From contig CAYGPJ010000014.1 in assembly GCA_964351865.1 (NCBI GenBank), positions 35,556-99,555 of the forward strand: a stretch of 64,000 nucleotides of DNA. Reading direction: 5' to 3'. Positions 1 through 64,000 of the stretch are shown here, piece by piece. This DNA is from an uncultured Blastochloridaceae bacterium. Its GTDB lineage: Bacteria; Verrucomicrobiota; Verrucomicrobiia; Methylacidiphilales; JBCBYL01. The position numbers and the translations under genes were made by a program. Numbering within the stretch: position 1 is the stretch's first letter; each line of letters begins with the position of its first letter. The notes under the pieces are model-generated. The model had not been told where the DNA came from, did no database searches, and saw nothing but the letters and a program-made list of their open reading frames with translations.

Positions 1-919
1 TGTGTATGATGCCGTTTTATAATTGTGAACAGAAGCACCCACTCGATAACGCGTTTTTAAGATACTGCAATCACTTCTGGTTTCAGCACCTCAACTGGCT
101 GTTCAATGCCAAGGGACTCCACTTGTTTAAGAGTCGCTTCCGCCACCGTGGAAGATCTATGTTCACCGTGTGTTATCCCAAAACCAGTATCGGTGGCTTG
201 TGGTCAGCCTTCCTGTTGTGGGAATTGTCCTCGGTGCTCACTCCGGCAGCACTGCTTAAGCGGTGCATGCGTAACGTCTCGGCCTCTCGATTTTAAATCT
301 ACTCGACCCGTAATATCTTTGCTTTTGGAGAAGAGATCTGAGCGCCAGATTTTAATCCGACGAGCAGGGAACCCAGTGGAGAGTCGAGACTCAGCACCGT
401 GACTTCGGTGTCCTCTACAGTGACCTCCAACCCGCCAGCAACGGGAGCCAGTAAGAACCAGGCGCTCTCGGTGGCAAACTCGACCTGCACCAGCGCAGAG
501 ATATCGATCGGGGTAGTGGAGTCAAAGGCTTCTATCCGCATATTCTGGAATACGGACAAGTCAGCAATTGCTGCCTGTGCCTGTCGGGCAAAGCCGTCCG
601 CCAGATAGTTTTCTTCGGTCGATCGGGTATCGTATTTCCCTTAAGACTGGCTTTGGTCATCATTCCCTGCGGAGCGAGTTTTGCGGGAGGACTCTTGTAG
701 CGTTTCTATGTTTTTGCGTAATTCGACCGAGATGGTTTGGATGAGCTTAGTCTTGTTCATGTATCAGGAAAAATATGTTAGGAATTCTGAAAGAATATTC
801 AGATCCTTGTTGGGTTTCAGCGTTTTCATTTGGCGTGGTAGCTTAGCGAGAATGCGCATGACGTGGCGGGCGCAGAAAGCGGGGCGGCCATGAAGAACGA
901 ATCTAACATCAACTGATTA

Positions 920-2413
920 TTAGTCGGTTATTTTACTTTCAAAACTCAAGGGGCCGGGATGATTGATGGATGAGGCGTTGGTGGCGTCGCCGGGCATTTC
1001 TAAATGCACGGAATCCGAATAACTGCTGGTACCGTTCGGGATCACTTTACCGTTGATGATGCGTGCCGGTTCATGTCGGTGGGGAGTTGGGTTCTCAGGA
1101 ATCGTATCGCCGGTTTGTTGCGTCCACCGCGCGATGAGTTGTCGCCCGAGCTCCAGATAATTTTTAGAATCGGGATCATCCGCGAGATTGGTGAGTTGGT
1201 GGGGATCGGTGCTGAGTCGGAACAGCTCCTCACTCGGCCCGGGGTCGACGAATAGCTGTTGTTGGGTCGGAGTGGTTTTGCCTGCCACGTGGGCCTGCCA
1301 CAGTTCTTTTCCAGCTGGAAAGTGAGGCTCAGATTCGAGCGCCCCGTTCGGTTGCTCCGGGGTATTATTTTTAATGTAGGTGAAGTCGCCAAAACGCACC
1401 ATCCGCGAGTGATCGGAATAAACGTGCCAGTTCTGTTCCGCAAAGGCCAATTCACGCACGACGGCTGTCGGATCTTTGAGGATCGGCACAAAACTCTGGC
1501 CCTGGACGAATTCAGGCTGCTCCAATCCTGCCAGCTCCAGACAGGTAGCACTCAGGTCGATTGAGCTGATCAAACTTTTCGTTACGGATGCGCTTCGAAT
1601 CAACTGGGGGTAATGGACGACCCAAGGCGTTTTGATACCACTGTCGTAGAGGCGGGATTTGTCACGGGGAAAAGGTCTGCCATTATCGGAAGCGACCACA
1701 ATCAGCGTGTTCTCCAGAATTCCTTGTCGCTCTAATTCTGCCACGACGGCACCGATGTAGTAATCGAAACGACTGACTTCATGATAGTAGTGAGCCAGGT
1801 CTTCGCGTGTGATTTTGGTATCCGCCATATAAGGTGGAACGATGATGTCATCAGTGTTGTATACGGGAGCGTGTTCGGTCTGCTGCCAACCCCGATGAGC
1901 ATCTCTGGAGGCGAGCCAGAAAAAGAAGGGTTGATCCAGCGGGCGGTTCCGCACGTGAGCGACCCAATCGTCAGATCCACCGGATCCGCCGCCTTTGGTG
2001 ATTTGGTTGAAAGCGCGATCCGGATTTTTGAACATATGGTTCTTGCCGGAGAGCACGGTGAAATAGCCGGCGTCTTTTAAGAGTTCAGGAAAACGGATTT
2101 GAGATTCCGGCAGCAGGGCATGGAGTTCCGGTGCGCCGGTATTGTGAGGATAGCGGCCGGTTATGATACTGCATCGGCTCGGACTGCAGCTGCTGGTGGT
2201 CAGATAGGCATTGTCAAATCGCATACCATGTAACGCCAATCTATCGATATGTGGGGTTTGGATAATGGGGTGTCCGTAACAACCAATATCCTCCTGGGAG
2301 ATATCGTCTGAGATGAAAAATATAATGTTCGGGGGTGGGGTTTCCGGTGGGGTAACAGACTTACTACAACCAATCAGCAGCAGGATTAAAAGATAAGGTG
2401 TTGCCGACTTCAT
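920..2413 (-). CDS. Sulfatase (arylsulfatase family), lipoprotein
   Basis: 497-aa ORF; N-terminal lipoprotein signal (LLILLLIGCSKS); sulfatase signature C-S-P-S-R (formylglycine site) in 'TTSSCSPSRCSIITGRYPHNTG'; metal-binding 'FFISDDIS' N-terminal motif. Confidence 0.9.
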   Translation of the reverse strand: MKSATPYLLILLLIGCSKSVTPPETPPPNIIFFISDDISQEDIGCYGHPIIQTPHIDRLALHGMRFDNAYLTTSSCSPSRCSIITGRYPHNTGAPELHALLPESQIRFPELLKDAGYFTVLSGKNHMFKNPDRAFNQITKGGGSGGSDDWVAHVRNRPLDQPFFFWLASRDAHRGWQQTEHAPVYNTDDIIVPPYMADTKITREDLAHYYHEVSRFDYYIGAVVAELERQGILENTLIVVASDNGRPFPRDKSRLYDSGIKTPWVVHYPQLIRSASVTKSLISSIDLSATCLELAGLEQPEFVQGQSFVPILKDPTAVVRELAFAEQNWHVYSDHSRMVRFGDFTYIKNNTPEQPNGALESEPHFPAGKELWQAHVAGKTTPTQQQLFVDPGPSEELFRLSTDPHQLTNLADDPDSKNYLELGRQLIARWTQQTGDTIPENPTPHRHEPARIINGKVIPNGTSSYSDSVHLEMPGDATNASSINHPGPLSFESKITD

Positions 2414-2564
2414 AGCGAAGCAGCCTCAACTTCCAGTGCATCCTTGTCAATGGTTAATTTTCAATAAACCGTTTTGCTTGCAGCGTATTCATGTGGCGTA
2501 GGCGCTCGCGGTGGTGTTTTGGTATATGGGCAAAAGAAAATAAGATGATACGATTAATGATCGC

Positions 2565-2894
2565 ATGAGTATATTTTGGCCTTCAGTGAGCAAACGGGAA
2601 TCCATTTGTTATGTGCATATGGTGCTGGCATTTACTCCATTAGCATTCACGCCATTATGGCTTTATCTGCTGGGAGAGGGATGGGTGAAATTTGGGGGAG
2701 GATGTAAGGATGTGGTTCTGATCTTGCCGTATATGATCTGGGCTTTGTTTTTTGGATTTTCATCCATGGCGCTGATACTCAAGCGCTGGCCGTTGCGCGC
2801 GTGGTTGATAGTTGCCAACGTGATTGCAATAGCCTCAGTGTTGGTGCCCGGAAAAAGGGGTCAGGTGACGATATTGACAGTTTCAAACCATTGA
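2565..2894 (+). CDS. Hypothetical small membrane protein; 3' end overlaps an inverted copy of the transposon-flanking repeat
   Basis: 109-aa ORF with about 3 hydrophobic segments; last 10 codons are encoded by the 19-bp element 'aaaggggtcaggtgacgat' (2855-2873). No recognisable family. Confidence 0.3.
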   Translation: MSIFWPSVSKRESICYVHMVLAFTPLAFTPLWLYLLGEGWVKFGGGCKDVVLILPYMIWALFFGFSSMALILKRWPLRAWLIVANVIAIASVLVPGKRGQVTILTVSNH

Positions 2895-3017
2895 AGTCGT
2901 CTAATTCGTTGACTGCCATTCGAGTCAATCCCGATCCCGACTGGGTCCGGTGATCTATATTCAATCTGCGGTTGGCTCGGCATAAGTCATATTCAAACTA
3001 AGATGCAAATTCTGTCA

Positions 3018-3068
3018 AGATCGTCACCTGACCCCTTTCTCCAAAGATCGTCACCTGACCCCTTTCTC
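3018..3068 (+). repeat. Perfect 25-bp tandem direct repeat (2 copies, 'aagatcgtcacctgacccctttctc') immediately upstream of transposase remnant; 19-bp inverted copy at 2855-2873
   Basis: Read directly: 3018-3042 and 3044-3068 are identical; the reverse complement of the core occurs at 2855-2873. Confidence 0.85.
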
Positions 3069-3075
3069 GACCCAT

Positions 3076-3831
3076 CTGTATCTTGAAACGCCGCAGGGTA
3101 ATCTCAGCCAAGCGATGAGCTGGCTGCAGACAACGTTCACCATCCGTTACAATCGAAAGAAAAAGCGTGTAGGTCATTTGTTTCAAGGACGCTACAAGGC
3201 TCAATTGGTCGAGGACGATCACTACGGGCAGGAATTGATCGAATACATTCATTTGAATCCAATTCGCAAACGAAAGAACGGTCGGGTGATTCAGTTCGGC
3301 GACTGGGAGCAATTGATAAACTACCCATGGAGCAGTCATTTCCAGTATAGTCGTAGCGAGGAAGATTCACGAGTGCCCGTGAACGTTAAATATTTAAAGT
3401 TCTGGGGAAAAGATGAAACAACCGGACGTGCGGCATACCGCAAAAGCTTGAGGAAGCTGGTGACCAATGACGTTCCAGTGGATCCATTTACTGAAATTCA
3501 GGAAAGTCTGGCGATGGGGAGTAAAGATTTCCTCAAGAAAGCAAAAGAGATGGTGGCCGCCAAATCAGGCAAAACCGAAAAAAAGAAAAAGAAGCGCTGG
3601 CAGGCGGTAGATCGTGAAGCGGAAATTAGAAAACGACTCAATAAAGAACGGATAAACGGGTGATGATCTGGGCATTGGTTAGCCTGGCAGGAGTTTCAGG
3701 GGTGAAGTTGGCAAGTGAATTTGGGTATGGGGACGGCAGTGGAATTTACCGTGTGGTGCAGCGATTGAATAAAAAGGCCCAGCACGATGAAGTGCTGTAT
3801 AAGAAGTTGGAAGCGCTGAAAAATCAGTCAA
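3076..3831 (+). pseudogene. Degenerate COG1943 (RayT / IS200-like Y1) transposase-like gene with C-terminal DnaA_C-like HTH; N-terminally truncated and frameshifted near 3660
   Basis: Frame 1 (to 3663) encodes 'LETPQGNLSQAMSWLQTTFTIRYNRKKKRVGHLFQGRYKAQLVEDDHYGQELIEYIHLNPIRK', the conserved core of the RayT/IS200-like family. The HUH N-terminal part is missing. After a frame change at about 3660 the sequence continues as 'LASEFGYGDGSGIYRVVQRLNKKAQHDEVLYKKLEAL', which resembles a DnaA C-terminal-type HTH. The antisense ORF 2998-3339 is spurious. Confidence 0.6.
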
Positions 3832-3920
3832 GAGTCAAGCCACGACCCCGAAGAAGAGTCAAGCCACGACCCCGAAGAGACCCCGAAGAGAGGTGTAAGA
3901 GTCAAGCCACGACCCCGAAG
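3829..3920 (+). repeat. Three tandem copies of a 20-mer 'gtcaagccacgaccccgaag' (REP-like); fourth copy at 5526-5550
   Basis: Copies at 3832-3851, 3858-3877 and 3901-3920. A variant 'gtcaagcctcgaccccg' sits at 5531-5547. The ORF 3660-3950 that 'encodes' RVKPRPRR repeats is an artefact of this DNA repeat. Confidence 0.8.
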
Positions 3921-3995
3921 AGGTGTAAAGGTATAAAAGTGGTAAGGTAGGAAAGTGGCAGCTCAATGCTAGCTCTCCCGTCATTTACCAATCAG

Positions 3996-4724
3996 CTACT
4001 TAGACGTAATCTCCTGAAGCCAGGCGATGAATTTTTCGGGTTGGCTCTTATGTCCACCTCCCGGAATTTCTTCGGTTTTGAGTTCCTTGGCTTTGAAGTC
4101 TTCTTCCAGATATTTGGCCAGGGCCGGATTCTGTTTCCCTGTCAGCGGGGCATCGTTGTCGCTCCAGAACATGTAGATGGGCTGCCGTTTCCAGCGGCTG
4201 GCAAGATCGACGCGCTCCGGGCAATTAGCGCTGCGGTAACACATGGCGGTGAAAACCTTATCATATTCCTCAGCTATGATCATCCATCCGGCATAACCTC
4301 CTCCACTATGGGCAGTGTACACCACCCAGTCCTCATCGTATTCCAGACTGTCCGTCACTCGCTCGATAACTTCCTCGAGGTAATCGACATCCTCAGGAAT
4401 GTGTTTGGAGTGTCGGGAAGAGCGCAAATCAAGGGTAACGGCAATGAAAGGAAATTTCTCAGCACGGTCTTTCCACTGATTCATTTCTTTAGTGGCGGAT
4501 CCCCCATTGGGATGGCCGAAGAAAACCAGTGGTAGGGGACCTTCTTTACCGTAGGCGGTGGGGAGGTAGACAGAAAACTGGTTGTCTTCTGTTCGAGCTT
4601 CCACCGTATACGTCTCCAGTCCTGGCTCAGTCTGCAGTTTATCAGCTGCATGCACGCCTGTGGTAATCATCAGGAGTGCAGTAATCCATGTGGTCCATTG
4701 ACGGCTAGTGGAGTGATAATACAT
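3996..4724 (-). CDS. Secreted alpha/beta-hydrolase fold esterase (dienelactone hydrolase / PHB-depolymerase-like)
   Basis: 242 aa; signal peptide; 'FFGHPNGG' oxyanion-region-like motif and 'TAHSGGGYAG' nucleophile elbow (G-x-S-x-G). Confidence 0.6.
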   Translation of the reverse strand: MYYHSTSRQWTTWITALLMITTGVHAADKLQTEPGLETYTVEARTEDNQFSVYLPTAYGKEGPLPLVFFGHPNGGSATKEMNQWKDRAEKFPFIAVTLDLRSSRHSKHIPEDVDYLEEVIERVTDSLEYDEDWVVYTAHSGGGYAGWMIIAEEYDKVFTAMCYRSANCPERVDLASRWKRQPIYMFWSDNDAPLTGKQNPALAKYLEEDFKAKELKTEEIPGGGHKSQPEKFIAWLQEITSK

Positions 4725-4834
4725 GCGGAATCTTTAACTAGAGAGCTGAGGTTGTAAATAGAAGAAAAATTGAGATCACGAAGTGCCAATATAACCGCAT
4801 TGACAATATGTCTCTATTAATATAGACATAAATA

Positions 4835-5074
4835 GTGAAAGCGAAGATTGTGGATCTGCGATACCGCACCAAAGATGTTCTCGCTTCCCTGGAGCGTGGC
4901 GAGTCGGTGGAAATTACCAGTCACGGTAAATTGAAGGGGGTTATTGAGCCGGTCAAATCATCGGACAGTAAGAAATCCATGCGCGTGCAGGAGCATCCGA
5001 TGTTTGGCAGCGTGCCAGATAAGAAGAGTGTGGATGAGATAATTGATGCGCTGCGTGGTGCTCGTTATTCCTGA
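4835..5074 (+). CDS. Type II antitoxin (Phd/YefM-VapB-like)
   Basis: 79 aa, GTG start. The N-terminal '[35 protein letters not shown]' matches the antitoxin beta-alpha fold pattern. It ends 3 bp before the start of the PIN toxin gene. Confidence 0.6.
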
Positions 5075-5076
5075 CT

Positions 5077-5457
5077 ATGCTGTTTGATACAGACATCCTG
5101 ACTTGGGTGCAGCGTGGTAGCGAGAAAGCCGCCAATGTGATCAATCGATCCGAAAAGCGGACCATTTCTCTGGTCAGCTATCTGGAATTCATTCAGGGGG
5201 CACGGGATCAGAAACACCTGAAGTTGAATCGGGATTTTCTAAAGACACTTGAATTCTCAGTCGTGCCACTCGATGAACAGATTGGCCATCGCGCTGCTAT
5301 TTACATCGAATCGTATGGGCTGTCCCACCACACGCGCATGGCAGATGCCCTGATAGCAGCGACCGCAGTCGAATCCGGCTTAACCCTCTGCACGGCCAAT
5401 GCGAAGCATTACCGGCAAATACCAGAGTTAGAGCTGAAGGTTTTGAAATTAGGGTAG
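5077..5457 (+). CDS. vapC: PIN-domain toxin VapC
   Basis: 126 aa; 'MLFDTDIL' N-terminal acidic motif typical of PIN domains; immediately follows the antitoxin. Confidence 0.75.
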
Positions 5458-5745
5458 GTTATTTTACAGGGGAAAAGAAATAGGGGTGGAACAAAAATAG
5501 GTCTGTCCACTAAGTTTCTCAAATGCGTCAAGAGTCAAGCCTCGACCCCGTTGATAAGAGATACAAGATTAGTTTCAAAACAGGGTTCTGACATGAATGG
5601 CATTCTATACACTTCCGGAACTGTCATACGGAATCGATTTGGTTCAGCAAATTCTATGAATTTGAGTGAAAATGAACGACGAAATGCAATTTCATCCTAC
5701 AGAGCTGACGCCAGTGGCGATCGTTACCTATCAGGGAAACCGCTT

Positions 5746-6702
5746 CTATTCAAAAGAGATAAATTGATCAAGTAAGGGGCTTTTGCGGATGCGCTGGATT
5801 CTATGAGTATAGCGATCCACTTTCTCACGCTGAATTTCCAGCAGTCCCCATTCTTCCAGGGGCTCCAACACATAAATGTTTAACAATTTGTCAGGGGTAA
5901 AATAGGTTACCCCGGATAGGTCGGATTCAAGTTGGGCCAGTGCCATGGGATGCAGTAATTGTTGGCATAGTTGGTCGGCCTCGATCCATGTTGCACCTCG
6001 ATCCTGCAGCGGCTTGAGTGCGTATGGAACTTCGTATTGCAGCCAGTCCAATTCAGGACGCAATCGAGTGCGGTAACCGATGTTGAATTTAGTGAAATAG
6101 GTCAGGAATAGTTGTCGGTAGAGTTTTCCGGCGGATTCTTCCTTGAGGAGGGGTAGTGACTTTTTACGGACCGAGTAGTGTCCTTTGCTGATGCCGATCA
6201 ACCCGCTGAGTTTGCAGATGATGCGGGCAATATGCAGGGGAAACACATCTTCTTCGTTGAGGACCTTATGGTACGAAAGAACTTGTTCCTTGGTTTTTGT
6301 ATCGAAAAAGACATCGACCATCTCGGTGACGAATCCCCGAGTGAAGTTGCCTTTGGGAGTCGATTTGACCCGTCCTGTTTCATGCAGGGCTAGTAGAAAT
6401 TGGCGAATGCGGATGAAACTTTTGGAACCGCTCAGTTCATCGATGGTCAGTTGATCTGAGAATTGAAGGGGGCTTTCCGGACTTCCCATGGGGTGATTGT
6501 ATAAGGTGTGTAGCATCTTGGGACTGAACCCGCCCATCGTTGCCTGGGAAGTGTTATTGTAATCCTGCACGATGGCATCCAGGGCTGCCTGAATGTCTTG
6601 TGGAGCCGAGGCTTCCTCCTGATCCAGCACCTGTTTCAGTTGTGCTCTCAATTCAGGAGGTAGACCACCTCCTTCGGCGGGGTTCGAATTAAATTGAATC
6701 AC
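5746..6702 (-). CDS. Hypothetical protein
   Basis: 318-aa ORF with coding-like composition; no recognisable motifs. Confidence 0.45.
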   Translation of the reverse strand: MIQFNSNPAEGGGLPPELRAQLKQVLDQEEASAPQDIQAALDAIVQDYNNTSQATMGGFSPKMLHTLYNHPMGSPESPLQFSDQLTIDELSGSKSFIRIRQFLLALHETGRVKSTPKGNFTRGFVTEMVDVFFDTKTKEQVLSYHKVLNEEDVFPLHIARIICKLSGLIGISKGHYSVRKKSLPLLKEESAGKLYRQLFLTYFTKFNIGYRTRLRPELDWLQYEVPYALKPLQDRGATWIEADQLCQQLLHPMALAQLESDLSGVTYFTPDKLLNIYVLEPLEEWGLLEIQREKVDRYTHRIQRIRKSPLLDQFISFE

Positions 6703-6760
6703 GCCTTTGAGTGTACCAAAGAGGCTGGCCTTGGATCAAAGAATATGAGAAATTTTTTGC

Positions 6761-7414
6761 ATGGATGACCTTAAAGTGTTCATCTCAAATCGTGACCCGA
6801 GCTGTGGGGAGTGCGGCAAAGTACTCGACCATCACCCGTGGATTACCCTGCAAGGGGAGCAGGCTTTATGTCTGGAATGCGCGGATTTAGATCATCTGGT
6901 CTTTCTTCCGGCGGGCAATACCGCGTTGACACGTCGAGCTCGAAAATACTCTACCCTGTGTGCAGTGGTTCTCAAGTGGAGTCGCGCCCGGAAACACTAT
7001 GAGCGGCAGGGATTGCTTGTTGAGGAAGCCGCGCTGGATCAGGCGGAGCAGGAGTGCGCTGGTGATGAAGCAGAGCGCAGTGCTTTACGGGAAAAGGCAG
7101 CCGAGCGCCGGGAGGCGCTGGATCGTGAGTTTATTAAAGCGTTCGGTCAGACGATTCGTGAGCAATTCCCGGGTTGTCCGCCGGAGCGGGAATATGAAAT
7201 TGCCCGCCACGCCTGCCAGAAATATTCCGGCAGAATTGGTCGTAGTTCTGCCGCCCGTGAATTGGACCCTCAGGCCGTGCGTCTGGCGGTGATCGCGCAT
7301 ATCCGCCATCAGGAGACGGAGTATGATGCGCTTCTTATGCGGGGATTGGATCGTATGGAAGCGCGGGCACGGATTCAGGATGATCTGAATCAGGTAGTTC
7401 GGGATTGGGAATAA
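6761..7414 (+). CDS. DUF2293-family protein (Zn-ribbon-like N-terminus CGxCG...CLxC)
   Basis: 217 aa; N-terminal 'CGECG...CLEC' motif; C-terminal 'IAHIRHQETEYDALLMRGLDRMEARARI' resembles the conserved DUF2293 core. Confidence 0.5.
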   Translation: MDDLKVFISNRDPSCGECGKVLDHHPWITLQGEQALCLECADLDHLVFLPAGNTALTRRARKYSTLCAVVLKWSRARKHYERQGLLVEEAALDQAEQECAGDEAERSALREKAAERREALDREFIKAFGQTIREQFPGCPPEREYEIARHACQKYSGRIGRSSAARELDPQAVRLAVIAHIRHQETEYDALLMRGLDRMEARARIQDDLNQVVRDWE

Positions 7415-7436
7415 AGTCGATTGGACTTCAGGCAGA

Positions 7437-7479
7437 GGGGTAAGGAGTAAGGAGTAAGGATTAAGGATTGTGGATTGGG
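7437..7479 (+). repeat. Heptad direct repeats (taaggag x2, taaggat x2, tgtggat, tgggcgg); related array at 49355-49394
   Basis: Read directly. Shares the 15-mer 'taaggattaaggatt' with the 49355-49394 array. Confidence 0.7.
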
Positions 7480-8005
7480 CGGGAGATAAATAATAAAGGA
7501 GCTGGTTCAACGGGATCAACTCTCGCGCGAAGGCTACTTCAAATGTTTTCGCGAGCGAGCGGCTCGATCCTCATCCATCAAAGAATATGATGGCGGTGTG
7601 ACCTGCCAGGTGAATCCTAATGTTTATAAAGGGGGGGGTGCCTAAAGTTTTTGCAGGATGAGATGGGCTCCATTGTGAATCACAGCACAATGATTGCGTT
7701 GGGTCTGTATTCCGGCTTGGCTATTCGGTTGGTATGAAAAAATCACCTCAAGGGCGATGCTGCTTCATGTTAACGGATCTGGGATCACCGGGTTAGGTGG
7801 GCGAGGCTCCCGCAAAAAATGTGACCATCAGACAAGTCAACTTACTTCATGGCATGAGCTCGCCAGAACCGTCAGGTAGGTCGGCGGTTTGAACGCAACA
7901 TAAAGAAGGTGTCTTTGGTGTATTTCGGGTCCGCAACACACCATTCATTTTAATTAATGATGTGAAATATTTGACAGGTAACGAATTGGCATGACGTTTA
8001 CCTGT

Positions 8006-8500
8006 ATGAAATCAAAAAAATTATTACCAATTATATTAGGATTCGTGGCGGTAGCATTCATCAGTTTACCGGCGGCCAACGCTGAACATCACGAGAAAGA
8101 CATCGTCGATACAGCGGTAGCTGCCGGATCATTTAAAACGCTGGCAGCGGCACTGGATGCGGGTGGATTGATCGATGTCTTGAAAGGGGAAGGACCGTTT
8201 ACCGTATTCGCTCCGACCGATGAAGCCTTCGCCAAGTTGCCGGAAGGAACGGTGGAAACTCTGCTCAAGCCTGAAAATAAGGATAAGTTGGTCTCAATCC
8301 TCACTTATCATGTCGTTCCCGGCAAAGTGATGGCGGCGGATGTCGTTAAACTGACCGAAGCGACCACGGTTCAAGGAACGAGTGTGGATATCAAAGTCAC
8401 AGATGGGACCGTCATGGTGGATGGAGCGAAGGTAATCAAACCCGATATAGCTGCAACTAATGGTGTCATTCATGTCATCGACACGGTGATCATGCCATAA
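8006..8500 (+). CDS. Fasciclin (FAS1) domain protein, secreted
   Basis: Signal peptide [26 protein letters not shown]; '[11 protein letters not shown]', 'LTYHVV', 'NGVIHVID' FAS1 motifs. Confidence 0.9.
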
Positions 8501-8542
8501 GCGATCCTTCAGCCAAAATTATTCGTAAAACAGAACGATCTG

Positions 8543-8585
8543 ATAAGCGGTAGTCCCCAGTGGGCTGCCGCTTATTTATGTGGTG
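8543..8585 (+). terminator. Putative intrinsic terminator after fasciclin gene
   Basis: Stem 'aagcggtagtcc..gggctgccgctt' followed by 'atttatg'. Confidence 0.4.
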
Positions 8586-8597
8586 GTCGTCTACGGC

Positions 8598-8985
8598 GAG
8601 AGTTGCGTCCAAGTACTTGCCTCTAGAGCGTTTCCGAAATATGTTTTAACATGTAGGGCGAGATTGCATCTCGCCAACTTCCATCCCGGCAAGATGCAAG
8701 CTTTAGGCTGCGCCTAAACTAAACAAGTTAGAAAGTTATTTTGGTCGCGCTATCGCGCTGGGTTTTCTTGCCCTACATCTATTTTCCTCTGTTGATCGTG
8801 TGAGAACTTAATTCGGAAAAGCTCTAGTAGTTCGTTGCACGTCTAAAGACGGGTAGGGCGGTTTGTCTCAAACCGCTTTGGGATACGATACCAAATATGA
8901 TATAGAACCCGAAACGGAAACCAGCGCCTTGAGACAAGACGCCCTACCATACCCGTCATCCTATGCGCAACGAACTACTAGTACT
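8598..8985. repeat. Mosaic of non-coding hairpin repeats (families A, C, E)
   Basis: 8650-8675 'catgtagggcgagattgcatctcgcc' (also at 21578-21610). 8688-8779 is family C (also 40883-40998 rc and 63667-63794). 8822-8981 is a family A element: 17-bp terminal IR 'ctagtagttcgttgcac', enclosing a 20-bp inner IR 'ggtagggcg..ttgtctcaa / ttgagacaagacgccctacc'. Confidence 0.8.
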
Positions 8986-9048
8986 TCACAAGTCGCAATT
9001 GGTACGTTCACAGAGTTGCGCTGAAGACGGTTCCCGATATGCTACAGC

Positions 9049-10153
9049 CATGTCATCTCCTGAAGACGCGGCTTCGGAACGTATCGACGGCACCCATCAA
9101 TTGGCGGCGGTGATGTTTACGGATGTGGTGGGCTTCAGTTCTCAAACTCATGCGAATGAGGCAGAAACCTTGAAGGCGGTGGCGCGCGACATGCGCCGGA
9201 TTGGTGAAGTGGTGGATAAACACAACGGACGCTTGTTGAAGACAATGGGCGATGGCGTCTTAGCGCATTTTATGTCCGCAACGGATGCCGTCCGGTGCGG
9301 GATTGAATTTCAAACCGCCATGCAAAAGGGGTTTGGCCCGGATCGAGAGAAGAGCCCGTTACAGCATCGGGTGGGGATCCATCTCGGAGATATGTATGTC
9401 TCCGAGTCCGAGGTGATGGGAGATGGAGTGAATATCGCATCGCGACTCCAGACGATTGCAGAGCCGGGAGGTATCTGTGTGTCACAAACGGTCTATGACA
9501 TTATCAAAAACAAGGTCGCACTAAAGGCGACGTCGCTGGGGCCGCAGGAGTTGAAAAATATCTCGCATGCGGTGAATGTGTACAAGATCATCATCGGAGC
9601 GATTGAAGAAGAAATAAAAGTCGAAACCGACGATCCACCGCGGCAGGGATGGATCAGCTCGTTGCCCTGGAAAACGTGGCAGACGAACTGCAGCGGAGAA
9701 GCTCAGAAGTGGATGGAAAGATCCCGGTCGCGCAGTCAAACCAGCTGGTTGTGGTTGAAAAATTTTGTAAAGACGAAGCGGGGCCAATGGATTGCAGGGG
9801 GTTGCGCCTGTTTATTCGTAGTGATTCTGTTGGGTTTAACCGTAGCACCTTGGGAGGGTGAGGCTCCACCGCTCACCAAGCTGACGAACAGTGAAGTGGA
9901 AACTGCCTTGGCGGGGCGCACCGTAAATCAAGGGAGCTTTCTTTTTGTGCCAACCAAAGGTGAAATTCTTCGCAAAAATATTATCGCGTTGACGCATCTG
10001 CAAACCGAATGGAGTCCATCGGCTGAGGTCTACCGCAGCACCTATCGCTTTGTCCTGCGAGTGCGGGCAGGGAGGGAGACGTATCACGCCGTCATTTCGC
10101 ATGATGGTAATCGGAACATTAAAAAAGTTGAGATTTCTGACGAAGAAAAATAA
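9049..10153 (+). CDS. Class III adenylate/guanylate cyclase with C-terminal TM segment and extra domain
   Basis: 'AAVMFTDVVGFS', 'GDGVLAHF', 'RVGIHLGDMYV', 'GDGVNIASRL' cyclase motifs. The ORF-track start at 8963 lies in a repeat, so the ATG at 9049 (MSSPEDA) is preferred. Confidence 0.85.
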
Positions 10154-10236
10154 GAGCAGTGTGAAGTATCAGAGAAGTTAGGAAATGGATTGCAAGAGAT
10201 CCTCGTGGCTCGGTTGGTGATTTGATTCATCGGTGA

Positions 10237-10930
10237 ATGATGTTAATATATTGGATGCATTATTCTAAAAGATCATCGTGTCGAAAGCCTCATCTCAAAC
10301 CAATGCTGCTGGCAGCCTGCATGTTGGCGGGACTAAGCGGAGCGGCATTTGCAGAACTTAGTGGCAAGCAGATTGCGGATGCCCATGGGATGTATCCGCT
10401 ACCGGAATTTGAATCCATTACCTACACCTTCAATGTTCAACTGGGAGAGAAGAATATTCAGCGCACCTGGACCTGGTGGCCGGGACTGAATCAGGTCAAG
10501 GACCACACGGCAGGAATCACCTATCAGCGCGATGAAATGGATCCGCAAGCGATCGAATCGGATAAGAAATTCATTAACGACCACTACTGGTTATTCTTCC
10601 CCTGGCATCTGGCAACGGATCACGGATCACGGATTAACACTCACCAGCAGTATTGAAAAAGAAGCAAGTCCGCTCAAGCGGGAACCATTGCATAAAGTCA
10701 CGGCAGCCTATGATTCGGAATCGGGTTACACCCCCGGTGATGCCTACGACCTGTATCTTGATGCGACTGGGGTGATTCGCGAGTGGATCTTCCGCAAGTC
10801 AGGCCAGGCAGAACCTTCACGGATTACGACGTGGGAAAATGTTCAGCCGATCGGGGGCATGCGCATGGCCTTGGACTTCATCGGCACGGATGGATTTAAA
10901 CTTTGGTTTACGGATGTGTCGGTGAAGTGA
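10237..10930 (+). pseudogene. Secreted hypothetical protein disrupted by 7-bp tandem duplication (gatcacg gatcacg) at about 10607-10620
   Basis: ORFs 10237-10656 and 10532-10930 lie in adjacent frames. Removing one 'gatcacg' copy fuses them into one roughly 230-aa protein (…PWHLATDHGLTLTSSIEKE…). Confidence 0.5.
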
Positions 10931-10992
10931 TATATCCGGCAGAAACTATTCATCAGGTCCTCGATGAGAATCTCCGATTTTCGGGTAATGGT

Positions 10993-11703
10993 TCACTCGC
11001 CGATGGCTACAGGTTTTAGCGTTATATTAGCGTTAATTGAAAACGAATCGACGGTGGTGCTGTAATAGTTAGAACTAACAGCCGCCGTTGAAACGGCGAC
11101 TTCAGGGTGCAGCAGTCTAGCGCCTGCGGGATAAGCTTCATCAACCAAAGGGGTTAAGGTGCCGCTGCGATCTGGCCGCTCCAACGTGCTACTGCCATTT
11201 GCGTAGTAGACCACCACGGCTTGATCGCCCCATGGATTTAAGTCGGCCTGGACCATGTAATCCGTTGAGATATCAGCAAGTTCAGCATAGGCATAGCGAG
11301 AGATCAGTATCGGGAAACTCTTAGCGGACAGTTGGGTTAAGCCTGACACATAGGACCAACCGACCTGATTGGAGGTCAAGGTGGTAGGCTCTGGTTTAGG
11401 TTCGTAACCATGACAACCAAGAACGGCCCTGTCGGTCAGATACTCAAGTGCGAGCAGGTTTTGAAAAATTTCGAGAGAACTGACAGCCGGATCACCCGAA
11501 ATGGCATTGGACAAATAGGCACCTTGATTATCCTGTGCCTGAAGTTGAAAAACCATTCCTAATTGCCTTGCGTGACTACTGTCGCGCATCATTTTGCTTT
11601 TCGTCAGAGCATAATTGACGGCGGGGATCGAAAGTCCGGCGAGGATCCCGATAATTGTAATTACCACCAGCAGCTCAATCAGCGTGAATCCGTTTTTTCG
11701 CAT
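10993..11703 (-). CDS. Prepilin-type N-terminal cleavage/methylation domain protein (pseudopilin-like)
   Basis: 'MRKNGFTLIELLVVITIIGILAGL' class III signal peptide with the G-F-T-L-I-E motif; internal ATG at 11703 preferred over the ORF-track start. Confidence 0.8.
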   Translation of the reverse strand: MRKNGFTLIELLVVITIIGILAGLSIPAVNYALTKSKMMRDSSHARQLGMVFQLQAQDNQGAYLSNAISGDPAVSSLEIFQNLLALEYLTDRAVLGCHGYEPKPEPTTLTSNQVGWSYVSGLTQLSAKSFPILISRYAYAELADISTDYMVQADLNPWGDQAVVVYYANGSSTLERPDRSGTLTPLVDEAYPAGARLLHPEVAVSTAAVSSNYYSTTVDSFSINANITLKPVAIGE

Positions 11704-12000
11704 AGCTTTTGTTATCAGAGACTGGATAGACCTCAATGATAAAAGACCGATTGGATGTGATGTTTCCATTAAACAATCGGCACAGAGCCAGAAGAAAGGA
11801 TTCATGTATGAATTTAACCATCACTCCAGCGAGATTATCCGCATCGATTGGGCATGATACGTCTGTCAGTTTGGACAGGAGGTAGTGAAACAAGATTAAA
11901 ATGATGAGTCAGTCATCAAGAAAAACTTGATCAACAGGGGACAATTAGCAGGCTCGACGCGGCAGGAAATTGGCGATGGCGTTAAATGGGGAATTGATCC

Positions 12001-12705
12001 ATGAACATGACTGGAAACGCGGGTAAACTACACCGAGATCTTCTCTCGCTGGCGGATGCGAAAACGGCAGCCTCCAGCCAACGTTTTTTTAAACCACGGA
12101 CAGGAGTTACTGGCGATCAATTCATCGGAATCCAAATGCCGGTCATGCGCAAGCTGGTTCGCCAATACCGTCACTTGTCGCTGGAGGATGCTTTGAGCTT
12201 GCTGCCTGCTGATGAACACGAGGTGCGAATGATGGCCCTGCTAATGTTGGTGGATCAGTTCCAGCGAGGGTCGCTGTCACAGCAACGTGCCGTCTATCAG
12301 GCATATCTCGAGCACACGCGCTACATCAACAATTGGGATCTGGTCGACGCTTCTGCCCACCTTATTCTCGGAGCACATCTCCAAAACCGGTCACGCAAGC
12401 CGCTCTATCGATTGGCAAAATCGCAGGATCTGTGGGAACGGCGAATGGCAATTATTGCCACCTTTACCTTCATACGGGCGAGGGACTTTGAGGAGACGTT
12501 GGGAATTGCAGAAGTGTTACTGTCTGATCCGGAGGATTTGATCAACAAGGCGGTCGGTTGGATGCTACGGGAGGTAGGGAATCGAGACCGAAAAACGGAA
12601 GAGCAGTTTCTGGAACGATATTATCAGACGATGCCGCGCACGATGCTGCGCTATGCCATCGAAAAATTTCCTCCGGGAAAACGAGATGATTATCTGAGTA
12701 GGTGA
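12001..12705 (+). CDS. DNA alkylation repair enzyme (AlkD/AlkC HEAT-like repeat family)
   Basis: 'INNWDLVDAS', 'AVGWMLREVG' motifs characteristic of AlkD-like glycosylases. Confidence 0.8.
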   Translation: MNMTGNAGKLHRDLLSLADAKTAASSQRFFKPRTGVTGDQFIGIQMPVMRKLVRQYRHLSLEDALSLLPADEHEVRMMALLMLVDQFQRGSLSQQRAVYQAYLEHTRYINNWDLVDASAHLILGAHLQNRSRKPLYRLAKSQDLWERRMAIIATFTFIRARDFEETLGIAEVLLSDPEDLINKAVGWMLREVGNRDRKTEEQFLERYYQTMPRTMLRYAIEKFPPGKRDDYLSR

Positions 12706-12788
12706 GGCGGCAATGAGCGTTGGTAGTCATCGGGGTTCGATATAATTGCGCTGGTGTAATCCGTAGTGTTTCCCTTACTCTGTGGCTT

Positions 12789-13256
12789 ATGATTACCGAT
12801 ACGTTGGAGAATGCACATCACTACCCGATGGGGCCGGCCTGGGACCAGTCTTTTGAATATATCAAAACACTGACCGCAGATACGCCGGACGGGAAATATC
12901 CGATCGATGGAGATTTGATTTACGCCTGTGTCATGAGTTATACCACGCAACCAGCCAGCGCGGGCATGTTCGAAGCGCATCAGCAGTATGCAGATATTCA
13001 GTATGCCATCGCAGGGCTCGAGGCGATAGCTGTAGCAGATATCAACCGGCTGACGGTGAGTGCTGCCTACGATGCCGGAAATGATGTGGTGCTATTTGAA
13101 ACGCCGTCAGCGATGCCGGGGCAAGTGGAGATGCATCCTGGCACCTTTGCCCTGTTCCTGCCACAGGACGGGCATATGCCTAAAATCCAGTTGGGCGAAC
13201 CACAACAAATCAAGAAGGTTGTCATAAAAGTGGCCTTGTCTGCGTTGGGTCTTTGA
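12789..13256 (+). CDS. YhcH/YjgK/YiaL (DUF386) family protein
   Basis: 'MITDTLENAHHY…HQQYADIQYAIAGLE…FALFLPQDGHMP' matches the DUF386 pattern; start moved to the internal ATG at 12789. Confidence 0.75.
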   Translation: MITDTLENAHHYPMGPAWDQSFEYIKTLTADTPDGKYPIDGDLIYACVMSYTTQPASAGMFEAHQQYADIQYAIAGLEAIAVADINRLTVSAAYDAGNDVVLFETPSAMPGQVEMHPGTFALFLPQDGHMPKIQLGEPQQIKKVVIKVALSALGL

Positions 13257-13334
13257 GAGTAACCCCGGTGGCAGTCTGCGTTCTGAGGTTGTCAGCGGCG
13301 GTGATACCGTTATCGTCATCGCGTCCTCACACTT

Positions 13335-14309
13335 ATGAATTTAGATCTGCCTGTATTCATCGCAAACGGTAAAGAACAGCAAGGGCCGTTTGACCGCGCG
13401 CAACTGCTTCAAATGAAAGCCGACGGCGCCCTGGCCAATGCCAGCCTGTGCTGGCAGGAAGGTATGACGGACTGGCAGCCGATAACGGTTTTACTGGCAG
13501 CGTTGTCTGATTTGCCTGATCGCCCCCATGCCGCCAGCGGGAATGCGCCACCGCCGGTCCCCCTGTCAGCGACACCTGCGCAGGCAACCGCTGACGGGAA
13601 AAACCTGATTGTTCCCGCCTATGTGCTTACAGGATTGAGCTTGGTTCCGGTATTGGGATATTTAACGGGTATCGGAGCGATCATATTGGGTGCGATGTTG
13701 TGTAGTCGTTCCAGAATAGGTCATGGGATAGCAAACATTGTCGCTCCGATTGCAATCGGGTTTCTGATTATGCCGGTGTTGATGGTCGCGGTGCTGACCA
13801 TGATGAAGGGTAGTATTCAGGAAACTTTTGATCGAGTGACGGCGGAACTGGAGCAGGCGTCCGGAAGCATTTACCGCTATGATGATGCCGAACAGCGCTA
13901 TACGGAGCGCCGTGATACTCCATTGACGGAAGCAGAGCAGGCGGTCGTCGGAAAATGGAAAGGTGAGAATCCTGAAATTAAATGGGAAATTCTACGCAAA
14001 TCGGATGGCACTTATGAAATCGTTTATATCTTACCGGGGGAGCAACCGGAGAGGGAAGACTATTCCCGTGGAGTATGGGGAATCGAGGGAGATGAGTATT
14101 ATTACATCGATCTGGAAGTGCGCGGGTATCAAACGCAAGGGACGGCGGTGAAGCAAAGCGAAAAAATCGTGGAAGCGAATAGCTCTATCCTGTGGACCCG
14201 GCATACGGGCGAAAATGGAGATAAGCTGGAGAGCAGGGAATTGCCCGTGCAGGAATTTCAATTTGAGTTCTGGAATCTGCCGGCACGTGAGAACTCGGCG
14301 GTGAATTGA
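13335..14309 (+). CDS. Membrane protein with N-terminal DUF4339 (GYF-like) domain
   Basis: 'NGKEQQGPFDRAQLLQMKADGALANASLCWQEGMTDWQP' DUF4339 signature; 2 TM helices; C-terminal soluble domain. Confidence 0.6.
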   Translation: MNLDLPVFIANGKEQQGPFDRAQLLQMKADGALANASLCWQEGMTDWQPITVLLAALSDLPDRPHAASGNAPPPVPLSATPAQATADGKNLIVPAYVLTGLSLVPVLGYLTGIGAIILGAMLCSRSRIGHGIANIVAPIAIGFLIMPVLMVAVLTMMKGSIQETFDRVTAELEQASGSIYRYDDAEQRYTERRDTPLTEAEQAVVGKWKGENPEIKWEILRKSDGTYEIVYILPGEQPEREDYSRGVWGIEGDEYYYIDLEVRGYQTQGTAVKQSEKIVEANSSILWTRHTGENGDKLESRELPVQEFQFEFWNLPARENSAVN

Positions 14310-14370
14310 ATTAAGTCGAGTGGCAGCAGGAAGTGGTCAGATAGATAGTTGATGGTGCCGGGTTAATAAG

Positions 14371-14865
14371 TTGGTGGGAAGATCGAGACGCGCTAGTATG
14401 ACCGCTGTGAACGTCCCATCTTCTGATCTGGAAAATTACCTGCATGAACATATTCCGCTCTCGCGGGCAATGGGGGTGCGGGTGCATGACTTGCAAGCGG
14501 GGTCGTTGACGCTGGCTGCACCGATTCAGCCGAATATTAATCATCGGGAAACGGTGTTTGGTGGCAGCGCCTCGGCACTGGGAATCCTGGCGGCATGGTC
14601 GATGATCTGGAGCCAGCTGAAGTCTTTGGAAGGGGTGCAAACCAGCATCGTCATTCAGCGCAATCAGATGGAATACCTGCAGCCGATTACTACCGATTTT
14701 GAGGCGACTTGCGCCCTGCCGGATCCGGAGCACTGGGCGCGGCTGGAAAAGATGCTGACTAAAAAGGGGGTGGGTCGAATTACTTTAACCAGCCAGCTGA
14801 ACTGCGAGCATCAGCCGGTCGGGCTTTTTACGGGCACCTTCGTGGTTTTTAATCTCAGTAAATGA
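14371..14865 (+). CDS. YiiD_C/DUF4442-type hot-dog thioesterase-like protein
   Basis: 'ETVFGGSASALGILAAWSMIW' core typical of YiiD C-terminal thioesterase domain. Confidence 0.55.
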   Translation: MVGRSRRASMTAVNVPSSDLENYLHEHIPLSRAMGVRVHDLQAGSLTLAAPIQPNINHRETVFGGSASALGILAAWSMIWSQLKSLEGVQTSIVIQRNQMEYLQPITTDFEATCALPDPEHWARLEKMLTKKGVGRITLTSQLNCEHQPVGLFTGTFVVFNLSK

Positions 14866-14925
14866 ATTTATACAGAATTCACGTCCGGTGCATCAGTCGT
14901 TCATAGCAGTGCAATACACTCAGGC

Positions 14926-15801
14926 ATGATGAATGAGATGATGACGCGCAAAACCTTCATACAACTGCTGGGTGCCTGTGGACTGGTTGGTGTCGGGGCG
15001 ATGAGTTACATGCGGTGGTGGGAGCCGTTTCGATACGAAGTGACGGCAAAGGACGTCCGGATCAACCGCTTTGCTTCGCCACTGCGGATTCTACACCTCT
15101 CGGATTTTCACGCCTCTGAATCGGTATCGTTCCATCAGATTGAAACGGCGGTAGATCTGGCACTTGAGCAGGATGCTGACATTGCCTTTCTCACCGGAGA
15201 TTTTATTACGACCAAATTGCCTGACCCGCAGGAGTATCAACGTATTCTGCAAAAGCTCAGTGAGCGCATGCCGGTGTTTGCCTGTATCGGTAATCACGAC
15301 GGCGGGCGTTGGTCGGCGGGCACCGCTGAAGGTTATCGTGATTTTTCTTTAGTGAAAGATCTGCTCGAGCGAAGCGGAATCACGCTACTGTTTAATCAAG
15401 CGCAGCAGGTGATGGTGGCAGGAAAACGGTTTACGGTGGCCGGTTTGGGTGACACCTGGTCAGGCGATACGAGGCCAGAACAGACTTTAGTGAAAAAAGT
15501 AGTGGAAAATGACGGGGGAGTCAGGCCTGAAGCGATCTTTGTGTTGAGTCACAACCCCGACTGCAAAACCGATTTATTGGCTTACGATTGGGATCTGATG
15601 TGTTGCGGCCACACACACGGCGGGCAATTGGTGATTCCGGTGCTAGGCTGGCGGCCGTTTTTGCCGGTTAGGGATACCACTTTTGCAGAAGGTTTGTGGT
15701 CGCACGGCAGACAGCAGGTGCACCTCACCCGAGGCGTCGGTAATCTCCACGGCATGCGCTTTAACTGCCGTCCCGAGATCAGTATCCTGAATGTGATGTG
15801 A
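14926..15801 (+). CDS. Metallophosphoesterase (calcineurin-like), Tat/Sec-signal bearing
   Basis: 'LHLSDFHAS', 'LTGDFIT', 'GNHDG', 'GHTHGGQ' phosphoesterase motifs. Confidence 0.9.
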   Translation: MMNEMMTRKTFIQLLGACGLVGVGAMSYMRWWEPFRYEVTAKDVRINRFASPLRILHLSDFHASESVSFHQIETAVDLALEQDADIAFLTGDFITTKLPDPQEYQRILQKLSERMPVFACIGNHDGGRWSAGTAEGYRDFSLVKDLLERSGITLLFNQAQQVMVAGKRFTVAGLGDTWSGDTRPEQTLVKKVVENDGGVRPEAIFVLSHNPDCKTDLLAYDWDLMCCGHTHGGQLVIPVLGWRPFLPVRDTTFAEGLWSHGRQQVHLTRGVGNLHGMRFNCRPEISILNVM

Positions 15802-15834
15802 ACGGTCGGGATCGCTAGTGATTAGCGGGTATTC

Positions 15835-16896
15835 ATGAAACTTGCGCCAATGAATGAAAGTATTTACGCTTTTCCGATGAACCTAGACACCGATGAGATA
15901 CTGAGTTTATCCGGGGGGCGGTTTCAGGACTTTGTCGCTAAGCTGGCACCGGAATATCAACAAGTGGTGCAATCGCACATGGAGAGTCGCATGGCGGATG
16001 CCGGCCAAATCCTGATCAATCAGGGAGAGGATTCTGAATTCACTTTGTTTATAGAAGAAGGGGCGGTTGAGGTGATTGTGGGTGACCCTAAATCCAGGCC
16101 GGTCAGTTATCTGGGGCGAGGAGACGTGGTTGGTGAATTGGGAATGCTGAATCAGCAACCGCGCACGGCCACGATCCGCGCTTCATCCTCCGTGGTGTAT
16201 AAAGTGCTTTATGCGGAGGGTTTTAAACAACTGATGACAGAAGTGCCGGGCTTTGCGATTTTCTTTGCGGGTCGGATGGCCCGCCTGGTGCGTGGCAGTA
16301 AGCCGACGCGCCAGCACAGTTCGATCTGCACGGATCTCGGAGGCAAGCTGCCGAATTTCGATCTGGTGGCAGTGCTTTACACCATCGCTTCCAGCGGCGC
16401 CACCGGGGAACTCTCGGTGATGGATGAAGCAGAGGAGAAAATCGGAAGTTTGTTTATCCGCGAAGGTATCGTGATCTATGGCAAATTCCGGAGTCTGGGA
16501 TCCGTGGAGGCATGTTACCAGATGCTGAGTGAGCAATTAGACGGGTCCTTTTCCTTTAGCCCTGCCAACCAGTTGGCTGCAGATGGTGAGCGGGCATGCA
16601 CCGCGACGATCTCCATCGAGAAATTGATCGAACAAACGTCGATCATTCGTGGAGAGTTGGCGACTTTTCCGGAATCAATCATGAGTCTATCGGGGAGTCT
16701 GCAGATCTTGTCACCTGAGGATCCCGGGGCACCGGCAGATATGAAGCGTCTCAACGAAAAGCTGCTAAAATGTTGTCGCGAGGGGATCACCGACTTGCCG
16801 TCGTTATGGCAACACTCCGGATTATGTCTCTATCACTTTGCTAAATCGGTAAACTACATGTGCACGATCGGCATGGTGAAGTTGGTGAGAGATTGA
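15835..16896 (+). CDS. Cyclic-nucleotide-binding domain protein fused to DUF4388
   Basis: cNMP-binding PBC-like 'GDVVGELGML…PRTATIRA'; C-terminal 'LVAVLYTIASSGATGELSVMDEAEEKIGSLFIREGIVIYGKF…ACYQML' matches the DUF4388 pattern. Confidence 0.7.
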   Translation: MKLAPMNESIYAFPMNLDTDEILSLSGGRFQDFVAKLAPEYQQVVQSHMESRMADAGQILINQGEDSEFTLFIEEGAVEVIVGDPKSRPVSYLGRGDVVGELGMLNQQPRTATIRASSSVVYKVLYAEGFKQLMTEVPGFAIFFAGRMARLVRGSKPTRQHSSICTDLGGKLPNFDLVAVLYTIASSGATGELSVMDEAEEKIGSLFIREGIVIYGKFRSLGSVEACYQMLSEQLDGSFSFSPANQLAADGERACTATISIEKLIEQTSIIRGELATFPESIMSLSGSLQILSPEDPGAPADMKRLNEKLLKCCREGITDLPSLWQHSGLCLYHFAKSVNYMCTIGMVKLVRD

Positions 16897-17070
16897 TTCT
16901 TATGCATCCCAGCTTCGGAAGGCACGATCCGGTCATTCTGCGGCGCTACGTTCTTCTCTGGATTGACGCCCCATGGAAGGTCTTACTGCGAACGATGATT
17001 GACGATTTCCGGTGTCGGCCACGTTATTCACTGCCTTGCCAGCGTGCCATCTCTCCTTTAGTTTATTTTT

Positions 17071-18096
17071 ATGAGTGACCAATGGGATGAGCTTTTGGGA
17101 CCGATGACGGATCGGTTCTCTGATTTTTTTGAACGTCTGGATCCGGAATTTCAAACCCTGATCGAACAGAACAGCGACATCCGTAAACGCGAATCCGGGC
17201 AGATTCTCATTCGGCAGGATGAATCCTCGGATACGGTTTTTGTGATCGAGCAAGGCACGGTGGAGGTTTCGGTGGATATTCCGGATGCTAAAATTTCGCC
17301 CCCGCTGACTTATTTGGGCAAAGGTGATTTTGTGGGAGAAATCGGGGTGCTGACCGATGCCATGCGGACGGCGACGATCAAGGCGGCATCTGAAGTGACG
17401 TTTCGTCAGTTCAGTGATTCTAAATTTAAGATGCTGCTGATTCAGGTGCCGGGCTTGGCGGCCTTCGTGGCGCGCCGCTTAGCACGTCAGGTCACGCACA
17501 CCACCGCCAGTGTTGCCTACAACTCCGCTTGCATGGACTTAAGTGGCAAATTGCCGGAGTTTGATCTCATTTCAGTCTTCTATACCGTTTGCTCCGGTGG
17601 TGGCACGGGCGAGTTAAGAGTGCTGAGTGAACAGAAAGATAATATTGGCATGTTTTTCTTCCGCGATGGTCAGATTGAAAAAGCGCGCTTTCGACATCTC
17701 AACGGACCGGAAGCCTGCCGTCAGATGTTTGCGGAGGGCGAGTTGGTGGGCGCGTTCTCGTATCGCAAGCAGGAAGAATCTTCGGCCCCATTTCCTGCTG
17801 AGGCGAACATGCAGTTATCGATTGATGATTTGCTGATGGATGGAGCACTCATGCGTGACATGTATGAGGGTCTGCCGGATTGGTTAAAGAACCTTGAAGG
17901 CAAAATTCAGTTTTCCTACATGCCGAACGATTTTGAGTCCGATGAGGCGCGGGAGAATGCCGCGATCATCTTTGAAAGCTGCGGCACCCAACCGATGGGA
18001 GTAGCCGATGCATGGGTGATGACCGGCTTGTCGCACGTTCCCTTTGCGCAAGGGATTCAGGCGCTGGAAGCGCTGGATGCACTTCAGCGGAGCTAA
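17071..18096 (+). CDS. Cyclic-nucleotide-binding domain protein fused to DUF4388 (paralog of 15835-16896)
   Basis: 'GDFVGEIGVLTDAMRTATIKA' and 'LISVFYTVCSGGGTGELRVL…GMFFFRDGQIEKARF'; clearly paralogous to the upstream gene. Confidence 0.7.
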   Translation: MSDQWDELLGPMTDRFSDFFERLDPEFQTLIEQNSDIRKRESGQILIRQDESSDTVFVIEQGTVEVSVDIPDAKISPPLTYLGKGDFVGEIGVLTDAMRTATIKAASEVTFRQFSDSKFKMLLIQVPGLAAFVARRLARQVTHTTASVAYNSACMDLSGKLPEFDLISVFYTVCSGGGTGELRVLSEQKDNIGMFFFRDGQIEKARFRHLNGPEACRQMFAEGELVGAFSYRKQEESSAPFPAEANMQLSIDDLLMDGALMRDMYEGLPDWLKNLEGKIQFSYMPNDFESDEARENAAIIFESCGTQPMGVADAWVMTGLSHVPFAQGIQALEALDALQRS

Positions 18097-18136
18097 TAGT
18101 AATAGTGGCAGACAACGGCAGTGGCTTGAATTGAAG

Positions 18137-18892
18137 ATGAAAACCGTGCTTCTGAGCCTGATGGCAGCCGGTCTGATGGCTGTAATGCCGACTTACGGAG
18201 TCGAGCAGATCAGCTATGAAATCGAAGCCGTCTACCCGCATGATCCGGAAGCCTGGACTCAGGGCTTATTCTTGCAGACGGGAACGCTCTATGAAAGCAC
18301 CGGCCTGCATGGTCAGTCCAGTCTCAGGGTAGTAGACCTGGAATCGGGTAAAGTGAAACGTCAGATTTTGTTGGATAAGACACTTTTTGCCGAGGGGTTG
18401 ACGCTCTACAACGGCAAGCTCTATCAACTGACTTGGGAGGCAGGTCTATGTCTGATCTATAACCCTGAAACCTTTGAGAGGATAGGGGAATTTCGCTACC
18501 AGGGTGAAGGTTGGGGACTGACACACGATGATGATGGTTTGATCATGAGTAATGGCACGGCAGTGATATCATTCCTGGATTCTGAAACTCATCAGGTGAA
18601 GCGGAGTATCACGGTAACACGTCAGGGACGACCCGTTTCTGATTTGAACGAATTGGAATATGTGGAAGGTGCTATCTATGCCAATATCTGGTATAGCGAT
18701 GAAGTGATCAAAATCGACCCGCAGTCCGGGGTGGTGGTCGGTGTGATAGACTTTTCAAATTTATGGAAGGACAGCACACGCGATGAAGATCAGGTGTTGA
18801 ACGGGATTGCCTACGATGCCAAAACGCAATGTTTTCTCATTACCGGAAAATTCTGGCCTAAGTTATTTGTGATTCGATTAAAGAATTCGTGA
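18137..18892 (+). CDS. Glutaminyl-peptide cyclotransferase (plant/bacterial-type glutamine cyclotransferase)
   Basis: Signal peptide; 'AVYPHDPEAWTQGL', 'LYESTGLHGQSSL', 'GEGWGLTHD' beta-propeller glutaminyl cyclase motifs; start moved to the internal ATG. Confidence 0.85.
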   Translation: MKTVLLSLMAAGLMAVMPTYGVEQISYEIEAVYPHDPEAWTQGLFLQTGTLYESTGLHGQSSLRVVDLESGKVKRQILLDKTLFAEGLTLYNGKLYQLTWEAGLCLIYNPETFERIGEFRYQGEGWGLTHDDDGLIMSNGTAVISFLDSETHQVKRSITVTRQGRPVSDLNELEYVEGAIYANIWYSDEVIKIDPQSGVVVGVIDFSNLWKDSTRDEDQVLNGIAYDAKTQCFLITGKFWPKLFVIRLKNS

Positions 18893-18996
18893 GTATTACG
18901 TGGTGAGATCACCAAGCATACAGTCATGCAACTGTCTGAACGGAGTAACAGCTTTGCCTCGATGGTTGCGATTGTGGATCAGTCGTCTGAATAATC

Positions 18997-19347
18997 TAGT
19001 AGCAGTTCATTGCACATACTTTGACGAATAAGGTGGGGCGTCTTGTCCCAAGGCGCCGGGTTCTACCTCCCGACCACACAGGGTGTCGGCATCGGCACGT
19101 TGGGGATCCCGCGGCCGCGCATACATATCAACATAAGAGGTATAAAACGATATTTAGAGGTCGTATTTCAACAGAGAGCTGAGGTAGTGCGCTTTGTCCT
19201 CAAAGCGCTGGGTGGTCACTACGGGAAAGCGGTTTGGTCCCGACACCCTGCGTGGTCGGGAGCCCTACCTTTGTCATATTCCATATGTTGATGCATAAGC
19301 GCGGCCGCGTGACCCTACCTCTCACTACAGATGCAATGAACTACTTG
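18997..19347. repeat. Family A mosaic repeat element (about 350 bp, non-coding)
   Basis: Terminal IRs 'ctagtagcagttcattgcac' (18997-19016) and 'tgcaatgaactact' (19332-19345). The interior holds 'ggggcgtcttgtcccaaggcgcc' hairpin modules shared with 26266-26620 and 27764-27903. Confidence 0.8.
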
Positions 19348-19355
19348 GGCATAAG

Positions 19356-19628
19356 CTATTTCTTTTTCACATGAGCGCCATTGCCGGTGTGGGAATCGCC
19401 GAAATACTTTTCACTGCGGTATCTGAGCCAGACGCGTAGCACTTGAGGGATCTGTTCGCGCTGAGATTCGGTGAGTTGGTGATAGAGAGCCAGCGCCCGC
19501 TCGCGTTCATTACGGCAGGCTTTATTTTTATGAGCATCCCATAGGCTGCGGGCCACCCGGATACGCCGACAGGTTTCTTTGACCAGCGCGGTGCCTTGCA
19601 GCGGTTTTTGGTTCTTCTTGGCGACCAC
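19356..19628 (-). CDS. Small basic hypothetical protein
   Basis: 90-aa ORF; no family recognised; overlaps an alternative-frame ORF. Confidence 0.25.
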   Translation of the reverse strand: MVAKKNQKPLQGTALVKETCRRIRVARSLWDAHKNKACRNERERALALYHQLTESQREQIPQVLRVWLRYRSEKYFGDSHTGNGAHVKKK

Positions 19629-19721
19629 GTGTGTATATTCACAGAGACACGGCGCAGGTCACGGAGTATTTTTTTCATATTCCATATCCCGAGCCAGTCT
19701 TCTCTGATAGAGTTTCGGCAC

Positions 19722-20864
19722 ATGAGTTCATTTGCAGAGTTAAACGTGCCGGATAACCTGATTGAGGCATTGGCGAGTCAGGGGATTACTGAACCAACCG
19801 ACATTCAAGTTAAGGCCTTTCCGGTCATTCATACCAATCAGGATGCCTGGTTAAGTTCTGCGACTGGTAGCGGTAAGACGTTTGCCTATCTGCTGCCGTT
19901 GCTGGGGAGGATCGACATCCAAAGCACGGATTTACAGTTAGTGATTCTGGCTCCGACACAGGAACTGGCGGTGCAGATTCATACCTGTGTCAAGTCACTC
20001 TACCCGGACAACACGCGAGCACCGCGCACGCAATTACTCATCGGCAGCGCATCGATTCAGCGCCAGAAAGAAAAACTTAAGAAAAAACCACATATCGTCG
20101 TCGGCTCGTGTGGTCGCATGCTGGAACTGGTGCGCGAGAAAAAGCTGAAACTGCATCATTGCCGACATGTGGTGATTGACGAGGCAGATAAGATGCTGGC
20201 GGTCGACAGCTTAACCGATCTGGAACACTTGCTGGATCTGATGGATAACGACCGGCAGTTGATCTTTGCCTCGGCGACAAAGAAAGGAAATGCCTTCGAG
20301 CAGGCTCAGCAGCTTGGGTTGGATGTGCAATGGCTGCGTGGGGAAGACGTTCGGGCAGATCCCCGGATCGAACACTATTTTATCGAATCACCGCATCATC
20401 ACAAAAGCGATGCGTTACGACGACTGCTGCACGCCGTGAAACCGGAGAAGGCGATCGTGTTTTTGCACCGGAATGAAACGGTGGAGCTGGTGCAGTTAAA
20501 ACTGGAGACCAAGGATCTGGACATGGTGATGATTCACGGGGCGAAGAATAAATTTGAGCGGGAAAAGGCTCTGCGACATTTTCGTCAGGGCAAGGCGAAG
20601 GTCTTGGTTTCGTCCGATGTCTCAGCCCGTGGATTAGATATTAAAGGAGTGACCCATATCATTAATCTGGATGCGCCATCCCACTCGGACGACTACCTGC
20701 ACCGCGTCGGACGCACCGGACGAATGGGTGCTACGGGCGTCGCGATCTCGATTTTAGCCCCGAATGAGCAAATGTTGGTGCAGCGCTACGAAAAAGATTT
20801 GAGGATAAAAATCCGGCCTGCACAACTAAAAGAAGGGCAATTCCTGGTAGCCGACGTCAAATGA
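19722..20864 (+). CDS. DEAD-box ATP-dependent RNA helicase
   Basis: Q-motif 'TDIQ', Walker A 'ATGSGKT', 'DEAD', 'SAT', 'HRVGRTGRMG'. Confidence 0.9.
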   Translation: MSSFAELNVPDNLIEALASQGITEPTDIQVKAFPVIHTNQDAWLSSATGSGKTFAYLLPLLGRIDIQSTDLQLVILAPTQELAVQIHTCVKSLYPDNTRAPRTQLLIGSASIQRQKEKLKKKPHIVVGSCGRMLELVREKKLKLHHCRHVVIDEADKMLAVDSLTDLEHLLDLMDNDRQLIFASATKKGNAFEQAQQLGLDVQWLRGEDVRADPRIEHYFIESPHHHKSDALRRLLHAVKPEKAIVFLHRNETVELVQLKLETKDLDMVMIHGAKNKFEREKALRHFRQGKAKVLVSSDVSARGLDIKGVTHIINLDAPSHSDDYLHRVGRTGRMGATGVAISILAPNEQMLVQRYEKDLRIKIRPAQLKEGQFLVADVK

Positions 20865-20969
20865 AAGCAAATGAAAGCTGGTCAATTTGAGAAAACCGTG
20901 AAGAGTATCAGTTGAACCGAATGTCACAGTGACAGACGGGGACTAACACCAAAATAAAGTATATATAAT

Positions 20970-21173
20970 ATGAGTACAGGAATAGTTAAGTGGTTCAATT
21001 CAGAAAAAGGCTACGGCTTTATCACCCCAGATGATGGAGGACAAGATCTCTTCGTTCATCACAGCGAAATTCAAGCGACAGGCTATGCATCGTTAGACGA
21101 TGGCCAAAAAGTCAGCTACGAAGTTGGCCAGGGACAAAAAGGGCCATGCGCTCAAAAAGTCGAAACCGTCTAA
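20970..21173 (+). CDS. cspA: Cold-shock protein CspA family
   Basis: '[15 protein letters not shown]' RNP1 and 'VFVHHS' RNP2 motifs, 67 aa. Confidence 0.95.
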
Positions 21174-21194
21174 ATTTTTTAATTACCTTTTAGA

Positions 21195-21235
21195 CCGCAG
21201 GGGGCATCGATCATTCGGTGCCCCCTGTTTTTTTT
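21195..21235 (+). terminator. Rho-independent terminator after cspA
   Basis: 'cagggggcatcgatcattcggtgccccctg' stem followed by T8. Confidence 0.8.
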
Positions 21236-21290
21236 GCCCGCATTTAGAGCATTTTCGAATGGTGTTCTAACACTGATTCAGGTGGCCCAC

Positions 21291-21612
21291 GATAGGGGAC
21301 GGAGTAATATTTTCCGTGCAAGTGGTATAGGTCCTATGAAAGCAGGGTGGCAGGAAAAAATTACTCCGTCCCCTATCGTTCAGCGATTTGCTGAATTAAT
21401 ACTGAATGTCGCAGATATGCGATTTTATCGGAGCCAGATCTTCAGAGAAAAGACTTTCGCGTATTTCGCGGTTAATTTATTTCTGGAAAAATGGCTCAGT
21501 TCTTTTAACGGGGATAAGAGGGCAGGACTTATAGCGTTTCCGAATTAAGTTCTCACACGGTGACCTGATTAAAATACATGTAGAGCAAGATTGCATCTCG
21601 CCCTACATGTTT
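21291..21612. repeat. Family D and family E repeat elements
   Basis: 18-bp perfect IR 'gataggggacggagtaat…attactccgtcccctatc' (21291-21377). 21536-21612 'agcgtttccgaattaagttctcacac…catgtagagcaagattgcatctcgccctacatg' matches 8627-8675 and rc of 8785-8815. The region 21360-21450 recurs inverted at 63850-63968. ORF 21234-21548 is spurious. Confidence 0.8.
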
Positions 21613-21681
21613 GAACATCATTCGAAAACGCTCTCAATCTTCAATGTATCACGTGATACATTGAAGATTGGCGCGGTGATA

Positions 21682-22371
21682 TTACTTGCGCTTTCCCTTG
21701 TTCATCCAGCCTAGATTGATGGTTGGTTGTTTCCTGGCTTTGGTTTGAGCCGTATGGCCCGTCTTGCCGGCCTGGCTGGAACCGGGGATGAGGGTATCGA
21801 TAAACTGCAGGATCTGATTTTTGCCGGCGGCTGTTTTCGCGGAGCACTGAAAAAACTTGGCCGGGTGAATCGATAGGGCTTCACACTCTTCCATGAACAG
21901 CGCGGTGTGATTCTGGACGGCCGATTTTGAACTGCGGTCCGTTTTGGTGAAGATCAGTGAGAAGGGTAAAGTCATTTCCTGCAGCCACTCGATGAAGGTG
22001 AGATCGCTATCCATCGGCGGGTGCTGGGAATCGATCAGAATGAAAATCTGTTTCAGATTTTCCCGTTCCAACAGGTATTCACTGATATTTTCATTGAACT
22101 CCTGTCGTTCGCGTTTGGAGACTTTGGCGTAGCCGTAGCCGGGCAAATCAACCAGCCGCCAGCGCTCGTTAATTGAGAAAAAATTAATCAACCGGGTTTT
22201 ACCGGGCTGACTGGAAGTGCGGGCCAGTCCCTCTTTGCCGGTTAACATGTTGATCAGCGAAGATTTGCCTACGTTAGAACGACCGAGAAAAGCGAACTCC
22301 GGCACGCTGGCTGGCGGGCAGCGTTCCAGATCAGGTGAACTGGTGAGCAGGGTGGCGGAGGAAATTTTCAT
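21682..22371 (-). CDS. engB: Ribosome biogenesis GTP-binding protein EngB/YsxC/YihA
   Basis: G1 'GRSNVGKSS', G3 'DLPGYG', G4 'TKTD'; basic C-terminal tail. Confidence 0.9.
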   Translation of the reverse strand: MKISSATLLTSSPDLERCPPASVPEFAFLGRSNVGKSSLINMLTGKEGLARTSSQPGKTRLINFFSINERWRLVDLPGYGYAKVSKRERQEFNENISEYLLERENLKQIFILIDSQHPPMDSDLTFIEWLQEMTLPFSLIFTKTDRSSKSAVQNHTALFMEECEALSIHPAKFFQCSAKTAAGKNQILQFIDTLIPGSSQAGKTGHTAQTKARKQPTINLGWMNKGKRK

Positions 22372-22387
22372 TAGTAATGGAAGGGGG

Positions 22388-23506
22388 CTATTTTAAGGGG
22401 CGAAACTGGATACTGAGTTCTTTTTCCAGTCGGGTGATCTTGGGTTTTTCTTCAGGTTCGATCAGTGTGATGGAGGTGCCTGTTTTGCCGGCCCGTGCGG
22501 TGCGACCACTGCGGTGGGTGTAGTATTGGAAATCTTCCGGGGGTTGATGCTGGATCACAAAGGACAGCCCTTCAATGTCGATGCCGCGAGCGGCGACATC
22601 AGTCGCGATCAGAAACTGAACCCGCTCTTTCTTGAAAGCGCGCATTACCTTGTCGCGATCCTGCTGGCTGAGTTCGCCTTGAATGACCCCGACCGCCAGT
22701 CCTTTCTTGGTCAGTTCTTCCCCCAGTCGCACCGATCCGGCGCGGGTGCGGCAGAAGATCAGGCCACGTCGATCGCCTTGTGCTTTGAGATACTCGGCGA
22801 TGTATTCATCTTTTTCGGAGCGGTCAATGATGACGTAGCGGTGGTCGATGTTTTCGTTGACCACATTTGACCAGGCGACTTTGATGCGGTGAGCATCCGG
22901 CGCCATGTTCTTACTGATGAGGGCTTGAATGTGTTTCTGGAAGGTGGCTGAGAATAACCAGGTGGCGCGGCGGCGTTTGGTGAGGCGGAAGACTTCACTG
23001 ATTTCTTCTTTGAAGCCGATGGTCATTATTTCATCTGCTTCATCCAGCACCAAATACTTCACCGCATCCAGTGCGACTGCGTTTGCTTTCAGTAAATCCA
23101 TCAGTCGACCGGGCGTGGCCACCAGAATGTGGGTTGGGCGTTGCAGTCGCTGGATCTGGACGTCGAGTTTGTCGCCACCGGCGGCCACTTCGATGAATAT
23201 TTTATCTTCGCAGTATTTGGTGTAACGGAACAAATGCTTGCCGATCTGTTTGGCCAGTTCGCGCGTAGGCGAGATGATCAGTCCCTGGATATGCGGCAGA
23301 TCCGGGTCGACGCGGGTCAGTAGCGGTAGTCCGAAGGCCGCAGTCTTGCCAGTGCCGGTCTGGGCCTGAGCGATCAAGTCGGCGCCCTGCTTAATCAGAA
23401 AAGGAATGGCTTGCTCTTGAATAGGAGTCGGTTCGAGAATTCCGAGTTCCCGAATTCCTTTAATAAGGTCGTCTGGAACCCCGAGTGATTTGAATGAATC
23501 TGACAT
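22388..23506 (-). CDS. DEAD-box ATP-dependent RNA helicase
   Basis: 'TPIQ', 'AQTGTGKT', 'DEAD', 'SAT', 'HRSGRTARAG'. Confidence 0.9.
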   Translation of the reverse strand: MSDSFKSLGVPDDLIKGIRELGILEPTPIQEQAIPFLIKQGADLIAQAQTGTGKTAAFGLPLLTRVDPDLPHIQGLIISPTRELAKQIGKHLFRYTKYCEDKIFIEVAAGGDKLDVQIQRLQRPTHILVATPGRLMDLLKANAVALDAVKYLVLDEADEIMTIGFKEEISEVFRLTKRRRATWLFSATFQKHIQALISKNMAPDAHRIKVAWSNVVNENIDHRYVIIDRSEKDEYIAEYLKAQGDRRGLIFCRTRAGSVRLGEELTKKGLAVGVIQGELSQQDRDKVMRAFKKERVQFLIATDVAARGIDIEGLSFVIQHQPPEDFQYYTHRSGRTARAGKTGTSITLIEPEEKPKITRLEKELSIQFRPLK

Positions 23507-23642
23507 ATGAGAAAACGGTAGCACAGGGGAGGGGCAGAGAGCGACAAGAAGAATGGATTAAGCATAAAAGATAAACAGAGATTCTGCTCACATTTCTGAA
23601 ATAGATCTGGCAGTGTTGGTAGATCAACAAGCGGATGGCATC

Positions 23643-25382
23643 ATGAAAAATTTCCGGAAGCAACCCGTATTCTATCCACAGTCGTTAAGGCTGCTGCGGG
23701 ACAAAGAAGCGAAAAAGGAGTTTTCATGGTCTGGAGAAATCAGTGCAGGCCTGACGGTCGGAATGATCGCACTGCCGCTGGCGCTGGCGTTGGGTATAGC
23801 CAGTATACCGCAAGGGGTCGAGACGCCGCTGCCGGCACCGGCGCTGGGCATATTGACCGCGATCGTCGCGGGACTGATCATTGCCGTGTTGGGAGGAAGT
23901 CGGGTGCAGATCGGCGGGCCGACGGCGGCGTTTATCCCGATCATCCTGCTCATTGTTTCGGAGCACGGTTACTCCGGCATGCTACTGGCTACCATGATGG
24001 CAGGAGGCATTCTTATTGTGATGGGGCTGGCTCGTATGGGGGCGTTGATCCGGTATATTCCGTGGCCGGTGACCAGCGGATTCACCTCAGGGATTGCCGT
24101 AGCCATCATGCTGACGCAAGTCAGGGATTTTGCGGGACTGACCACCGGAGCAGGAATGCCGCGGGAATTTACCGCCAAAGTGGGGTGGATCATTGATAAC
24201 CTGCATTCGTTTAACGGCTTTGCGATTGGCTTGGCTGTAGCCTGCGTGGCGGTCATCTGGTGGTGGCCCAAGTTGAAGATAAAATATCTTCCGGGTCCCG
24301 TGGTGGCCTTGCTCATGGCAACCCTCTTCACGCTGGTGATGGGTTGGAGCTCCGGACATGGTGTGGAAACGATCGGAACCCGCTTCGGTGCAAACGCCAT
24401 TCCGGATTCGCTGCCGTGGCCCTCCATGCCGGTATGGAGCTGGAGTATGGTGCGGGAACTGATCGGTCCCGCTACCGCCATTGCTTTGCTGGGTGCCATT
24501 GAATCGCTTCTTTCCGACGTGGTAGCGGATGGACTGAGCGGAAACCGTCACGACAGCAATACCGAACTGATTGCACAGGGTATCGCTAATTTGGTCTGTC
24601 CTTTTTTCGGGGGCTTGCCAGCTACCGGGGCGATCGCGAGAACGTCTGCAAATATCAGTAACGGGGGCAAAACCCCGCTGGCGGGAATCATTCATGCGAT
24701 GACCCTGCTGGGGGTTGTGCTGCTGGCGGCGCGCTGGGCGGTGTATATTCCCATGGCGACCATGTCAGCTATTTTGGTGGTAGTCGCGCTACGTATGGGG
24801 GAGTGGCATGAACTGGTCAGGCTGCATAAAATGCCAAGAAGTGACGCGCTCGTGCTGGTCACCACATTTGGGCTGACGGTGGTCTTTGATTTGGTCATTG
24901 CCGTGGAGGTAGGGATGGTGCTGGCCGCGATTCTATTTATAAAGCGGGTTTCGGAGACGACAGAAATCAGTCAAGTGACTGAGGATGACATGCTGGAACG
25001 ACCTGAACATATCGCGCTGGGGAAAAAAATTCCGGACGGGGTGATTGTGTACCGAATTTTCGGACCGTTTCTTTTTGGTGCGGCTGAGATGCTGGAGGAT
25101 GCCCTGCTGCAGCATGGGGCTTTTCCGCGAGTCATTATTCTACGCTTGAATTTGGTCTCGGCGATGGATATCACCGCCCTCAATGCGCTGGAAAGTGTGG
25201 TGGAAAGGGCAGGAAAACACCAGGCACAGGTGATCATCAGCGGCATCCACCGCCAACCACTCGCCATGCTGCTCAAAGCTGATTTCGTTCAAGTGATCGG
25301 CAGAGAAAACTTTTGTGCCACCTATGAAGCCGCGCTGGTGAGAGCGGATCAGATATTAAAAAATCAGGGACAACTTTTGTAG
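23643..25382 (+). CDS. SulP-family anion transporter with C-terminal STAS domain
   Basis: Multiple TM helices, SulP signature region, C-terminal STAS-like 'VIILRLNLVSAMDITALNALESV'. Confidence 0.9.
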   Translation: MKNFRKQPVFYPQSLRLLRDKEAKKEFSWSGEISAGLTVGMIALPLALALGIASIPQGVETPLPAPALGILTAIVAGLIIAVLGGSRVQIGGPTAAFIPIILLIVSEHGYSGMLLATMMAGGILIVMGLARMGALIRYIPWPVTSGFTSGIAVAIMLTQVRDFAGLTTGAGMPREFTAKVGWIIDNLHSFNGFAIGLAVACVAVIWWWPKLKIKYLPGPVVALLMATLFTLVMGWSSGHGVETIGTRFGANAIPDSLPWPSMPVWSWSMVRELIGPATAIALLGAIESLLSDVVADGLSGNRHDSNTELIAQGIANLVCPFFGGLPATGAIARTSANISNGGKTPLAGIIHAMTLLGVVLLAARWAVYIPMATMSAILVVVALRMGEWHELVRLHKMPRSDALVLVTTFGLTVVFDLVIAVEVGMVLAAILFIKRVSETTEISQVTEDDMLERPEHIALGKKIPDGVIVYRIFGPFLFGAAEMLEDALLQHGAFPRVIILRLNLVSAMDITALNALESVVERAGKHQAQVIISGIHRQPLAMLLKADFVQVIGRENFCATYEAALVRADQILKNQGQLL

Positions 25383-25595
25383 GGGTTGTAGGTGTCCGGT
25401 AAGGTTAAAAAAGCAGATGAAGCACTGCGGCAAGAAATCATTACTATGATGAATGCGAAAAAATACCGAATATGTGAGAACTTTAAATAGCTTACTATCG
25501 CTAAATGTGTCATGAATGAATGTAGACCTGCATAGGGTGAATTCCATGTTTATTGGAATAGATTGAATTAAGTCTATGATACTGTTGGCTCCGAT

Positions 25596-25886
25596 ATGAA
25601 ATACAAATTAAACCACATTGACTCAAAAACTCTGGCACCTCTTCTTGCCAGACTCTACTTCATTGCAGGAGCTATTGCTGCCGCCTTCATGCTTGTAGCC
25701 GCCATGTTCGGAGGTAGTAATGCTGACGCATTCGTCTTTACTATTATTATTTTTCTTATCGGATATCCCATTATTGGCTACATCACAGGATTAATCTTCT
25801 GCGCAGCCTATAACTTTTTTTGTAAGGATGGCTCAGGCCTAGTGTTTGACCTTGAAAGAATTGAGCCTGACGACACGAACAGCTAA
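25596..25886 (+). CDS. Hypothetical small membrane protein (AT-rich islet)
   Basis: 96 aa, 2 TM helices; local GC visibly lower than surroundings. Confidence 0.35.
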   Translation: MKYKLNHIDSKTLAPLLARLYFIAGAIAAAFMLVAAMFGGSNADAFVFTIIIFLIGYPIIGYITGLIFCAAYNFFCKDGSGLVFDLERIEPDDTNS

Positions 25887-25970
25887 CAAATCAGTTCTAT
25901 CAACTCACTTCCTGCGGTGCTTCGCTCTGGACGCTCCTTTCCCTCCGTGCCAAACTTTAAAATTTGAAAA

Positions 25971-26255
25971 ATGATGAAACCATTCACTCTATTATTACTA
26001 GGCAGCGTGCTTTTGCTCACGTCGTGTGGCGATGCACAGATCAGGAAAATTATCTTCACATCGCCTGACGGTATCAAAAGGCAATTTGCTTTGGATGACG
26101 GCGACGGCAAGATCACATCGGGGGGGGAAGGCAAAGACACTCACCGTGAGTGTCAGTCGCTCACTTTTTCTGTCCTGGAATCCTCGTATAAAGTGAAAGT
26201 GGATGATACGGTCTATTATTTTCCCTTAGATCACATGGTGGAAATTCCAAAATAA
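25971..26255 (+). CDS. Hypothetical lipoprotein (AT-rich islet)
   Basis: 'LLLTSCGD' lipobox; 94 aa. Confidence 0.4.
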   Translation: MMKPFTLLLLGSVLLLTSCGDAQIRKIIFTSPDGIKRQFALDDGDGKITSGGEGKDTHRECQSLTFSVLESSYKVKVDDTVYYFPLDHMVEIPK

Positions 26256-26265
26256 ACTGAACCAG

Positions 26266-26620
26266 ATGAGTAGTTCATTCGGGCTGTAGAGAGGGGTAGG
26301 GTTCCTCGGTCGCGGTATCCCCAAGCGCCGATCCCGACACCATGTGTGAGCGGAGGTCGAATCGGCGCCTTGGGACCCGTCGCCGCTAAGGCTATGCCGA
26401 GGCAAGCAAGACGCCCTACCTAGGCGTTTCGCAATTTATTTGCCGCACGGTTTGGTAATGCGTCGGTAAGAAATCCTACGGATATTCTCACCCTACACGG
26501 GGAAAATGTAGGACGAGAATGTCCGGCTGTTGCCGGACTTCTTGTCAAACGCCTTGATCATTGCGGCAGATTAATTAGATACCGCTCTAATCGTCAAAGT
26601 ATGTGCAATGGACTACTAGA
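26266..26620. repeat. Family A mosaic repeat element
   Basis: Termini 'gagtagttcattc' / 'gcaatggactactag'; inner 'gggtagggttcc…ggcgccttgggacccg…caagacgccctacc' hairpins. Confidence 0.8.
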
Positions 26621-26677
26621 AGTCGTTTCCTGATGGCTTTGCGTTGAACTGTGGCAATCAAGCGATAGTTTAATGGC

Positions 26678-27742
26678 ATGCTGGTTCGCCTGATCCTAGA
26701 TAATTTCCGCTGCCATCCGCAGTTGGATCTGCGTGATCTGGGTCAGTGCAATGTGCTGACCGGTGCCAATGGGCGGGGCAAGACTTCATTGCTGGAGGCG
26801 GTTTTTCTGATTTCGCGCTGTCGTTCCTTCCGCACTCACCGCACCAAAGAATGTGCCGGTTGGGGTCGCAGTTCATTTGGAGTGGCCGGACGCATGGCAC
26901 AGGAAGTGAACGGCGCGGTACGGCTCAAATATGAATGGACGCGTGCCGGACGGCAGCTCAGCACGGATCAGGAATCCAACCTGAAACTCAAAGCGTTTTG
27001 GGGGTTGCTGCAGGCGGTGGCGATTACGAATCAGGACCGTCAACTGGTTACCGAAAGTGGACGCTATCGGCGCAACTGGATTGATAGTCTGATCGCAGCC
27101 ACTGATCACGAGTATCTGGAGCTTTCCCAGAAAGCATTGCTGTTGCAGCGACAGAAGAGTGCCCTGTTGAAAAGTGAAAAGACGGATCGCACGCTCTGGA
27201 AGATTTTGACGGATCAGATGCGCCCGATTTGCTCGCAAATGGTGGCGGCACGCGACGTCATGACGGAGCGAATGGCGCCAGAGATCGAAGCTCACTACCG
27301 CGAACTGACCGGGCAACAGGAGCAAGTGGGCTTTGCCTGCAACGGGGAGACGGCGAAACGCTTGAGTCGCGACGAAGCAGAACTTTGGCAAGCCGAGCAG
27401 AAGAGTCGGAATTGTGAACTGGGGCCGCATCGGGATGATTGGGATCTGACCTTGCAGAATAAACCGTTGCGGCATTTTGGTTCGGAAGGCCAGCAGAAAT
27501 CAGCGGCATTGGCCATGCGGCTGGCGGAGTTGAAACTGGATACCACCACCAATCCTGGTCGCACGGTGGTGCTGATCGATGATGCGCTGATTGAACTGGA
27601 TGCCGGACGCCGTGAGCGCTTCTGGCAACAGGTGCCGGCCGGGGTGCAGATTCTCTACGCCACGACGGACGCCAGTCGCGATAAAGTCTTTCGGGAATTC
27701 GACCGAGTGTTACAAGTCGAGCCCGGCGAGGTTCGATTGTAG
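26678..27742 (+). CDS. recF: DNA replication and repair protein RecF
   Basis: Walker A 'GANGRGKTSLLEA', signature 'GPHRDD', ABC-like 'SEGQQK', Walker B 'LIDD'. Confidence 0.9.
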   Translation: MLVRLILDNFRCHPQLDLRDLGQCNVLTGANGRGKTSLLEAVFLISRCRSFRTHRTKECAGWGRSSFGVAGRMAQEVNGAVRLKYEWTRAGRQLSTDQESNLKLKAFWGLLQAVAITNQDRQLVTESGRYRRNWIDSLIAATDHEYLELSQKALLLQRQKSALLKSEKTDRTLWKILTDQMRPICSQMVAARDVMTERMAPEIEAHYRELTGQQEQVGFACNGETAKRLSRDEAELWQAEQKSRNCELGPHRDDWDLTLQNKPLRHFGSEGQQKSAALAMRLAELKLDTTTNPGRTVVLIDDALIELDAGRRERFWQQVPAGVQILYATTDASRDKVFREFDRVLQVEPGEVRL

Positions 27743-27763
27743 CAGCGGCTGCCTTCAGCGATT

Positions 27764-27995
27764 ACTAGTAGTTCATTGGATGTGTAGTGAGGGGTAGGGC
27801 GTGTTGTCCCCAACGCGCCGAGGCGTAGCTTGGTGAACCCGGCACCTTGGGACAAGACGCCCTACCTTAATCCTCAAAGGTTTTGTAATGCACTAATAGT
27901 AGACCGTGCAAGACGATATGACGGGAATTGCAGGCCGAGATTGGATCTTGTCGCATTCACCAATCGCTTTCACAACCGGCAAGATACAATCTTAC
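27764..27995. repeat. Family A element (27764-27903) followed by family B element (27896-27995; second copy 40839-40885)
   Basis: 'actagtagttcattgg…gggtagggcgtgttgtcccc…ccttgggacaagacgccctacc…aatgcactaatagtag'; then 'tagtagaccgtgcaagacgatatgacgggaattgcaggccgaga', shared with 40839-40882. Confidence 0.8.
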
Positions 27996-28020
27996 CCTAC
28001 AGTCGGAAAAACTGATGGAA

Positions 28021-29574
28021 CTACCGCTTGCCATCGGTGATACCCGGCCAGTCATCGGTGCGGAAAGGTGAGGCGGGTAGGCCGGCGGAATTGATTAAGT
28101 TCACCTCAGGGTTGGTGGACCATCCGTAGCGCACGGCAACGGGAGCCCCAATTTTTGGATGGGAGACCACCACCGTATTGCCTTCGATCACGGCATCGGC
28201 CCAGACGAATTGCCGATCTTCGCCTGCGATGGCAAAGCCAACGGGGGCATTGCCATCACTGGTGGCCAGTCCGTCAGCGGTGTGGTCGAACTGAATCACG
28301 ATTTGGCTGCCTTCTGTTTTCGAGCCTTGATACAGCGGGCCGGAGTAGGTGATGGGTTGTTGGAACCAGCGACCGATCAGCGGTAAGGTGCCGAGTGATC
28401 CTGTGGGTTCCGTGATTTGGTAGTCCTGCGCCAGCGCCCATAGGGCGAGTCGTTTGCCGACGTCCTGTTTATTCTTGGGATGAATGTCCTTGGCTTCACC
28501 GATATCGATCGCGACGGCCATGCCGGTGTTCGGCAGTTTCAGCGTTTGGAATTGCGCATCCCGCAGCTCGGCCCAAGCATCATCGACTGGTTGCTGGTTA
28601 CGTTCTTTAAAGTTAGCCAGTTGCACGAAATAAAAGGGAAAGTCGCCCTGATTCCAGACAGCTCTCCAATTTTCGATCATGGCAGGGAAAAGCGTTTCAT
28701 ACTGTTCGGCTCTGCCGGCATTGCTTTCTCCCTGATACCAGATGGCACCGCGAATGGGGACCTGGATCAGCGGTGAGATCATGGCGTTGTAAAGCATGCC
28801 GGCAATATTCTGGGGACGATGAGCCTTTTTTTCCTGTGCAGTCATGGGGACCGGAGGATCCATCGCAGCTCGGTTGGCTTGCTGTTTTAAAAATGTTTCA
28901 CGCCTTTCCAGCATCGGGGCAAAGTCGGGGTTTGACCGAAGGGTTTCGAGTGAGGTCCACGCCTCTGCCGGGGTGCCGCCCCAGTTAGTGGAAATGAGGC
29001 CGATAGGGACACCGGTGGTGCCATGGACTTCGCGGCCGAAGAAATAACCGACGGCAGAGAAACCGGCAATCGTTTCAGGAGAGCAGGGTGTCCAACTGGC
29101 ATCAAAGGTATCGATCGGCTCGGCGCTGGTTTTTCTAGGAAGCGTGAGCAGTCGAATGTCCGGAAAGGTGGCAGCCGCAATTTCTGCTGCGGAGCTAAGA
29201 GAATTTTTTACCGACCACTGCATATTGGACTGGCCGGAGCAGATCCAGATGTCGCCCATGATGATGTTCTGCATGGCGATGTTTTCATTACAGGAACTGA
29301 CTTGCAGGGTGTACTTGCCCCCAGCGGGTAGAGCCGGAAAATTGACCTGCCACTTGCCGGAGGCATCAGCCGTGGTGCTGGCCGATTGTCCCGCAAACCT
29401 GACCGTGATGGAGGCATCAGGGGAATGCGTGCCCCAAACGGGGATGTCACGATCGCGCTGCAGCACCATGTGACTGCTGAATGGAGCGGCGACCTCCAGC
29501 GCGGCGACGGAAGTGGATAAAGAAGCGAATAAGGAAGTGACTAAACAAGTAAGGAGAACGAACAGTCGTGTCAT
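28021..29574 (-). CDS. Sialate O-acetylesterase-family (SASA/DUF303) carbohydrate esterase, secreted
   Basis: 'ICSGQSNMQ' and 'GAIWYQGESN' SGNH-type motifs; signal peptide. Confidence 0.8.
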   Translation of the reverse strand: MTRLFVLLTCLVTSLFASLSTSVAALEVAAPFSSHMVLQRDRDIPVWGTHSPDASITVRFAGQSASTTADASGKWQVNFPALPAGGKYTLQVSSCNENIAMQNIIMGDIWICSGQSNMQWSVKNSLSSAAEIAAATFPDIRLLTLPRKTSAEPIDTFDASWTPCSPETIAGFSAVGYFFGREVHGTTGVPIGLISTNWGGTPAEAWTSLETLRSNPDFAPMLERRETFLKQQANRAAMDPPVPMTAQEKKAHRPQNIAGMLYNAMISPLIQVPIRGAIWYQGESNAGRAEQYETLFPAMIENWRAVWNQGDFPFYFVQLANFKERNQQPVDDAWAELRDAQFQTLKLPNTGMAVAIDIGEAKDIHPKNKQDVGKRLALWALAQDYQITEPTGSLGTLPLIGRWFQQPITYSGPLYQGSKTEGSQIVIQFDHTADGLATSDGNAPVGFAIAGEDRQFVWADAVIEGNTVVVSHPKIGAPVAVRYGWSTNPEVNLINSAGLPASPFRTDDWPGITDGKR

Positions 29575-29618
29575 GTCGCCAGCTTATGGGCAATCGATGC
29601 TAATACGAGTAAAAGTCG

Positions 29619-29972
29619 CTATGCGATTTTCTGTTGCCATTCTTCGGCTTTGAAACCAGTCACGCATGTTTCTTTACCAATGACAAACGGGCGCTTTACC
29701 AGATTTCCGTTCTGCTGCATCAATGCGAAGACTTCATCCGGCGTCATGTCGTCGAGCTTATCCTTAATGCCGAGGTCCCGGTAATCCTGACTGGAGGTGT
29801 TGAGCAGACGACGGAGGTTACCGTCGTAGGCCTGCAGCATTTTTCTCAATTCAGCAGGTGACGGGGGCGTTTCACGGATAGGAAGATTTTTGTAAGCAAT
29901 CGATTTGGCGTCCAGCCATTTGAGAGCGTTGCGGCAGGTCGAGCACTTGGCGTAGGTGTAGATTTTCAACAT
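29619..29972 (-). CDS. ArsC/Spx/YffB-family thioredoxin-fold protein
   Basis: 'MLKIYTYAKCSTCRNALKWL' N-terminal C-x-x-C motif typical of the family; 117 aa. Confidence 0.85.
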   Translation of the reverse strand: MLKIYTYAKCSTCRNALKWLDAKSIAYKNLPIRETPPSPAELRKMLQAYDGNLRRLLNTSSQDYRDLGIKDKLDDMTPDEVFALMQQNGNLVKRPFVIGKETCVTGFKAEEWQQKIA

Positions 29973-30074
29973 GGGGGAAATTTAAGGTAAAACGGTAAAT
30001 GCAAAATGTAAAAGTTCCCGAAATTCAGAAAATTTCTGCGTTCTGCATTTTGAACTTTGCGTTTATAGTCAGGT

Positions 30075-31199
30075 GTGGAAAAAATTCTGGTGGGACTCTC
30101 CGGGGGCGTTGACAGCGCCGTGGCGGCCGCTTTGCTGGTTGAGCAAGGCCATGAAGTCGTGGGCGGCTACATGAAAAACTGGATCAACGAGGATGACATT
30201 CCCGGAGAATGCCCGTGGGAGCAGGACGTGGCTGATGCGCAGGCTGTGGCCGATGCTTTGGGGATCGAGTTTCGGGTAGTCGATCTGACGCAGGAATACA
30301 AAAACCGTATCGTGCTCTACTTGCTCAACGGCTATGAGGACGGGATCACACCCAATCCGGATGTGATGTGCAATCGCGAAATGAAATTTGGCGTTTTCCG
30401 CACCTATGCTAAGGCCAACGGCTTTGATGCGGTGGCGACCGGGCACTACGCCCGGCGTCGGCTGAATAAGGATGGCTCGGTGGATCTTTTGGAAGGAGCC
30501 GATAAGAATAAGGATCAGAGTTATTTTCTGGCGCTGATGCAGCAGGACCAACTGGCCGATGCACGTTTTCCGATTGGAGAAATCCCCAAACCGGAAGTGC
30601 GGCAACTGGCGGAGAAATTCAAGCTGCCGGTCGCGACCAAAAAAGACAGTCAGGGAATCTGTTTTATCGGGCAGGTCAAAATGAGTGATTTCCTGCGCAC
30701 CTACGTTCCGGACAAGCCGGGCAAGATCGTCGATCTCAGCGGTAAAGTGATGGGGGAGCACCGGGGCTTGCACCTCTACACGCTGGGGCAGCGCCGTGGG
30801 CATGGGGTGGCTTCGCCTTACCATGGCCAGGCGTATGTGGTGGTGGAAAAACGGGGTGCGACGAATGAACTGGTGGTAGCGATTGAACAACCGGACACTC
30901 CGGGGCTGTTTGCACAGGGGTGTCGGATCGGCAGTCTCTCGTGGACGAATCAACCAATCACCACCGCCGTTAATCTGGAAGCCAAACCACGCTATCGGTG
31001 TGAGCGGCAGGTGATTCGTTTCACCCCGGAGCCAGACGGTCGCGCCAGTATTACCTTCATGGAGCCGCAGCGGGCATTAGCGCCGGGGCAGATTTGCGCG
31101 CTCTATCAGGGGGAGGTCTGTCTGGGAGGCGGGATATTCGAGACTATTTTTCATGATAGCGAACCGGTCAGCCCGGATTCTTTGCCCAATTTCGGATAA
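30075..31199 (+). CDS. mnmA: tRNA 2-thiouridylase MnmA
   Basis: PP-loop '[11 protein letters not shown]', 'ATGHYAR', 'KDQSYFL', catalytic Cys 'QGICFIG'; GTG start. Confidence 0.95.
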
Positions 31200-31250
31200 A
31201 TGATGTATTAGCTAGACGAGATTATAAAAGTCTATATATTAGACAAAGTA

Positions 31251-32540
31251 ATGTTTACCGATTACACCCATCCACAAGCTAAACTGGTCCAGACGATGGA
31301 TCGCATCTATAAATATGAAATGACCACGACTTCGGGGGGCAATTTGTCGCTGGTCGATGAGGAGTCTAAAATGTGGATCACTCCGTCACGAGTGGATAAA
31401 GGAGGTCTACAGGAACGGGATATTGTTAGTATTGACGCGGGTGGAAAAATCACGGGAATACACCCGCCTTCCTCTGAGTATCCGTTTCACCGCCAAATCT
31501 ACGAAGTTCGGCCAGGCATTAAGGCCATCATCCATGCCCATCCGGTGGCCTTGGTGGCATTCAGTGTCGTGCGACAAATCCCGGATGTGCTGGCGTTTAC
31601 TAAAGCCCTCAAACGATGCGGTAAAATTGCGCTGGCTCCTTACGCCTTACCGGGCAGTGAAATGCTGGGTAAAAATATTGCCGACCAGTTTAAAGCGGGA
31701 TGCGATGTGGCGATTCTGGAAAATCATGGTGTCGTTGTTGGTGGAGCAACTCTGGAACAAGCATACGAACGCTTTGAATTGCTGGAGTTTTTTTGTCGCT
31801 CTTTGATTCAGGCCTCACGGATCGGAAAAGTGAAGGCAATGGATCAGTGGGATCTGAAGTTGTTGGAAAATCGGCCGGAGCCGTTGCCTGAGTTGGAACA
31901 GCACACTCCGACCACCCCGGAGAAAGAAGCGCGTGCGGAACTGGCGCGGTTTGTCCGGCGTGGTTATGAACATGGACTGTTTACCGGAATCCAAGGGACC
32001 TTTTCGGCGCGATTAAGTGACGAAGAGTTTCTGATTACTCCACGGCAAGCGGACCGCAGTAAGCTCTCGGCTGGTGATTTGTGCTACGTAAAGCAAGGGT
32101 GCGTTGAGCCGGGTAAAGAAGCCAGCCTAGGGGCGCGCAGCCACCTTGAAATTTATCGGCAGCAACCCGAGGTTAAATCGATTATCAATGCTGCACCGCC
32201 ATCAGCGCTGGGATTTGCGATGACGCGGGAGTCGTTGAATTCGCGCACCATCCCGGAAAGTTATCTCTTTTTGCGCGAGGTGCCGCGTTTGTCGTTGAGT
32301 GATGTCTATGGCAATGAAGGAAGTGTTGCCGCCCAGGTGAGTCTGAGGCAGCCGGTTTCCCTGGTGGACAATGAAGGCGTATTAGTGGTCGCCGCTTCGG
32401 TCTTTGAAGCCTTTGACCGGCTGGAGGTGACCGAGGCAACGGCGCAGTCGCTGGTTGAGTCGTCTACATTGGGGCAAGTCTGTCCGATGGAAGATGCCGC
32501 GATTGAAGAGTTGAAAGAAGCTTTTGGATTAAAGGATTAG
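31251..32540 (+). CDS. Class II aldolase/adducin-family protein with tandem domains
   Basis: Two class II aldolase-like halves (His-rich 'IHAHP', 'ENHG'). Confidence 0.75.
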   Translation: MFTDYTHPQAKLVQTMDRIYKYEMTTTSGGNLSLVDEESKMWITPSRVDKGGLQERDIVSIDAGGKITGIHPPSSEYPFHRQIYEVRPGIKAIIHAHPVALVAFSVVRQIPDVLAFTKALKRCGKIALAPYALPGSEMLGKNIADQFKAGCDVAILENHGVVVGGATLEQAYERFELLEFFCRSLIQASRIGKVKAMDQWDLKLLENRPEPLPELEQHTPTTPEKEARAELARFVRRGYEHGLFTGIQGTFSARLSDEEFLITPRQADRSKLSAGDLCYVKQGCVEPGKEASLGARSHLEIYRQQPEVKSIINAAPPSALGFAMTRESLNSRTIPESYLFLREVPRLSLSDVYGNEGSVAAQVSLRQPVSLVDNEGVLVVAASVFEAFDRLEVTEATAQSLVESSTLGQVCPMEDAAIEELKEAFGLKD

Positions 32541-32559
32541 TGAATGAGGGGAGGTGCTA

Positions 32560-32610
32560 ATGGGGGACGGAGGTTCATTGGCATATGCGAACTCCTCCGT
32601 CCCTTTTATA
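32560..32610 (+). terminator. Bidirectional intrinsic terminator between convergent genes; stem shares 'gggacggag' core with family D repeats
   Basis: 'gggacggaggttc…gaactcctccgtccc' followed by 'ttttata'. Confidence 0.6.
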
Positions 32611-32646
32611 CGACCACTCTTGGAGACAGATTGAATACAAAATGCA

Positions 32647-33237
32647 CTAGATCGCTGGGTGTAAATAGACGGGTTCTAGCGCTAAATCCGTCTCGGAACC
32701 GTTGAGCCGGTAGGCCTGATAGAGAAGTTCGGCATCCGGAGCTACTTTTTCGGGCACGCCCTTCAAGCCGTCGGTGGTCACGGCTAGCGAGCATTTACTT
32801 AGCATGGTTTCCAACTCCGCAAGCGGATACACGGCACTGGGGCGGGTGAGTACACCGTTTTCGTAGGCGGTGAAGAAAAAGGAATTTCTCCGAGCATCGG
32901 TGAAGACCCCTAAAAAAGTGACGTGCTGAAAGCGTAAGCCGAGGGCATCGGAACTGCGGATTGGAATGACAGGTGCGCCAGCTGCACGTGCCAACCCTTG
33001 TGCCGTCGCAATGGCAACGCGGATCCCGCTAAAAGAACCGGGTCCAATTCCAACCAAAATGGTATCTAGCGTTGATAAAGGAATGCCCGCTGATTTCAGT
33101 GACGGTATCAGTGTCTGAGAGATTCTCTGCTGGTCTTGAGGCAGGGATTCACCCGCCTGTTGTTTTTCCTGCGAATAATAGGCCCAAGAGGCGACATGAC
33201 CCGATGTCTCCAGCACCAGCACCGAGTTAGTGGACAT
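32647..33237 (-). CDS. tsaB: tRNA t6A biosynthesis protein TsaB (YeaZ)
   Basis: 'VLVLETSG', 'VGIGPGSFSGIRVAIATAQGLA'. Confidence 0.85.
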   Translation of the reverse strand: MSTNSVLVLETSGHVASWAYYSQEKQQAGESLPQDQQRISQTLIPSLKSAGIPLSTLDTILVGIGPGSFSGIRVAIATAQGLARAAGAPVIPIRSSDALGLRFQHVTFLGVFTDARRNSFFFTAYENGVLTRPSAVYPLAELETMLSKCSLAVTTDGLKGVPEKVAPDAELLYQAYRLNGSETDLALEPVYLHPAI

Positions 33238-34177
33238 AAGACTCCGTGGATAAGCTCGGTGGTGCCGCCGGGAAGGCATTCCAACCGGTGCCGAACTGCG
33301 CAAGAAACGCCAGCGAATAGGCCTGCATAAAAACAAATACCGGCAGCATCACCACCTGATGGATGTAGGGAAACAAGGCGATACAACAGGTAAACAGACA
33401 AAACACGATCACCAATAAGACATTCACAATTCCCAGCCCGATGCTGATCAGCAGATATAAAATCCACTCCAGCGGATAGGAGCAAAATAAATCCCAGCCA
33501 TCTCTCGCGGCTTCCAGCAGGCCGCATTTTTTCAGATACATGCGCGAGACGACGATGTGTTTAAAATAAAACATCAGCACTGCGAAGGTGATGATTGGCA
33601 CGGCGATAGCACCGACGCCTGCCGCGAGAAGTGCCGGTGACAGGTTATCCAGCACCAATACGTCAGTAGCCATCAGCACGCCGGCTACTACCCCGACGCC
33701 GATCATGGCGCAGATAAAAACAACCCCGATGGTCAGATAAAAGTAAAACAACTGCCAGGCCTGCCGGCTGAAAGCTTTCCACGGGGCAGCGATTTCCGCG
33801 CGGTTGCGCGCGACGTTGTCGATGAACATGAAAGTACCGCGGCAACTGACCCACAGCAGTGCGATAGCGAGGGCAATCAGTAAGAGGACCAGCATGATGA
33901 TCATGAAAATGCCAAGGCCAAGCACCAACCCGGCGTAATCGCCAAAAACGGATTCCAGCGAAGACATGAAATCGCCGCCGCCGCCACTCGACTCCTGCGA
34001 ACTGGAACCGGAGTAATTACCGCCGTTACTGGAGTAAGACGCCAGCGATGCCAGGAAGCAACTGAACCCGATCACCAGCCATTTTTTAAAGTCAAACGGC
34101 TCAAACAGAATGCGCCGGGTGTGATCCCAAGCGAACTGCAGCGGCGCAATGACAGAGACGGTGGTTGGGGGTTGCAT
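33227..34177 (-). CDS. Polytopic membrane protein, hypothetical
   Basis: 316 aa, 6 or more TM helices; no motif recognised. Confidence 0.5.
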   Translation of the reverse strand: MQPPTTVSVIAPLQFAWDHTRRILFEPFDFKKWLVIGFSCFLASLASYSSNGGNYSGSSSQESSGGGGDFMSSLESVFGDYAGLVLGLGIFMIIMLVLLLIALAIALLWVSCRGTFMFIDNVARNRAEIAAPWKAFSRQAWQLFYFYLTIGVVFICAMIGVGVVAGVLMATDVLVLDNLSPALLAAGVGAIAVPIITFAVLMFYFKHIVVSRMYLKKCGLLEAARDGWDLFCSYPLEWILYLLISIGLGIVNVLLVIVFCLFTCCIALFPYIHQVVMLPVFVFMQAYSLAFLAQFGTGWNAFPAAPPSLSTESYVH

Positions 34178-34251
34178 GAATCACAGAATAACGACTCATC
34201 ATTCTCAAGCAATCAGGGAATCAGAGAACAGAGCCCCGAAGTAGCTCGACC

Positions 34252-35091
34252 TTATGCCAAGGTATGGTGAATCGTCAGAAAATCAGCGGTGGCCTGAACA
34301 TCATGCACGCGCCAGATCTGTGGTCCGGAACAGCGGAGCAAAGCCGCATACGCCGCCAGCCCTCCCGCCAGCCGGTCTTCGACCGGACGTTGCAGTCGCT
34401 TTTCTATAAACGACTTCCGGGAAAGCCCCCACAACATGGGTCGTCCGAGTGCGGCAAAACGGTTGTCTGCTCCAGCACGAATCAGGTCGAGATTATGTTG
34501 CAGGCTTTTTCCAAATCCGATGCCCACGTCGAAACAAAGCGACTCCTCGGCAATACCCAGGTCGATTAATTGCGCTTGCTGACGTTGCAGAAATTCGCTG
34601 ACTTCAAGCACGACACTCCGATACTGCGGATTATTTTGCATGCGCTCGGGATGGTCGAGGGTGTGCATGCAAATGTAGCCGGCATTCGTCTGGTGAACGA
34701 CGGAGAACATTTCCGGATCCCATAATCCGCCACTGATATCATTGATAATGGAGGCTCCGGCGCGCACAGCGGCACGAGCCACCGTGGCTTTACTGGTATC
34801 GATGCTGATCAGTGCGTCCGGACGTTCCTTGCGAATCGCTTCTATGACCGGCAGAACGCGGTCGCATTCTTCGCCAGGATCAACCGGAGTCGAGCCGGGC
34901 CGGGTGGACTCTCCGCCGACATCAATAATCTCAGCCCCGGCCCCCAGCATTTCCAGAGTGTGTACCAGCGCAGCCTCAGGGGTGGTATATTTCCCGCCGT
35001 CTGAAAACGAGTCCGGGGTGACATTCAAAATTCCCATCAGAACCGGAGTGGTGCCGATTTCCAACGAACCCTTGGTGTGCAATAGTTTCAT
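34252..35091 (-). CDS. folP: Dihydropteroate synthase
   Basis: 'MGILNVTPDSFSDGG', 'DVGGESTRPG' pterin-binding motifs. Confidence 0.95.
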   Translation of the reverse strand: MKLLHTKGSLEIGTTPVLMGILNVTPDSFSDGGKYTTPEAALVHTLEMLGAGAEIIDVGGESTRPGSTPVDPGEECDRVLPVIEAIRKERPDALISIDTSKATVARAAVRAGASIINDISGGLWDPEMFSVVHQTNAGYICMHTLDHPERMQNNPQYRSVVLEVSEFLQRQQAQLIDLGIAEESLCFDVGIGFGKSLQHNLDLIRAGADNRFAALGRPMLWGLSRKSFIEKRLQRPVEDRLAGGLAAYAALLRCSGPQIWRVHDVQATADFLTIHHTLA

Positions 35092-35103
35092 GACGTCATT
35101 GAG

Positions 35104-35877
35104 TTAGCGGGTGGCTTGATAATTCTCCAGATTATGATGTGTCGGTTCAAGCCGGGAAAGTGGGCTGACGCGAAAATGGTGTTGCTCGAGCAGGCACTTT
35201 ACGGCTGAAGCAGGATCCTTGCTATCTTCAAAAATAATCGAGTGCAGCGTGTCCCCGGCTAACAGAGAGGTAAGACCCGCGAGCACTTGAGCTTCATGAC
35301 CCTCGACATCAATTTTGATGACATGGGGCGGCGCGGCCTGACCCCTGCTGATCAAATAGTCTCCGCTGAATGTCGACACTTGAATAGCTTCCAGCGTGGC
35401 GTCGTTCTCCCAATTGTGAAGCCCGTTGCGACCGGCATTGCCTGGGTGGCGGTAAAAGTCGGCGGTTCCATTTTCAGCGTCCAGCGCGATTTGGTGTAAG
35501 TCAATTTCCAGTCGATTGTGATCCGCGGCTTTACTGATGAGCTGTGCCATTGCTGGATTGGGTTCAAAGGCATAAACCGTTGAATCGGGGAAATGTGATT
35601 TGATGGTCAGCGAGTGAATTCCGAGGTTGGCACCGATGTCCCAGAATACCTGACCCGGGCAGAGAGCAGATTCGATGGCCTGCAAAACTTCCTGTTCATA
35701 GTAACCATACTGGATGATGCGGTGGTCAATATACTCGAAAGGATCCAGGAAGAGGCGGATCTGATGACTGGTGTTAACTTCGATTCTGCGTCCTCGGCAG
35801 CAAATGCTGTGAAAGCGGGTGGCGCCGCGGAGTCGCTTACGATAGAGAAATGCAGAAATTCGATCAGAGAGTTTCAT
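35104..35877 (-). CDS. FkbM-family SAM-dependent methyltransferase
   Basis: 'VFWDIGANLGIHS…VYAFEPNP' FkbM motif. Confidence 0.8.
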   Translation of the reverse strand: MKLSDRISAFLYRKRLRGATRFHSICCRGRRIEVNTSHQIRLFLDPFEYIDHRIIQYGYYEQEVLQAIESALCPGQVFWDIGANLGIHSLTIKSHFPDSTVYAFEPNPAMAQLISKAADHNRLEIDLHQIALDAENGTADFYRHPGNAGRNGLHNWENDATLEAIQVSTFSGDYLISRGQAAPPHVIKIDVEGHEAQVLAGLTSLLAGDTLHSIIFEDSKDPASAVKCLLEQHHFRVSPLSRLEPTHHNLENYQATR

Positions 35878-35943
35878 GCGGTTTCTCGAGACGTGCTCGA
35901 CACTGCGTTAAACGCCATCATTCATTGGTCAGGAGGAAACGAG

Positions 35944-38019
35944 TTACGCGCCAGCCGGTGCTCCTTCGAGTCCGGGTAAGGTGCCGTCGTTGTCTTTCTT
36001 TTCTTCCTTCTTATCGGGCAGTCCGTTCAGAGCTTCGTCCGGAATCGGAGTGGCGGGTGGTTCAATGTTCTTGGAAGGAGGATCGCTCATCTTGCCGGTC
36101 TTGATCAGTTCTTCGACTTGCTGGGCGTTTAACGTTTCATATTCCAGCAGCGCTTCGGCTATCGACTCGAGCGCGTCGCGTTTTTCCGTGATGATGTCGC
36201 GCGCACGCTGGTGTGCATCACTGACTAGCTTATGCACTTCGTCATCAATTTCCTGCGCAGTGGCTTCACTGTAGCTGCGGCCACGGGAAATGTCGCGACC
36301 CAGGAAAACCGGATCGGAATCATCACCGTAGCGAATCATGCCCAGTTTTTCGCTCATGCCCCATTGGGTGACCATGCTACGGGCGATACTGGTGGCCTGA
36401 TGAATATCCATTGAGGCACCACTACAGACATCACCCAGAAAGATTTCTTCTGCGACACGGCCACCCATGGTCACGCACATCCGATCGATCAGGCGTTTTT
36501 TGTAATAGCTGACCTGATCCTTTTCCGGTAGCGACATCATCACGCCGAGGGATGGTCCACGTGGGATGATGGTCACCTTGTGGAGCGGGTCGGTGTGTTC
36601 CAGCACGACATTCAGCAGGGCGTGACCGGCTTCATGGTAAGCGGTATTCTTCTTCTCTTCTTCCGTCATGGCCAGACTGCGGCGTTCACGGCCCCAGCGG
36701 ACTTTGTCGCGCGCTTCTTCCAGGTCAGATTGTTCGATCGCTTCGGCATCACGGCGTGCGGCCAGCAGGGCGGCTTCGTTCAGCAGGTTGGCGAGCTCCG
36801 CACCGGAAAAGCCGGGGGTGCCCCGGGCGACCAGATTCCATTTGACGGTTTCAGCCGCTTTGACTTTTCTGGCATGCACCAGCAGAATCTGCTCGCGGCC
36901 TTTGACATCCGGTAGCGAAACATTGACTTCACGGTCAAAGCGTCCCGGGCGCAGCAGGGCGGGGTCGAGCACGTCTTTGCGGTTGGTGGCTGCGATGATG
37001 ATGACGCCTTCCTGGGTATCAATGCCGTCCATCTCGACCAGCAAGGCATTCAGCGTCTGCTCGCGTTCGTCGTGTCCGCCACCGACGCCGTGACCACGGC
37101 TGCGACCAACCGCATCAATTTCATCAATAAAGATCAGGCAGGGAGCATTTTTACGACCCTGTTCAAACATGTCGCGAACACGGGAAGCACCCACCCCGAC
37201 GAACATTTCAACAAAGTCAGAACCGCTGATGCCATAGAACGGCACATCGGCTTCACCGGCAATGGCTTTAGCCAGCAGAGTTTTACCGGTGCCCGGAGGC
37301 CCGACCATCAGCACGCCTTTGGGGATTTGGCCGCCCAAGCGTTGGAATCTGCGCGGGTCTTTGAGGAATTCGACGATTTCAGAAACCTCTTCTTTTTCTT
37401 CATCGATGCCGGCGACGTCTTTAAAGGTGATCTTGTTTTTCTCTTTGTTGAGGATCTTGGCCTTGCTTTTGCCGAAGCTGAAAGCGCCTTTGCCGGCAGA
37501 CTTGATCTGGTGGCGGAAGAAGAAATACATCAGCAGGATGAAGAGCAGAAACGGCAGCATGGTGCCGAGCAATTGCATCCATTGGTTATCAATATACTTC
37601 TGCTGGATATTGGGGAATCCGTATTCGGAAAGGCGTTCGTTGAGGTTTTTGTCGAAGTCCAGATTCACCTCGGTCTTAAATTTGGTGGCCGGCTGCAGGC
37701 GTTCTTCCGGCAGGCCGGGAAGCGGATCGATGAATTCACCCTTCAGGTAAGTGACCCCTTTGGTCGGCTCGGAGTAGATAGCGATTTCCTTAACGTTTTT
37801 GGCTTTGAGCTCTTGTTCCAACAAGGTCGGAGACATGGTGCGGGTGACGCCCTCGGTGGCGGTTTTATGCGCCCAGAAAGCAACCATCAATAGTGAGGCA
37901 GCCAGCATGAAGAGCGTTAAGCCCTTCCAGTTTTTAGGAGACGGTCCGCCTCCCTGTTCAGGTTTGCGATTCGGAGCTTTCGGCAGCTTAGGTGGTTTTA
38001 CTTGTGGTTCGTTACTCAT
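35944..38019 (-). CDS. ftsH: ATP-dependent zinc metalloprotease FtsH
   Basis: Walker A 'GPPGTGKT', Walker B 'DEID', SRH, 'HEAGHAL' zinc motif. Confidence 0.97.
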
Positions 38020-38112
38020 TGTATTTATTCATTATCCAAACGATTCAGGCTACCACAGTGGATGGCTTATGGCAACTGGCACGGGACATTTCGTCCGGGG
38101 CCTATGTCAGCA

Positions 38113-39327
38113 TTATCGGGCCCGGGAGGAAAGATAAACCGCCTTCAGATAATTAAGTTCCGGAATGCCGCCCGGATGGTCGTCAGCGTGAGCGGTAATC
38201 TGGTCTAATTCGAAGGGCTTCCCGCTGATGCTAACCGCCGCCTGAATGGCGCCGACAAAATCGGTGCGCGTGACATGGGCGGAACAGGAACAGCACAGCA
38301 GCGTGCCGCCGGGTTTGGTCAGTCGCAGGCCCTCCTCCGCCAGCTTCTGGTAGGCGGCTAATGCATCTTCCCGGTCTGCTTTGCGCTTGGCCAGCGAGGG
38401 GGGATCGATAATGACGAGATCAAAGCGGTCCGGTTGATTTTTGAGCCATTGGAAGACGTCGGCTTGGATATTCAAGCTGCGGCAGTCGGCAAATTCCGGC
38501 AGGTGGGCATTGAGGTTCCAGTTGGCCTGGCATTCCCGCAAAGCATGGGTGCTGATGTCCACGTTCGTGACCGAGGTGGCGCCGCCGCGGGCGGCATGCA
38601 GCGAGAAGCCGCCGCTGAAGCTGAAGAGGTTGAGCACGGATTTTCCCTGAGCCAGTTGTCCGATGGCGTGGCGATTGTCCCGCTGATCGAGGAAGAAGCC
38701 GGTTTTCTGACCACGAATGACGTCCGCGCGCATGCGTAGACCGTGTTCCTCGAAGATCACCGCATCCTCAGCGGGCGGGCCATAGAGCACAGCGCCATCG
38801 ATCCATGCCGGATCCGGGGTGGGCAGGGATTGGATGTTCCGGCTGAGCCGTAGCACGATGCGCTCACACTGGAATTGGTTCTGGAACAGGGAGATCTGCT
38901 CTTTCAGGTGCGGGAACCAGGCGGTGGTGTAGAGCTTGATGACCAACGTTTTGCCATAAGCATCTAAAACCAGCCCCGGCCAGCCGTCGTTTTCGCCATA
39001 GATCCAGCGTAGACCGTTGGTGCCCGGACGCAGCACCTCGCGGCGCAGGTCGATGGCTGCCTGTAGCTTCTGTTCCCACCACGCCAAATCGATGCGGGTG
39101 GGTTTGCCGGCGTGCAGCACGCGGATGCGGATAGGTGAGTCCGGATCGTAGAGGCCGACTGCCAGAAATTTATCCTGTTTGTCAAAAATGACCGCAAGTT
39201 CGCCCGCGGTGCCGGCCCGGGTTTGGGATTTGATGCTCTGATCATAGACCCAGGGGTGGCGACAGCGGACCTGGCGTTCGGCGGAACTGTTCAGACGCAC
39301 CCGGAGCGTAGGAAGAGATTCAGACAT
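38113..39327 (-). CDS. PUA-domain class I SAM-dependent rRNA methyltransferase (RlmI/RlmK-like)
   Basis: N-terminal PUA-like region plus a Rossmann MTase region. Confidence 0.8.
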   Translation of the reverse strand: MSESLPTLRVRLNSSAERQVRCRHPWVYDQSIKSQTRAGTAGELAVIFDKQDKFLAVGLYDPDSPIRIRVLHAGKPTRIDLAWWEQKLQAAIDLRREVLRPGTNGLRWIYGENDGWPGLVLDAYGKTLVIKLYTTAWFPHLKEQISLFQNQFQCERIVLRLSRNIQSLPTPDPAWIDGAVLYGPPAEDAVIFEEHGLRMRADVIRGQKTGFFLDQRDNRHAIGQLAQGKSVLNLFSFSGGFSLHAARGGATSVTNVDISTHALRECQANWNLNAHLPEFADCRSLNIQADVFQWLKNQPDRFDLVIIDPPSLAKRKADREDALAAYQKLAEEGLRLTKPGGTLLCCSCSAHVTRTDFVGAIQAAVSISGKPFELDQITAHADDHPGGIPELNYLKAVYLSSRAR

Positions 39328-39445
39328 GGAATATTAAGGGAGGGTGGCTGACCGCTGTCAGATCAGAACAGCGGCAACGGATGGCAGGCTTTTTAACAAA
39401 AGAGGGGGTGATGTGGTGGCGTGGGGACGTTGGGATGTTAAGATG

Positions 39446-40153
39446 TTAAGGAGCCAGATTCTGGTTATTTTCTTCTTCGATGGCATCAACCAGATTTTCA
39501 TAATCCGGATAAATTTTCCACCACTTGCGACGCTCGACCAGATATTCAAACAAGGGTTTCTGGCTTTCCATCAGACTCAGCAGGCGTTTTTTCTCGGCTT
39601 CCAGATCCAGGATTTTCATCCCTTCTTCCGTGCCCGCCAGTTCGGTGGCCACTTTCTGCTTCATCGTCTGAAACAGCGCCTTATCTTTCGCAAGCAGCGT
39701 TTCTTCCCGCCCATACCAGAACTCATTTTTTGAGATCGCATCGTAGGCATAAGTGAAATACTGATGGGCTTCTTCGATCGCATTTAAGTCACTGCGGCGT
39801 TCAGCTCGGAAAAAATCGATCAGCGGCTTATTGTCGACCTCGGACTGACGCCGTAGAAAATCATATTCTTCCTCTTCCAGGCCGTAGACCTCAACTGCTT
39901 TTTTGGCGTAGGCCTTATTGACAATGGCATCGATTTCGTTGATGCGAGCCAGCACTTTGGTCGCTTCGGTGTCCATGGAATCGGTTAATTTTTTTACATT
40001 AATTTTACCATTTTCAATGGGGAGTTCTTCTAGCGGGTTTACGGGTTCCTGATCACCGGCGGGCAGAGGGGCAACCAGATCTTGCGCGGTCAGCGGCAGG
40101 ACAGTCACCGCGCCAAATATCAGAGTTAGGGGAATGAATTTAGAAGACATCAT
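39446..40153 (-). CDS. Secreted alpha-helical hypothetical protein
   Basis: Signal peptide; charged helical composition. Confidence 0.4.
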   Translation of the reverse strand: MMSSKFIPLTLIFGAVTVLPLTAQDLVAPLPAGDQEPVNPLEELPIENGKINVKKLTDSMDTEATKVLARINEIDAIVNKAYAKKAVEVYGLEEEEYDFLRRQSEVDNKPLIDFFRAERRSDLNAIEEAHQYFTYAYDAISKNEFWYGREETLLAKDKALFQTMKQKVATELAGTEEGMKILDLEAEKKRLLSLMESQKPLFEYLVERRKWWKIYPDYENLVDAIEEENNQNLAP

Positions 40154-40189
40154 GATGGGTATGAGGGGAGATGGTTTTTACATTAAACA

Positions 40190-40738
40190 TTAATATTCCC
40201 GCAAAGCTTTGTTATAGACGCTGAGGTGCTGCTGGATGAGTCGGATAATGTCTTTCCGCACCGGATCGGAGGTCTGGATTAAGTCCAGCATTTTGATTAA
40301 TTCATTTTGAGTCTCGCTGTATAATTTTTTGCCCTTGCCGAAGCTGTCATCGGGATCCAGTTCCTTGATTTTGGCTCGTAAATCGTCGAGTTTACGCATG
40401 TCGCTCTTGGAAAGGTCTTTTTTGAACTTTAACTCTTCCTGTTGTTCAAACAAATCACGCCGTTTTGAGGCAGTTCCTTTTGCGCGAAAGAAGGCGCCCA
40501 AATCGTCAGCTTGAGCAATCACGGTCTCCATCTGATCCCGCACATCGGCTTCCGGAACCCGCGTTTGTAGCAATTTCATATTACGAATAAAAGCTTCCGT
40601 AACATCCGACAGGTCAATAGTGCTCTGGCTGTTTGAGGCGGGATTGAGCTGAGCGGAGACGGGTGAGATCAGTCCACCAGCCAGTATCAGCATTGAGCCA
40701 ATAAGGACACATCGATTCATTTGCGAGATAATAGCCAT
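40190..40738 (-). CDS. Secreted alpha-helical hypothetical protein
   Basis: Signal peptide; K/E/D-rich. Confidence 0.4.
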   Translation of the reverse strand: MAIISQMNRCVLIGSMLILAGGLISPVSAQLNPASNSQSTIDLSDVTEAFIRNMKLLQTRVPEADVRDQMETVIAQADDLGAFFRAKGTASKRRDLFEQQEELKFKKDLSKSDMRKLDDLRAKIKELDPDDSFGKGKKLYSETQNELIKMLDLIQTSDPVRKDIIRLIQQHLSVYNKALREY

Positions 40739-40834
40739 CAGCTTTCAGGAATCCAGACTTTTTGGCCCTAGCTAAAAGTCTACCATAGTATTGCCGATGC
40801 AGAGGGATTGCGGCCCATGAGTCACAAAATGCTT

Positions 40835-40998
40835 TAGTAGACCGTGCAACATGATATGACAGGAACTGTAGGCCGAGAAAACCCAGCGCGATAGCGCGGC
40901 CAAAAAAATAATTTCTAACTTGTTTAGTTTAGGCGTAGCCTAAAGCTTGCATCTCGGCTCCTTCTAAACTGTCGAGATGCAATCTCGACCTACATTTT
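40835..40998. repeat. Family B + family C repeat elements (reverse orientation)
   Basis: 'tagtagaccgtgcaacatgatatgacaggaactgtaggccgaga' followed by the reverse complement of family C 'gcaagctttaggc…cgcgctatcgcgctggg'. Confidence 0.8.
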
Positions 40999-41029
40999 TT
41001 CAACCCGCCGATGCATCCTGCATCAAGGA

Positions 41030-42055
41030 CTAGATCTGCCAGCCTTGCAGGATGCGCATGTAGTTGGTGCGCTCGAAGGCGGCGGGATCGGGGCAACGCT
41101 GCATGCTCATACTGCCGCGCAATTCATCTAAAGAAGAAAACTCGTGCTGCTGCATCCAGTCGATCAACCCCGCCTTCAGCACCGCCAGTTGCTCGGGCCC
41201 GTGCTTTAAGAGGGAGGACACTAATTGCACCCCGCTGGCACCGACCATCAGGCCTTTAACCAGATCTTCCGTGGTATGCACCCCGCCGGAGAGAATCAGG
41301 TCGGGCTTCACCTTGCCATACAAAGCCGCGATCCAGCGCAGTCGCATCGGCAGTTCGGATGAATCCGACAGTTCGAGGTGCGGTATCGTCTCCATTTCTT
41401 CAATGTCAATGTCCGGCTGGTAGAATCGGTTGAAGAGAATGATGCCATCTGCACCGGCGGCCTCCAGTTTAGCGGTCAGATAAGGCAAGGAGCTGTAGAA
41501 GGGCGAGAGCTTCACCGCCAGCGGCATTTGCACCCGACTGCGCACATTCAGCACTACATCGACTAATCGAGCTTCCACCTCGCTGCCGGATTCCTGAGTA
41601 TCCGTGGCAATGTGATAAAAATTCAGTTCCAGTGCATCCGCGCCGGCCGTTTCGATGCTTTTAGCGTAGCGAGCCCAACCCCCATTTGTCACCCCGTTGA
41701 GCGAGGCGATCACCGGCAGCTTGGTGACCTGTTTGATTTCCTGAATCTTCGCCAGATAATCTTCCGGGCCGATATTGAAGTCCTCGTAACGGGGGAAATA
41801 CGTCAGGGCTTCCCCGAAGATGTCATCATGGGCCTCGGTGTGATATTCCGTGGCGTCCTGATCCATGGTGATCTGTTCTTCAAACAACGAGTGCAGCGTA
41901 ATCGCACCCGCGCCTGCCTGTTCCAGTTTACGGACCCGGTCGGACTGATTTGCCAGCGGCGAAGCGCCTACAATCAGCGGGGAGTTGAGTTTCAACCCGA
42001 GATAGCTGGTGCTCAGATCGGGCGTTGTTAGCGGGCTTAGCGTGGGAGTTTCCAT
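41030..42055 (-). CDS. Dihydroorotate dehydrogenase-like (DHOD/DHPD family) flavoprotein
   Basis: TIM-barrel DHOD-family motifs 'LKLNSPLIVGASP', 'LELNFYHI', 'LSGGV'; start codon overlaps the PFOR stop. Confidence 0.75.
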   Translation of the reverse strand: METPTLSPLTTPDLSTSYLGLKLNSPLIVGASPLANQSDRVRKLEQAGAGAITLHSLFEEQITMDQDATEYHTEAHDDIFGEALTYFPRYEDFNIGPEDYLAKIQEIKQVTKLPVIASLNGVTNGGWARYAKSIETAGADALELNFYHIATDTQESGSEVEARLVDVVLNVRSRVQMPLAVKLSPFYSSLPYLTAKLEAAGADGIILFNRFYQPDIDIEEMETIPHLELSDSSELPMRLRWIAALYGKVKPDLILSGGVHTTEDLVKGLMVGASGVQLVSSLLKHGPEQLAVLKAGLIDWMQQHEFSSLDELRGSMSMQRCPDPAAFERTNYMRILQGWQI

Positions 42056-45000
42056 TATTTTGAACTTTCTGCTGGAGGTTCTTCGGTCGCGGCTAAGGGT
42101 TTAATATCCTCCCCTTTGGCCAGCCGTTCGTAGTAGCTGCGCTGATCGTGAATCTGCTGTTGCATCTGACTGGTCAGATCTTTGGCGCGGGCTGGATTAG
42201 CCCGTTGCAGGATGCGGAAGCGGGTTTCGTTCTCCATGAACTGACCGACCGGAATTTTTGCAGCCTGCGAATCCAGTTTCAACGGACGCACGGTATCGGT
42301 TGCATTGCGTGGGTCAAACCGGTAGAGCGGCCAGTAGCCGGACTGCACCGCCCGCTTCTGCTGCTCCAGTCCGTAGGTCAGCGAGTAACCGTGAGCAATA
42401 CAATGAGAGTAAGCAATGATCAGTGAGGTGCCGGGATAGGCGTCCGCTTCGGCCAGTGCTTTGGCGGTTTGCGTATCGTTGGCCCCAAAGGCCACCCGCG
42501 CCACGTAAACATTACCGTAGCTCATTGCCAACAGCCCCAGATCCTTCTTGGCTTGACCTTTCCCATCCGCAGCAAACTTAGCCACCGCTCCCATCGGAGT
42601 GGCTTTGGAGGCCTGGCCGCCGGTATTGGAATAGACTTCCGTGTCCATTACCAGAATGTTGACGTTGCGCCCCTGCGACATGACGTGATCGAGCCCGCCG
42701 AATCCGATGTCATAGGCCCAGCCGTCACCACCCACAATCCATACGCTCTTACGCACCAGATAATCTGCCAGTGAATTGAGGCGACTCGCCTGATGTGGTG
42801 GCAGGCCGTTGAGTTGCTGGCGCAGGTCGGCCACCCGCTGCCGCTGGGCCACGATGCCGGCCTCGGTTGTCTGATCGGCATCCAGTAATTCATCCACCAG
42901 AACTTCACTCAGCTGGTTGCGCAGGCTCAACAACATGGTGCGGGCCTGTGTTTCTTTCATATCCACCGCGACGCGCATGCCGAAGCCGTATTCCGCATTG
43001 TCCTCAAACAGCGAATTCGACCAGGCCGGGCCACGCCCCGCAGCGTTGCTGGTGTAAGGGGTCGTCGGCAGGTTGCCGCCGTAGATCGAGGAGCAACCGG
43101 TCGCATTGGCGATGATGGCGCGATCTCCGCTGAGTTGGGTCAGCAGTTTCAGATAAGGCGTTTCGCCGCAACCAGCGCAAGCACCGGAGAACTCAAACAA
43201 CGGCTGTGCGAACTGGGCATCCTTGGTGCGACTGAAGTCCAGCTGGGTGCGGTCCGCTTCCGGTAATTCCAGGAAGAAGTCAAAGTTTTCCCGCTCCCGT
43301 TTTAATACCGGCGCCAGCTCAGCAATGTCGAGCGCCTTGTGTTTCGGATGCGTTTTATCCTTAGCCGGGCAGACCATCACACACAGACTGCAACCGGTGC
43401 AATCGTCCGGCGCCAGTTGAATGGTAAACTTGTGTTTCGGATGATCCTTCGAGCGGAAGTCGACCGACTGGAACCAGGCGGGAGCGTCCTTCAGCTCCTC
43501 CTCCGGATAGAACTTGGTGCGGATAGCGGCGTGTGGGCAGACCATCGCACACTTGTTACACTGGATGCAGATACTCGAATCCCAGACCGGAGCTTCCTGC
43601 GCCAGCGTGCGTTTTTCCCAGCGGGCAGTGCCGGTTGGCCAGGTGCCGTCAACCGGGAATGCGCTGACGGGTAACAGATCACCCTCGCCTCGCATCATGG
43701 TGGCGGTAACGCGCTGGACAAAGTCCGGGGCTTGCGCGGAAACGATCGGTGGGCGCGGGGTTCCCTGTAGCGCGGAATCAGCGGTCGGCACCGGCATCGC
43801 ATGCAGGTTGGCCACCGTCTGGTTCACGGCTTCAATGTTTTTTTGAACGACGTCATCGCCTTTTTTAGAATACGTTTTCCGGATAGCTTCTTTAATGGCT
43901 TCCAGCGCGTCTTCTTTGGGGATGACTTCTGAAACCGCGAAGAAGCAGGTCTGCATGATGGTGTTGATGCGTCCGCCCATGCCGGTATCGCGGGCGACCT
44001 GATAGGCATCAATCACATACACGTTCAGATCTTTTTCAACGATCGACTGCTGAACTTCCCGTGGCAGGTGGTCCCAGGTTTCGGCGGGATCGTAGGCACT
44101 GTTAAGCAGGAAGGTGGCTCCCTGCCGCGCGGTCGCCAGCACATCATAGCGTTCCATCAGCGACCACTGATGGCAGCCGATGAAATCTGCCGAGCGGATC
44201 AGGTAAGCCGCCTTGATCGGCTCAGGTCCGAAGCGCAGATGTGAGATGGTCATGGCTCCGGATTTTTTGGAATCATAAACAAAGTAGCCTTGCGCGTATT
44301 TACCCTGATCACCGAGGATCTTAATGGTGTTTTTATTTGCACCGACGGTGCCGTCGGATCCCAGGCCGTAGAAGAGCGCTCGCATCGTATCATCGTTTTC
44401 AATCTCGAAGCTGTCATCCACGCTGAGCGAGAGGTGGGTGATGTCGTCGTTGATGCCGACGGTGAATTGAGTTTTAGGCGACTCGCTTTCAGCGTTATCA
44501 AAAACCGCCTGGACCATCGCGGGGGTAAACTCTTTGGAAGAAAGCCCGTAGCGGCCACCCAATACAGGCATGATTGAGCCATCCGCCCGCATGATTCTGC
44601 CGGTGGCATGCAGGGCGCTGACGACATCCTGATGCAGCGGTTCTGCCGGAGCACCGGGTTCTTTAGTGCGGTCGAGCACCACCACGCGTTGCACCGAAGC
44701 TGGCAGCGCTGCGATAAAATGTTCTGCCGAGAAAGGGCGGAAAAGGTGCACATGCACCACGCCCACTTTCCGGCCTTGAGCGTTCAGATAGCGAACCGTT
44801 TCAGCCACGGTTTCCGCGCCGGAACCCATCGCGATCACGACTGTTTCTGCGTCGGGATCTCCGAGGTAGTCGAAGAGTTGGTAAGACCGGCCGGTGATTT
44901 CCGCTAACTGGTCCATCTGTGCCTGCACGATTTCCGGGATGCGATCGTAATAGGTATTGGCAGCTTCGCGGGCCTGAAAATAGGTGTCCGGATTGTGAGC

Positions 45001-45696
45001 GGTGCCTCGGATTTTCGGGGCATCCGGGGTCAGAGCACGACTGTAGTGGGCCTGAATGGCCTCCGCATCCAGCATGTTGAGGATGGCTTCATCTGGAATG
45101 ATGGAAACCTGATTCAGCTCGTGTGAGGTGCGGAAGCCGTCAAAAAAATGCAGAAACGGAATCCGTGCTTTCAGCGTAGCGGCGTGTGAAACCAGCGCCA
45201 GATCATGCGCTTCCTGCGGATTGGCACCCGCCAGCATGGCAAAGCCGGTTGAGCGCACCGCCATCACATCCGAGTGGTCGCCGAAGATTGACAGTGCGTG
45301 GGTCGCCAGCGTGCGAGCTGCGACGTGCAGCACGAAAGGAGTCATCTCCCCCGCGATTTTCAACATATCCGGTATCATCAGCAACAACCCCTGAGATGCG
45401 GTAAAGGAGGTCGACATCGATCCGGCCTGCAGTAATCCGTGCAAGGCACCGGCGACGCCGGCTTCCGATTGCATCTGCGTGATGCTGGGGGTGTCGCCCC
45501 ATACGTTTTTCAGGGAGTGTGCGGCCCATTCATCCGATAATTCACCCATCGGGGTGGAAGGAGTGATCGGGTAAATCGCGATCGTTTCACTAACGCGATA
45601 AGCAATTGATGCTGCTGCCTCATTTCCATCCATCGTTTTGAGCGATGCGGCAGCTTTAAAGTCCTTAGCTGGAGCAATCATATTAGAAGTAGTCAA
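42055..45696 (-). CDS. nifJ: Pyruvate:ferredoxin (flavodoxin) oxidoreductase, single-chain (NifJ/PFOR)
   Basis: 1213 aa; two 4Fe-4S ferredoxin motifs 'CIQCNKCAMVCPHAAIR' and 'CTGCSLCVMVCPAKD'; TPP-binding 'GGDGWAYDIGFGG'. Confidence 0.97.
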   Translation of the reverse strand: MTTSNMIAPAKDFKAAASLKTMDGNEAAASIAYRVSETIAIYPITPSTPMGELSDEWAAHSLKNVWGDTPSITQMQSEAGVAGALHGLLQAGSMSTSFTASQGLLLMIPDMLKIAGEMTPFVLHVAARTLATHALSIFGDHSDVMAVRSTGFAMLAGANPQEAHDLALVSHAATLKARIPFLHFFDGFRTSHELNQVSIIPDEAILNMLDAEAIQAHYSRALTPDAPKIRGTAHNPDTYFQAREAANTYYDRIPEIVQAQMDQLAEITGRSYQLFDYLGDPDAETVVIAMGSGAETVAETVRYLNAQGRKVGVVHVHLFRPFSAEHFIAALPASVQRVVVLDRTKEPGAPAEPLHQDVVSALHATGRIMRADGSIMPVLGGRYGLSSKEFTPAMVQAVFDNAESESPKTQFTVGINDDITHLSLSVDDSFEIENDDTMRALFYGLGSDGTVGANKNTIKILGDQGKYAQGYFVYDSKKSGAMTISHLRFGPEPIKAAYLIRSADFIGCHQWSLMERYDVLATARQGATFLLNSAYDPAETWDHLPREVQQSIVEKDLNVYVIDAYQVARDTGMGGRINTIMQTCFFAVSEVIPKEDALEAIKEAIRKTYSKKGDDVVQKNIEAVNQTVANLHAMPVPTADSALQGTPRPPIVSAQAPDFVQRVTATMMRGEGDLLPVSAFPVDGTWPTGTARWEKRTLAQEAPVWDSSICIQCNKCAMVCPHAAIRTKFYPEEELKDAPAWFQSVDFRSKDHPKHKFTIQLAPDDCTGCSLCVMVCPAKDKTHPKHKALDIAELAPVLKRERENFDFFLELPEADRTQLDFSRTKDAQFAQPLFEFSGACAGCGETPYLKLLTQLSGDRAIIANATGCSSIYGGNLPTTPYTSNAAGRGPAWSNSLFEDNAEYGFGMRVAVDMKETQARTMLLSLRNQLSEVLVDELLDADQTTEAGIVAQRQRVADLRQQLNGLPPHQASRLNSLADYLVRKSVWIVGGDGWAYDIGFGGLDHVMSQGRNVNILVMDTEVYSNTGGQASKATPMGAVAKFAADGKGQAKKDLGLLAMSYGNVYVARVAFGANDTQTAKALAEADAYPGTSLIIAYSHCIAHGYSLTYGLEQQKRAVQSGYWPLYRFDPRNATDTVRPLKLDSQAAKIPVGQFMENETRFRILQRANPARAKDLTSQMQQQIHDQRSYYERLAKGEDIKPLAATEEPPAESSK

Positions 45697-45967
45697 GCTA
45701 ATAATAAGCAGATAGTCAATTAAATATTACTTATATTAATTCACCGAGGTCGTGGTGATGTCCGGCTGATGGGGAGAAAGCACGGGAGGAGGGTGAGTAA
45801 ATTAAGAAGAGTGAATTATATGGATGCAGAATGTGCGATGGAATGTCGGCACTCCAGTTCCTAGCACGAAGCTGGCAGTTAGCGGCGTCAGCAGGAGGCT
45901 GGCAAGCTCAGCAAGGGATTGATATGGCACCTATGGTTAGGAATAAACCATGGGTCAGACTATCGGA

Positions 45968-46468
45968 TTAATCATCCAGAGCCGTCGGGTGTTCTGCGCG
46001 GACAGCAGCGGCACCTTGTTTGGTAAAGCCTGTTACGATTTGCGCGTGGTTCTGCGCTACCTTAACGGCCTCCGGAGTTTTTCCAACAATGACTACCTTA
46101 ATTCCATTTGTCAGGTATTCGACATCCGTGGTGATTTGATCGTGGAATTTAACCAATTCGACAAATGCAGGATCCCAGCGGCGCACCATGGCACCACTGC
46201 CAAGCCTCTTTTGCATGTATTTGAAATGTTGAATTAAATGGTCAGCAAGCTCCTTATTCTGGGTCGTCGTCGTAGCTTCATATCCGTCAGGTCTCAGTGT
46301 CACTTCACGGTGCAAGTCGTCATGATGCTCCGCCAGATAGTGTATGATCGCTTGCTGTTCTTCAGGTAGCGGGCCTCGATACGACTCTTCACCCCACCCG
46401 GCAAAGTGCCCGCAACAGAACAGGATGGTGGAGAGCATCAGCCAGCGTGGGGATGATTTCAGTTTCAT
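45968..46468 (-). CDS. Secreted hypothetical protein
   Basis: Signal peptide; 166 aa. Confidence 0.4.
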   Translation of the reverse strand: MKLKSSPRWLMLSTILFCCGHFAGWGEESYRGPLPEEQQAIIHYLAEHHDDLHREVTLRPDGYEATTTTQNKELADHLIQHFKYMQKRLGSGAMVRRWDPAFVELVKFHDQITTDVEYLTNGIKVVIVGKTPEAVKVAQNHAQIVTGFTKQGAAAVRAEHPTALDD

Positions 46469-46786
46469 AATGATTTATTTTCGTGGGGTTGTGGTTGCGG
46501 TCAAGAAAAGAGCCGAGGGACAGAGAGGTAGGTCATCGGGGTGTTGGACCGATTCGCAATGCAGAAGACTGAATGCACGTCCGTTGACAACGAGTAAAAG
46601 AAAGAAGTCACGGTAAAATCATACCTAAATCAAGCAACACGTCGATAGGAGAAAGCCATGCGCAGCGCGCACAACAAAAAACAGCCCGGAGGGTGGAAGT
46701 CGGCTTAGTCTTGGGATGATAAAGCTATGGTAAATGGTGTGATGAATGGAATTCATTCCGATGGGTTCACCGGTCGTCACCAAGAC

Positions 46787-48004
46787 CTACGGTAACGGTT
46801 TATCAGCCGGAGTTGTTTCGATCAACGCTTGTAATACGGCATGGTAGCTAGGTTTACGTACGAAGTTCTGGTTGAATAAGAGTGCTCTTTCACCGCCACG
46901 CCATCCCCCGGGAAGAGCATCGGAAATACCCCAAACGCTGATGAAAGAAACCTCAGCCTCGCGGGCCGCTTTAATGAAGCGATAGTAGAGGTCTGCCTGA
47001 AGTGGTTCTATTTTCTCCCAGTCTGCCGTCTGGGGATTCTCTCCTTGGGGTAAACCGACGTCCAGTTCGGTGATGTAAAATTCCACATCCGCTTGCTGGA
47101 ATTTTTTAACATTGGACTTAAAGGCCTCGAAATCGTAATCGCCATTATAATCGAGGTGAGCCTGGATGCCGACAGCGTGGAGTGGGGTATTTGAGTTTTT
47201 AATATGGAGCACCAATTGGTAAAGTGCATCGAGTTTCCTCGGATTTTGGAAGGTCGTGCCTTCGCGCAGCTCCAGTTTACCATCGGTGTGAGCGGCGGCA
47301 TACTCGAGGGCGAGGCGGATGAAGCGGGGATGGGTTTTGTTGACTTGTGCGGCTCCTGTCAGTCCGGAGGCATCGTCCTCGAATCCGATGCCCAACCACT
47401 TGTTGTCCCAGTCACCGTTCCCGTCGGGTAAATACGAGCCGTCACCCAGCAGCAGTTCGTTGAAGAGGTTCCATGCATCGACATTTTTGGTTGCGACCAC
47501 TGATCTGATGTACTTTTCCAGAATGAACTCAAGTTCGGCAGCCGAGTATTGGGTTTCTTTCCACCATGCCGGGAAGTAATAATTGGGCGCCAGCAGCCCA
47601 TGATGTAAGACAAATAGACCGTGGCTTTTGGCCCACTCGGCCTGCGACCAAAGAGGTTCAGTCCAGAAGGAATAGTCCTCTACTTTGGCAGGTTTCTGTG
47701 GAGGCCAGAAGCCTCCCCAGGCCGGATACACGGCTGGCTGGATGCAATTAAAATGCTCGAGCACCAGTTTCCGGATGGACGCGACGTTGGGGCCCTTGAT
47801 GATCCCGTTCTCCCCATCCAAGCTGGTTGATGTGCCTATCGGGGTCCCTTGGGAAACTTGCCGTAAAGTCGGCGCATATTGATCCACAACCGATTTCACG
47901 GAAGTGTCTGCAAAGAGAACTCCAGATGCCAGTCCATATGAAATAACAAGAAAGTAGTGGACCTTTAAAAATGGTCGAACGCGCGAATTCATTTTGGGTG
48001 CCAC
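46787..48004 (-). CDS. Glycoside hydrolase family 10 endo-beta-1,4-xylanase, secreted
   Basis: 'WNLFNE' (acid/base region) and 'ITELDV' (nucleophile) GH10 motifs. Confidence 0.85.
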   Translation of the reverse strand: MAPKMNSRVRPFLKVHYFLVISYGLASGVLFADTSVKSVVDQYAPTLRQVSQGTPIGTSTSLDGENGIIKGPNVASIRKLVLEHFNCIQPAVYPAWGGFWPPQKPAKVEDYSFWTEPLWSQAEWAKSHGLFVLHHGLLAPNYYFPAWWKETQYSAAELEFILEKYIRSVVATKNVDAWNLFNELLLGDGSYLPDGNGDWDNKWLGIGFEDDASGLTGAAQVNKTHPRFIRLALEYAAAHTDGKLELREGTTFQNPRKLDALYQLVLHIKNSNTPLHAVGIQAHLDYNGDYDFEAFKSNVKKFQQADVEFYITELDVGLPQGENPQTADWEKIEPLQADLYYRFIKAAREAEVSFISVWGISDALPGGWRGGERALLFNQNFVRKPSYHAVLQALIETTPADKPLP

Positions 48005-48140
48005 GATCAGTAATATGTCCTCGAACCATGTAGAAAGTTAGAAAGGCCCCTCCGGAGACAGGCGGAAACTACCGATTCCTACTTTAAACCATTAATACTT
48101 TCATACCTTCTTACTTTTACACCTTTACACCCTCACGCTG

Positions 48141-48599
48141 CTAAACCTCCTCCTCCGATTCCCCTTCTCCGATGATCATGTTATCGTGGGGTTGGATGTT
48201 CAGATGGTCGGCATTTTTCGGGCCGTGTTCCAGAGCTTCGAACAGGCGCTCGTTAGACTCACGCAGTCGGCTGACAAAGGTTTTGATCAGCACGGCGATC
48301 CATGGCGGGAGATCGTTCAGGTGCTTATTGAAATCGGCTTTACTGATGAATATGACCGTGGTGGGTCCGAGCGCTTTGGCGGAGGCGCTGCGGGGTTGGT
48401 GATCAATGATCCCCATCTCGCCAAAGATGCCACGGGCTCCGACGCGGCCTAGTTCGACATCTTTGAGTTCGCCATCCTGTTCGATGGTGTGAAAAATTTC
48501 CACCAACCCGTCTTTCACGATGTAAACGCCGTCGGGACGGGTGTCCTGGCTGAAGATAATATCGTCGCGCTGAAAGGTGATGACTTGTTCCGTATCCAT
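48141..48599 (-). CDS. Cyclic-nucleotide-binding domain protein (stand-alone)
   Basis: 'GARGIFGEMGIIDHQPRSASAKA' phosphate-binding cassette. Confidence 0.75.
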   Translation of the reverse strand: MDTEQVITFQRDDIIFSQDTRPDGVYIVKDGLVEIFHTIEQDGELKDVELGRVGARGIFGEMGIIDHQPRSASAKALGPTTVIFISKADFNKHLNDLPPWIAVLIKTFVSRLRESNERLFEALEHGPKNADHLNIQPHDNMIIGEGESEEEV

Positions 48600-48762
48600 G
48601 ATGGGGAAAACCTTGAAGGTTTCCCGCTGAAGTCTCAAGTTTTAGTTTAAGCCTCTGAGAGTCTGTGGCACAGGCGCTCAGTACTCAGTATTTAACGCCG
48701 CAGCCGTAGGGGGCGGTGGTGGGGGTGGAAACCGGCTTGCCGGCCATCGCTTCTTCCAGTGC

Positions 48763-49299
48763 CTAGGCGACGTAATTGGTGGCACCGTCAATATCGTCTG
48801 ATCTGGTGGATGGCACCGAGTCAATGGCACCGCCGTAGATCAGGTTCCCTGCAGGATCAATCACGAACATGTGCGGAGTGGTTTTGGCATCGTAAAGTCT
48901 TCCGACCGTGCCATCTTCGTCTAACAGCAACGCCGTGGCCTGGGTGCCGGTGGATTTGATTTTTTCATTCCAGTCGGCTGCGCTCATGTGACCTTGTTTG
49001 CCGGGGGCAGAGGAACAGATGGAGAGCCAGACCACGTCCTTGCCGGTATAGGCTTGCTGCCATTCCTGCATTTTGCCAGGACGGTAAAACTTTCCAACGA
49101 ATGGGCATCCGTGATTGACCCATTCCAGCACGACGTATTTACCTTTAAAGTCGGACAGGTTATGCGACGTGCCTTTGGTGTCTGTTAAAGTAAAGGCGGG
49201 GGCTGGTTTACCGATTTCAGGAGCAGCACTGACAGCACTCCACTGTGCGACAAATACAATCATCGCAATAATTAACGTGGTGAAGGGAATCGTTTTCAT
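48763..49299 (-). CDS. Secreted thioredoxin-fold (redoxin/GPx-like) protein
   Basis: Signal peptide; 'GKYVVLEWVNHGCPF' resembles the redoxin/glutathione-peroxidase active-site region. Confidence 0.6.
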   Translation of the reverse strand: MKTIPFTTLIIAMIVFVAQWSAVSAAPEIGKPAPAFTLTDTKGTSHNLSDFKGKYVVLEWVNHGCPFVGKFYRPGKMQEWQQAYTGKDVVWLSICSSAPGKQGHMSAADWNEKIKSTGTQATALLLDEDGTVGRLYDAKTTPHMFVIDPAGNLIYGGAIDSVPSTRSDDIDGATNYVA

Positions 49300-49354
49300 A
49301 CGGCAAACATTATACGAATGTTTCCTGCAGGCGCAAATGGGTGTGGGAAAAAAT

Positions 49355-49394
49355 GGGTAAGGATTGAGAATTAAGGATTAAGGATTAAGACTGG
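49355..49394 (+). repeat. Heptad direct repeats 'taaggat' in divergent promoter region (shares 15-mer with 7437-7479)
   Basis: 'gggtaaggattgagaattaaggattaaggattaagactgg'. Confidence 0.7.
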
Positions 49395-49584
49395 CTACGT
49401 CGACTCATTCGTGATTTTGAATCCATCATCCTTGATAGTTTCCGGAACAGACATCGAGCGAGTTCCTGAGTGATCACAGGATTCCCCATTGGTCCAGTTT
49501 GCAGAACCGCGCTGTCACACGATTGTAATAAAAGGATGCATGGTTTGGACTTTATTGTTTGGGTTGGTGGAGGCATAAAACCTC

Positions 49585-51168
49585 ATGCGTGTTGTAAATT
49601 TGTTAGTAGGAATGATGATGGTCGGCTTCCTGTTGTCCGGTTGTCAGCAGGTCGGGAAACGTCCGACGCTGACCATCATCTCAGGTTCGGAAAATAAATT
49701 ACTGGAACCGGTCGTGGCTGAATACGGGCGAGAGCATGGAGTGGATATACAGATGGTGTACAAAGGCTCGGTGGACATCATGCTGGAACTCAAGGACGGC
49801 AGCACCGGTTTTGATGCGGTCTGGCCTGCTAACAGCCTTTGGATTGAGCTTTCAGGGAACCGGAACGTCAGGCATGAGAAAAGTATTTTTCAGAGTCCGG
49901 TAGTGCTGGGAGTCAAGCGGTCCCGGGCGGAGGCCCTGGGGTTATTGGATCGGGCCAACGTCTCGCTGGCTGATTTGGTCGAATTGTCGCGGGCGGGTAA
50001 GCTGCCGTTTATCATGAGTAATCCTACCCAATCCAATTCGGGGGCGATGGGATATCTGGGGTTTCTGCACGGCGTGACGGGTAAAGACACACCATTTACT
50101 GCGGACGATTTAAATCGTCAGGAAACCGAGGTGGCGCTGAAGGCATTGCTGGGGGCGATCGCCCGGACCAGCGGATCCAGCGGGTGGCTTAAAGATCTCT
50201 ATCTCGAAAATGTGGCAGAGTATGATGCGATGATCAATTATGAGGCGTTGATCATTGAGGCAAATCTGTTGCTGGAGGCGCGAGGAGACGAGCCGCTGAT
50301 TTGTCTGTATCTGGCCGAAGGGCAACCCATCGCGGACAGCCCGCTCGGGTTTGTGAAGCATGCGGATGACGCAGATAACGCAAATAAGGAAGCGCTGTTT
50401 CTGGAGTTTCAGTCGTTTCTGCTGAGCCCTGATGTGCAGCAGCGGCTGGCTAAGCTGGGAAGACGCACAGGAGTCTTTGGGCATGGCTCGCTGGATGCCG
50501 ACGTGTTCCGCAAAGAATGGGGTATCGATCCGGAGCGGGTGTTGCAACCGGTGCCACTGCCGGGAGGGGAAGTGATTCAACAAGCCCTGCGGTTGTATCA
50601 GACGCGATTTAAAAAACCATCACTTACCGCTTTCGTGCTCGATTATTCCGGATCAATGAAAGATGAAGGAGAAAAAGAGTTGGAAGCCGCCATGACGGTG
50701 CTGCTGGATCCGGAACAAGCCGAGCGCTTTATGCTGCTGACCGGCGAGCGGGATATGACTTACGTGATTCCTTTCGATTCGGAGCCACGCGATGTGATCT
50801 TTCTGGAGGGAAATGATCCGAAAGGTATTCGTAAACTTCAGAGCCTGGTGCTTGAGCAGCGTGCGGAGGGAGGCACGAATATCTACCTGGCGGCGGAAAC
50901 GGCGATGAAGCGTATTCTGGCAACACCGGGGCGAGAACAATATCAGGTTTCCATTATTCTGATGACAGATGGGAAGAGTTCCGGATCGTTCAATGATTTT
51001 CAGCAGGCGTGGCAGAGCAATGGTGCGAAGATACCGGTGTTTTCGATTACTTTCGGGAATGCTGATGAGGAACAGTTAAAAACCATTGCGAATACCACCA
51101 ATGCCCGGGTCTTTTCGGGGCAGTCTGATTTGAGAAAAGCCTTTCGCAAAGCAAAGGGATATAATTGA
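49585..51168 (+). CDS. Lipoprotein with N-terminal periplasmic-binding-protein-like domain and C-terminal von Willebrand factor A domain
   Basis: Lipobox 'LLSGCQQ'; vWA MIDAS 'DYSGSM…TDG' ('VLDYSGSMKD', 'IILMTDGKSS'); N-terminal domain paralogous to 51760-52839. Confidence 0.7.
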   Translation: MRVVNLLVGMMMVGFLLSGCQQVGKRPTLTIISGSENKLLEPVVAEYGREHGVDIQMVYKGSVDIMLELKDGSTGFDAVWPANSLWIELSGNRNVRHEKSIFQSPVVLGVKRSRAEALGLLDRANVSLADLVELSRAGKLPFIMSNPTQSNSGAMGYLGFLHGVTGKDTPFTADDLNRQETEVALKALLGAIARTSGSSGWLKDLYLENVAEYDAMINYEALIIEANLLLEARGDEPLICLYLAEGQPIADSPLGFVKHADDADNANKEALFLEFQSFLLSPDVQQRLAKLGRRTGVFGHGSLDADVFRKEWGIDPERVLQPVPLPGGEVIQQALRLYQTRFKKPSLTAFVLDYSGSMKDEGEKELEAAMTVLLDPEQAERFMLLTGERDMTYVIPFDSEPRDVIFLEGNDPKGIRKLQSLVLEQRAEGGTNIYLAAETAMKRILATPGREQYQVSIILMTDGKSSGSFNDFQQAWQSNGAKIPVFSITFGNADEEQLKTIANTTNARVFSGQSDLRKAFRKAKGYN

Positions 51169-51755
51169 AGCTAACGCCTGACATAAAACGTGAACTGGTC
51201 GCGTCCGGTGTGGCCTCAGTCGGTGCGATTGGATTAGCCGTGTCGGGGTTGCCGCTGTTGATCGTGGGAGCGGGTGCCGTGGGTTGCTACATCGGGGTGC
51301 GGTCGATTATTCCTGCTCCTCAGACTGACGGTGAACGCTTGGAGGAATTGCGGCGGGAGGCTGCGCGTTACGAATCGCACATTAAAGAAAAGCTTCATCA
51401 TCTGATCAATCATCAGGCCACCCTGCCGGAGGCGGGCAGGAGTTCGATTGCTAAAATTGTGGAAACTTCCCGCTATATTCTGATCGATATAAAAGATCAT
51501 CCGCACAAGTTGCAAGAGGCACAGTTTTATTTAAATCATCATCTGGAGAGCACTGCGAAAATCCTCTCCAAATATCGTGAACTCGTCGCTAAAAAATCTG
51601 ATCGTGCTGCGAAATATGAGGTTCGGATATTAGAACTGCTGGAGCGGGTTGCCGTGAGCTTTGAAAATGGCAAGCGGTCGCTGCTGGATGAGGATGTCGT
51701 GACACTGGAATCAGAAATAGAAATTTTAGATACAACATTAGAACTGGAGTCGTGA
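51165..51755 (+). CDS. Membrane-anchored helical protein, XpaC (PF10112)-like (tentative)
   Basis: Two N-terminal TM helices followed by a helical domain; 4-bp start/stop overlap with the upstream gene. Confidence 0.35.
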   Translation: MKLTPDIKRELVASGVASVGAIGLAVSGLPLLIVGAGAVGCYIGVRSIIPAPQTDGERLEELRREAARYESHIKEKLHHLINHQATLPEAGRSSIAKIVETSRYILIDIKDHPHKLQEAQFYLNHHLESTAKILSKYRELVAKKSDRAAKYEVRILELLERVAVSFENGKRSLLDEDVVTLESEIEILDTTLELES

Positions 51756-51759
51756 ATTT

Positions 51760-52839
51760 ATGAAAGCACAACAAGTTATTGGAATCTTCGTGCTCCTGCT
51801 GACTTTGTCGGTCATCGGAGCGTATTACCTGTTTACGGGTAAAGCGGGCGGGAGTGGTGAGCTGTTATTGATTAAAGGTTACTGCGGCGGGGAGAAAATG
51901 CAGATGATTCGCAACCCAGAGGTCAGTAAAATATTAAAGAAACGCTACGGGATTGAGCTGGATGTCAGCAAGCGGGGGTCGGTGGAGATGGTGACGACCG
52001 AGCCACTGGAGGGGATTGATTTTGTCTGGCCCGGTTCACAGTCGCAATTGGCCTTATGGAAGGCTTCAGGGAAAAGGTATGAAAAAGCGGAGATTCTGTT
52101 TAACAGCCCGATCGTGCTCTATTCCTGGGACATCGTCAGCAAGGGGCTGGAAGGACAAGGAGTGGTAGAGGCTAAAGCGGGTGACACAGATTATGCGAAT
52201 ATGTCGTTACTACTGGAAAAGCTGGAGGCTAAAGAGAAGTGGAAAAACCTCGGTGTGGAGGCGCTTTCCGGACCAGTGCGGGTCGTTTTCACTAACCCGA
52301 ATAAATCAAATTCAGGCAATCAGTTTATGGGCTTATTGGCTACTGTCGCAAACGGTGAAGAAGCGCTCACCGGGCAGCCGTCCGAAAAAATACGAGCCAC
52401 CATGAAAGAAATTGTAGCTGGTTTAGGATACATGCATAGCTCAAGCGGGGATCTGTTCTCGCAATACCTGAGTCAGGGCGTCGGCGCATATCCGATGGTT
52501 GCCGGGTATGAATCGCAAATTATTGAGTTTTCCAGAAAAAACCCCGAGATGCTTAAAAATATTCTGGCGAAGCTGCGGATTATCTATCCGCGACCGACCG
52601 TTTGGTCGTCGCATCCGATGATCGCATTGACCGATCATGGGGAAAAATTACTGGAAGCTTTGCAGGATCCGGAAATTCAGCAGATTGCGTGGCGGGAGCA
52701 TGGATTCCGGCCGGGCAATGCAGCGGTCGGCATTACGATTGAAAATGCACCTATTCCAGGGATTCCCACATCGATCAATTCAATTGTGCCTATGCCGGCA
52801 CTGGATGCGATGCAGGTGCTGATGGAAGATGTGGAATAA
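51760..52839 (+). CDS. Membrane-anchored PBP-like domain protein (paralog of N-domain of 49585)
   Basis: N-terminal TM helix. Aligns with the upstream protein: 'IDFVWPGSQSQLALW' ~ 'FDAVWPANSLWIEL'; 'VFTNPNKSNSGNQFMGLLA' ~ 'IMSNPTQSNSGAMGYLGFL'. Confidence 0.55.
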   Translation: MKAQQVIGIFVLLLTLSVIGAYYLFTGKAGGSGELLLIKGYCGGEKMQMIRNPEVSKILKKRYGIELDVSKRGSVEMVTTEPLEGIDFVWPGSQSQLALWKASGKRYEKAEILFNSPIVLYSWDIVSKGLEGQGVVEAKAGDTDYANMSLLLEKLEAKEKWKNLGVEALSGPVRVVFTNPNKSNSGNQFMGLLATVANGEEALTGQPSEKIRATMKEIVAGLGYMHSSSGDLFSQYLSQGVGAYPMVAGYESQIIEFSRKNPEMLKNILAKLRIIYPRPTVWSSHPMIALTDHGEKLLEALQDPEIQQIAWREHGFRPGNAAVGITIENAPIPGIPTSINSIVPMPALDAMQVLMEDVE

Positions 52840-52934
52840 TGTTCAGTGAGGGGCTCGTGTCGTTACAAAAAAGGGGGCATATTATAAGTGCAAATTCGTT
52901 AGTGCTTGGATAGCTTTTTCATGGAGAGAATATT

Positions 52935-53564
52935 ATGGAAGCGATGATCACAGAATTTTTAAAGCCGGTTAATCTGGGATTGTCGGTTTTATTACTGGTT
53001 TTCATCTTATATTGGCTGATAACGATCATCGGGGGGTTGGATCTGGATTATTTTGATCTCGATATGGATTTCGGGGATGACGCGGATCTTGATGCGGACT
53101 CCGGGTTTTCATTTCTGAAGTATCTTGGCATTGGTGAGGCTCCCCTGATGGTGGTGCTGACCTGCCTAGTCATGTTTACCTGGGCCATGGCGTATATTAT
53201 ATTTGCTGTGTTGAACCTCTACTCGGTGCCGCTGCAACTGCTCATTCTGATTCCGATATTCATTGCCAGTTGTTTCATAACACATTACGTGGCAAAGCCT
53301 TTCGGCTACGTGTTCAACCTGTTAAACAAGTCCTCGGATAAGCCGGTAAAAATTATCGGGCAGGAATGCACCGTGACTACGGGAGAGGTAACCGAGAGCT
53401 TCGGGCAGGCTGAGATCGAACGGGATGGATCGTCGATCGTCATTCAGGCACGTAGTAAAAACGGAGAAATTTTTAATCGCGGTGATACCGCGCTGGTAGT
53501 GGAAGAAGACCGGGAAGCAGGGGTCTGGTATATTCGAAAAGTGAATGCTTCTAATTTAAACTAA
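52935..53564 (+). CDS. YqiJ/NfeD-like inner-membrane protein (OB-fold C-terminus)
   Basis: 209 aa; TM helices separated by an acidic 'DLDYFDLDMDFGDDADLDADSG' loop; C-terminal beta-rich OB-like domain; sits upstream of flotillin as in yqiJ-yqiK. Confidence 0.6.
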   Translation: MEAMITEFLKPVNLGLSVLLLVFILYWLITIIGGLDLDYFDLDMDFGDDADLDADSGFSFLKYLGIGEAPLMVVLTCLVMFTWAMAYIIFAVLNLYSVPLQLLILIPIFIASCFITHYVAKPFGYVFNLLNKSSDKPVKIIGQECTVTTGEVTESFGQAEIERDGSSIVIQARSKNGEIFNRGDTALVVEEDREAGVWYIRKVNASNLN

Positions 53565-53580
53565 AACAAAAGGAGAGAGT

Positions 53581-55602
53581 ATGTGGTTAGCTCAGGTATA
53601 TGGGAATAGTTCAAGTGCGGATCAGTTAGGAGTCTATCTGATGCCCATTATTGTGATTGTGGTCATTCTGGTCGCCGTCGTTTTCGGTACTCTGATAATG
53701 ATTGCTAAATTCTACAAAAAGGTAGATCAGGGGCGAGCATTGGTGCGGAATGGTCTTGGTGGCACCAAGGTGTCTTTCACAGGTATCGTGGTGTATCCGA
53801 TCATTCATCAGTGCGAATACATGGATATTTCGATCAAACGGGTGGAAATTCAGCGTGCTGGTTCAGAAGGGCTGATCTGTAAGGACAATATGCGGGCGGA
53901 TATTACGGTAGCTTTCTTCGTGCGTGTTAACTCCACTAAGGATGATGTATTGAAAGTCGCTCAGTCGGTCGGATGCGCTCGCGCGTCTGATGTGCAAAAG
54001 CTGCGCGAACTCTTCGATGCGAAATTCTCAGAAGGTCTCAAAACAGTCGGACGTCAGTTCGATTTTGTCGATCTCTATAATGCGCGCGGTCAGTTTAAGG
54101 ATGAAATCCTGAAAGTGATCGGAACGGACTTGAACGGCTATGTGTTGGACGATGCCGCCATCGATCATCTGGAACAGACCAAACTCGAATTCCTGAGTGC
54201 GAATAACATTCTCGATGCCTCCGGGATCAAGAAAATTACCGAACTCACGGCTAGAGAGAAGATTCTGGCAAATCAGATCGATCGCGATCGTGAAAAGACG
54301 GTGACCAAGCAGGATGTGGAAGCCGAGGAGGCGATTCTGGAACTGAACCGACAACTGGCAGAGTCCCAACAGAAACAGATTCGCGAAATCGCTACGGTGA
54401 CCGCACGAGAAAATGCGGAAACCGCGAAAGTCACGGAAGAGCAGCGACTGAAGTCTGAGCGTGCTCGCATAGCCGCAGATGAGGAAATTCAGACCTCTGA
54501 AGAGAACAAGAATCGCGCGGTGATCGTGGCGACTCGTAACAAGGAGCGGACGGATGCCGTCGAGCAGGAACGTATCCTGAAAGACCAGCAACTGGAAATG
54601 GTTGAACGCGAACGCATTGTTGAACTGGCTCAGATTGAGAAGCAGCGTGCGGTCGAGCAGGAGCAGAAAAACATTCAGGACGTTATCAAAGAACGTGTGA
54701 TGGTCGAGCGCCTGGTGGTTGAAGAAAAAGAACGCATCAAAGATACCGAAGCATTCGCGGGAGCGGATCGTAAGAAGCAAGTTGCGGTCACGGCGGCCAA
54801 GGAACTGGCGGAACAGGAACTGATCCAGAAAACCCAGCAGGCGGAAGCCGATAAGCAGTCGGCCGAATTGAAAGCACTGCAAGTAGTGATTGATGCGGAA
54901 GCTGCCGAGAAAGCGGCCATCAAAAATTCCAACGCCAAGAAGGTGATGGCTGAGGGGATCGCTGCCGAGCACGCTGCAACCGGCATGGCGGAAGTCTCCG
55001 TAAAAGAAGCAATGGCTGGTGCCGTTCAGAAAGAAGGCGAAGCGGAAGCCAATGTCATCCGTGTCAAAGCGGTGGCGGATGCAGAAGGGATTACCAAGAA
55101 AGCGGAAGCGATGAAACTCTTCGATACGGTCGGTAAAGATCACGAAGAATTCAAGCTGCGACTGGAACTGGAGAAAGACATCAAGCTGGCAGAACTGGAC
55201 ATGCACACGAAAGTGGCGGTCGAGCGGGCTGACATTGTGGGTGAAGCGCTCAAGAGTGCAAACATCGACATCATCGGCGGCGAAAGCACCTTCTTCGACA
55301 AGATTACCGGAGCCGTGGCTCAGGGCCGTGCCATTGACGGAATGGTCAATGAGAGTTCGGTGCTGACGGATGTCAGGGAAGCCTTGTTCGATACCGATGC
55401 TGAAGTGGTCAAAGCCAAGATTAAAAGCCTGACCGGACGTTTCGGGGTGGATACGAATGACATTAAGAATCTGAGTATCGCTGCGGTGCTTTCCTCGGCG
55501 ATCGCAAACACCGGAGACAGTTCCCTCAAGGGGGTCTTCAAGGATCTATTGGAATCGACCAGGAAGCTGGGGCTCGATTCCAAGAAATTCTCAGAGATCT
55601 AA
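53581..55602 (+). CDS. Flotillin-family SPFH/Band-7 protein (YqiK-like) with long coiled-coil
   Basis: N-terminal TM; SPFH domain 'ALVRNGLGGTKVSF…DISIKRVEIQ…DNMRADITVAFFVRV'; about 350-aa E/A/K-rich coiled-coil. Confidence 0.9.
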   Translation: MWLAQVYGNSSSADQLGVYLMPIIVIVVILVAVVFGTLIMIAKFYKKVDQGRALVRNGLGGTKVSFTGIVVYPIIHQCEYMDISIKRVEIQRAGSEGLICKDNMRADITVAFFVRVNSTKDDVLKVAQSVGCARASDVQKLRELFDAKFSEGLKTVGRQFDFVDLYNARGQFKDEILKVIGTDLNGYVLDDAAIDHLEQTKLEFLSANNILDASGIKKITELTAREKILANQIDRDREKTVTKQDVEAEEAILELNRQLAESQQKQIREIATVTARENAETAKVTEEQRLKSERARIAADEEIQTSEENKNRAVIVATRNKERTDAVEQERILKDQQLEMVERERIVELAQIEKQRAVEQEQKNIQDVIKERVMVERLVVEEKERIKDTEAFAGADRKKQVAVTAAKELAEQELIQKTQQAEADKQSAELKALQVVIDAEAAEKAAIKNSNAKKVMAEGIAAEHAATGMAEVSVKEAMAGAVQKEGEAEANVIRVKAVADAEGITKKAEAMKLFDTVGKDHEEFKLRLELEKDIKLAELDMHTKVAVERADIVGEALKSANIDIIGGESTFFDKITGAVAQGRAIDGMVNESSVLTDVREALFDTDAEVVKAKIKSLTGRFGVDTNDIKNLSIAAVLSSAIANTGDSSLKGVFKDLLESTRKLGLDSKKFSEI

Positions 55603-55699
55603 GGATTCTTTCGAATTGCCCTTCATACAGGAATCAGCGGCGTTTAGGCACGGTGTTGGTTTCTGGATGAGGTGGCAGCTTGATGAACCCATCTAAGCT

Positions 55700-58600
55700 A
55701 TGGCTGATAACGACTACAATGAGCTCAAAGAAGCACCCGCAGGCCCATCTGCCCCGGAGGCTGCCAATCCCCAAATGGAGGGAGGCGCTTATGAGATTAT
55801 TCGCAACCGCCTGCTGACGCAGGGCAAGGATCTGGCCGAACGGTTGGATAAGCTCAACAGTGCCCGCCGGGATATTTTCGGGGGGGTCGAACCCAAGCTG
55901 ATCGCTACCGACCGGATCACGACCCAGCACAATTGTGTGCCGCGTGACATGGTGGAAATCGGTGGCGACCGGTTCATCTTCGGTTACAACGTTCGACTGG
56001 GGCTCAAAACCGAGACTAATCTCTCGGATGTCTTCTCCATTTATCAGTATCAGGATGGAACCTTTCATGAAGAATCGCTGGATCAACTGATCCTCAATTC
56101 CGACTTCGAGGACGATTTCAAAAGTCTCTACAAGTATTATAAAGACACGCAGTTTGCGAAATTTCGGATCATCGGCCCGGCCTTGTACATGGTGTTTCGC
56201 ACGGGAAAAGCGGTCGATGACATCAAGACCTTCAAGTGGGCGATTACCGATGATGGTATTCAGTATGTAGGCAACCGGTTCGACCATGAATTCCATTTTC
56301 CGCCGCAGCACGAATTCGAGTGGGTGCGCACACATCGTGATCACCATCAAAGCGGCACTTATCCGCACATTTCGATTGAAGATCGGGTCTTTGTGGAAAC
56401 GTTGGATGGAGACCTGACTATCAAGGTTGAAAACAATACCGAGTCAGGAGAAGGCATTTACACCGAGCCGGTCGATAACAAAGACCAGACCCTGGATGAT
56501 GCGGAAGTCTATTACGCCTCGCTGGGGAATCTGATTCTGATTCGGGTTCGTCCTTTTCAGGAGCAAAAGTTTCGTTATTTTGTCTATAACGAAAAGTTAA
56601 AGCAGGTGCGACGGTTTGATCGCATTCATGATGCTTGTGTGCTGTTGCCCGACGAGCATGGCATCATTTTCCCGAACGGATATTATCTGCAGGGGGGAGC
56701 CTATAAGACGTTTGACCATGATGTGTCAGACATGATTTTTTCCCGGCGGATCGCTTCACCGAACGGGGAAGATTATCTCTACGTCTTCTACTCCCGGTTG
56801 GCCGGTATCTATCTGCTGCTTTCCTACAATATCATCGAGCAGCAGGTGCATACCCCGATTGTCTGTAACGGCTACAGCTTCTTTGATAACGGAGAACTGC
56901 TTTACTTTAAAGCCTCGGAGGAACCGCAGAAGGTGCACGCGATACAGATCTGGCAGACGCCATTTCGCAAGGAAGAAGACACCAGTGCGGTTGCCGAGGA
57001 TAAGGGGGCCATGCTGTTTAAGGTAGGTAATCGTGAAATCGTGCGCCTGATGGCAGACGCCAGAGAGGTCTCCAATCTCATTCAACGCGAAGATATTTAC
57101 GAAGACCTCTATCTGGAACTCTCGCGTGAAACGACGTCGATTTTAGATAGTTACTTCTGGTTGAAAGAACCGGCGGCGTTTCAGATAGACCAACCGATAG
57201 CGGCCATTAAAGAAGCAGCGACCGGTGCGATTGTAGAATTTGAAAAGGTTTCCCGTATTCGTAAAGATACGGAATCCCGCACTGCGGCGGCCCGTGAGAA
57301 AGTGAAGAAGCTTAGCTCGAGTGTGCATACCCAGAGCTATGAAAGTATTGATCCTTTTGTCGCCCACCTCTCAGCGATGCGTGGTTTGCGCGGCGAAGTG
57401 ATTTCACTCAAGGAGCTCCGCTACGCCAACGTGGCCGAGATCGAAGCATTGGAAGCCACCATCGTCGCAGAGACCGAAAAGCTTTCGCAGGGATGTGTGG
57501 AGTTTCTGTTGCAGGAAGATTCTCTGGCACCGTATCGCGAGGCGGTCGAGGATCAACAGTCTCGTATCGGCACAGGGGAAACCGCGGCCGCACTTTCTGC
57601 GCTGGAAGAGGAGATGGAGCAGTCGTCTTCAGAACTGCAGATGCTGATCGATATCGTCAGCAACCTCAAAATTGAGGACACCACGCATACCACGCAGATT
57701 ATTGACGATATCTCGGAAATCTATGCGCAACTGAATCAGGCGAAGGTGGCGCTGAAAAATCGACGTAAGAGTATTTCTTCGGTGGAGATGACGGCCCGCT
57801 TCGGAGCGGAGATGAAGTTGCTGAGTCAGTCGATTGTCAACTTTCTGGATCTCAGTGAAACCGTCGAACAGTGTGACGAGTATCTCACCAAGCTGATGGT
57901 GCAACTCGAAGAGTTGGAAGGGCGCTTCGCGGACTTTGAAAATTTTATCGCTGATCTGACTGAAAAACGGGAAGAGATTTACAACGCCTTTGAATCGAAA
58001 AAACTGGCGTTGATCGAATCGCGCAACAAGCGCTCCAATGCCCTGATGAGCACCGCGGAACGGATCCTGAGTGGAATCCGGAATCGGGTGTTGAAGATGA
58101 AATCGGTGGACGAGATCAACGGCTATCTGGCTGCCGATCTGATGGTCGAAAAAATCCGCGACATCATCCGGGAGTTAAGTGATTCCGACGACACGGTGAA
58201 AGTGGACGACCTGCAAAGCCGCTTGAAATCGATCCGTGAAGATGCAGTGCGGCAGTTGAAAGATCGGCAGGATTTGTTTGTTGAAGGTGAAAACATCATC
58301 AAATTCGGTCGACACCATTTTACAGTCAATACACAGGCGCTGGATCTGACGATTCTGAGGCGCGATGGTGGATTGCAGACGCATCTGACCGGCACGAACT
58401 ATTTCAGGAATATCGAAGATCCAAGAATTTTGGAATGTCGGGATATCTGGGATCAGGAAATTCTTTCGGAGAACGATGAGGTTTATCGGGCGGAGTATCT
58501 GGCTTACCTGTTCTGGAACGATGGAAATGCGGACATCCCGCAGGAAGTGGAAGCGTTGGAAGCAGCGCTGCAGAAGTTCATGGCACCCCGCTATGACGAA

Positions 58601-61102
58601 GGCTACATCAAGGGGGTGCACGACCATGATGCGGCGCGGATTCTGTTAGCCATTCACAGCATTCATGAGTCCATTGGTTTGCTGAGATACCGGCCTGCGG
58701 TGCGGGCGCTGGCGGGATACTTCTGGAGCACGCTGGATCAGGATGAAGCGCGGCATCAGCTCGCAAGAAAAGCTGCCAGCTTCGGGAAAATGCGGCACAC
58801 CTTTCACGCTGAGGGTAAACGACCTTCGGATGCAGGACACTATATCCGGGATTTGAGCCGGCAGTTGGCAAACTTCTGCCAATCATGCCAGTTGTTCAAT
58901 CACGACGACGTGGCTCCGGCCAGTGAATATCTGTTTGAGGCGCTGACGCAGGATCAACCGGCGTTTGCTATCAGCAGTCGGGCGCTGGATCTGGTTCAGG
59001 AATTTAAGCAGTCCCTCAAAGAGCGTGCGGCGGAGAAAGAATTTCAGCAGGCACTGGAATCGGTCGGAGATGCACCGGAAAGTAAGTCGCAACTGGCTGG
59101 CGACTGGATCGACGGGTTTTTGGGCTTTGCCGCGGATGACGATGGACAGCATCCGTTGGCTCGCTACGCGGATGAGGCGGCGTTGTTACTGGCCGGAATC
59201 CTTTCGGATCAGGCGGAGAAAAATATCACCGATCCGGAACAGAAACTGTCCGGATTGAAAGGATCGCACGAGCGGATTCACGAGGGAAGTTATGCCTTCG
59301 ACTACCATGATTTCTTTAGTCGCCTCAGTGCCTTCCGTGAAAAAACGGTGCCTGCGTTTACGACGTATCAAAAGCTGAAAAAAACCATCAACGAAGAAGA
59401 GCGGGAACGCTTACGGCTGGATGAATTCAAGCCGCGCGTGCTGACCTCCTTTGTGCGGAATAAGCTGATTGATAAAGTCTATCTGCCGCTGATCGGTGAT
59501 AATTTTGCCAAGCAGGTTGGTTCAGCGGGTGAAGGTAAGCGGACGGATCTGATGGGAATGTTGCTACTGATCTCGCCTCCCGGTTACGGGAAAACGACGC
59601 TGATGGAATACACTGCCAGCCGGTTGGGAATGATCTTCATGAAGATCAACGGGCCGGCAATCGGGCATCAGGTGACCTCGCTGGATCCGGGCGATGCGCC
59701 GAATATGAGTGCCCGCGAGGAAGTGAATAAACTGAACCTCGCGCTGGAGATGGGCGATAATGTGATGATTTATCTGGATGATATTCAGCACTGTAACCCT
59801 GAATTTCTGCAAAAGTTTATTTCACTCTGTGATGGCCAGCGAAAGATTGAAGGGGTTTTCAACGGGCGTCCGCGAACCTATGATCTGCGTGGACGTAAGG
59901 TCGCGGTGGTGATGGCAGGAAATCCGTACACGGAAAGCGGAGAAAAATTCCGTATCCCTGACATGCTGGCCAACCGTGCCGACACCTATAACCTGGGTGA
60001 TATTATCGGTGAAAATGCGGATGTGTTTAAATTGAGCTACATCGAAAACTCGATCACTTCGAATCCGGCGCTGAACCATCTGGCCAGTCGCGGCCAGAAA
60101 GACATTCACGGCTTGATCCGCATCGCCGAGACCGGCAGTCGGGAAGGGGTGGACATGGAAGCCAGTTACTCCATGGACGAAGTAAATGAAATGGTCGGAG
60201 TAGTGGAAAAGATGCTCAAGATTCGCGATGTCATCCTGGCGGTGAATCAGGCCTACATCAACTCCGCGGCGCAGGCAGACGCTTACCGCACCGAGCCGCC
60301 ATTTAAGCTGCAGGGTTCTTATCGGAATATGAATCGCCTGTCTGAAAAAGTGCGGGCGATCATGAATGACGATGAACTCACGCAAATGATCATTGATGAT
60401 TATACCAATGAAGCCCAAACGTTGACTGCAGGTGCGGAGGCGAATCTGCTGAAATTCCGTGAATTGATGGGATGGTTGACGCCTGAGGAGGCACAACGGT
60501 GGGACGATATCAAAGCGTCCTTCCAGCGCAATCAGTTGTTGCACAGCACCGACGGAGACGATCCGGTGGCACGCGTGGTCGGGCAGTTGTCCGCATTACA
60601 GGCAGGACTTCAGGCCATAGCAGCCGGATTAAAAGACGGAACCGAACATTCCGGACTGCAACAGATACAACTGACCTCGGAAACCTGGGATGAACTCAAA
60701 GCACTGGTGGCAGGGACTCATCCTTCACCGATGCCGCAAACCATATCCGCGGTTGCTCCACCTGCGGGAGAAATGGAGAGCCTCGCGTCACAAGATGACA
60801 TTGCGACTGCCGGGGATGGCGCTGCCGGAAGTTACGAACCCTATAAGGTGGATGTGGTCTACCGCTTTCCGGAAGATTTTTCAGCGCTGTTACAGGAGCA
60901 GATGAAAATTGTGCAAAGCCTGATTGAACCCACCACGAAAGTGGCACGGGACGAGCGTAAGGAATTGCGCAAAACGTTGAAGGACATTCAGGTGGTGCTC
61001 GGTGAGTATCATCACTACCTTGACGAGTTGCAGGGCAAAGCGGTGATCCGTGAAGAAGATGCAGTAGCTACGAGAGCGGAAAAGAAAACAAAGAAAGCGT
61101 AG
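55700..61102 (+). CDS. Giant (1,800-aa) multidomain protein with MoxR/AAA_5-type ATPase core
   Basis: Walker A 'LLISPPGYGKTTL' (about nt 59565-59600); Walker B 'VMIYLDDIQH'; 'VAVVMAGNP…ANRADTYNL' sensor region typical of AAA_5. About 450-aa N-terminal domain without recognisable motifs; central about 400-aa helical/coiled-coil segment. Confidence 0.7.
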   Translation: MADNDYNELKEAPAGPSAPEAANPQMEGGAYEIIRNRLLTQGKDLAERLDKLNSARRDIFGGVEPKLIATDRITTQHNCVPRDMVEIGGDRFIFGYNVRLGLKTETNLSDVFSIYQYQDGTFHEESLDQLILNSDFEDDFKSLYKYYKDTQFAKFRIIGPALYMVFRTGKAVDDIKTFKWAITDDGIQYVGNRFDHEFHFPPQHEFEWVRTHRDHHQSGTYPHISIEDRVFVETLDGDLTIKVENNTESGEGIYTEPVDNKDQTLDDAEVYYASLGNLILIRVRPFQEQKFRYFVYNEKLKQVRRFDRIHDACVLLPDEHGIIFPNGYYLQGGAYKTFDHDVSDMIFSRRIASPNGEDYLYVFYSRLAGIYLLLSYNIIEQQVHTPIVCNGYSFFDNGELLYFKASEEPQKVHAIQIWQTPFRKEEDTSAVAEDKGAMLFKVGNREIVRLMADAREVSNLIQREDIYEDLYLELSRETTSILDSYFWLKEPAAFQIDQPIAAIKEAATGAIVEFEKVSRIRKDTESRTAAAREKVKKLSSSVHTQSYESIDPFVAHLSAMRGLRGEVISLKELRYANVAEIEALEATIVAETEKLSQGCVEFLLQEDSLAPYREAVEDQQSRIGTGETAAALSALEEEMEQSSSELQMLIDIVSNLKIEDTTHTTQIIDDISEIYAQLNQAKVALKNRRKSISSVEMTARFGAEMKLLSQSIVNFLDLSETVEQCDEYLTKLMVQLEELEGRFADFENFIADLTEKREEIYNAFESKKLALIESRNKRSNALMSTAERILSGIRNRVLKMKSVDEINGYLAADLMVEKIRDIIRELSDSDDTVKVDDLQSRLKSIREDAVRQLKDRQDLFVEGENIIKFGRHHFTVNTQALDLTILRRDGGLQTHLTGTNYFRNIEDPRILECRDIWDQEILSENDEVYRAEYLAYLFWNDGNADIPQEVEALEAALQKFMAPRYDEGYIKGVHDHDAARILLAIHSIHESIGLLRYRPAVRALAGYFWSTLDQDEARHQLARKAASFGKMRHTFHAEGKRPSDAGHYIRDLSRQLANFCQSCQLFNHDDVAPASEYLFEALTQDQPAFAISSRALDLVQEFKQSLKERAAEKEFQQALESVGDAPESKSQLAGDWIDGFLGFAADDDGQHPLARYADEAALLLAGILSDQAEKNITDPEQKLSGLKGSHERIHEGSYAFDYHDFFSRLSAFREKTVPAFTTYQKLKKTINEEERERLRLDEFKPRVLTSFVRNKLIDKVYLPLIGDNFAKQVGSAGEGKRTDLMGMLLLISPPGYGKTTLMEYTASRLGMIFMKINGPAIGHQVTSLDPGDAPNMSAREEVNKLNLALEMGDNVMIYLDDIQHCNPEFLQKFISLCDGQRKIEGVFNGRPRTYDLRGRKVAVVMAGNPYTESGEKFRIPDMLANRADTYNLGDIIGENADVFKLSYIENSITSNPALNHLASRGQKDIHGLIRIAETGSREGVDMEASYSMDEVNEMVGVVEKMLKIRDVILAVNQAYINSAAQADAYRTEPPFKLQGSYRNMNRLSEKVRAIMNDDELTQMIIDDYTNEAQTLTAGAEANLLKFRELMGWLTPEEAQRWDDIKASFQRNQLLHSTDGDDPVARVVGQLSALQAGLQAIAAGLKDGTEHSGLQQIQLTSETWDELKALVAGTHPSPMPQTISAVAPPAGEMESLASQDDIATAGDGAAGSYEPYKVDVVYRFPEDFSALLQEQMKIVQSLIEPTTKVARDERKELRKTLKDIQVVLGEYHHYLDELQGKAVIREEDAVATRAEKKTKKA

Positions 61103-61170
61103 CGGTCGAATTCCCTTCTCACTCGACATCAGTAGGGAATCCGCTAACACAGAATCAGGAACGAACGACT

Positions 61171-61923
61171 ATGTTAAAGCGACTATCAAATCTCATCAAA
61201 GGCTTTATGGGCCTGTTCATCAGCGGTATGGAAAAAAGCAATCCGGAGGCATTGCTGGAAGTGGAAAAAGAGAATCTGCGTCAGCAGATATCCAAATACA
61301 ACCAGGGACTGGCGGCTCATGCCGGCATGTGTGAACGCCTGATGAGTCAGGTCAAAAAGCTGGAAGAAGAAGAAAGCCAGTTGACTGGAAAAGCCAAAGC
61401 CCACCTGCGGGCCGGCAATCAGGATGCCGCTGGCCAATACGCGCTGCGCTTACAGACGATTAAACGCGAGCTGATGGAAAACCGCAGCCAGCTGGAATCC
61501 GCTGAACACACTTATCAGGAACTGGTGAAGGCGCGGGACGTGTCGATTCGTTCCGCAAAAGATAAAATTGCATCGCTCAAGAGCAGCATCAGTGAAATGA
61601 GAATGAAAACCGCAGAAGCCGAGCTGACGGAAATGGCTGCGGGGATGATTACCGACATCGGTGGTTCCGGCGATACCTTGAATCGCCTGCAGGAAATGGT
61701 GGAAGAAGAGAAACAACTGGCTGCCGGTAAAGCGCGGGTGGCTAAAGATTCACTGAATACAGATGAAATTGAAATTCAGGAAATTGAACAAAAAGCGCTG
61801 GCGGATCAGGCTTTAGCGGATTTTGCCGCCAGCGAAGGATTAACCCTGGATACCGGATCAGAACCAGCTCCGGCCGAAGACGCCACGGGTGAATCCAAAT
61901 CCATGGGGCCTCAAACCCAGTAA
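61171..61923 (+). CDS. pspA: PspA/IM30/Vipp1-family protein (ESCRT-III superfamily)
   Basis: 250 aa; long amphipathic helices; N-terminal 'MLKRLSNLIKGFMGLFISGMEKSNPEALLE' matches the PspA pattern. Confidence 0.85.
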   Translation: MLKRLSNLIKGFMGLFISGMEKSNPEALLEVEKENLRQQISKYNQGLAAHAGMCERLMSQVKKLEEEESQLTGKAKAHLRAGNQDAAGQYALRLQTIKRELMENRSQLESAEHTYQELVKARDVSIRSAKDKIASLKSSISEMRMKTAEAELTEMAAGMITDIGGSGDTLNRLQEMVEEEKQLAAGKARVAKDSLNTDEIEIQEIEQKALADQALADFAASEGLTLDTGSEPAPAEDATGESKSMGPQTQ

Positions 61924-61975
61924 CAGCATTCAGTGATCGCAGGCCAAAACCGATCACACCTTCAGGGGAATCCTT

Positions 61976-63655
61976 ATGAAGAAGGTTGACTCCTCAGTTC
62001 CCGCTTGGACGCAAGAAATTGCGACCTTGTATGAGAGCGGGGCATACAATCAGTTTATCCTGCACGGTAACCTGAATGATTCTTTCCTGGTCTCCGATCC
62101 GGGCGGGCAGAAACTTGGCGACATCTATTCGCTGATCAATCGCCAATTACTCAGCGGATTCGATGTCGTTCTGACTTACGATTTGGGGCGTGGCATATTA
62201 GCTGAGAAAGGTCGCGAAGCTTTTTCTCAATGGCCTTCACACGACGCAGAAAATTTGCAGACACGTAAACCCAGGGACGCCGTGGTCACCCTGACCCATT
62301 ACTTCCGGTATGTCGCCAATCTGAGAAATATCAGCGGATCATCCAAAGCGCCCAAAGTTGCCGCATTGATCAAAGGAGCCGAGTGGATGGCTCCCGCGGT
62401 CCAGAGCGGACTCAATTACGAACTCAATGCGACCGCATTGATGATGAAGGAATGGAGTCAGGACCCGTTACTGCTTTCGCATCATCTCGCCACGTTTCTG
62501 TTTTCGGAAAACATGAATGATTTGCACCCCTTACTGGCTAATAATCCGCGGGCGGCACGGGTTAAGGTTGATCTGCCGGATGCCGCACAGTGGAAGCGCT
62601 TTTTCTCTTTCGCGGCCGCATCATTTAAGGAAACCCTGCCCGAGACGGACGGAACAAGTTGGCAAGGCAGCGATCAATTTCTAGGGGCCAGCTGTCATGC
62701 GGTCTGGCAGTTATTGCAGCGACGGGCTTATGAAAAAGAACCGCTGAAAATTAGTGATGCCGTCAGCCTGAAAAAATCACTGGTAGAAAAAGAGTGCCAG
62801 GGGTTGATTGAATTTACCGAGTCGGATCGGACACTCGATGATATTGCGGGCCAGGAGGCGATTAAAAATCTGCTGCGACAGGATATCGCCTTGTTGCATC
62901 AGGGGGACACCAAGGCATTGCCGATGGGGTATTTGCTGTGCGGTCCGGTGGGAACCGGAAAAACGTATTTCGTGGAATGTCTGGCTGGTGAGGCCGGCAT
63001 TCCGGTGGTGACTATTAAAAATTTCCGCGATAAGTGGGTGGGGTCGAGTGAAGGGAATCTCGAGAAAATTTTCCGCCTGCTGCATGCGCTGGAACGCTGT
63101 TTTGTCTTCATCGATGAGGCCGACCAATCCCTTGGGAAACGCGACAGTGGTAGCAGCGATTCCGGATTGTCCGGTCGAATCTATTCCATGTTCGCCAAAG
63201 AGATGAGTCAGGTGCGAAATCGCGGTAAAATCATTTGGCTGTTGGCTTCGAGCCGGCCGGACCTGATTGAGGTGGATCTGAAGCGCCCGGGTCGGGTAGA
63301 TGTGAAAATACCGTTATTGCCCGCGCATACCCCCGCGGGAGTGGCTGGATTATTATATGCGCTTTGCCGTAAACAGGGGATCGAGCTGTCCGAAGCACAG
63401 ATCCTGGAGCATCAGGAAATCTTGCCGGAGTGGCTGACGCCAGGCAGTGCAGAAGCTTTAGCCGTCAAACTCTATCGGAACATTAAAGCCGACGGGTTAA
63501 ATCCGTTGGAAGCCTTATCCTCTGCTTTAAATGGTTACCAGAACCCGGTGCCGCGCGATGTGATGGAGTTTCAGATCGATCTCGCCGTCAGGGAATCGTC
63601 GGACATGAGTTTCGTGCCCGAGGCCTTTCAAAAGCCGCAAAGTCAGAGCGTTTAA
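61976..63655 (+). CDS. Classic-clade AAA+ ATPase (FtsH/Vps4/CDC48-type single AAA cassette) with novel about 300-aa N-terminal domain
   Basis: Walker A 'CGPVGTGKT', Walker B 'VFIDEAD', SRH 'SSRPDLIEVDLKRPGRVD'. Confidence 0.85.
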   Translation: MKKVDSSVPAWTQEIATLYESGAYNQFILHGNLNDSFLVSDPGGQKLGDIYSLINRQLLSGFDVVLTYDLGRGILAEKGREAFSQWPSHDAENLQTRKPRDAVVTLTHYFRYVANLRNISGSSKAPKVAALIKGAEWMAPAVQSGLNYELNATALMMKEWSQDPLLLSHHLATFLFSENMNDLHPLLANNPRAARVKVDLPDAAQWKRFFSFAAASFKETLPETDGTSWQGSDQFLGASCHAVWQLLQRRAYEKEPLKISDAVSLKKSLVEKECQGLIEFTESDRTLDDIAGQEAIKNLLRQDIALLHQGDTKALPMGYLLCGPVGTGKTYFVECLAGEAGIPVVTIKNFRDKWVGSSEGNLEKIFRLLHALERCFVFIDEADQSLGKRDSGSSDSGLSGRIYSMFAKEMSQVRNRGKIIWLLASSRPDLIEVDLKRPGRVDVKIPLLPAHTPAGVAGLLYALCRKQGIELSEAQILEHQEILPEWLTPGSAEALAVKLYRNIKADGLNPLEALSSALNGYQNPVPRDVMEFQIDLAVRESSDMSFVPEAFQKPQSQSV

Positions 63656-63666
63656 TCGGGGACTCT

Positions 63667-63968
63667 AGGGCAAGATAGCATCTTGCCGGAATGATCATTG
63701 GCGAGATGCAAGCTTTAGGCTACGCCTAAACTAAACGAGTTAGAAATCATTGGTATTCTCCGCGCTATCGCGCTGGGTTTTCTCGCCCTACATGACCATC
63801 TCCTGTTGGCGAAACATGTTGAGCGAATCGTATGATAGCTGACGCATCCAATAGATGAAGCGCCGCAACTCCGAAAGGATTCGCGAGAGATCTCCGATAA
63901 AATCGCGAGTCTGCGAAATGCTGCATCGACTTACCAAAGCGCTGAACGCTAGGGGACGGAGTAATTTT
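63667..63968. repeat. Family C (63667-63794) and inverted family D (63850-63968) repeat elements
   Basis: 'ggcaagatagcatcttgcc…gcgagatgcaagctttaggctacgcctaaactaaacgagttagaaa…cgcgctatcgcgctgggttttctcgccctacat'; 'tccgataaaatcgcgagtctgcg…cgctgaacgctaggggacggagtaa' is the reverse complement of 21360-21440. Confidence 0.8.
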
Positions 63969-64000
63969 TTCCTACCATCCCGTTTTCAAAAGGCCAATAC

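Follow-up and report, generated by a model that had tools for sequence, protein, structure and literature searches.

A probable TIRtron relic with a broken RAYT-like gene and TIR copies of two types in the genome of an uncultured bacterium

The locus reported here is very probably the wreck of a TIRtron, comprising a dead gene for a RAYT-like Y1 HUH protein with an HTH domain like domain IV of DnaA, and the relics of TIRs alongside it (Table 1). As a decayed mobile element it is ordinary, of a kind already described, and not a new system. TIRtrons and their TIRYTs, the GGGGWSAS motif, TIR dimers and clusters, and TIRs that overlap the 3' end of the gene are described by Di Nocera, De Gregorio and Rocco (2013, BMC Genomics 14:522, PMC3733652). 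Quentin et al. (2018, BMC Genomics 19:475, PMC6006769) treat TIRYTs as subclass 2.1 of TnpA_REP, with a Bac_DnaA_C-like C-terminus, and give NH[YF]H, FQ, Y[IV]HLNP and SS as the motifs of this subclass (Table 1 of that paper). The locus lies in a stretch of 64,000 nucleotides, all of which was analysed and which we call the window. TIRYTs, or subclass 2.1, correspond to Bertels' RAYT group 1. The locus shares with TIRtrons a Y1 HUH protein of the RAYT-like type, which has the motifs FQ, Y[IV]HLNP and SS and a C-terminal Bac_DnaA_C-like HTH, TIRs of the GGGGWSAS type in place of palindromic REPs, a right TIR overlapping the 3' end of the gene, TIRs that are found single, in dimers and in clusters, and presumably a low copy number per genome. 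It differs in that the window copy is a pseudogene which retains the right end only and adjoins the ends of a second TIR type.

A preliminary description of this DNA, made without database searches, had taken the gene for a degenerate RayT/IS200-like (COG1943) transposase with a DnaA_C-like HTH. The gene is indeed decayed and of the RAYT-like Y1 HUH kind, and its HTH is DnaA_C-like. In six-frame translations of the whole window, only two segments matched the family HMM: 3064-3651, covering HMM positions 59-252 (E 2e-70), and 3648-3833, covering positions 252-313 (E 1e-15). As had been described, the frame 1 translation contains the conserved core and its in-frame upstream sequence ('..STHLYLETPQGNLSQAM..GHLFQGRYK..YIHLNP..'). 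The N-terminal HUH/Tyr region had been reported as missing. The Tyr motif is in fact present; the loss extends from the N-terminus through the first His of HUH, so that NHYH is reduced to ..TH. In the frame 1 translation, the FQ motif (in GHLFQGRY), the class-2 motif Y[IV]HLNP (as YIHLNP) and the SS motif (in WSSH) are retained; with respect to subclass 2.1, these three are complete and half of the HuH motif is kept, as ..(T)H. The gene has lost codons 1-61 together with its 5' UTR and its left TIR. DNA homology to L001, a locus with an intact gene, begins at 3073, which corresponds to codon 62 of the homologue P0002, and the truncation point maps to 3069-3072. The HTH segment does lie in another frame, frame 3, as previously noted, although the family HMM places the shift at about 3649-3651, some 10 nt before the position 3660 given then. 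In addition, the stop codon is lost, the TGA of the family having mutated to CGA, and the 3' end of the gene reads ..SRVKPRP. Conservation of both HUH and the catalytic Tyr is expected of a functional enzyme; here the Tyr motif is kept, the first His is deleted and a frameshift is present. The pseudogene is a dead member of its family, a relic and not a working enzyme.

Table 1. Features of the TIRtron relic and of the adjoining repeats (window positions).
Feature	Positions	Strand	Remarks
TIR type A copy 1	2850-2880	+	Left-end orientation; GGAAAAAGGGGTCAGGTGACGATATTGACAG; GGGGWSAS as GGGGTCAG
Mini-element interior	2881-3011	.	131 nt between the type A arms, gene-less
TIR type A copy 2	3012-3042	+	Right-end orientation, inverted relative to copy 1; CTGTCAAGATCGTCACCTGACCCCTTTCTCC
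TIR type A copy 3	3044-3068	+	Partial copy in tandem; outer 25 nt, with TTTCTC as outer flank
TIRYT pseudogene part 1	3073-3651	+	Frame 1; second His of HUH through GHLFQGRYK, YIHLNP, WSSH and linker
Frameshift	3649-3651	+	Net -1, out of frame 1 into frame 3; between '..LNKE' and 'DKRVMIWALV..'
TIRYT pseudogene part 2	3648-3833	+	Frame 3; DnaA-domain-IV-like HTH domain
TIR type B copy 1	3826-3849	+	Right TIR of the pseudogene; AGTCAAGAGTCAAGCCACGACCCC, reverse complement GGGGTCGTGGCTTGACTCTTGACT; overlaps the 3' end of the gene
Type B tandem cluster	3854-3916	+	3854-3873, fragment 3868-3884, 3897-3916
Solo TIR type B	5526-5549	+	Same orientation, one core mismatch, both inner hexamers kept

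Neither an N-terminal remnant nor a second TIRYT was found in the 131-nt spacer, in the small ORF 2565-2894 or elsewhere in the window by the family HMM (six frames, filters off). An 18-nt similarity between 2733-2750 and 3663-3680 (MIWAL..) was considered, and since the family HMM detected no relic there it was taken as chance. No Rfam family was found in a scan of the whole window, nor any promoter-like site in the window near the pseudogene. Public protein sets list ORF 3115-3663 as a 'protein' of 182 aa; it needs the label of TIRYT pseudogene, and the repeats that flank it need that of TIR relics.

Sequencing error had been named as the alternative to degeneration. The source resembles a metagenome-assembled contig, assemblies often break at repeats, and the Logan contigs that cover the locus have their ends at or slightly beyond repeats (3013 and 3955), all of which would suit a gene that is truly intact and only appears truncated and frameshifted through sequencing or assembly errors. 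However, 61 codons and the left end are gone with no N-terminal coding remnant anywhere in the window, and an independent Logan contig (L014, run ERR3534966) shows 100% identity to 3013-5002, spanning the frameshift and both repeat clusters, which makes an intact gene extremely unlikely. Since L014 carries the identical sequence, the lesions are real, and the frameshift and the tandem repeats are not an assembly artefact. The second run, ERR3534965, gave contig L015, whose identity to the window covers only 3955-5002, downstream of the frameshift and the repeat clusters.

The family to which the pseudogene belongs is large, with more than 7500 homologous proteins in our search, typically of about 317 aa, the best of which (P0002) is 52% identical to the window gene. 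Homologues with a named source come from Verrucomicrobiota and Omnitrophota, and some sources name them RayT. Intact homologues exceed the gathering score of Pfam Y1_Tnp. Positions 223-313 of the family profile A1 match domain IV of DnaA (2hcb/1l8q, E 3.6e-5; 1j1v, E 3.3e-3; also 8btg), and a distant member, P0113, matches Pfam Bac_DnaA_C (PF08299) with E 6.8e-6 and 26.5 bits, under the gathering score of 31.5. The HTH fragment of the window alone gave no Pfam HTH match.

TIRs were present on both sides of the gene in 9 of 11 intact homologues, on the left only in one and on neither side in one, and five of the 11 had extra end copies nearby. These TIRs are about 25 nt long and take the form GGGGTC-N(4-7)-TTGAC-N(1-3)-TTGAC; the left one lies about 55 bp before the ATG and the right one on, or just after, the stop codon. 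The homologues end in ..S-x-VK-x*, encoded by GTCAAG(N3)TGACCCC, and it is often the right TIR that codes for this end. At L001, a perfect 25-nt inverted repeat (GGGGTCAACGCTTGACAATTGACAA) surrounds the intact gene. A PIN toxin also lies beside that gene, and no similarity between L001 and the window extends past the TIRYT gene. In this clade, with its named sources in Verrucomicrobiota and Omnitrophota, the interior of the TIR holds two conserved TTGAC(A) hexamers, directly repeated at a period of about 7 nt, of which the portions of PMC3733652 and PMC6006769 available to us make no mention. In the paralogue L027a a pair of TGCACA hexamers replaces them, and in the left TIR of L007 the inner TTGACA forms the -35 box of a near-consensus promoter (11/12 match), the only case that supports a promoter role. 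One-sided tandem arrays of ends with a fixed outer flank occur in the window and in L005, L006, L008, L027 and L036. Two homologues, P0041 and P0065, were each seen in many contigs and always in a single context, and so give no sign of active mobility in the family.

The window has repeat units of two types, A and B, and both share the register of the TIRs in these homologues. The preliminary description had regarded the repeats that flank the gene as the ends of its element. This holds as far as the TIR register is concerned, but the 25-mer that it reported belongs to a neighbouring mini-element, and the pseudogene has its own right end at 3826-3916. There, at the 3' end of the gene, lies a second cluster of repeats that had been overlooked, with AAGAGTCAAGCCACGACCCCGAAG at 3830, 3854 and 3897 and a fourth copy at 5530. 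These type B units (3826-3916 and the solo copy at 5526-5549) are the pseudogene's own right end. Each copy in the cluster 3854-3916 has the same outer flank, GAAGA, and the solo copy sits 1.6 kb off, downstream of a Phd/PIN pair. No inverted type B copy, that is, a left TIR, is present in the window, the left TIR having been deleted with the 5' end; since it does not survive, the assignment to an element of its own is drawn from the right end. The type B start, GGGGTCGT, fits GGGGWSAS at six of eight positions and departs from it at positions 7-8, and the type A start, GGGGTCAG, fits it exactly. The motif GTCA-N(1-9)-GACCCC occurs eight times in the 64 kb against 0.94 expected, with 7/8 occurrences at 2857-5549, and all type A and type B copies within the 64 kb are confined to 2850-5549.

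Type A corresponds to the 25-mer AAGATCGTCACCTGACCCCTTTCTC, of which there is an exact pair with a period of 27, at 3017-3041 and 3044-3068; the second copy lies where it had been reported and the first begins one nucleotide earlier than the reported 3018-3042. A third copy, inverted and with two mismatches, is found at 2851-2875, and its exact 19-nt core at 2854-2872, not at 2855-2873 as first given. The repeat is in fact longer than this core, with arms of 31 nt (2850-2880 and 3012-3042) that are 94% complementary and 131 nt apart. The 25-mer had three matches in the window and none in shuffles. The left arm lies, as had been noted, inside the 3' end of the small ORF 2565-2894, of which it forms the last approximately 14 codons, and its register matches that of the left TIRs in homologues with an intact gene (GGGGTCAACTCTTGACACTTGACA). 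Copy 2 retains the TGA of the family where the stop codon usually sits. The 131-nt interior (2881-3011) gave no family HMM match in any of six frames, and 2845-3075 would form, as single-stranded DNA, a single long hairpin that runs through the arms (dG -42, z -5). Type A is a separate, gene-less, MITE/REPIN-like mini-element (2850-3042) with one extra tandem copy, and the 25-mer is not the pseudogene's own end. Regarding a cognate gene, none of 105 full-length homologues had the C-terminus ..VKIVT* that type A would encode, and the analysis turned up no intact gene bounded by type A.

A scan with the 19-mer ATCGTCACCTGACCCCTTT gave two matches in genome_contigs and three in metagenome_contigs, the source genome being in neither set. 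The only clearly related copy in these two sets is a solo one of 27 nt, identical to type A, in another, unrelated MAG contig (L010). The other four matches, single and with no further similarity, were set aside as chance. Two of the four, in L009 and L013, do not differ from one another and apparently lie within coding sequence.

In the preliminary description, the architecture was thought to be that of a REP/RayT-type element, and the element itself a possible historical source of the REP-like repeats in the window. REPtrons associate a RAYT or TnpA_REP gene with REPs, BIMEs or REPINs (Nunvar, 2010; Bertels and Rainey, 2011; Ton-Hoang, 2012, PMC3333891; Messing, 2012, PMC3479197). The resemblance is real, including a homologous catalytic domain, a gene set between short repeats in inverted orientation, a presumed cleavage and rejoining of single-stranded DNA, and gene-less inverted doublets, to which the mini-element at 2850-3042 is similar in its REPIN-like layout. 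Additionally, homologues are sometimes named RayT, and the window gene matches NCBIfam REP_Tyr_transpos with E 1.3e-8 and 34.8 bits, a score that the truncation of the gene keeps under the curated cut-off of 80. The window also contains a real REP family, with 11 TGTAGGGCRAGA heads against 0.38 expected. Nevertheless, the idea that a RAYT gene flanked by its own REPs was inserted, decayed and had earlier seeded these repeats is largely refuted, and we consider it highly unlikely. The window's true REPs are GTAG-tagged, strongly folding hairpins (TGTAGGGCGAGA.., dG -8.4, z -4.7) that have no sequence in common with the TIRs, and none flanks the pseudogene. The single TIR units have neither the 5' GT[AG]G tag nor a palindrome (dG 0 to -1.1 kcal/mol, z -0.75 to +0.76), and a hairpin or REP reading of them was rejected by folding. 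The window gene, unlike those of REPtrons, has an extra HTH domain, and hundreds of dispersed copies are not in evidence for its TIRs, as judged from the 64-kb window and from scanned sets without the source genome. Genes of subclass 2.1 are, in PMC6006769, reported without REP-like neighbours. Given TIRs of the GGGGWSAS type without hairpins, the architecture is that of a TIRtron and not of a REPtron. Given also that these TIRs are not palindromic and are unrelated to the GTAG REPs, the pseudogene is unlikely to be the source of the latter.

A decayed insertion sequence of the IS200/IS605 'peel and paste' type, with subterminal hairpins, would be in line with the weak match of the window gene to positions 54-119 of Pfam Y1_Tnp (16.8 bits, gathering score 23). 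By analogy with the TnpA of IS608 and ISDra2, the window family may share the HUH/Tyr chemistry on single strands. This explanation is, however, barely credible. The Tyr motif is of class 2 (Y---NP), whereas that of IS200/IS605 is of class 1 (Y---Q); the ends form inverted repeats but no stable hairpins, whereas IS200/IS605 elements have subterminal hairpins in the same orientation and no TIRs; the proteins are of about 317 aa with an HTH, which IS200/IS605 lacks; and there is no tnpB. Multi-copy, near-identical insertions are a further trait that sets IS200/IS605 elements apart.

The tandem copies could also be viewed as plain replication slippage, or as regulatory sites, next to a pseudogene by coincidence. 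Within each cluster the copies are head-to-tail with a common outer flank (agaaa/tcttc), as slippage would give, and this flank is no less compatible with simple tandem duplication than with copying by the transposase. Nevertheless, when the TIR register (GGGGTC end, TTGAC hexamers) of 9/11 intact homologues was tested, it was present in both types; type B lies exactly where a right TIR overlaps the end of the gene; and an unrelated MAG contig (L010) carries a type A copy identical over 27 nt. Coincidental adjacency is therefore very unlikely. Slippage may have acted as the multiplier of the ends, and the units multiplied are TIRs.

With respect to the history of this TIRtron relic, the left end of the pseudogene has been replaced by end copies of the other TIR type. 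The outer edge of type A copy 3 adjoins the truncation point, at most 4 nt away and inside the HUH motif, and for this reason a rearrangement associated with type A most likely destroyed the gene. By analogy with TnpA_REP of E. coli and TnpA of IS608, the HUH/Tyr domain would act on single-stranded DNA, cutting and rejoining it close to or at the GGGG end; the HTH might recognise the hexamer repeats or direct the protein to replication forks; and ends may be copied into dimers and clusters. It is possible, if on balance doubtful, that the locus preserves a natural footprint of TIRYT activity, with the hexamers as a candidate binding site of the HTH. The end arrays and the foreign TIR fused at the break might then reflect cleavage by TIRYTs a few bases outside GGGG, with copying or joining of single ends, and one TIRtron could have inactivated another. 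The wider value of this locus is modest; it belongs to a very large family with a strikingly conserved end architecture, and its two TIR types, its end arrays and its break at the edge of a TIR offer concrete substrates and hypotheses for in vitro studies of TIRYT cleavage and HTH binding.

The locus is a pseudogenised TIRtron, an element with a TIRYT gene (a RAYT-like Y1 HUH transposase with a DnaA-domain-IV-like HTH) and terminal inverted repeats (TIRs), accompanied by relic TIR clusters of two types, A and B, and is ordinary for its family. The preliminary description of a decayed RayT/IS200-like gene was confirmed as an observation, while its interpretation was right in part. A family HMM built from 105 full-length relatives was run, with filters off, on the six frames of the whole 64-kb window and matched two pseudogene segments and nothing beyond them. 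Given that these lie in different frames and that the first starts at model position 59, the gene carries three lesions. The first is a 5' truncation: model positions 1-58 are absent, and DNA similarity to the gene of the closest relative (P0002, 52% identity) starts at 3073, in codon 62, which encodes the second His of NHYH. The second is a frameshift (net -1) at about 3649-3651, in agreement with the earlier placing of the HTH-like segment in another frame. Finally, the stop codon was lost, the family TGA within …GTTGACCCC being CGA in the window copy, so that frame 3 continues through the repeats to 3950. Frame 1 reads STHLYLETPQGNLSQAM…GHLFQGRYK…YIHLNP…WSSH… and matched Pfam Y1_Tnp (positions 54-119 of 121, 16.8 bits, below the cut-off of 23) and NCBIfam REP_Tyr_transpos (E 1.3e-8, 34.8 bits, below the cut-off of 80), sub-threshold scores that are expected because the gene is truncated. 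The HUH/Tyr region had been considered missing; the protein has indeed lost its N-terminal third, as far as the first HUH His, but keeps the catalytic-Tyr motif YIHLNP. A sequencing error in an intact ORF had also been contemplated. However, a Logan contig (run ERR3534966) was 100% identical to window positions 3013-5002, so neither the frameshift nor the tandem repeats are errors of one assembly; a second one (ERR3534965) matches 3955-5002, downstream of both.

Positions of the features in the window
Feature	Position	Remarks
Small ORF	2565-2894	109 aa, hydrophobic; no Pfam or NCBIfam match
Type A inverted-repeat arms	2850-2880 / 3012-3042	31 nt, 94% complementary, spacing 131 nt
Type A 25-mer, inverted copy	2851-2875	2 mismatches
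Type A 25-mer, exact copies	3017-3041, 3044-3068	period 27
Family HMM match 1	3064-3651	frame 1, model positions 59-252, E 2e-70
Frame 1 reading	from 3067	stop 3661-3663
Family HMM match 2	3648-3833	frame 3, model positions 252-313, E 1e-15
Type B cluster, starts of AAGAGTCAAGCCACGACCCCGAAG	3830, 3854, 3897	
ORF	3996-4724	242 aa, minus strand; no Pfam match
Phd/YefM-like antitoxin and PIN (VapC) toxin pair	4835-5457	
Type B solo copy	5526-5549	AAGAGTCAAGCCACGACCCCGAAG at 5530
Heptamer arrays AGGAGTA / TAAGGAT (GGGTAAGGAGTAAGGAGTAAGGATTAAGGATT)	7436-7467, 49341-49389	similar tandem arrays, distant intergenic sites
REP regions	8624-8990, 21245-21634, 26363-26618, 27767-28001, 40835-41000, 63661-64000	within larger composite intergenic repeats; REPs at 8.65, 21.6, 26.5, 28.0, 40.9, 63.7 kb
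Folding REP unit	8649-8675	dG -8.4, z -4.7

More than 7500 relatives came up in the database search; almost all have about 317 aa and Y1_Tnp, and those with a named source are from Verrucomicrobiota, Chthoniobacteraceae and Omnitrophota. The window fragment alone had no significant Pfam HTH match. The DnaA_C-like HTH proposed earlier was upheld at family level: positions 223-313 of a 29-sequence family profile matched the DnaA domain IV structures 2hcb and 1l8q (E 3.6e-5), 8btg (E 1.3e-3) and 1j1v (E 3.3e-3), and a distant member matched Pfam Bac_DnaA_C (E 6.8e-6, under the gathering score).

Di Nocera et al. (2013; PMC3733652) describe RAYT-like genes with long terminal inverted repeats in place of REPs as TIRtrons/TIRYTs. 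Their TIRs share a GGGGWSAS motif, either keep a constant spacing to the gene or overlap with its 3' end, and form families of singles, dimers or clusters. According to Quentin et al. (2018; PMC6006769), 20 of the 26 TIRYTs belong to TnpA_REP subclass 2.1, with NH[YF]H / FQ / Y[IV]HLNP / SS motifs, a C-terminal Bac_DnaA_C/HTH-like domain, no REP-like neighbours and low copy number; GGGGWSAS is said there to be unlike the DnaA box, and the HTH target is left open. The window remnant matches each retained motif, and GGGGWSAS is fitted exactly by type A and at 6 of 8 positions by type B. Therefore, this is a known kind of element, decayed.

Eleven intact genes, with products 33-52% identical to the pseudogene translation, were examined for such ends. 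Both arms were present in nine, only the left in one (L037) and neither in another (L018). The P0002 gene (contig L001) is enclosed between GGGGTCAACGCTTGACAATTGACAA and its complement, which form a 25-nt inverted repeat without mismatch, the left arm 53 nt before the ATG and the right arm encoding the final residues …SIVKR* including the stop; the C-terminus S-x-V-K/E/N-x of many family members is likewise right-arm translation. The arms consist of GGGGTC, 4-7 nt and a pair of TTGAC(A) hexamers in direct orientation, spaced about 7 nt, which is replaced by two TGCACA hexamers in one paralogue of contig L027. This contig carries two TIRYT paralogues (58-1095 and 2453-3455), 1.4 kb apart and each with its own TIR type; in the one with TGCACA instead of TTGACA, both inner hexamers are changed alike. 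The two hexamers may constitute the HTH binding site. At locus L007 a sigma-70-like promoter (11/12) directly precedes the gene and has the inner hexamer as its -35; thus expression may also be driven from the left TIR. Additional end copies occur nearby at five loci of intact genes, the right-end copies at L006 numbering at least 7 and the left-end ones 3. The duplicated units of this extreme array (L006, 2876-2968 and 3940-4200) take in ~50 nt from the end of the gene together with a constant outer flank, AATCG.

In the window, the 25-mer AAGATCGTCACCTGACCCCTTTCTC reported previously does exist (3 matches versus 0 in shuffles), and the inverted repeat extends further than had been described. 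The left arm is the 3' end of the small ORF, the type A TIR supplying its ~14 terminal codons (…GKRGQVTILTVSNH*); perhaps the TIR is intragenic, or else the ORF is spurious. A second cluster, of AAGAGTCAAGCCACGACCCCGAAG, at the opposite gene end had been overlooked. The skeleton GTCA-N(1-9)-GACCCC, common to both types, occurs 8 times in 64 kb versus 0.94 expected, 7 of them between 2857 and 5549. As comparison with the flanks of intact relatives revealed, type A (GGGGTCAGGTGACGAT(A/C)TTGACAG) follows their TIR plan in register, as does type B (GGGGTCGTGGCTTGACTCTTGAC), and both clearly belong to the same end family.

Type B lies exactly at the expected right-arm site, over the final pseudogene codons (…SRVKPRP); therefore, on position, it is the right end of the gene itself, present in tandem copies and once more, alone, 1.6 kb downstream. 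The 242-aa ORF and the toxin-antitoxin pair lie between cluster and solo copy, perhaps as former cargo of these TIRs, and no synteny was found between the PIN gene region and the PIN gene beside the closest homologue. Type A is, on sequence, a different TIR variant. Its inverted pair encloses 131 nt without TIRYT coding similarity (family HMM) and is a gene-less mini-element; the outer edge of the tandem partial copy (3068) is within 4 nt of the start of gene homology. A solo copy of 27 nt, identical to 2854-2880, was found at an intergenic site (3541-3567) of CAYTLD010000168.1, from another MAG labelled Blastochloridaceae, a contig otherwise unrelated to the window and without a TIRYT gene.

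HUH Y1 enzymes such as IS608 TnpA and E. coli TnpA_REP cleave and rejoin ssDNA via an HUH-bound metal and a Tyr. By analogy, the TIRYT N-terminal domain would do so with the Tyr of Y---NP. The loss of the left end together with codons 1-61 probably stems from a type-A-associated rearrangement. Within one cluster the outer 5-nt flank of the tandem end copies is identical, which ordinary tandem duplication explains as well as transposase action.

The architecture had been described as REP/RayT-type. However, the ends are GGGGWSAS-type TIRs: single units as ssDNA form practically no hairpin (dG 0 to -1.1 kcal/mol, z -0.75 to +0.76), which rules out REP identity, and the corresponding L007 and L001 units form a weak 5-bp stem only. 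The true REPs of the window (TGTAGGGCRAGA heads, 11 versus 0.38 expected) are GTAG-tagged and mostly form REPIN-like inverted doublets with a spacing of about 115 nt. The proposal that the gene seeded them is unsupported, since they have no sequence in common with the TIRs and are absent from the pseudogene flanks. The family HMM revealed no further Y1-like coding sequence or cognate RAYT gene in the window.

With regard to mobility, the family member P0041 (317 aa) was found, identical, in 17 metagenome contigs (including L016-L025; e.g., L018, 683-1636), always directly upstream of mraZ-rsmH-ftsL-ftsI. No TIR pair surrounds its gene, which has only a right-oriented fragment, GTTGACCCC, just before the ATG, and this copy seems to be fixed and possibly domesticated. 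Another homologue, P0065, had a single common context in the 10 contigs compared out of 13. Each being in one context, these proteins give no sign of recent mobility. TIRYT activity might be recorded in the arrayed ends and in the break lying at a TIR edge, with the hexamer pair as a possible HTH site.

Follow-up and report, generated by a model that had tools for sequence, protein, structure and literature searches.

The stretch at positions 8598-8985 of the window, by which we mean the whole 64,000 nucleotides analyzed here, had been assigned in a sequence-only reading of this DNA to one family of MITE-like repeats, hereafter family A. This assignment stands for positions 8824-8981, which hold the family A copy A1, but not for positions 8623-8827, which hold a member of another family (family B, copy B1), such that the stretch consists of two abutting elements with CTAG 8824-8827 in common. 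The four family A copies that had been announced were all recovered within a few bases of their noted positions, at 8824-8981 (A1), 18996-19347 (A2), 26267-26619 (A3), and 27765-27899 (A4). They are non-coding, dispersed, and intergenic, as had been claimed, and each of the four lies between genes with credible Pfam assignments: A1 is flanked by fasciclin and adenylate/guanylate cyclase genes, A2 by glutaminyl cyclase and DEAD helicase genes, A3 by a small ORF and recF, and A4 by the convergent recF and SASA esterase genes. Some copies stand directly past a stop codon.

Ends of the CTAGTAGTTCATTGCAC type and GGTAGGGCG…CGCCCTACC hairpins recur among the copies far more than chance would allow. 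When the window was searched with the CTAGTAGTTCATTGCAC 17-mer at up to three mismatches, six matches were obtained for 0.16 expected, all six at element ends; likewise, the GGGACAAGACGCCCTACC hairpin module gave five matches (0.03 expected) and the pattern GGTAGGGCGnnTTGTCyC(n)AAnnyGC gave four (0 expected). The terminal inverted repeats (TIRs) described earlier are borne out by six of the eight ends, which match CTAGTAGTTCATTGCAC within two mismatches, the left end of A3 and the right end of A4 being more degenerate but still alignable. A BLAST of the window against itself further showed that the similarity between copies ends at the element borders and that the flanks are unrelated, which identifies these copies as dispersed repeats and led us to reject the duplication of larger segments, named beforehand as the outcome that would speak against a dispersed family. 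A known structured RNA was also rejected, since Rfam at gathering thresholds returned no match across the whole window, where ARAGORN reported no tRNA or tmRNA either. Overall, the 64 kb hold about nine A-type and about eight B-type repetitive extragenic palindromes (REPs) or REP remnants; with only four copies of family A in the window, its copy number and its precise ends can be defined only loosely.

A tagged stem-loop within an armed unit

The internal "20-bp inverted repeats" of the earlier description are indeed GC-rich palindromes, but each is in fact a self-complementary stem-loop with a GTAG tag at its 5' side. At least five such REP modules are found in the window, each with the GTAG tag in front of a GC-rich stem of 8 bp that closes a 3-4-nt loop, and with the consensus GGTAG-G-GCGnnTTG-(TCC/TCCC/TCT)-CAAnnCGC-C. 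The GGTAGGG tag precedes every intact module and is mutated to GGTGGGG in one copy. Four distinct compensated stems coexist in the window (GCGGTTTG/CAAACCGC, GCGTCTTG/CAAGGCGC, GCGTGTTG/CAACGCGC, and GCGCTTTG/CAAAGCGC), their variable positions reading GT/AC, TC/GG, TG/CG, and CT/AG. Sites that combine GTAG with a hairpin number 19 in the window versus 4.0 +/- 1.5 in shuffles, an excess made up of the A-type and B-type modules.

The simplest organization is that of A1 and A4, in which two inverted REPs with tags outward ("HH") are separated by a spacer of 47 and 23 nt, respectively, and are each flanked by a 22-27-nt arm ending in CTAGTAG. A1 is a complete 158-bp unit (8824-8981) made of a left arm, a REP, the spacer, an inverted REP, and a right arm, with CTAG on both sides. 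Its left terminal repeat, retrieved by the 17-mer search, is CTAGTAGTTCGTTGCAC (8824-8840, +) and is followed by the left REP GGTAG-G-GCGGTTTG-TCT-CAAACCGC, which forms a perfect 8-bp stem (8852-8876, +); the right REP, GGTAGGGCGTCTTGTCTCAAGGCGC (8924-8948, -), completes the "HH" dimer, and the right terminal repeat, CTAGTAGTTCGTTGCGC (8965-8981, -), bears the same A-to-G change as the left one. A4, a complete 135-bp unit (27765-27899), has its REPs at 27793-27818 (+) and 27842-27866 (-) and its terminal repeats at 27765-27781 and 27885-27899. Given the inverted REPs and the CTAGTAG-ended arms, the whole unit of 135-160 bp is foldable into one long hairpin in single-stranded DNA, with predicted energies of -42.4 kcal/mol for A1 (z = -9.2) and -30.9 kcal/mol for A4 (z = -5.7), no shuffle being as stable in either case.

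The alignment of the eight arms distinguishes a left type and a right type, of which each element has one, A2 being oriented opposite to A1, A3, and A4. The left arm reads CTAGTAGTTCATTG…TGTAGTGAGG-GGTAGGG and the right arm CTAGTAGTTCATTGCACATACTTTGACGAATAA-GGTAGGGCGTCTTGTCCCAAGGCGCC, the distance from CTAG to GTAG being 29 nt in the former and 34 nt in the latter. The arms stand in fixed register with the REP tag across elements, and the unit, arms included, is repeated at four unrelated sites. CTAG is found at six of the eight family A ends, which read C-TA|GTAG…CTAC|TA-G.

The sequence-only reading had ascribed the variation in size to internal modules. Extra modules are indeed present, but the copies of about 350 bp are best described as 135-160-bp units that were rearranged or became nested: A1 and A4 are REPIN-like doublets, and A2 and A3 are rearranged. 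A2 (352 bp, 18996-19347) is an inverted copy with its right arm on the left and its left arm on the right, and with additional palindromic modules inside it that amount to about 240 bp. Its right-arm REP, GGTGGGGCGTCTTGTCCCAAGGCGCC (19032-19057, +), has the mutated tag, an extra internal REP, GGTAGTGCGCTTTGTCCTCAAAGCGC (19183-19208, +), presents a third stem variant with a perfect 8-bp stem, and the left arm shows the terminal repeat CAAGTAGTTCATTGCAT (19331-19347, -) and a GGTAGGG tag (19313-19319, -) followed by the palindrome CGCGGCCGCG. A3 (353 bp, 26267-26619) begins with a degenerate left arm and REP, the tag lying at 26295-26301; its right-arm REP is a remnant ending in CCCTACC at 26420, directly past which the right arm is split by a palindromic sequence of about 165 bp that has nested there and carries B-like GTAG hairpins (26421-26586), the terminal repeat of this arm being found at 26603-26619. 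On this reading, A2 and A3 are units that underwent rearrangement or into which related palindromic elements inserted.

Family B, which accounts for most of the remaining small repeats found in the window, differs from family A by its TIR (CTAGAGCGTTTCCGAA) and its REP (TGTAGGGCGAGATTGCATCTCGCC). More broadly, its TIRs are of the form CTAGAGCGTTTCCGAA or TAGTAGACCGTGCAA and its REP is TGTAGGGCGAGAT-TGC-ATCTCGCC. In B1 (8623-8827), the TIRs CTAGAGCGTTTCCGAA and TTCGGAAAAGCTCTAG enclose the REP GTAGGGCGAGAT-TGC-ATCTCGCC (8653-8675), whose partner tag, CCCTACA, lies at about 8771-8777. In a minimal element (21530-21634), the TIRs enclose just one palindrome, with a tag at either end, TGTAGAGCAAGAT-TGC-ATCTCGCCCTACA; a B-type doublet (27897-28001) abuts A4, its outer arm TAGTAGACCGTGCAAGACGATATGACGGGAAT being in register with the family A right arm; and two more copies lie at 40835-40998, in reverse orientation with the outer arm TAGTAGACCGTGCAA, and at 63661-63793. 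The TAGTAGACC-type B arm likewise aligns in register with the family A right arm (TAGTAG … ATGACGGG-A-nn-GTAGG). Since the two families have in common the CTAG(TAG) ends, the ATGACGGG arm motif, and the in-register GTAGG tag, they can be regarded as two versions of a common architecture, distinct in their REP stems. This extended, CTAG-terminated arm structure is unusual among elements of the REP/REPIN class.

Such termini also lend themselves to another explanation, which we consider unlikely, namely that families A and B are classical TIR-type MITEs whose 17-bp repeats are recognized by an IS630- or IS5-like DDE transposase; no more probable, to our minds, is its corollary that the elements insert at CTAG with duplication of TA or CTAG and that the REP hairpins are passengers or secondary insertions. 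The clear terminal inverted repeats would be expected of such MITEs, as would the C-TA|GTAG…CTAC|TA-G form of six of the eight ends and the single CTAG at the A1/B1 junction, and a size of 135-355 bp with nested insertions is typical of them. IS630 elements target CTAG and duplicate TA, and IS5-family ends often begin with GAG…CCGAAA, like the family B TIR; being palindromic and invariant, CTAG cannot itself be demonstrated to be a duplication. However, outward GTAGG-tagged REPs stand 22-27 nt from the CTAG(TAG) end in each of two or three families whose TIRs are unrelated, and this fixed outward placement is not what a passenger model predicts.

Distribution in relatives and in metagenomes

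The names given to its RecF homologues place the window in an uncultured member of Verrucomicrobiota. In relatives with 82-88% identical RecF, the gene order GTPase, DEAD helicase, (SulP), recF, SASA, ArsC is kept, and at two orthologous sites the spacers are devoid of family A sequence. The recF-SASA spacer measures 13-54 bp in these relatives versus 278 bp in the window, and the SulP-recF spacer 185 bp versus 1296 bp. In the 88% relative, a B-type REP (TGTAGGTCGAGATTGAATCTCGAC) is found directly after recF, at the position of the 27897-28001 doublet, from which it follows that B is older at this site and that A4 was added later in the lineage of the window. The intergenic DNA of these relatives is too diverged for insertion points to be placed to the base, and no precise empty site could be aligned in them. 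Family A thus has no counterpart at these sites in the nearest relatives. The earlier proposal of a non-autonomous mobile family is probably correct.

These comparisons also bear on the possibility that the elements are immobile, that is, hairpins selected by the host for structural or regulatory roles (mRNA 3'-end stabilizers, terminators, or protein-binding sites) and spread by recombination or arisen in place. The intergenic position of all copies, at times directly past a stop codon, and the strong predicted structures are in line with such roles, which have been described for REPs; we nevertheless hold this explanation to be very improbable, as relatives with conserved gene order lack the elements in the corresponding spacers, as copies occur in both orientations and nested in one another, and as the flanking DNA is unrelated from copy to copy. 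The terminator role in particular, raised by the sequence-only reading, does not withstand scrutiny: the REP hairpins lack T-runs, the sole exception being a weak tail after 8943-8923 (-), and terminator-like sites in the window (26 vs. 18.6 +/- 3.9 in shuffles) are not clearly enriched. Moreover, a separate terminator-like hairpin with a T-rich tail (8559-8572) already sits between the fasciclin stop codon and B1/A1.

The REP module itself is widespread. When metagenomes were scanned for the REP pattern with any base allowed at four stem positions, the 26-nt family A REP was retrieved in at least 120 contigs from varied samples. Both free stem pairs are Watson-Crick in 121 of the 132 matches with distinct context (92%), for about 6% expected by chance, and these pairs use eight dinucleotide combinations. 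Such covariation strongly supports the predicted REP hairpin, and the compensatory changes imply that the hairpin itself is under selection, which counts against its being a passenger of a DDE-mobilized MITE. The most conserved part of the REP is the loop with the upper stem (TTG-TCCC-CAA), the lower stem being the part that covaries.

The TIR shell has a very different distribution. The family A terminal repeat is absent from the at least 120 metagenome contigs with a REP, and, apart from the window, the shell was seen only in a 1270-bp Logan contig assembled from short reads of the same organism. This contig starts and stops within the repeats on either side of recF, which hints at their multi-copy status, and the repeats probably explain the break of the short-read assembly around recF. 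Most REP doublets in other organisms showed no outer inverted repeat, which indicates that the TIR shell is neither a general requirement of REP-associated tyrosine transposases (RAYTs) nor attributable to the whole REP clade. A scan of a collection of genomes other than that of the window, with a pattern combining the TIR and GGTAGGGCG, gave one match, in a Bdellovibrionales MAG, read as chance as there is no element at that site. The TIRs, put forward earlier as the defining feature of the family, must thus yield this place to the internal GTAG hairpin, which is the part conserved across organisms. A shell that is specific to one genome and usually missing from REP doublets elsewhere would suit a DDE-mobilized MITE; still, the expected partner of such a MITE, a transposase or IS with matching TIRs, which the sequence-only reading had suggested searching for, was found neither in the window nor in the 120 metagenome loci nor in the genome-collection scan, TIR matches in the window being confined to the four elements.

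Association with RAYT genes

The family A REP occurs beside a RAYT gene, or on both sides of one, at five metagenome loci (one with a partial gene) and on one Prosthecobacter contig. At several of the metagenome loci, genes next to the REPs had been pointed to by tblastn with composed RAYT-like seed sequences, which served as leads only. Four metagenome genes (L033, 1296-1757; L075, 1458-2006; L081, 1100-1552; and L030, 528-1001) score 80-92.5 bits against the NCBIfam model NF047646 (REP_Tyr_transpos, "REP-associated tyrosine transposase"), whose cutoff is 80 bits, and three of the four also have weak matches to Pfam Y1_Tnp. All four proteins, which are 41-52% identical to one another, contain the HUH motif (PDHxHxL), WQxxFxxH, and YIxxNPVRxGL. 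The gene of L033 lies between two REP doublets and that of L075 between three REPs; the fifth locus (L015) has a partial copy of a RAYT gene.

A profile search recovered at least 5831 relatives of this RAYT clade, with Prosthecobacter, Cephaloticoccus, Nibricoccus, and Opitutaceae, all Verrucomicrobiota, among the matches listed. The Prosthecobacter gene (L130), which NCBI names "REP-associated tyrosine transposase," is flanked by GGTAGGGCGGCTTGTCC(T/C)CAAGCC(G/A)CC, and the REPs that flank the RAYT gene of Nibricoccus keep the GGTAGGG tag with different stems. In the 64-kb window, neither tblastn with the four RAYTs nor an HMM built from 120 RAYTs detected a RAYT of the REP-linked clade; the only Y1-like sequence there (3055-3663) is 5'-truncated, belongs to another subtype, and matches the RAYT profile weakly.

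Discussion

Judging from its sequence, the functional core of family A is the GTAG-tagged stem-loop, of the REP type known to flank RAYT genes. We therefore favor, with a probability of about 0.65, the reading that family A is a new REP/REPIN-type repeat of Verrucomicrobiota that is mobilized by a RAYT. Such an enzyme (HUH/Y1, IS200/IS605 superfamily), presumably encoded elsewhere in the genome, would act on family A in trans. RAYTs are known to bind a REP that has folded on single-stranded DNA and to cleave at CT 5' and 3' of it, the cleavage site being selected via the AG of GTAG; for group 3 systems, a perfect stem of 8 bp and the identity of certain loop bases are important (PMC8266576), and hairpin-forming REP doublets have in turn been described as the replicative unit (PMC3116915). 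In the case of family A, the RAYT would bind the REP folded on single-stranded DNA, the GTAG tag would guide the choice of the CT cleavage sites at which the enzyme would cut and rejoin, and the terminal CT|AG of the unit, seen at six of the eight ends, may plausibly be such a site.

From this perspective, the CTAG ends are ambiguous, as they fit RAYT cleavage at CT and a TA/CTAG-targeting DDE transposase equally well, and family A elements could even be hybrids movable by both kinds of enzyme. A more specific variant of the RAYT reading, which we put forward with little confidence, is that CTAGTAG, the 22-27 nt or so that contain ATGACGGG, and GGTAGGG are acquired fixed arms that mark, at CT|AG, where the mobile unit truly begins and ends, in other words a "complete" REPIN. 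If so, the cleavage and joining sites and the CTAG target would be legible in the sequence, and family A would offer a natural substrate on which to study the mechanism of REPIN excision and insertion; if the CT|AG ends were real cleavage sites, they would likewise provide defined termini for work on REPIN mobility. More immediately, families A and B are better annotated as REP/REPIN-type elements than as orphan MITEs, and the constant loop and upper stem, the covarying lower stem, and RAYTs that are 41-52% identical together constitute a natural mutational map of recognition by this RAYT clade.

Among known systems, the REPINs of Pseudomonas fluorescens SBW25 (Bertels and Rainey 2011, PMC3116915) resemble family A in their inverted REPs, poorly conserved spacer, and single-stranded DNA hairpin, as well as in being extragenic and dispersed, in showing paired changes in both arms, and in having a REP type that flanks RAYT genes. 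Family A differs from them by a tag extended to GGTAGGG, a TCC(C) loop, an additional conserved arm of 22-27 nt outside each REP that ends in CTAGTAG, left and right arms that can be told apart, and the lack of a cognate RAYT in the 64-kb window.

Closer in taxonomy are the GTAG REPs reported in the PVC superphylum, including Opitutus terrae, by Di Nocera et al. (2013, PMC3733652), according to whom "HH" dimers, with tags outside, predominate among REP dimers, some of which lie within longer palindromes that never occur alone. The GTAG-17 to -19 REPs of O. terrae, as presented there, share with family A the phylum and a GTAG at the end of a GC-rich stem-loop, and with both families of the window the "HH" dimers and the coexistence of several REP families in one genome. 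Identity with them was rejected, as a different stem is indicated by the REP-encoded peptides given for them: the GTAG-18 peptide VGPALAAG would back-translate to approximately GTAGGGCCGGCGCTTGCCGCCGGC, when family A reads GTAGGGCG-nn-TTGTCCC-AA-nn-CGCC. In the same work, GTAG-15 of Anabaena variabilis and CGTC-1 of Halothiobacillus neapolitanus are REP dimers within a longer conserved inverted repeat, as in the TIR shell of family A, and this longer repeat is never found without REPs, which also matches the shell; neither its sequence nor that of the REPs is related to family A, and CTAG termini are not reported for these dimers in the text consulted.

The group 3 REPtrons of Stenotrophomonas maltophilia and Marinomonas (Corneloup et al. 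2021, PMC8266576) are like family A in their perfect 8-bp stem and 3-4-nt loop after GTAG. Loop positions matter in these systems, in which cleavage occurs at CT, and the loop and upper stem are the most conserved part of the family A REP. They belong to Gammaproteobacteria and have been characterized biochemically, whereas family A belongs to Verrucomicrobiota and is known from sequence alone.

Bacterial TIR-type MITEs (Correia/NEMIS, RUP, Nezha, and IS630- or IS5-derived elements) are comparable to family A in their size of 135-355 bp, TIRs, non-coding and intergenic nature, and TA/CTAG ends, but family A departs from them in that no parent IS is known and that its conservation from one organism to another resides in an internal REP of RAYT type instead of in the TIR. 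Finally, the BIMEs of E. coli, whose REPs have a bulged stem (group 2) unlike those of family A and whose linkers bind IHF and similar proteins, parallel families A and B as mosaics of alternating REPs with conserved linker motifs and with a clustering and nesting akin to those seen in A2, in A3, and at the B1-A1 junction.

Possible consequences of the repeats for assembly and annotation

The exact same RecF is carried by only one other public contig, a 1,270-bp sequence from a short-read Logan assembly that corresponds to window positions 26543-27812. Because this contig begins inside A3 and stops inside the left REP of A4, the two family A repeats (REP/REPIN-like) on either side of recF, it suggests that short-read assemblies of the source organism are broken by these repeats. 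Family A may also affect gene annotation. For the cyclase gene adjacent to A1, the longest ORF opens at 8963, within that element's right terminal repeat. The Pfam domain starts with residue 45 of this ORF, and translation is more likely to begin from an in-frame ATG at ~9051, so that automated gene calls may extend the cyclase gene into A1.

Other repeats and similar sequences in the window

A third repeat family, hereafter family C, occurs in the window at 21289-21433 and 63892-64000. It contains a near-perfect hairpin of 27 nt (ACGATAGGGGACGGAGTAATATTTTCC / GGAAAAAATTACTCCGTCCCCTATCGT), a 109-nt segment of it recurs in inverted orientation at the end of the window, and it adjoins pieces of family B, the sister family of family A, at both of its loci. 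At the first of these, the family C hairpin is abutted by a solitary B-type terminal repeat (TAGAGCATTTTCGAATGG…, 21245-21272), itself immediately preceded by a strong hairpin that resembles a terminator and carries a T-run (21197-21228). Two stretches of ~530 bp, 15943-16467 and 17137-17670, also resemble each other; they lie within the adjacent ORFs 15835-16896 and 17071-18096, which are probably tandem paralogous genes and have no relation to the repeat families.

A truncated Y1 gene and comparison with known REP systems

A 5'-truncated Y1 gene, IS200-like or RAYT-like, is found at 3055-3663. The motifs GHLFQGRYK…YIHLNPI…YPWSS are present in it and the HUH motif is absent from it, and the REP-associated tyrosine transposase profile NF047646 (cutoff 80 bits) matches it with 35.7 bits over model positions 60-143. 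A short way downstream, AAGAGTCAAGCCACGACCCCGAAG is repeated in tandem in units of 24-43 nt (3830-3930), and a related fourth copy lies 1.6 kb from the array (5530-5563); a small ORF encoding RVKPRPRR repeats contains these AAGAGTCAAGCCACGACCCCGAAG repeats. Upstream, an inverted repeat, (GGAAAAA)GGGGTCAGGTGACGAT…, is present in three copies (2850-2880, 3012-3042 and 3044-3068). Inside it lies GGGGTCAG, which matches the GGGGWSAS motif that Di Nocera et al. (PMC3733652) describe for the TIRs on either side of 'TIRYT' genes. The region 2850-3663 looks like a decayed TIRtron.

A RAYT gene within a regular REP array is found in a Nibricoccus sp. MAG (contig L129, 9650-11000), where two REP types, GGTAGGGACGGCCAGCCTTGGCCGTCC and GGTAGGGTCGGACCGCCGGGCCGACC, alternate with a period of ~190 bp in a BIME-like cluster. 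Compared with family A, these REPs keep the GGTAGGG tag but differ in their stems.

Follow-up and report, generated by a model that had tools for sequence, protein, structure and literature searches.

A possible REPIN/MITE-like foldback repeat within a miniature-repeat insertion between cspA and engB in a member of the Verrucomicrobiota

The 64-kb window analyzed here (the whole stretch of DNA under study, 64,000 nucleotides) carries a hairpin-forming repeat, D, within a block of miniature repeats between cspA and engB. The anatomy of D is that of REPIN/MITE-type miniature mobile DNA inside a BIME-like mosaic: its arms are conserved, its spacer drifts, and it is extragenic, non-coding, confined to one lineage and clustered with palindromic repeats. 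Our leading interpretation is tentative, with a probability of about 0.45: D would be a non-coding REPIN/MITE-like foldback, spread in the REP/REPIN style by a trans-acting HUH Y1 transposase. D belongs to an ordinary class of bacterial repeats, here with a new host, and has one unexplained feature, the recurrence of its stem core across phyla. The whole block around D is inserted mobile DNA, which is the main point absent from the preliminary description of this region. The features are as follows (positions in the window).

8624 to 8826, plus strand: full-length E element of 203 bp, with outer repeats a and b around a 128-bp core (8651-8778).
21197 to 21236, plus strand: intrinsic terminator of cspA, given as context outside the repeat (stem GCAGGGGGCATCGA/TCGGTGCCCCCTGT, then eight T; terminator scan).
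21236 to 21697, no strand assigned: inserted block of about 460 bp, a miniature-repeat mosaic (alignment with L014, L017, L019 and L020).
21245 to 21272, plus strand: outer terminal repeat 'a' of the E family (TAGAGCATTTTCGAATGGTGTTCTAACA), pairing with 21607-21634 at 24 of 28 positions.
21289 to 21379, no strand assigned: D hairpin (core GGGGACGGAGTAAT, TA at both feet).
21380 to 21505, plus strand: D tail, non-coding, traveling with the hairpin and about 75% identical to copy 2, with the islands CGTTCAGCG and GCGATTTTATCGG.
21530 to 21634, minus strand: short E element, internally deleted and inverted relative to 8624-8826 (window self-comparison).
21635 to 21670, no strand assigned: perfect 36-nt palindrome within the inserted block, CAATCTTCAATGTATCAC followed by GTGATACATTGAAGATTG, 100% self-complementary.
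32563 to 32603, plus strand: intrinsic-terminator hairpin after an aldolase-like gene, followed by TTTTAT (read directly from the sequence), with a fold of -11.9 kcal/mol.
63646 to 63793, plus strand: E-core copy beside D copy 2, a GTAG-tagged palindromic module (window self-comparison).
63826 to 64000, minus strand: D copy 2, inverted, comprising the tail, one arm (63946-63972, ACGCTAGGGGACGGAGTAATTTTTTCC) and part of the loop.

The D hairpin is built on GATAGGGGACGGAGTAAT, an exact inverted repeat of 18 nt at 21291-21308 (plus strand) and 21360-21377 (minus strand), as the preliminary description had stated. A third arm of this type lies at 63948-63965 with one mismatch, and 0.03 such matches are expected in a shuffled window. 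Based on self-comparison of the window, the arms reach 27 nt (21289-21315 and 21353-21379, complementary at 26 of 27 positions, of which 18 form the perfect repeat) and enclose a 37-nt spacer. As single-stranded DNA the hairpin folds with -29.4 kcal/mol (z = -9.1), against -8.9 +/- 2.3 kcal/mol for shuffled sequences. D therefore has the two inverted, conserved arms of about 20-40 nt, the short spacer and the hairpin by which a REPIN is recognized, and it equally shows the terminal inverted repeats, small size and lack of coding capacity of a MITE. Its feet read ATAG on both arms of copy 1 and CTAG in copy 2, and so do not carry the REP foot tag GT[AG]G; the arms themselves contain no clear palindromes. 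The flanks of copy 1 read CGA-TA-GGGG...CCCC-TA-TCG, and TA likewise borders the one foot of copy 2 that the window includes. The window contains GGGGACGGAG, a 10-mer expected 0.16 times, at four places, the fourth being the 5' arm of the hairpin at 32563. No Rfam family matched the whole window at gathering thresholds, and a search in E-value mode over 21180-21700 and six foreign loci returned only sub-threshold matches to generic miRNA-like hairpins.

Positions 21325-21433 align in inverted orientation with 64000-63892 at 80% identity over 109 nt, and the gapped match between the two copies runs to about 21505 and 63826, with 131 of 171 aligned positions identical (77%). The earlier proposal that 21378-21450 reappears inverted at 63850-63968, in a unit of at least 150 bp, is borne out, and the unit is larger: the hairpin with its tail of about 125 nt measures roughly 215 bp. 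Copy 2 is cut inside its hairpin loop by the end of the window at 64000. The tail has no copies in the 64-kb window beyond these two, both of which are extragenic and lie 3' of genes. Within the arm, AGGAAAAAATTACTCCGTCCCCTA is a run of 24 consecutive identical bases, in copies that are otherwise 77-80% identical; at 80% identity such a run has a chance of 0.8^24, or about 0.005. The comparison indicates that the arms are conserved far above the loop and the tail. At the far end of the 215-bp unit there is no matching inverted repeat, and an E terminal repeat 'b' after copy 2, as found after copy 1, was not supported. An empty site could not be aligned for copy 2, as the neighboring AAA ATPase is without a close orthologue in the relatives (best 59% identity). 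The two short Logan contigs recovered for this DNA both end in repeats; the breaks in short-read contigs fall at 21299, where the D arm begins, and in the interior of the E core, a hint that further copies may exist.

D shows no sign of encoding a protein. The 104-aa reading frame predicted across it (21234-21548) has zero homologues among 5.8 billion proteins. The 22 (or 40) differences between the D copies fall on codon positions 1, 2 and 3 as 7/6/9 (or 15/11/14), the indels between them, not in multiples of three, measure 4, 2, 1, 1, 3, 4 and 1 nt, and a CAG of copy 1 corresponds to an in-frame TAG stop in copy 2. We rejected a coding region on the missing homologue, the absence of a codon-position bias and the stop in copy 2. 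D is non-coding, and the reading frame is an artefact, as the preliminary description had held.

The block that holds D lies between the convergent genes cspA (20970-21173, plus strand; CspA/CspE family) and engB/ysxC (21682-22371, minus strand), with the engB stop at 21682. RecF homologues assign the window to the Verrucomicrobiota, and the relatives with RecF 82-88% identical share the gene order cspA-engB-DEAD-box helicase-recF. Where the window has about 460 bp (21236-21697), three of these relatives (L014, L017 and L019) have 0 bp: their cspA terminator AAGGGGCATCGGTGATCCGGTGCCCCTTATTTTTTG abuts the engB end CCCTTGTTCATCC, and the engB stop falls inside the T-run. The junction in the relatives reads TTTTTTG followed directly by CCCTTGTTCATCC, and the block sits at exactly that point in the window, with a possible imperfect duplication at its junctions (TTTGCCC and TTTCCC). 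Because the block has no counterpart in L014, L017 and L019, it is inserted DNA specific to this lineage. The C-terminus of EngB reads KGKRK in the window and KGKK in the relatives, and the last codons and the stop of engB come from the inserted DNA. The presence/absence pattern expected of a MITE is found for the whole 460-bp block, not for D alone. About 50 kb of the relatives' DNA contained no D, E-outer or F repeats; the exception among palindromic repeats is one GTAG-tagged inverted doublet directly 3' of recF in the closest relative (L017, 4152-4205).

Besides D, the block holds parts of the E family and the 36-nt palindrome. The short E element consists of the terminal repeat 'b' (21530-21557), a GTAG-tagged core hairpin (21576-21610) and the terminal repeat 'a' (21607-21634). 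Its core hairpin reads ACATGTAGAGCAAGA-TTGCA-TCTCGCCCTACATGT and is followed on the minus strand by ATTTTAAT; it appears as terminator-like in the terminator scan. The palindrome, which the window contains only once, is separated from the engB stop codon by 11 nt and folds with -15.2 kcal/mol (z -7.9). Positions 21530-21590 match the reverse complement of 8766-8826 at 84%, and 21585-21634 that of 8625-8674 at 82%, in keeping with the module that had been noticed as common to 21536-21612 and 8627-8675, which proves to belong to this short inverted E copy.

Three full copies of the 128-bp E core occur in the window (8651-8778, 63664-63793 and, inverted, 40866-40995). The copy at 63646-63793 has a degenerate outer repeat overlapping the AAA ATPase stop codon, and some 30 nt separate the core at 63664-63793 from the D copy 2 tail. 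Both D copies therefore adjoin an E-core module in the same relative order. A further family, F, has the outer repeat TAGTAGTTCATTGCA and inner GGGTAGGGCG hairpins and is found at 8823-8986, 18998-19347, 26268-26620 and 27766-27902. E and F are bounded by TA, with F beginning at the TA that ends E (8825-8826), and the cores of both consist of GTAG(G) and a short hairpin. GTAGG is enriched 7.5-fold in the repeat-bearing 3.9% of the window, which holds 20 of its 68 occurrences.

The preliminary description had also suggested that hairpins such as D might be terminator-like and end transcription of cspA, and for D this is not supported. The D hairpin is not the cspA terminator, because it has a 37-nt loop and no T-run, and because cspA has its own terminator upstream. 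That terminator (21197-21236; stem 21197-21228, DNA fold -14.9 kcal/mol) has the GC-rich stem, the 3-8-nt loop and the 3' T-run of an intrinsic terminator, and its hairpin is kept in L014, L017 and L019, which lack the repeat. The D hairpin stands about 60 nt downstream of this canonical terminator, which the relatives use alone; it is followed by ATCGTTCAGCG on the plus strand or GTGGGCCACC on the minus strand, and the terminator scan did not list it.

A related proposal saw the D stem echoed in the terminator between the aldolase and tsaB genes. This hairpin (32563-32603) and D have only GGGGACGGAG and CTCCGTCCC in common, and the TAAT/ATTA part and the flanks differ. A covariance model (R1) built from 15 hairpins of the D stem class, from five sources, scored the D hairpin at 56 bits and the hairpin at 32557-32609 at 18.2 bits (rough E 0.009), all other hits in the window having E >= 1. 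The resemblance is suggestive, being more than a random 10-mer and far from proof of common descent; the common segments and the model score stand, and kinship is unproven. Of the broader idea of a repeat family linked to terminators, the family and a unit above 150 bp are thus upheld, while the terminator role is wrong or unproven, given the missing T-run and the 37-nt loop.

The stem of D recurs in other bacteria. We scanned for exact matches to GGGGACGGAGTAAT-N25-55-ATTACTCCGTCCCC in a set with one genome per species, from which the source genome is absent, and found nine hairpins in two soda-lake Clostridia MAGs and one sheep-gut Coriobacteriales MAG. These hairpins have CAGGGGGACGGAGTAATT in common, carry unrelated loops and lie between housekeeping genes; the Clostridial ones are flanked by simple repeats of the GGGGACAG type. 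At an orthologous locus in the two Clostridia MAGs, which are 86% identical, the 26-nt stems agree at every position (100%) and the loops have nothing in common, and this combination of a frozen stem with a free loop is the REP/REPIN pattern. A metagenome scan for the 19-mer gave three matches (L011, L012 and L013), roughly the chance number for a 19-mer when estimated with a guessed collection size, and no further copy of the D family. In L011 the 19-mer lies within a similar hairpin, and L012 was rejected as a hairpin, being a chance match inside a transporter gene. On L013 (36% GC), 12.5 kb hold at least five copies, including a tandem pair, and most are followed by T-runs; the copies with T-runs stand directly after ORFs, and one copy lies where the reading frame of an IS66 transposase ends.

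In the alignment of the 15 hairpins most positions of the core (GGACG.AG / T..G.CC) do not vary, the rest of GGACGGAG and CTCCGTCC is at least 90% conserved, and one stem position shows a T-A to C-G exchange. The Clostridial hairpins and most of those in L013 have no TA flanks. Hairpins with the GGACGGAG/CTCCGTCC stem are thus found in Verrucomicrobiota, Clostridia, Coriobacteriales, a 55%-GC contig and a 36%-GC contig. The viral, plasmid and phage collections contained no match to the D hairpin and no autonomous partner, and a literature string search for the core sequence returned unrelated primers only. A cross-phylum family may be definable by a stem core, GGACGGAG(Y)AA / TT(R)CTCCGTCC, that is almost invariant while the loops are free. 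We consider it unlikely, yet worth stating, that the D hairpin belongs to such a new palindromic repeat family, patchy across phyla and carried by a horizontally transferred enzyme, most plausibly a TIRYT-type HUH Y1 transposase, with some members co-opted as terminators (L013, perhaps 32563).

Among known systems, BIMEs are the bacterial interspersed mosaic elements of enterobacteria. Like these, the repeats of the window form intergenic mosaics at gene 3' ends, in which several types of palindromic unit alternate in orientation and are joined by conserved linkers; the sequences are unrelated, and the window units are longer and have outer terminal repeats (TAGAGCGTTTCCGAA and the F-type repeat given above) that are absent from BIMEs. 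Bacterial MITEs include the Correia elements and MITEs derived from IS630. D resembles these in size, in its terminal inverted repeats with TA at both ends, in its potential for a long hairpin when transcribed, in nested and clustered insertion and in insertion near gene ends with a remodeled C-terminus, here that of engB. It differs in that the plasmid, phage and viral collections yielded no autonomous partner, and in a conserved right flank, which implies that the D hairpin is not the whole unit. A resemblance of the D ends to those of plant Stowaway MITEs (CTCCCTCCGTCCC) or of the Tn3 family (GGGG...) was rejected, as their orientation and spacing differ. A cyanobacterial origin (HIP1) was likewise set aside, GCGATCGC not being enriched and the RecF homologues being those of Verrucomicrobiota.

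REPINs are doublets of REP sequences that form hairpins and are served by RAYT Y1 transposases (Bertels & Rainey 2011, PMC3116915, PMC3337134). D shares with them two inverted, highly conserved arms of about 25 nt around a less conserved short spacer, a length of about 90 bp, and an extragenic, non-coding position 3' of genes or between convergent genes, and it has GTAG-tagged neighbor families in the window. In contrast to REPINs, D has ATAG or CTAG at its feet in place of GT[AG]G, its arms are not clearly palindromic, the 125-nt tail that accompanies its hairpin is not part of a canonical REPIN, and no RAYT gene was seen in the 64-kb window. A second comparison is with the TIR repeats of 'TIRtrons', or TIRYT, the subclass 2.1 TnpA-Y1 proteins (Di Nocera et al. 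2013, PMC3733652; Quentin et al. 2018, PMC6006769), in which the repeats flank a Y1 gene with a C-terminal HTH domain. The inverted repeats that flank TIRYT genes have the common motif GGGG[AT][CG]A[CG] (PMC3733652, PMC6006769), which the D arm GGGGACGG fits at 7 of 8 positions and the Clostridial flanks at 8 of 8, the motif being short. The likeness to TIRtrons lies in the long inverted repeats with this G-rich motif, in their moderate abundance, in dimers and clusters, and in their occurrence in phyla outside the Proteobacteria; the difference is that the motif match is short and, for D, imperfect.

We rank a HUH Y1 enzyme of the RAYT/TIRYT type first as the agent of spread because the neighboring families are GTAG-tagged, REPs are documented in Verrucomicrobia, the Clostridial stems are REP-like and the motif GGGG[AT][CG]A[CG] fits; GTAG REPs are reported to be abundant in the verrucomicrobium Opitutus terrae (PMC3733652). 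A TA-targeting MITE moved by a DDE transposase has to be taken seriously as a rival: D, E and F all have TA at their borders, which fits such transposons equally well, and a further counterpoint to the Y1 model is that the 64-kb window holds only two D copies and one doubtful terminator hairpin. Among 20 window ORFs scanned with Pfam none matched the family Y1_Tnp, where one gene per genome is expected and 64 kb were covered. No HUH...Y motif was found in the six-frame ORFs of the window or of the fetched loci, and the foreign hairpins have housekeeping genes as neighbors and no transposase beside them. D most likely works like a REPIN; we do not file it as one because its feet lack the GT[AG]G tag and neither enzyme was found in the DNA at hand.

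As a classical MITE, D would be an internally deleted IS of the DDE type (e.g. IS630/Tc1-mariner) that inserts at TA, its 27-nt arms being transposase-bound terminal inverted repeats and the TA at its feet a target-site duplication. TA stands at both feet of copy 1 and at the one foot of copy 2 inside the window, E and F are TA-bounded as well, down to the shared TA at 8825-8826, and the size, the absence of coding and the missing block in the relatives all fit. However, TA is self-complementary and the palindrome continues for four bases beyond it (ACGA/TCGT), so that the TA is perhaps only a stretch of stem. To the right of the hairpin the two copies remain conserved, implying that the hairpin by itself does not make up the mobile unit, and a matching inverted repeat is missing from the opposite end of the 215-bp unit. 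Together with the lack of an autonomous partner in the plasmid, phage and viral collections, and of TA flanks at the Clostridial and most L013 hairpins, these points make a classical MITE somewhat unlikely in our view.

A selected host structure is a less probable explanation still. Here D would be an RNA or DNA structure, whether a 3'-end stabilizer, a back-up or bidirectional terminator or a protein-binding site, that was duplicated locally, and the terminator at 32563 would be of the same class. The stem is indeed conserved far above the loop and tail, R1 picks out the terminator hairpin at 32557-32609, copies in L013 directly follow ORFs and are themselves followed by T-runs, stems are kept at orthologous sites in two Clostridia species, and both D copies lie 3' of genes. 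Yet the loop of D measures 37 nt and neither strand has a T-run after the hairpin, D comes about 60 nt after a strong canonical terminator that serves alone in the relatives, the relatives do without D altogether, no Rfam family matches, and the copies are linked by identical arm sequence, not by compensatory change. Improbable as that is, we give even less credence to the idea that each copy is a lone end, left behind by deletion, of a larger element (an IS or a Y1 'TIRtron') with a subterminal hairpin in its terminal 215 bp or so. The unit is asymmetric, running from a hairpin into a tail that no inverted repeat closes, which would suit such ends, as would the E-core module that adjoins both copies in the same relative order; against this, no transposase fragment lies beside either copy, the tail has no coding signal and the 104-aa reading frame has no homologue.

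The mosaic of D, a short E element and the 36-nt palindrome was inserted in this lineage into the terminator region common to cspA and engB. Under the REPIN-like reading that we prefer, the D hairpin would be extruded as single-stranded DNA, and then recognized, cut and pasted by a RAYT/TIRYT-type HUH tyrosine (Y1) transposase encoded elsewhere in the genome. Effects on transcription, such as protection of mRNA 3' ends or back-up termination, would be a by-product.

For annotation, the 104-aa ORF is better left uncalled, engB takes its last codons and stop from inserted DNA, and the end of the AAA ATPase gene falls within a repeat. The hairpins account for breaks of the short-read assembly in this organism. 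At least three families of miniature palindromic repeats have colonized this lineage, whereas the relatives (RecF 82-88% identical) have almost none in about 50 kb, and the lineage pair could be used for studying the invasion of a genome by REP/MITE-like elements. The only surprising element is the stem that recurs in unrelated phyla while its loops drift. If it were tied to one transposase family, the REPIN/RAYT picture would extend beyond the Proteobacteria.

The stem of the D hairpin, the foldback repeat at 21289-21379, has a core, GGACGGAG(Y)AA/TT(R)CTCCGTCC, which is common to this hairpin and to intergenic hairpins of unrelated phyla. The loops of these hairpins, unlike their stems, have no relation in sequence to one another. 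The occurrences outside the window are:

L001-L009, stem-core hairpins in loci of Clostridia and Coriobacteriales MAGs
L011 (metagenome contig), 924-982, stem-core hairpin
L013 (metagenome contig), 1568-1701, 3692-3758, 6037-6183 and 7696-7762, stem-core hairpins

In L013, most of the hairpins are followed by T-runs, and one of them is situated at the end point of an IS66 transposase reading frame. The two Clostridia MAGs carry an orthologous hairpin (L004, 540-605; L006, 2108-2182) at a locus where the flanking genes are 86% identical. The 26-nt stems are 100% identical; differences are seen in the loop and in how many GGGGACAG repeats flank the hairpin. Such stem identity points to stems that are under constraint or homogenised.

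Two further families of miniature palindromic repeats, E and F, are dispersed through the window. Members of the E-core family are palindromic modules tagged with GTAG, of the form ATGTAGGGCGAGA-TTGCA-TCTCGCC ... CCCTACAT. In L017, the closest relative, a related doublet is found 3' of recF (4152-4205). F elements are 160-350 bp long and have TA at their boundaries, TAGTAGTTCATTGCA outer repeats and GGGTAGGGCG inner hairpins. The E element terminates at 8826 in a TA that is also the exact start of one F element.

8651-8778, 40866-40995 and 63664-63793, E-core, full 128-bp copies (n = 3)
21576-21610, 26486-26518, 27926-28002 and 5678-5702, E-core, short forms (single hairpins)
8823-8986, 18998-19347, 26268-26620 and 27766-27902, F family elements

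Other repeats also occur in the window. Simple repeats of the heptamer type, such as GGGTAAGGAGTAAGGAGTAAGGATTAAGGATT, form short runs in two intergenic regions (7438-7469 and 49341-49386). AAGAGTCAAGCCACGACCCCGAAG, a tandem-like repeat of 24 nt, is present three times, with a further copy at a distance (3830-3930 and 5530-5563). Separate from the latter is a set of 25-31-nt inverted/direct repeats, GGAAAAAGGGGTCAGGTGACGAT (2850-2880 / 3012-3068), upstream of the ORF at 3115.

Two Logan short-read contigs come from this organism (L021, ERR3534961; L010, ERR3534966). One starts within an F element and ends at base 21299, the beginning of a D arm; another ends at 63726, within an E core. Because these contigs end within repeats, we suggest that the repeats have additional near-identical copies elsewhere in the genome.

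Against its syntenic relatives, L014 and L017, the window contains extra genes:

31251-32540, aldolase-like, between presumed mnmA and tsaB
23613-25382, SulP/DauA transporter, between the DEAD-box helicase gene and recF (the related contig L020 has one too)
35104-35877, FkbM methyltransferase

For the PspA-AAA pair (61171-63655), no close orthologue was found in the relatives (best, 59% identity).

The ~460-bp block inserted between cspA and engB (21236-21697) contains a perfect, loopless 36-nt palindrome at 21635-21670 (CAATCTTCAATGTATCAC|GTGATACATTGAAGATTG), which occurs once in the window, is separated from the engB stop codon by 11 nt and has no counterpart in the relatives. This palindrome may represent an operator-like site or one more miniature element. 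The terminal codons and stop of engB (...KGKRK*; ...KGKK* in relatives) are supplied by this block, and a degenerate E outer repeat encompasses the stop codon of the AAA ATPase gene (61976-63655). The ends of both genes (21682-21700 and 63646-63655) are remodelled by repeats.

Follow-up and report, generated by a model that had tools for sequence, protein, structure and literature searches.

Do eight tightly packed genes in an uncultured bacterium of the Verrucomicrobiota encode a single membrane-remodeling machine, as an initial annotation of the sequence had proposed, or do they represent several modules that have come to lie in tandem? Our analysis of the window (the whole 64,000-nucleotide stretch of DNA studied here) favors the second answer; we assign a probability of about 0.6 to the reading that three modules, M1, M2, and M3, have been joined head to tail in the array, each of them being conserved separately elsewhere and dealing with the cytoplasmic membrane. 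Because the three modules are separately conserved, and two of them have already been described by comparative genomics, the array is an unusual combination and not a new kind of machine.

Organization of the gene array

The coordinates given initially for the eight ORFs (49585-63655, all on the + strand) were confirmed, and the features of the array are as follows.

49300-49584, no strand: divergent spacer separating g1 from an AhpC/TSA gene (48763-49299, - strand)
49585-51168, + strand: g1 (M1), solute-binding/vWA lipoprotein
51165-51755, + strand: g2 (M1), XpaC/Halogen_Hydrol-family protein
51760-52839, + strand: g3 (M1), membrane-anchored solute-binding protein
52935-53564, + strand: g4 (M2), YqiJ/YuaF-type NfeD-like membrane protein
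53581-55602, + strand: g5 (M2), flotillin-family protein
55603-55699, + strand: g5-g6 spacer, a stable RNA hairpin with the U-tract absent 3' of the hairpin
55700-61102, + strand: g6 (M2), giant AAA+ protein
61171-61923, + strand: g7 (M3), PspA/IM30 protein
61976-63655, + strand: g8 (M3), tandem AAA ATPase
63702-63793, no strand: 91-bp dispersed intergenic repeat, the downstream limit of the array

From g1 to g8 the gaps are, in order, -4, 4, 95, 16, 97, 68, and 52 nt, and the earlier proposal that the genes are packed as one or two transcription units is supported. Neither terminator-like nor promoter-like sites exceed chance in number across the array; no terminator between the genes is convincing, and a promoter-like site at 52907-52936, just 5' of g4, belongs to a count at chance level. 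The g3-g4, g6-g7, and g7-g8 spacers have no stable RNA structure (z within ~0.5 of shuffles). The g5-g6 spacer folds with a minimum free energy of -43 kcal/mol (z = -5.4; 0 of 200 shuffles are as stable); its hairpin, for which an Rfam search gave no match, may be a processing or attenuation element. Both flanking repeats noted at the outset were found: ~4.5 copies of a TAAGGAT-like heptad can be read at 49357-49392 within the divergent spacer, and the 91-bp downstream repeat, whose region folds at z = -2.9, has two further copies in the window by blastn, at 40867-40956 (91%, reverse complement) and 8692-8778 (87%). The neighbors of the array in the window are the housekeeping genes AhpC, PFOR, DHODH, and FtsH.

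M1: a possible sensor or anchor trio normally paired with TelA

In g1, Pfam places an SBP_bac_11 domain (aa 32-292) fused to a VWA domain (aa 349-514) with an intact MIDAS motif (DYSGS); the translation carries the lipobox LLSGC, and g1 is therefore an exported lipoprotein. The g2 product, left unnamed in the initial annotation, belongs to the XpaC/Halogen_Hydrol family of 2TM proteins (PF10112, E 4.7e-13, 50 bits vs a cutoff of 29.8), with a 2TM hairpin at the N-terminus and a helical Halogen_Hydrol domain, probably cytoplasmic, at the C-terminus. The third gene encodes another SBP_bac_11 protein (30.7 bits, Pfam) with an N-terminal membrane anchor. Export signals are present on both g1 and g3, and the earlier observation of two paralogous PBP-like domains holds, g3 being 24% identical to the N-terminal half (PBP domain) of g1.

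PBP-vWA / XpaC-like / PBP / TelA operons occur on three independent contigs, each with TelA after the M1 orthologs; g1 is 52% identical over 500 aa to gene 1 of these operons, and g3 is 52% identical over 331 aa to gene 3. For g2 there are 238 distant relatives (best, 32% identity); the relatives lie between PBP-vWA and PBP-TelA genes. Plasmids of Variovorax and Sphaerotilus carry the M1-TelA gene set with its order permuted. The window as a whole contains no TelA. As part of the joint three-module reading, and with its probability, M1 would correspond to the sensing or anchoring portion of an operon of four genes, whose usual cytoplasmic partner, TelA, is missing here. We found no description of the M1-TelA operon in the literature searched.

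M2: a widespread flotillin cassette

The g4 product has N-terminal TM segments and a C-terminal OB-like domain. It matches YqiJ_N weakly (E 0.004), and within its family YqiJ_N is matched by 8 of 16 members and NfeD by 2 of 16; the match to YuaF (2k14) has an E of 0.38 and falls in the expected region. A Pfam search with g5 was without match; by tblastn, g5 is 45% identical to a Streptomyces flotillin family gene over 93% of its length (E 2e-130); with E. coli plasmid genes annotated 'flotillin family protein' it shares 29.5% identity over aa 39-431 (E 2e-34). Its matches to FloT and QmcA are weak. The protein belongs to the flotillin family (SPFH2, YqiK-like) and combines a TM segment at the N-terminus with a divergent SPFH domain and an extended coiled coil rich in Glu and Ala.

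The 1800-aa g6 product is cytoplasmic and is defined by DUF3686 (aa 44-486, E 1e-185) and DUF7902 (aa 607-691) in Pfam, together with a coiled-coil/helical region and one AAA+ module at about aa 1280-1560 (Walker A GYGKTT, Walker B YLDD); the family was aligned as 18 sequences (alignment A1) and has no relative with a solved structure. Since the ATPase scores equally on AAA and AAA_5, the 'MoxR-type' label given to it initially is not established; AAA_3 and AAA_lid_2 have no match in g6. PGAP names the family 'DNA repair ATPase', a name for which we found no supporting evidence.

More than 4190 homologs of g6 share ~50% full-length identity with it, and the nearest (54-55%) lie in plain three-gene cassettes. 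In the g6-anchored census described below, g5 is present immediately upstream of g6 in 71 of 81 loci, and a g4 homolog lies directly 5' of g5 in 55 of the 64 loci having a complete g5. The cassette loci represent Planctomycetota, Verrucomicrobiota, Bacteroidota, Desulfobacterota, Clostridia, Kiritimatiellota, and Omnitrophota, and the cassette is near-universal across at least seven phyla; it is also carried on a Streptomyces plasmid. In other genomes variable, unrelated genes lie inside M2, with AbiEii and DMP19-like cargo between g5 and g6 in some loci.

M3: PspA and a tandem AAA ATPase

The g7 product is a PspA/IM30 protein (ESCRT-III superfamily) with an amphipathic helix at its N-terminus. 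It scores 32.2 bits on PspA_IM30 (PF04012), slightly below the cutoff of 33.9, and an ortholog reaches 40.6 bits; its conserved C-terminal motif reads EQKALADQALADFAA-EG, linker, K[ST]MGP (alignment A5). In g8, a tandem classical AAA ATPase, D1 (aa 1-270) is degenerate, an AAA-like fold without a P-loop (FILHGNLND), and D2 is intact, with Walker A CGPVGTGKT, pore loop KWVG, Walker B FIDEAD, and SRH RPDLIEVDLKRPGRVD in invariant columns of alignment A2. Its best PDB matches by phmmer are the D2 domains of VAT/Cdc48/AFG2 (E ~1e-34), and an AF2 model (pLDDT 76) aligns to D1-D2 ATPases over 580-630 columns (E ~1e-14); the assignment to a Vps4/FtsH type is rejected.

Genes g7 and g8 are adjacent in 38 of the 42 g8 loci having at least 1.8 kb upstream, and 19 of the 29 with at least 4.8 kb upstream have the order PBP-vWA, PBP, PspA, 2TM coiled-coil protein X, AAA. 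In other genomes the PBP-vWA and PBP genes that accompany PspA-AAA share only 22-28% identity with g1 and g3, so that the link is one of paralogy, not orthology; all of these g1 paralogs have a lipobox and DxSGS, and the GAYYLF anchor motif of g3 is common to the PspA-linked paralogs. Protein X, the normal companion of PspA-AAA, is absent from the window; compared with g2 it gives an hhalign probability of 83% over 85 columns, mostly TM, and TelA has no detectable homology to PspA or protein X. PspA-AAA operons elsewhere are flanked by unrelated genes, and some g8 relatives have as neighbors a PBP-OmpA protein and the permease and ATPase of an ABC system. The literature searched yielded no account of a vWA link to PspA-AAA.

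Co-conservation and alternative explanations

The neighborhood censuses covered about 170 related loci, 81 anchored on g6 and 80 on g8; since these are the 80 best-scoring loci of >540-568 matches, rarer architectures are under-sampled. The YqiJ-flotillin and PspA-AAA pairings are strongly co-conserved. Among the best-scoring matches, g1, g2, and g3 occur in 0 of 81 g6-anchored loci and g4, g5, and g6 in 0 of 80 g8-anchored loci. In the g6-anchored set g8 is represented by one weak generic AAA match (L052), which lies ~6 kb downstream of g6; the single occurrence of g7 is on the opposite strand. A g7-family PspA adjoins M2 in L025, and a YqiJ-flotillin pair lies ~2 kb from a TelA/PBP-vWA gene cluster in Variovorax. 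The three-module fusion is found in this genome and an identical Logan contig (L082) and in 0 of about 160 census loci, so that selection for the fusion is not demonstrated; no description of it was found in the literature searched. For the sub-blocks the degree of clustering greatly exceeds chance; the eight genes as a set show no such excess.

That all eight products form one obligate machine, in which the vWA protein serves a giant MoxR-type ATPase, is consistent with the co-directional genes, the gaps of -4 to 97 nt without a convincing intervening terminator, and the membrane-related nature of every product, an envelope-stress theme that our analysis bears out. It is nonetheless very unlikely, since the census, which the initial annotation had named as its own refutation test, separates g1-g3 and a true g8 from g6 (0/81) and g4-g6 from g8 (0/80). 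The supposed MoxR partnership also fails: as a lipoprotein g1 lies on the side of the membrane opposite g6, its companions are TelA or PspA modules, never g6, and the g6 ATPase is not demonstrably MoxR-type. A fortuitous juxtaposition of three independent operons, placed in tandem by rearrangement and functionally uncoupled, deserves more weight, though we still consider it improbable: every module stands alone elsewhere, the fusion has no counterpart among about 170 loci, M2 tolerates unrelated genes, and the site 5' of g4 could be a promoter, although sites of this kind are no more numerous than expected by chance. Against chance, M2 fills the exact slot of the TelA of M1 or the sensor genes of M3, on the same strand with spacers of 95 and 68 nt, and independent pairwise links of PspA, flotillin, XpaC/TelA, and PBP-vWA recur in other lineages. 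A junction of M2 with a different PspA family has been reported (Ravi et al. 2024, PMC11237479), the localization of B. subtilis PspA requires the SPFH protein YdjI (as cited in PMC10936438 and PMC9239133), and E. faecium XpaC, together with TelA, controls phospholipid microdomain distribution (PMC6811118).

Large ATPases with membrane effectors could also act in abortive infection or exclusion, and an anti-phage or conflict role is suggested by weak IetA matches for g8 (E 5e-9), the AbiEii and DMP19-like cargo, a Variovorax M1 copy ~3 kb from Wadjet genes, and the proposal of the Aravind group that TelA and vWA proteins form sub-membrane barriers against phage or xenobiotics (PMC7824862). We regard this role as highly improbable, given that no PADLOC system model matched beyond generic AAA or coiled-coil, that the neighbors in the window are housekeeping genes, and that M2 and M3 retain ~50% identity from phylum to phylum, a degree of conservation not typical of defense genes, which turn over fast. 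Least probable of all is a solute-uptake system in which two solute-binding proteins feed a transporter and the other genes are incidental: SBP_bac_11 domains are typical of ABC-transport receptors, and ABC genes with a PBP-OmpA protein do lie beside some g8 relatives (also in the Ravi supplement), but a permease or ABC ATPase is absent from the array, from type I operons, and from TelA-type operons, and with one PBP fused to a vWA domain and the other membrane-anchored, sensing or tethering is a better fit.

For the preferred reading, a fusion of three modules, the most likely role combines co-regulated sensing of envelope stress with turnover of PspA polymers and remodeling of flotillin microdomains. 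In such a scheme the vWA domain and the pair of periplasmic solute-binding domains would detect a ligand or the state of the envelope, which the XpaC-like hairpin protein g2 might relay or anchor at the inner face of the membrane. PspA (g7) would use its N-terminal amphipathic helix to polymerize on stressed membrane, and a g8 hexamer would pull the conserved PspA C-terminal tail through its KWVG pore, leading to disassembly and recycling of the polymer. The flotillin/NfeD cage, presumably co-transcribed and remodeled by the giant ATPase g6, could provide a membrane microdomain hosting this turnover, and PspA-AAA may occupy the place of TelA in this genome.

Comparison with known systems

The initial statement that the array maps to no characterized system is right for experimentally characterized systems; it does not hold for comparative genomics, since the M2 and M3 operons appear in Ravi et al. 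2024 (mSystems, PMC11237479), nor for xpaC-telA, a studied daptomycin-response cluster of E. faecium (PMC6811118). Ravi et al. described a YqiJ/YuaF - Band-7/flotillin - beta-propeller+coiled-coil+AAA operon, widely distributed across bacteria and exemplified by the Dokdonia donghaensis ANH61663.1 neighborhood. Its gene order and domain architecture are those of g4-g5-g6, g6 corresponding to the Betapropeller+Coiled-coil+AAA-ATPase of their supplement. The extended form of that operon joins a CesT/Tir-PspA (YjfJ-type) dyad, whereas M2 is flanked here by a different PspA family with its own AAA ATPase and by the PBP-vWA/XpaC/PBP trio. The same work describes PspA with an 'Inactive-Classical-AAA+Classical-AAA' protein (AEY64321.1, OGG56892.1); g7-g8 likewise place PspA beside a two-domain classical AAA protein with a dead first domain, and PBP-OmpA and ABC transporter genes accompany g8 relatives in both. 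The commonest PspA-AAA partners in our census, a PBP-vWA lipoprotein, an anchored PBP, and 2TM protein X (19/29 loci), are not mentioned there, 'vWA' having 0 occurrences in the parts of the text and supplement available to us.

The relationship of g2 to xpaC-telA (B. subtilis yaaN-xpaC; E. faecium) is one of family membership, with g2 orthologs operonic with TelA, and the envelope and phospholipid-microdomain phenotype of that cluster fits the theme of the array; in contrast, the window lacks TelA, and in the Gram-negative-type operon there are two additional periplasmic solute-binding proteins, of which one is vWA-fused. An AAA+ ATPase and a vWA protein in one array recall the MoxR-vWA pairs (RavA-ViaA, Bat/BatA-like, DUF58 triads), but here the vWA domain is on an exported lipoprotein apart from g6, and g6 lacks AAA_3 and AAA_lid_2 matches. 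A genuine MoxR-DUF58 pair was seen in locus L168. As in B. subtilis PspA-YdjGHI, where YdjI recruits PspA, the locus combines PspA with an SPFH-family protein, here of a flotillin/YqiK-like subfamily with an NfeD partner and a giant ATPase; YdjG and YdjH homologs are absent.

Reviews state that Vps4-like ATPases appear to be absent in bacteria (PMC7619361, PMC10936438). As with archaeal and eukaryotic ESCRT-III and Vps4 (CdvB/CdvC), an ESCRT-III-superfamily gene adjoins a classical-clade AAA protein with an aromatic pore loop, and the conserved C-terminal tail motif of g7 could act like a MIM. Unlike Vps4, g8 lacks an MIT domain; its D1 is degenerate, and it is nearest to Cdc48/VAT D2. At best g8 is a Vps4 analog: since it would thread the PspA tail to disassemble the polymer, it would be the functional counterpart of Vps4 acting on ESCRT-III, and not a Vps4 ortholog.

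Organization of the array

Eight ORFs, g1 to g8, lie on the + strand at 49585-63655 of the window, where the initial annotation had placed them, with successive gaps of -4, 4, 95, 16, 97, 68 and 52 nt. The best hits point to Verrucomicrobiota as the source. Domain content and gene neighbourhoods favour a reading of the array as one co-directional block, probably co-transcribed, in which three autonomous modules for membrane stress are joined: M1 (g1-g3), a lipoprotein combining a solute-binding protein (PBP) domain with a vWA domain, an XpaC-like protein with two transmembrane helices (2TM) and an anchored PBP; M2 (g4-g6), a YqiJ/NfeD-like protein, a flotillin and a giant DUF3686 AAA+ ATPase; and M3 (g7-g8), PspA and a tandem AAA protein.

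Products of the array
g1, 527 aa, + strand: SBP_bac_11 and VWA domains (Pfam/NCBIfam)
g2, 196 aa, + strand: TM hairpin and Halogen_Hydrol/XpaC, E 5e-13
g3, 359 aa, + strand: SBP_bac_11
g4, 209 aa, + strand: YqiJ_N, weak
g5, 673 aa, + strand: no match in Pfam
g6, 1800 aa, + strand: DUF3686 (E 1e-185), DUF7902 and one AAA module
g7, 250 aa, + strand: PspA_IM30, 32.2 bits vs cutoff 33.9
g8, 559 aa, + strand: classical AAA

Housekeeping genes lie upstream (those for AhpC/TSA, a cNMP-binding protein, GH10, PFOR, DHODH and a genuine FtsH). The heptad repeat upstream and the dispersed repeat downstream that had been reported from the sequence are both real: the divergent spacer between AhpC/TSA and g1 carries about 4.5 tandem copies of TAAGGAT / TGAGAAT (49357-49392), and a 91-bp intergenic repeat lies just 3' of g8 (63702-63793), and recurs at 87-91% identity at 8692-8778 and, in reverse complement, at 40867-40956. 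The latter is REP- or MITE-like, and its region folds better than shuffled sequence (z = -2.9). Within the array, the 97-nt spacer between g5 and g6 (55603-55699) has a very stable predicted RNA fold (-43 kcal/mol, z = -5.4, equalled by 0 of 200 shuffles), with no U-tract after the fold and no Rfam match, and the remaining spacers are unstructured; this element may act in processing or attenuation and so set the flotillin:ATPase expression ratio. Rfam gave no match over 49000-64000, promoter and terminator scans of the array returned counts at chance level, a search for direct repeats around the M2 block found none, and PADLOC returned only generic AAA or coiled-coil matches on the array.

Neighbourhood conservation

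We took two censuses, each limited to the 80 loci that scored best among more than 540-568 matches: one of species-representative genome loci anchored on g6, with Symmachiella added, searched with all eight window proteins, and one of metagenome loci anchored on g8, which are mostly from soil and phylogenetically non-independent. Among these best-scoring loci, g1, g2 and g3 were each found at 0/81 g6-anchored loci, as was g8, bar one weak generic AAA match ~6 kb downstream of g6, and g7 was found at a single one (1/81; locus L025, Verrucomicrobiota, 50% identity, convergent strand); reciprocally, g4, g5 and g6 were present at 0/80 g8-anchored loci. The initial annotation had proposed one novel eight-gene system, and the lack of co-conservation in both censuses (g1-g3 0/81, g4-g6 0/80) speaks against it; the membrane-remodelling theme that it assigned to the array was right.

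The flotillin and giant ATPase cassette

M2 is a recurrent unit. Homologues of g6 number more than 4190, at ~50% identity along the whole protein; g6 is present at 81/81 of the best-scoring census loci, with g5 directly upstream on the same strand at 71/81, and at ORF level, of 64 loci where g5 is complete, 55 have a g4 homologue immediately 5' of it. Among the loci examined, the closest relatives of g6 (54-55% identity) belong to plain three-gene cassettes amid unrelated genes. At six loci (L015, L017, L022, L051, L060 and L081) the g5 and g6 homologues are 0.7-2.4 kb apart; ORFs in four of these gaps have Pfam matches, to a DMP19-like protein, an AbiEii toxin, an esterase and small membrane proteins, all unrelated genes. 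The interposed genes are thus miscellaneous rather than PspA or CesT, and insertions seem to be tolerated at the g5-g6 junction.

The g4-g5 pair consists of a flotillin-family protein with an NfeD/YqiJ-like partner directly upstream, which places it among the NfeD-SPFH2 pairs (YqiJ-YqiK / YuaF-FloT), an established pairing (PMC2636767). Members of the g4 family match YqiJ_N (8/16) or NfeD (2/16), and the corresponding pair on E. coli plasmids is an 'OB-fold-containing protein' (YqiJ-like) followed by a YqiK-like flotillin. For g5 itself, Pfam gave no match for the protein or for 14 relatives, and PDB profile searches yielded a coiled-coil match to QmcA only, or nothing. Structure prediction, which the initial annotation had advised for each product, was productive for g8 (below), and the single-sequence AF2 model of g5 had a pLDDT of 48 and was discarded. 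We therefore identify g5 as a flotillin from tblastn to annotated flotillins. With a 'flotillin family protein' of Streptomyces it shares 45% identity across 93% of its length (E 2e-130), and the gene after that flotillin gene is annotated as a 'DNA repair ATPase'. With the E. coli plasmid flotillins, which are YqiK-like, g5 shares 29.5% identity in aa 39-431 (E 2e-34). Homologues of g5 are nearly invisible to Pfam (Band_7 in 1/16 members, Flot in none), with clear BLAST homology to YqiK-like flotillins; Pfam thus has a profile-coverage gap for the flotillin family partnered with the giant ATPase.

The initial annotation called g6 a MoxR-type ATPase with a vWA protein as partner. Its AAA+ module is borne out, and the clade, judged from the sequence of the isolated module, is ambiguous: Pfam scores it E 2.8e-6 for AAA vs E 1.2e-5 for AAA_5, with no match to AAA_3 or AAA_lid_2, and no solved relatives were found in the PDB. 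The partnership does not hold, since g1 and its relatives carry lipoboxes and g1 is absent from all 81 of the best-scoring g6 loci. In gene order and architectures, from our census and from a supplement entry, g4-g6 agrees with the YqiJ-flotillin-(beta-propeller+CC+AAA) cassette of Ravi et al. (2024, mSystems, PMC11237479), from which we also take the beta-propeller nature of DUF3686; a full-text literature search for DUF3686 found nothing. PGAP and Pfam name the family 'DNA repair ATPase' / 'ATPase involved in DNA repair'. Neither its domain content nor its flotillin/NfeD neighbourhood supports a DNA-repair role, and the name, for which we see no basis, looks like an annotation artefact.

PspA and its tandem AAA neighbour

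The g7 product is a PspA/IM30 protein: its PF04012 match (32.2 bits, E 1e-7, aa 2-220) is slightly below the 33.9 cutoff and spans the full helical core. The same profile gives 40.6 bits for an orthologue with 62% identity to g7, and precomputed matches to it also exist at L082 and L168. A profile search of the PDB with g7 found nothing. In the g7-family alignment the N-terminus is conserved as MFxRLxNLIRGFFGLF, a sequence compatible with a putative amphipathic membrane-binding helix, and the C-terminus (window 61780-61923) as EQKALADQALADFAAKEGI, with K[ST]MGP after a linker. This tail motif, a candidate AAA-docking tail, is degenerate at L025 (15151-15900), the sole g7-family PspA examined that has no adjoining g8.

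The g8 family has more than 7600 matches at ~55% identity. The AAA domain of g8 best matches the D2 domain of VAT/Cdc48/AFG2 (E ~1e-34), with CdvC at only E 3.9e-10, and a Cdc48-type N domain is absent. An AF2 model (pLDDT 76) aligns in Foldseek over 578-633 columns to 7z11, p97, Pex1/6, Rix7 and NVL (E ~1e-14); in this model the N-terminal 270 aa adopt a D1-like AAA fold, so that g8 is predicted to be a type II (tandem D1-D2) classical AAA protein with two stacked AAA folds. In the g8-family alignment D1 lacks a P-loop, and FILHGN-x-D stands invariant in its place; in D2, GPVGTGKT, the KWVG pore loop, FIDEAD and RPGRVD are all invariant. On this motif and fold evidence, a P-loop-less D1 and an intact D2, g8 joins an inactive AAA domain to an active classical AAA domain and is not an orthologue of Vps4 or FtsH.

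Among the best-scoring g8 loci, a g7 orthologue (50-67% identity) adjoins g8 at 38 of the 42 that have at least 1.8 kb of upstream sequence (~90%), and the pair is most often accompanied by a PBP-vWA lipoprotein of the periplasm, by another PBP and by a coiled-coil protein with two TM helices, which we call X. With at least 4.8 kb upstream, 19 of 29 best-scoring loci encode the PBP-vWA lipoprotein, anchored PBP, PspA, X and AAA in that order (type I loci), and 8/29 have PspA-AAA alone. In other variants X and a PBP-OmpA protein lie downstream, or an ABC transporter is added; entries in the supplement of Ravi et al. (PMC11237479) match these PBP-OmpA and ABC-transporter variants.

Protein X (~273 aa) is conserved, has a 2TM hairpin and a coiled coil (type I loci L090-L145; for example L097, 9135-9956) and has no Pfam match. 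It is encoded between PspA and the AAA protein at 27 of 42 best-scoring g8 loci and elsewhere downstream of the ATPase, and is an uncharacterised core component of PspA-AAA operons. A search for X in the window found none. BLAST detected no similarity between g2 and X; hhalign aligned them with a probability of 83% over 85 columns, mostly TM.

The sensor trio and the TelA position

A full HMMER search places g2 in the XpaC family (best identity 32%), with PF10112 (Halogen_Hydrol) following the TM hairpin at 50 bits vs a cutoff of 29.8; a word-based homologue search returned g2 itself only. The contexts of g2 relatives (three complete contigs, two partial ones and two plasmid loci with annotation) were decisive for assigning M1. 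Three independent contigs encode SBP_bac_11+VWA, Halogen_Hydrol, a 367-383-aa protein and TelA in that order, so that TelA follows the g3 orthologue in 3/3 full contexts; g1 and g3 share 52% identity with genes 1 and 3 of this operon across almost all of their length, against just 22-28% with the PBP-vWA and PBP proteins of the PspA-linked operons. The Variovorax and Sphaerotilus plasmids apparently carry the same four genes in permuted order. The four-gene PBP-vWA/XpaC/PBP/TelA operon has no description in the literature that we searched, outside which lies the 2012 Ter-system paper (Anantharaman et al.).

The lipobox and intact MIDAS motif of g1 are both found in all its paralogues, and g3 relatives have an N-terminal anchor in common; the lipobox and the anchor place the vWA and PBP domains outside the cytoplasm. 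As regards a complete XpaC-TelA module, the Halogen_Hydrol domain is in place on g2, yet tblastn with two TelA queries found no TelA in the 64-kb window (best E 0.22), and the slot after g3, normally that of TelA, is occupied by M2 and then M3.

On Variovorax sp. SRS16 plasmid 2 (L173, NZ_LR594667.1) a TelA / PBP-vWA cluster lies ~2 kb from a divergent pair of OB-fold (YqiJ-like) and flotillin genes and ~3 kb from Wadjet (JetA) genes. This locus is a second, independent case of a flotillin near a PBP-vWA module.

A joint reading of the three modules

The core pairings of M2 and M3 are published, and the fusion of three modules is a single instance, seen only in the window genome and an identical Logan contig. 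Whether the fusion is functional or accidental can be weighed on several grounds. A functional link is favoured because M2 fills exactly the slot between sensor genes and effector genes, and because pairwise linkages recur in other lineages: PspA lies by M2 at L025, PBP-vWA/PBP paralogues accompany PspA-AAA, the Variovorax flotillin pair is near TelA/PBP-vWA, and M2 is joined elsewhere to a different PspA family (Ravi et al., PMC11237479). It is favoured also by experimental precedents. The B. subtilis SPFH protein YdjI localises PspA, as cited in PMC10936438 and PMC9239133, and E. faecium XpaC, with TelA, acts on phospholipid microdomains and daptomycin binding (PMC6811118). The link is weakened because the fusion is seen once, because X is missing and because TelA has no detectable homology to PspA or X; the proposal of TelA as a cryptic ESCRT-III protein was dropped on that account (probabilities of 1.3% and 0.2%, respectively).

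In the functional reading that we favour, the periplasmic PBP and vWA domains would be the sensors and the 2TM helical protein an adaptor; a PspA polymer would form on the stressed membrane, a g8 hexamer would thread the conserved PspA tail and so recycle PspA, and the flotillin/NfeD scaffold with the giant ATPase would organise the membrane patch. More broadly, PBP-vWA/PBP pairs with a 2TM helical adaptor could be a general trans-envelope input device whose sub-membrane effectors are interchangeable: TelA in one family of operons and, in another, a PspA polymer coupled to a dedicated Cdc48-like ATPase for its disassembly. The latter arrangement would amount to a genuine bacterial equivalent of the ESCRT-III/Vps4 cycle, and in this view the window holds a hybrid, with PspA-AAA in the place of TelA and wired to a flotillin cage and a giant remodelling ATPase, forming a two-ATPase membrane repair or vesiculation apparatus. 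We give this broader reading about one chance in four. Taken together, the companion set of PspA-AAA, the sensor trio operonic with XpaC and TelA, and the three-module fusion connect, as a testable network, four membrane-stress families of which little is understood: TelA/XpaC, flotillin/NfeD, PspA and the DUF3686 ATPase.

Comparison with known systems

The initial annotation could map the array to no characterised system. That stands for experimental characterisation of M1-M3 in this form; comparative genomics had already catalogued M2 and M3. Within the literature searched, three things appear to be new: the PBP-vWA/PBP/X companion set of PspA-AAA, the paralogous sensor trio operonic with XpaC and TelA, and the three-module fusion with PspA-AAA standing at the usual TelA position. 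The array is not a classical Psp system (PspF-PspABC): the eight products include no match to PspB, PspC or a sigma-54 activator such as PspF, and its neighbours encode AhpC and a cNMP-binding protein.

For g8 the initial annotation had offered 'Vps4/FtsH-type', of which a classical AAA directly after pspA holds and the two identities do not. A canonical FtsH (AAA + Peptidase_M41) is encoded on the - strand at 35944-38019, 24 kb upstream of g8, so g8, which has no Peptidase_M41 match, is not the cell's FtsH. Like Vps4/CdvC, g8 is encoded beside an ESCRT-III-family gene and has intact Walker A/B motifs, pore loop and arginine fingers; against that identity, it has no MIT match, its model has a D1-like fold where Vps4 has a single AAA cassette, and its best match is a Cdc48-type D2. 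Reviews hold that bacteria are without a Vps4-like partner for PspA/Vipp1 polymers (PMC10936438, PMC7619361); with an adjacency of ~90% among the best-scoring loci, an intact threading pore and a PspA tail motif, g7-g8 is a concrete, testable candidate for PspA disassembly.
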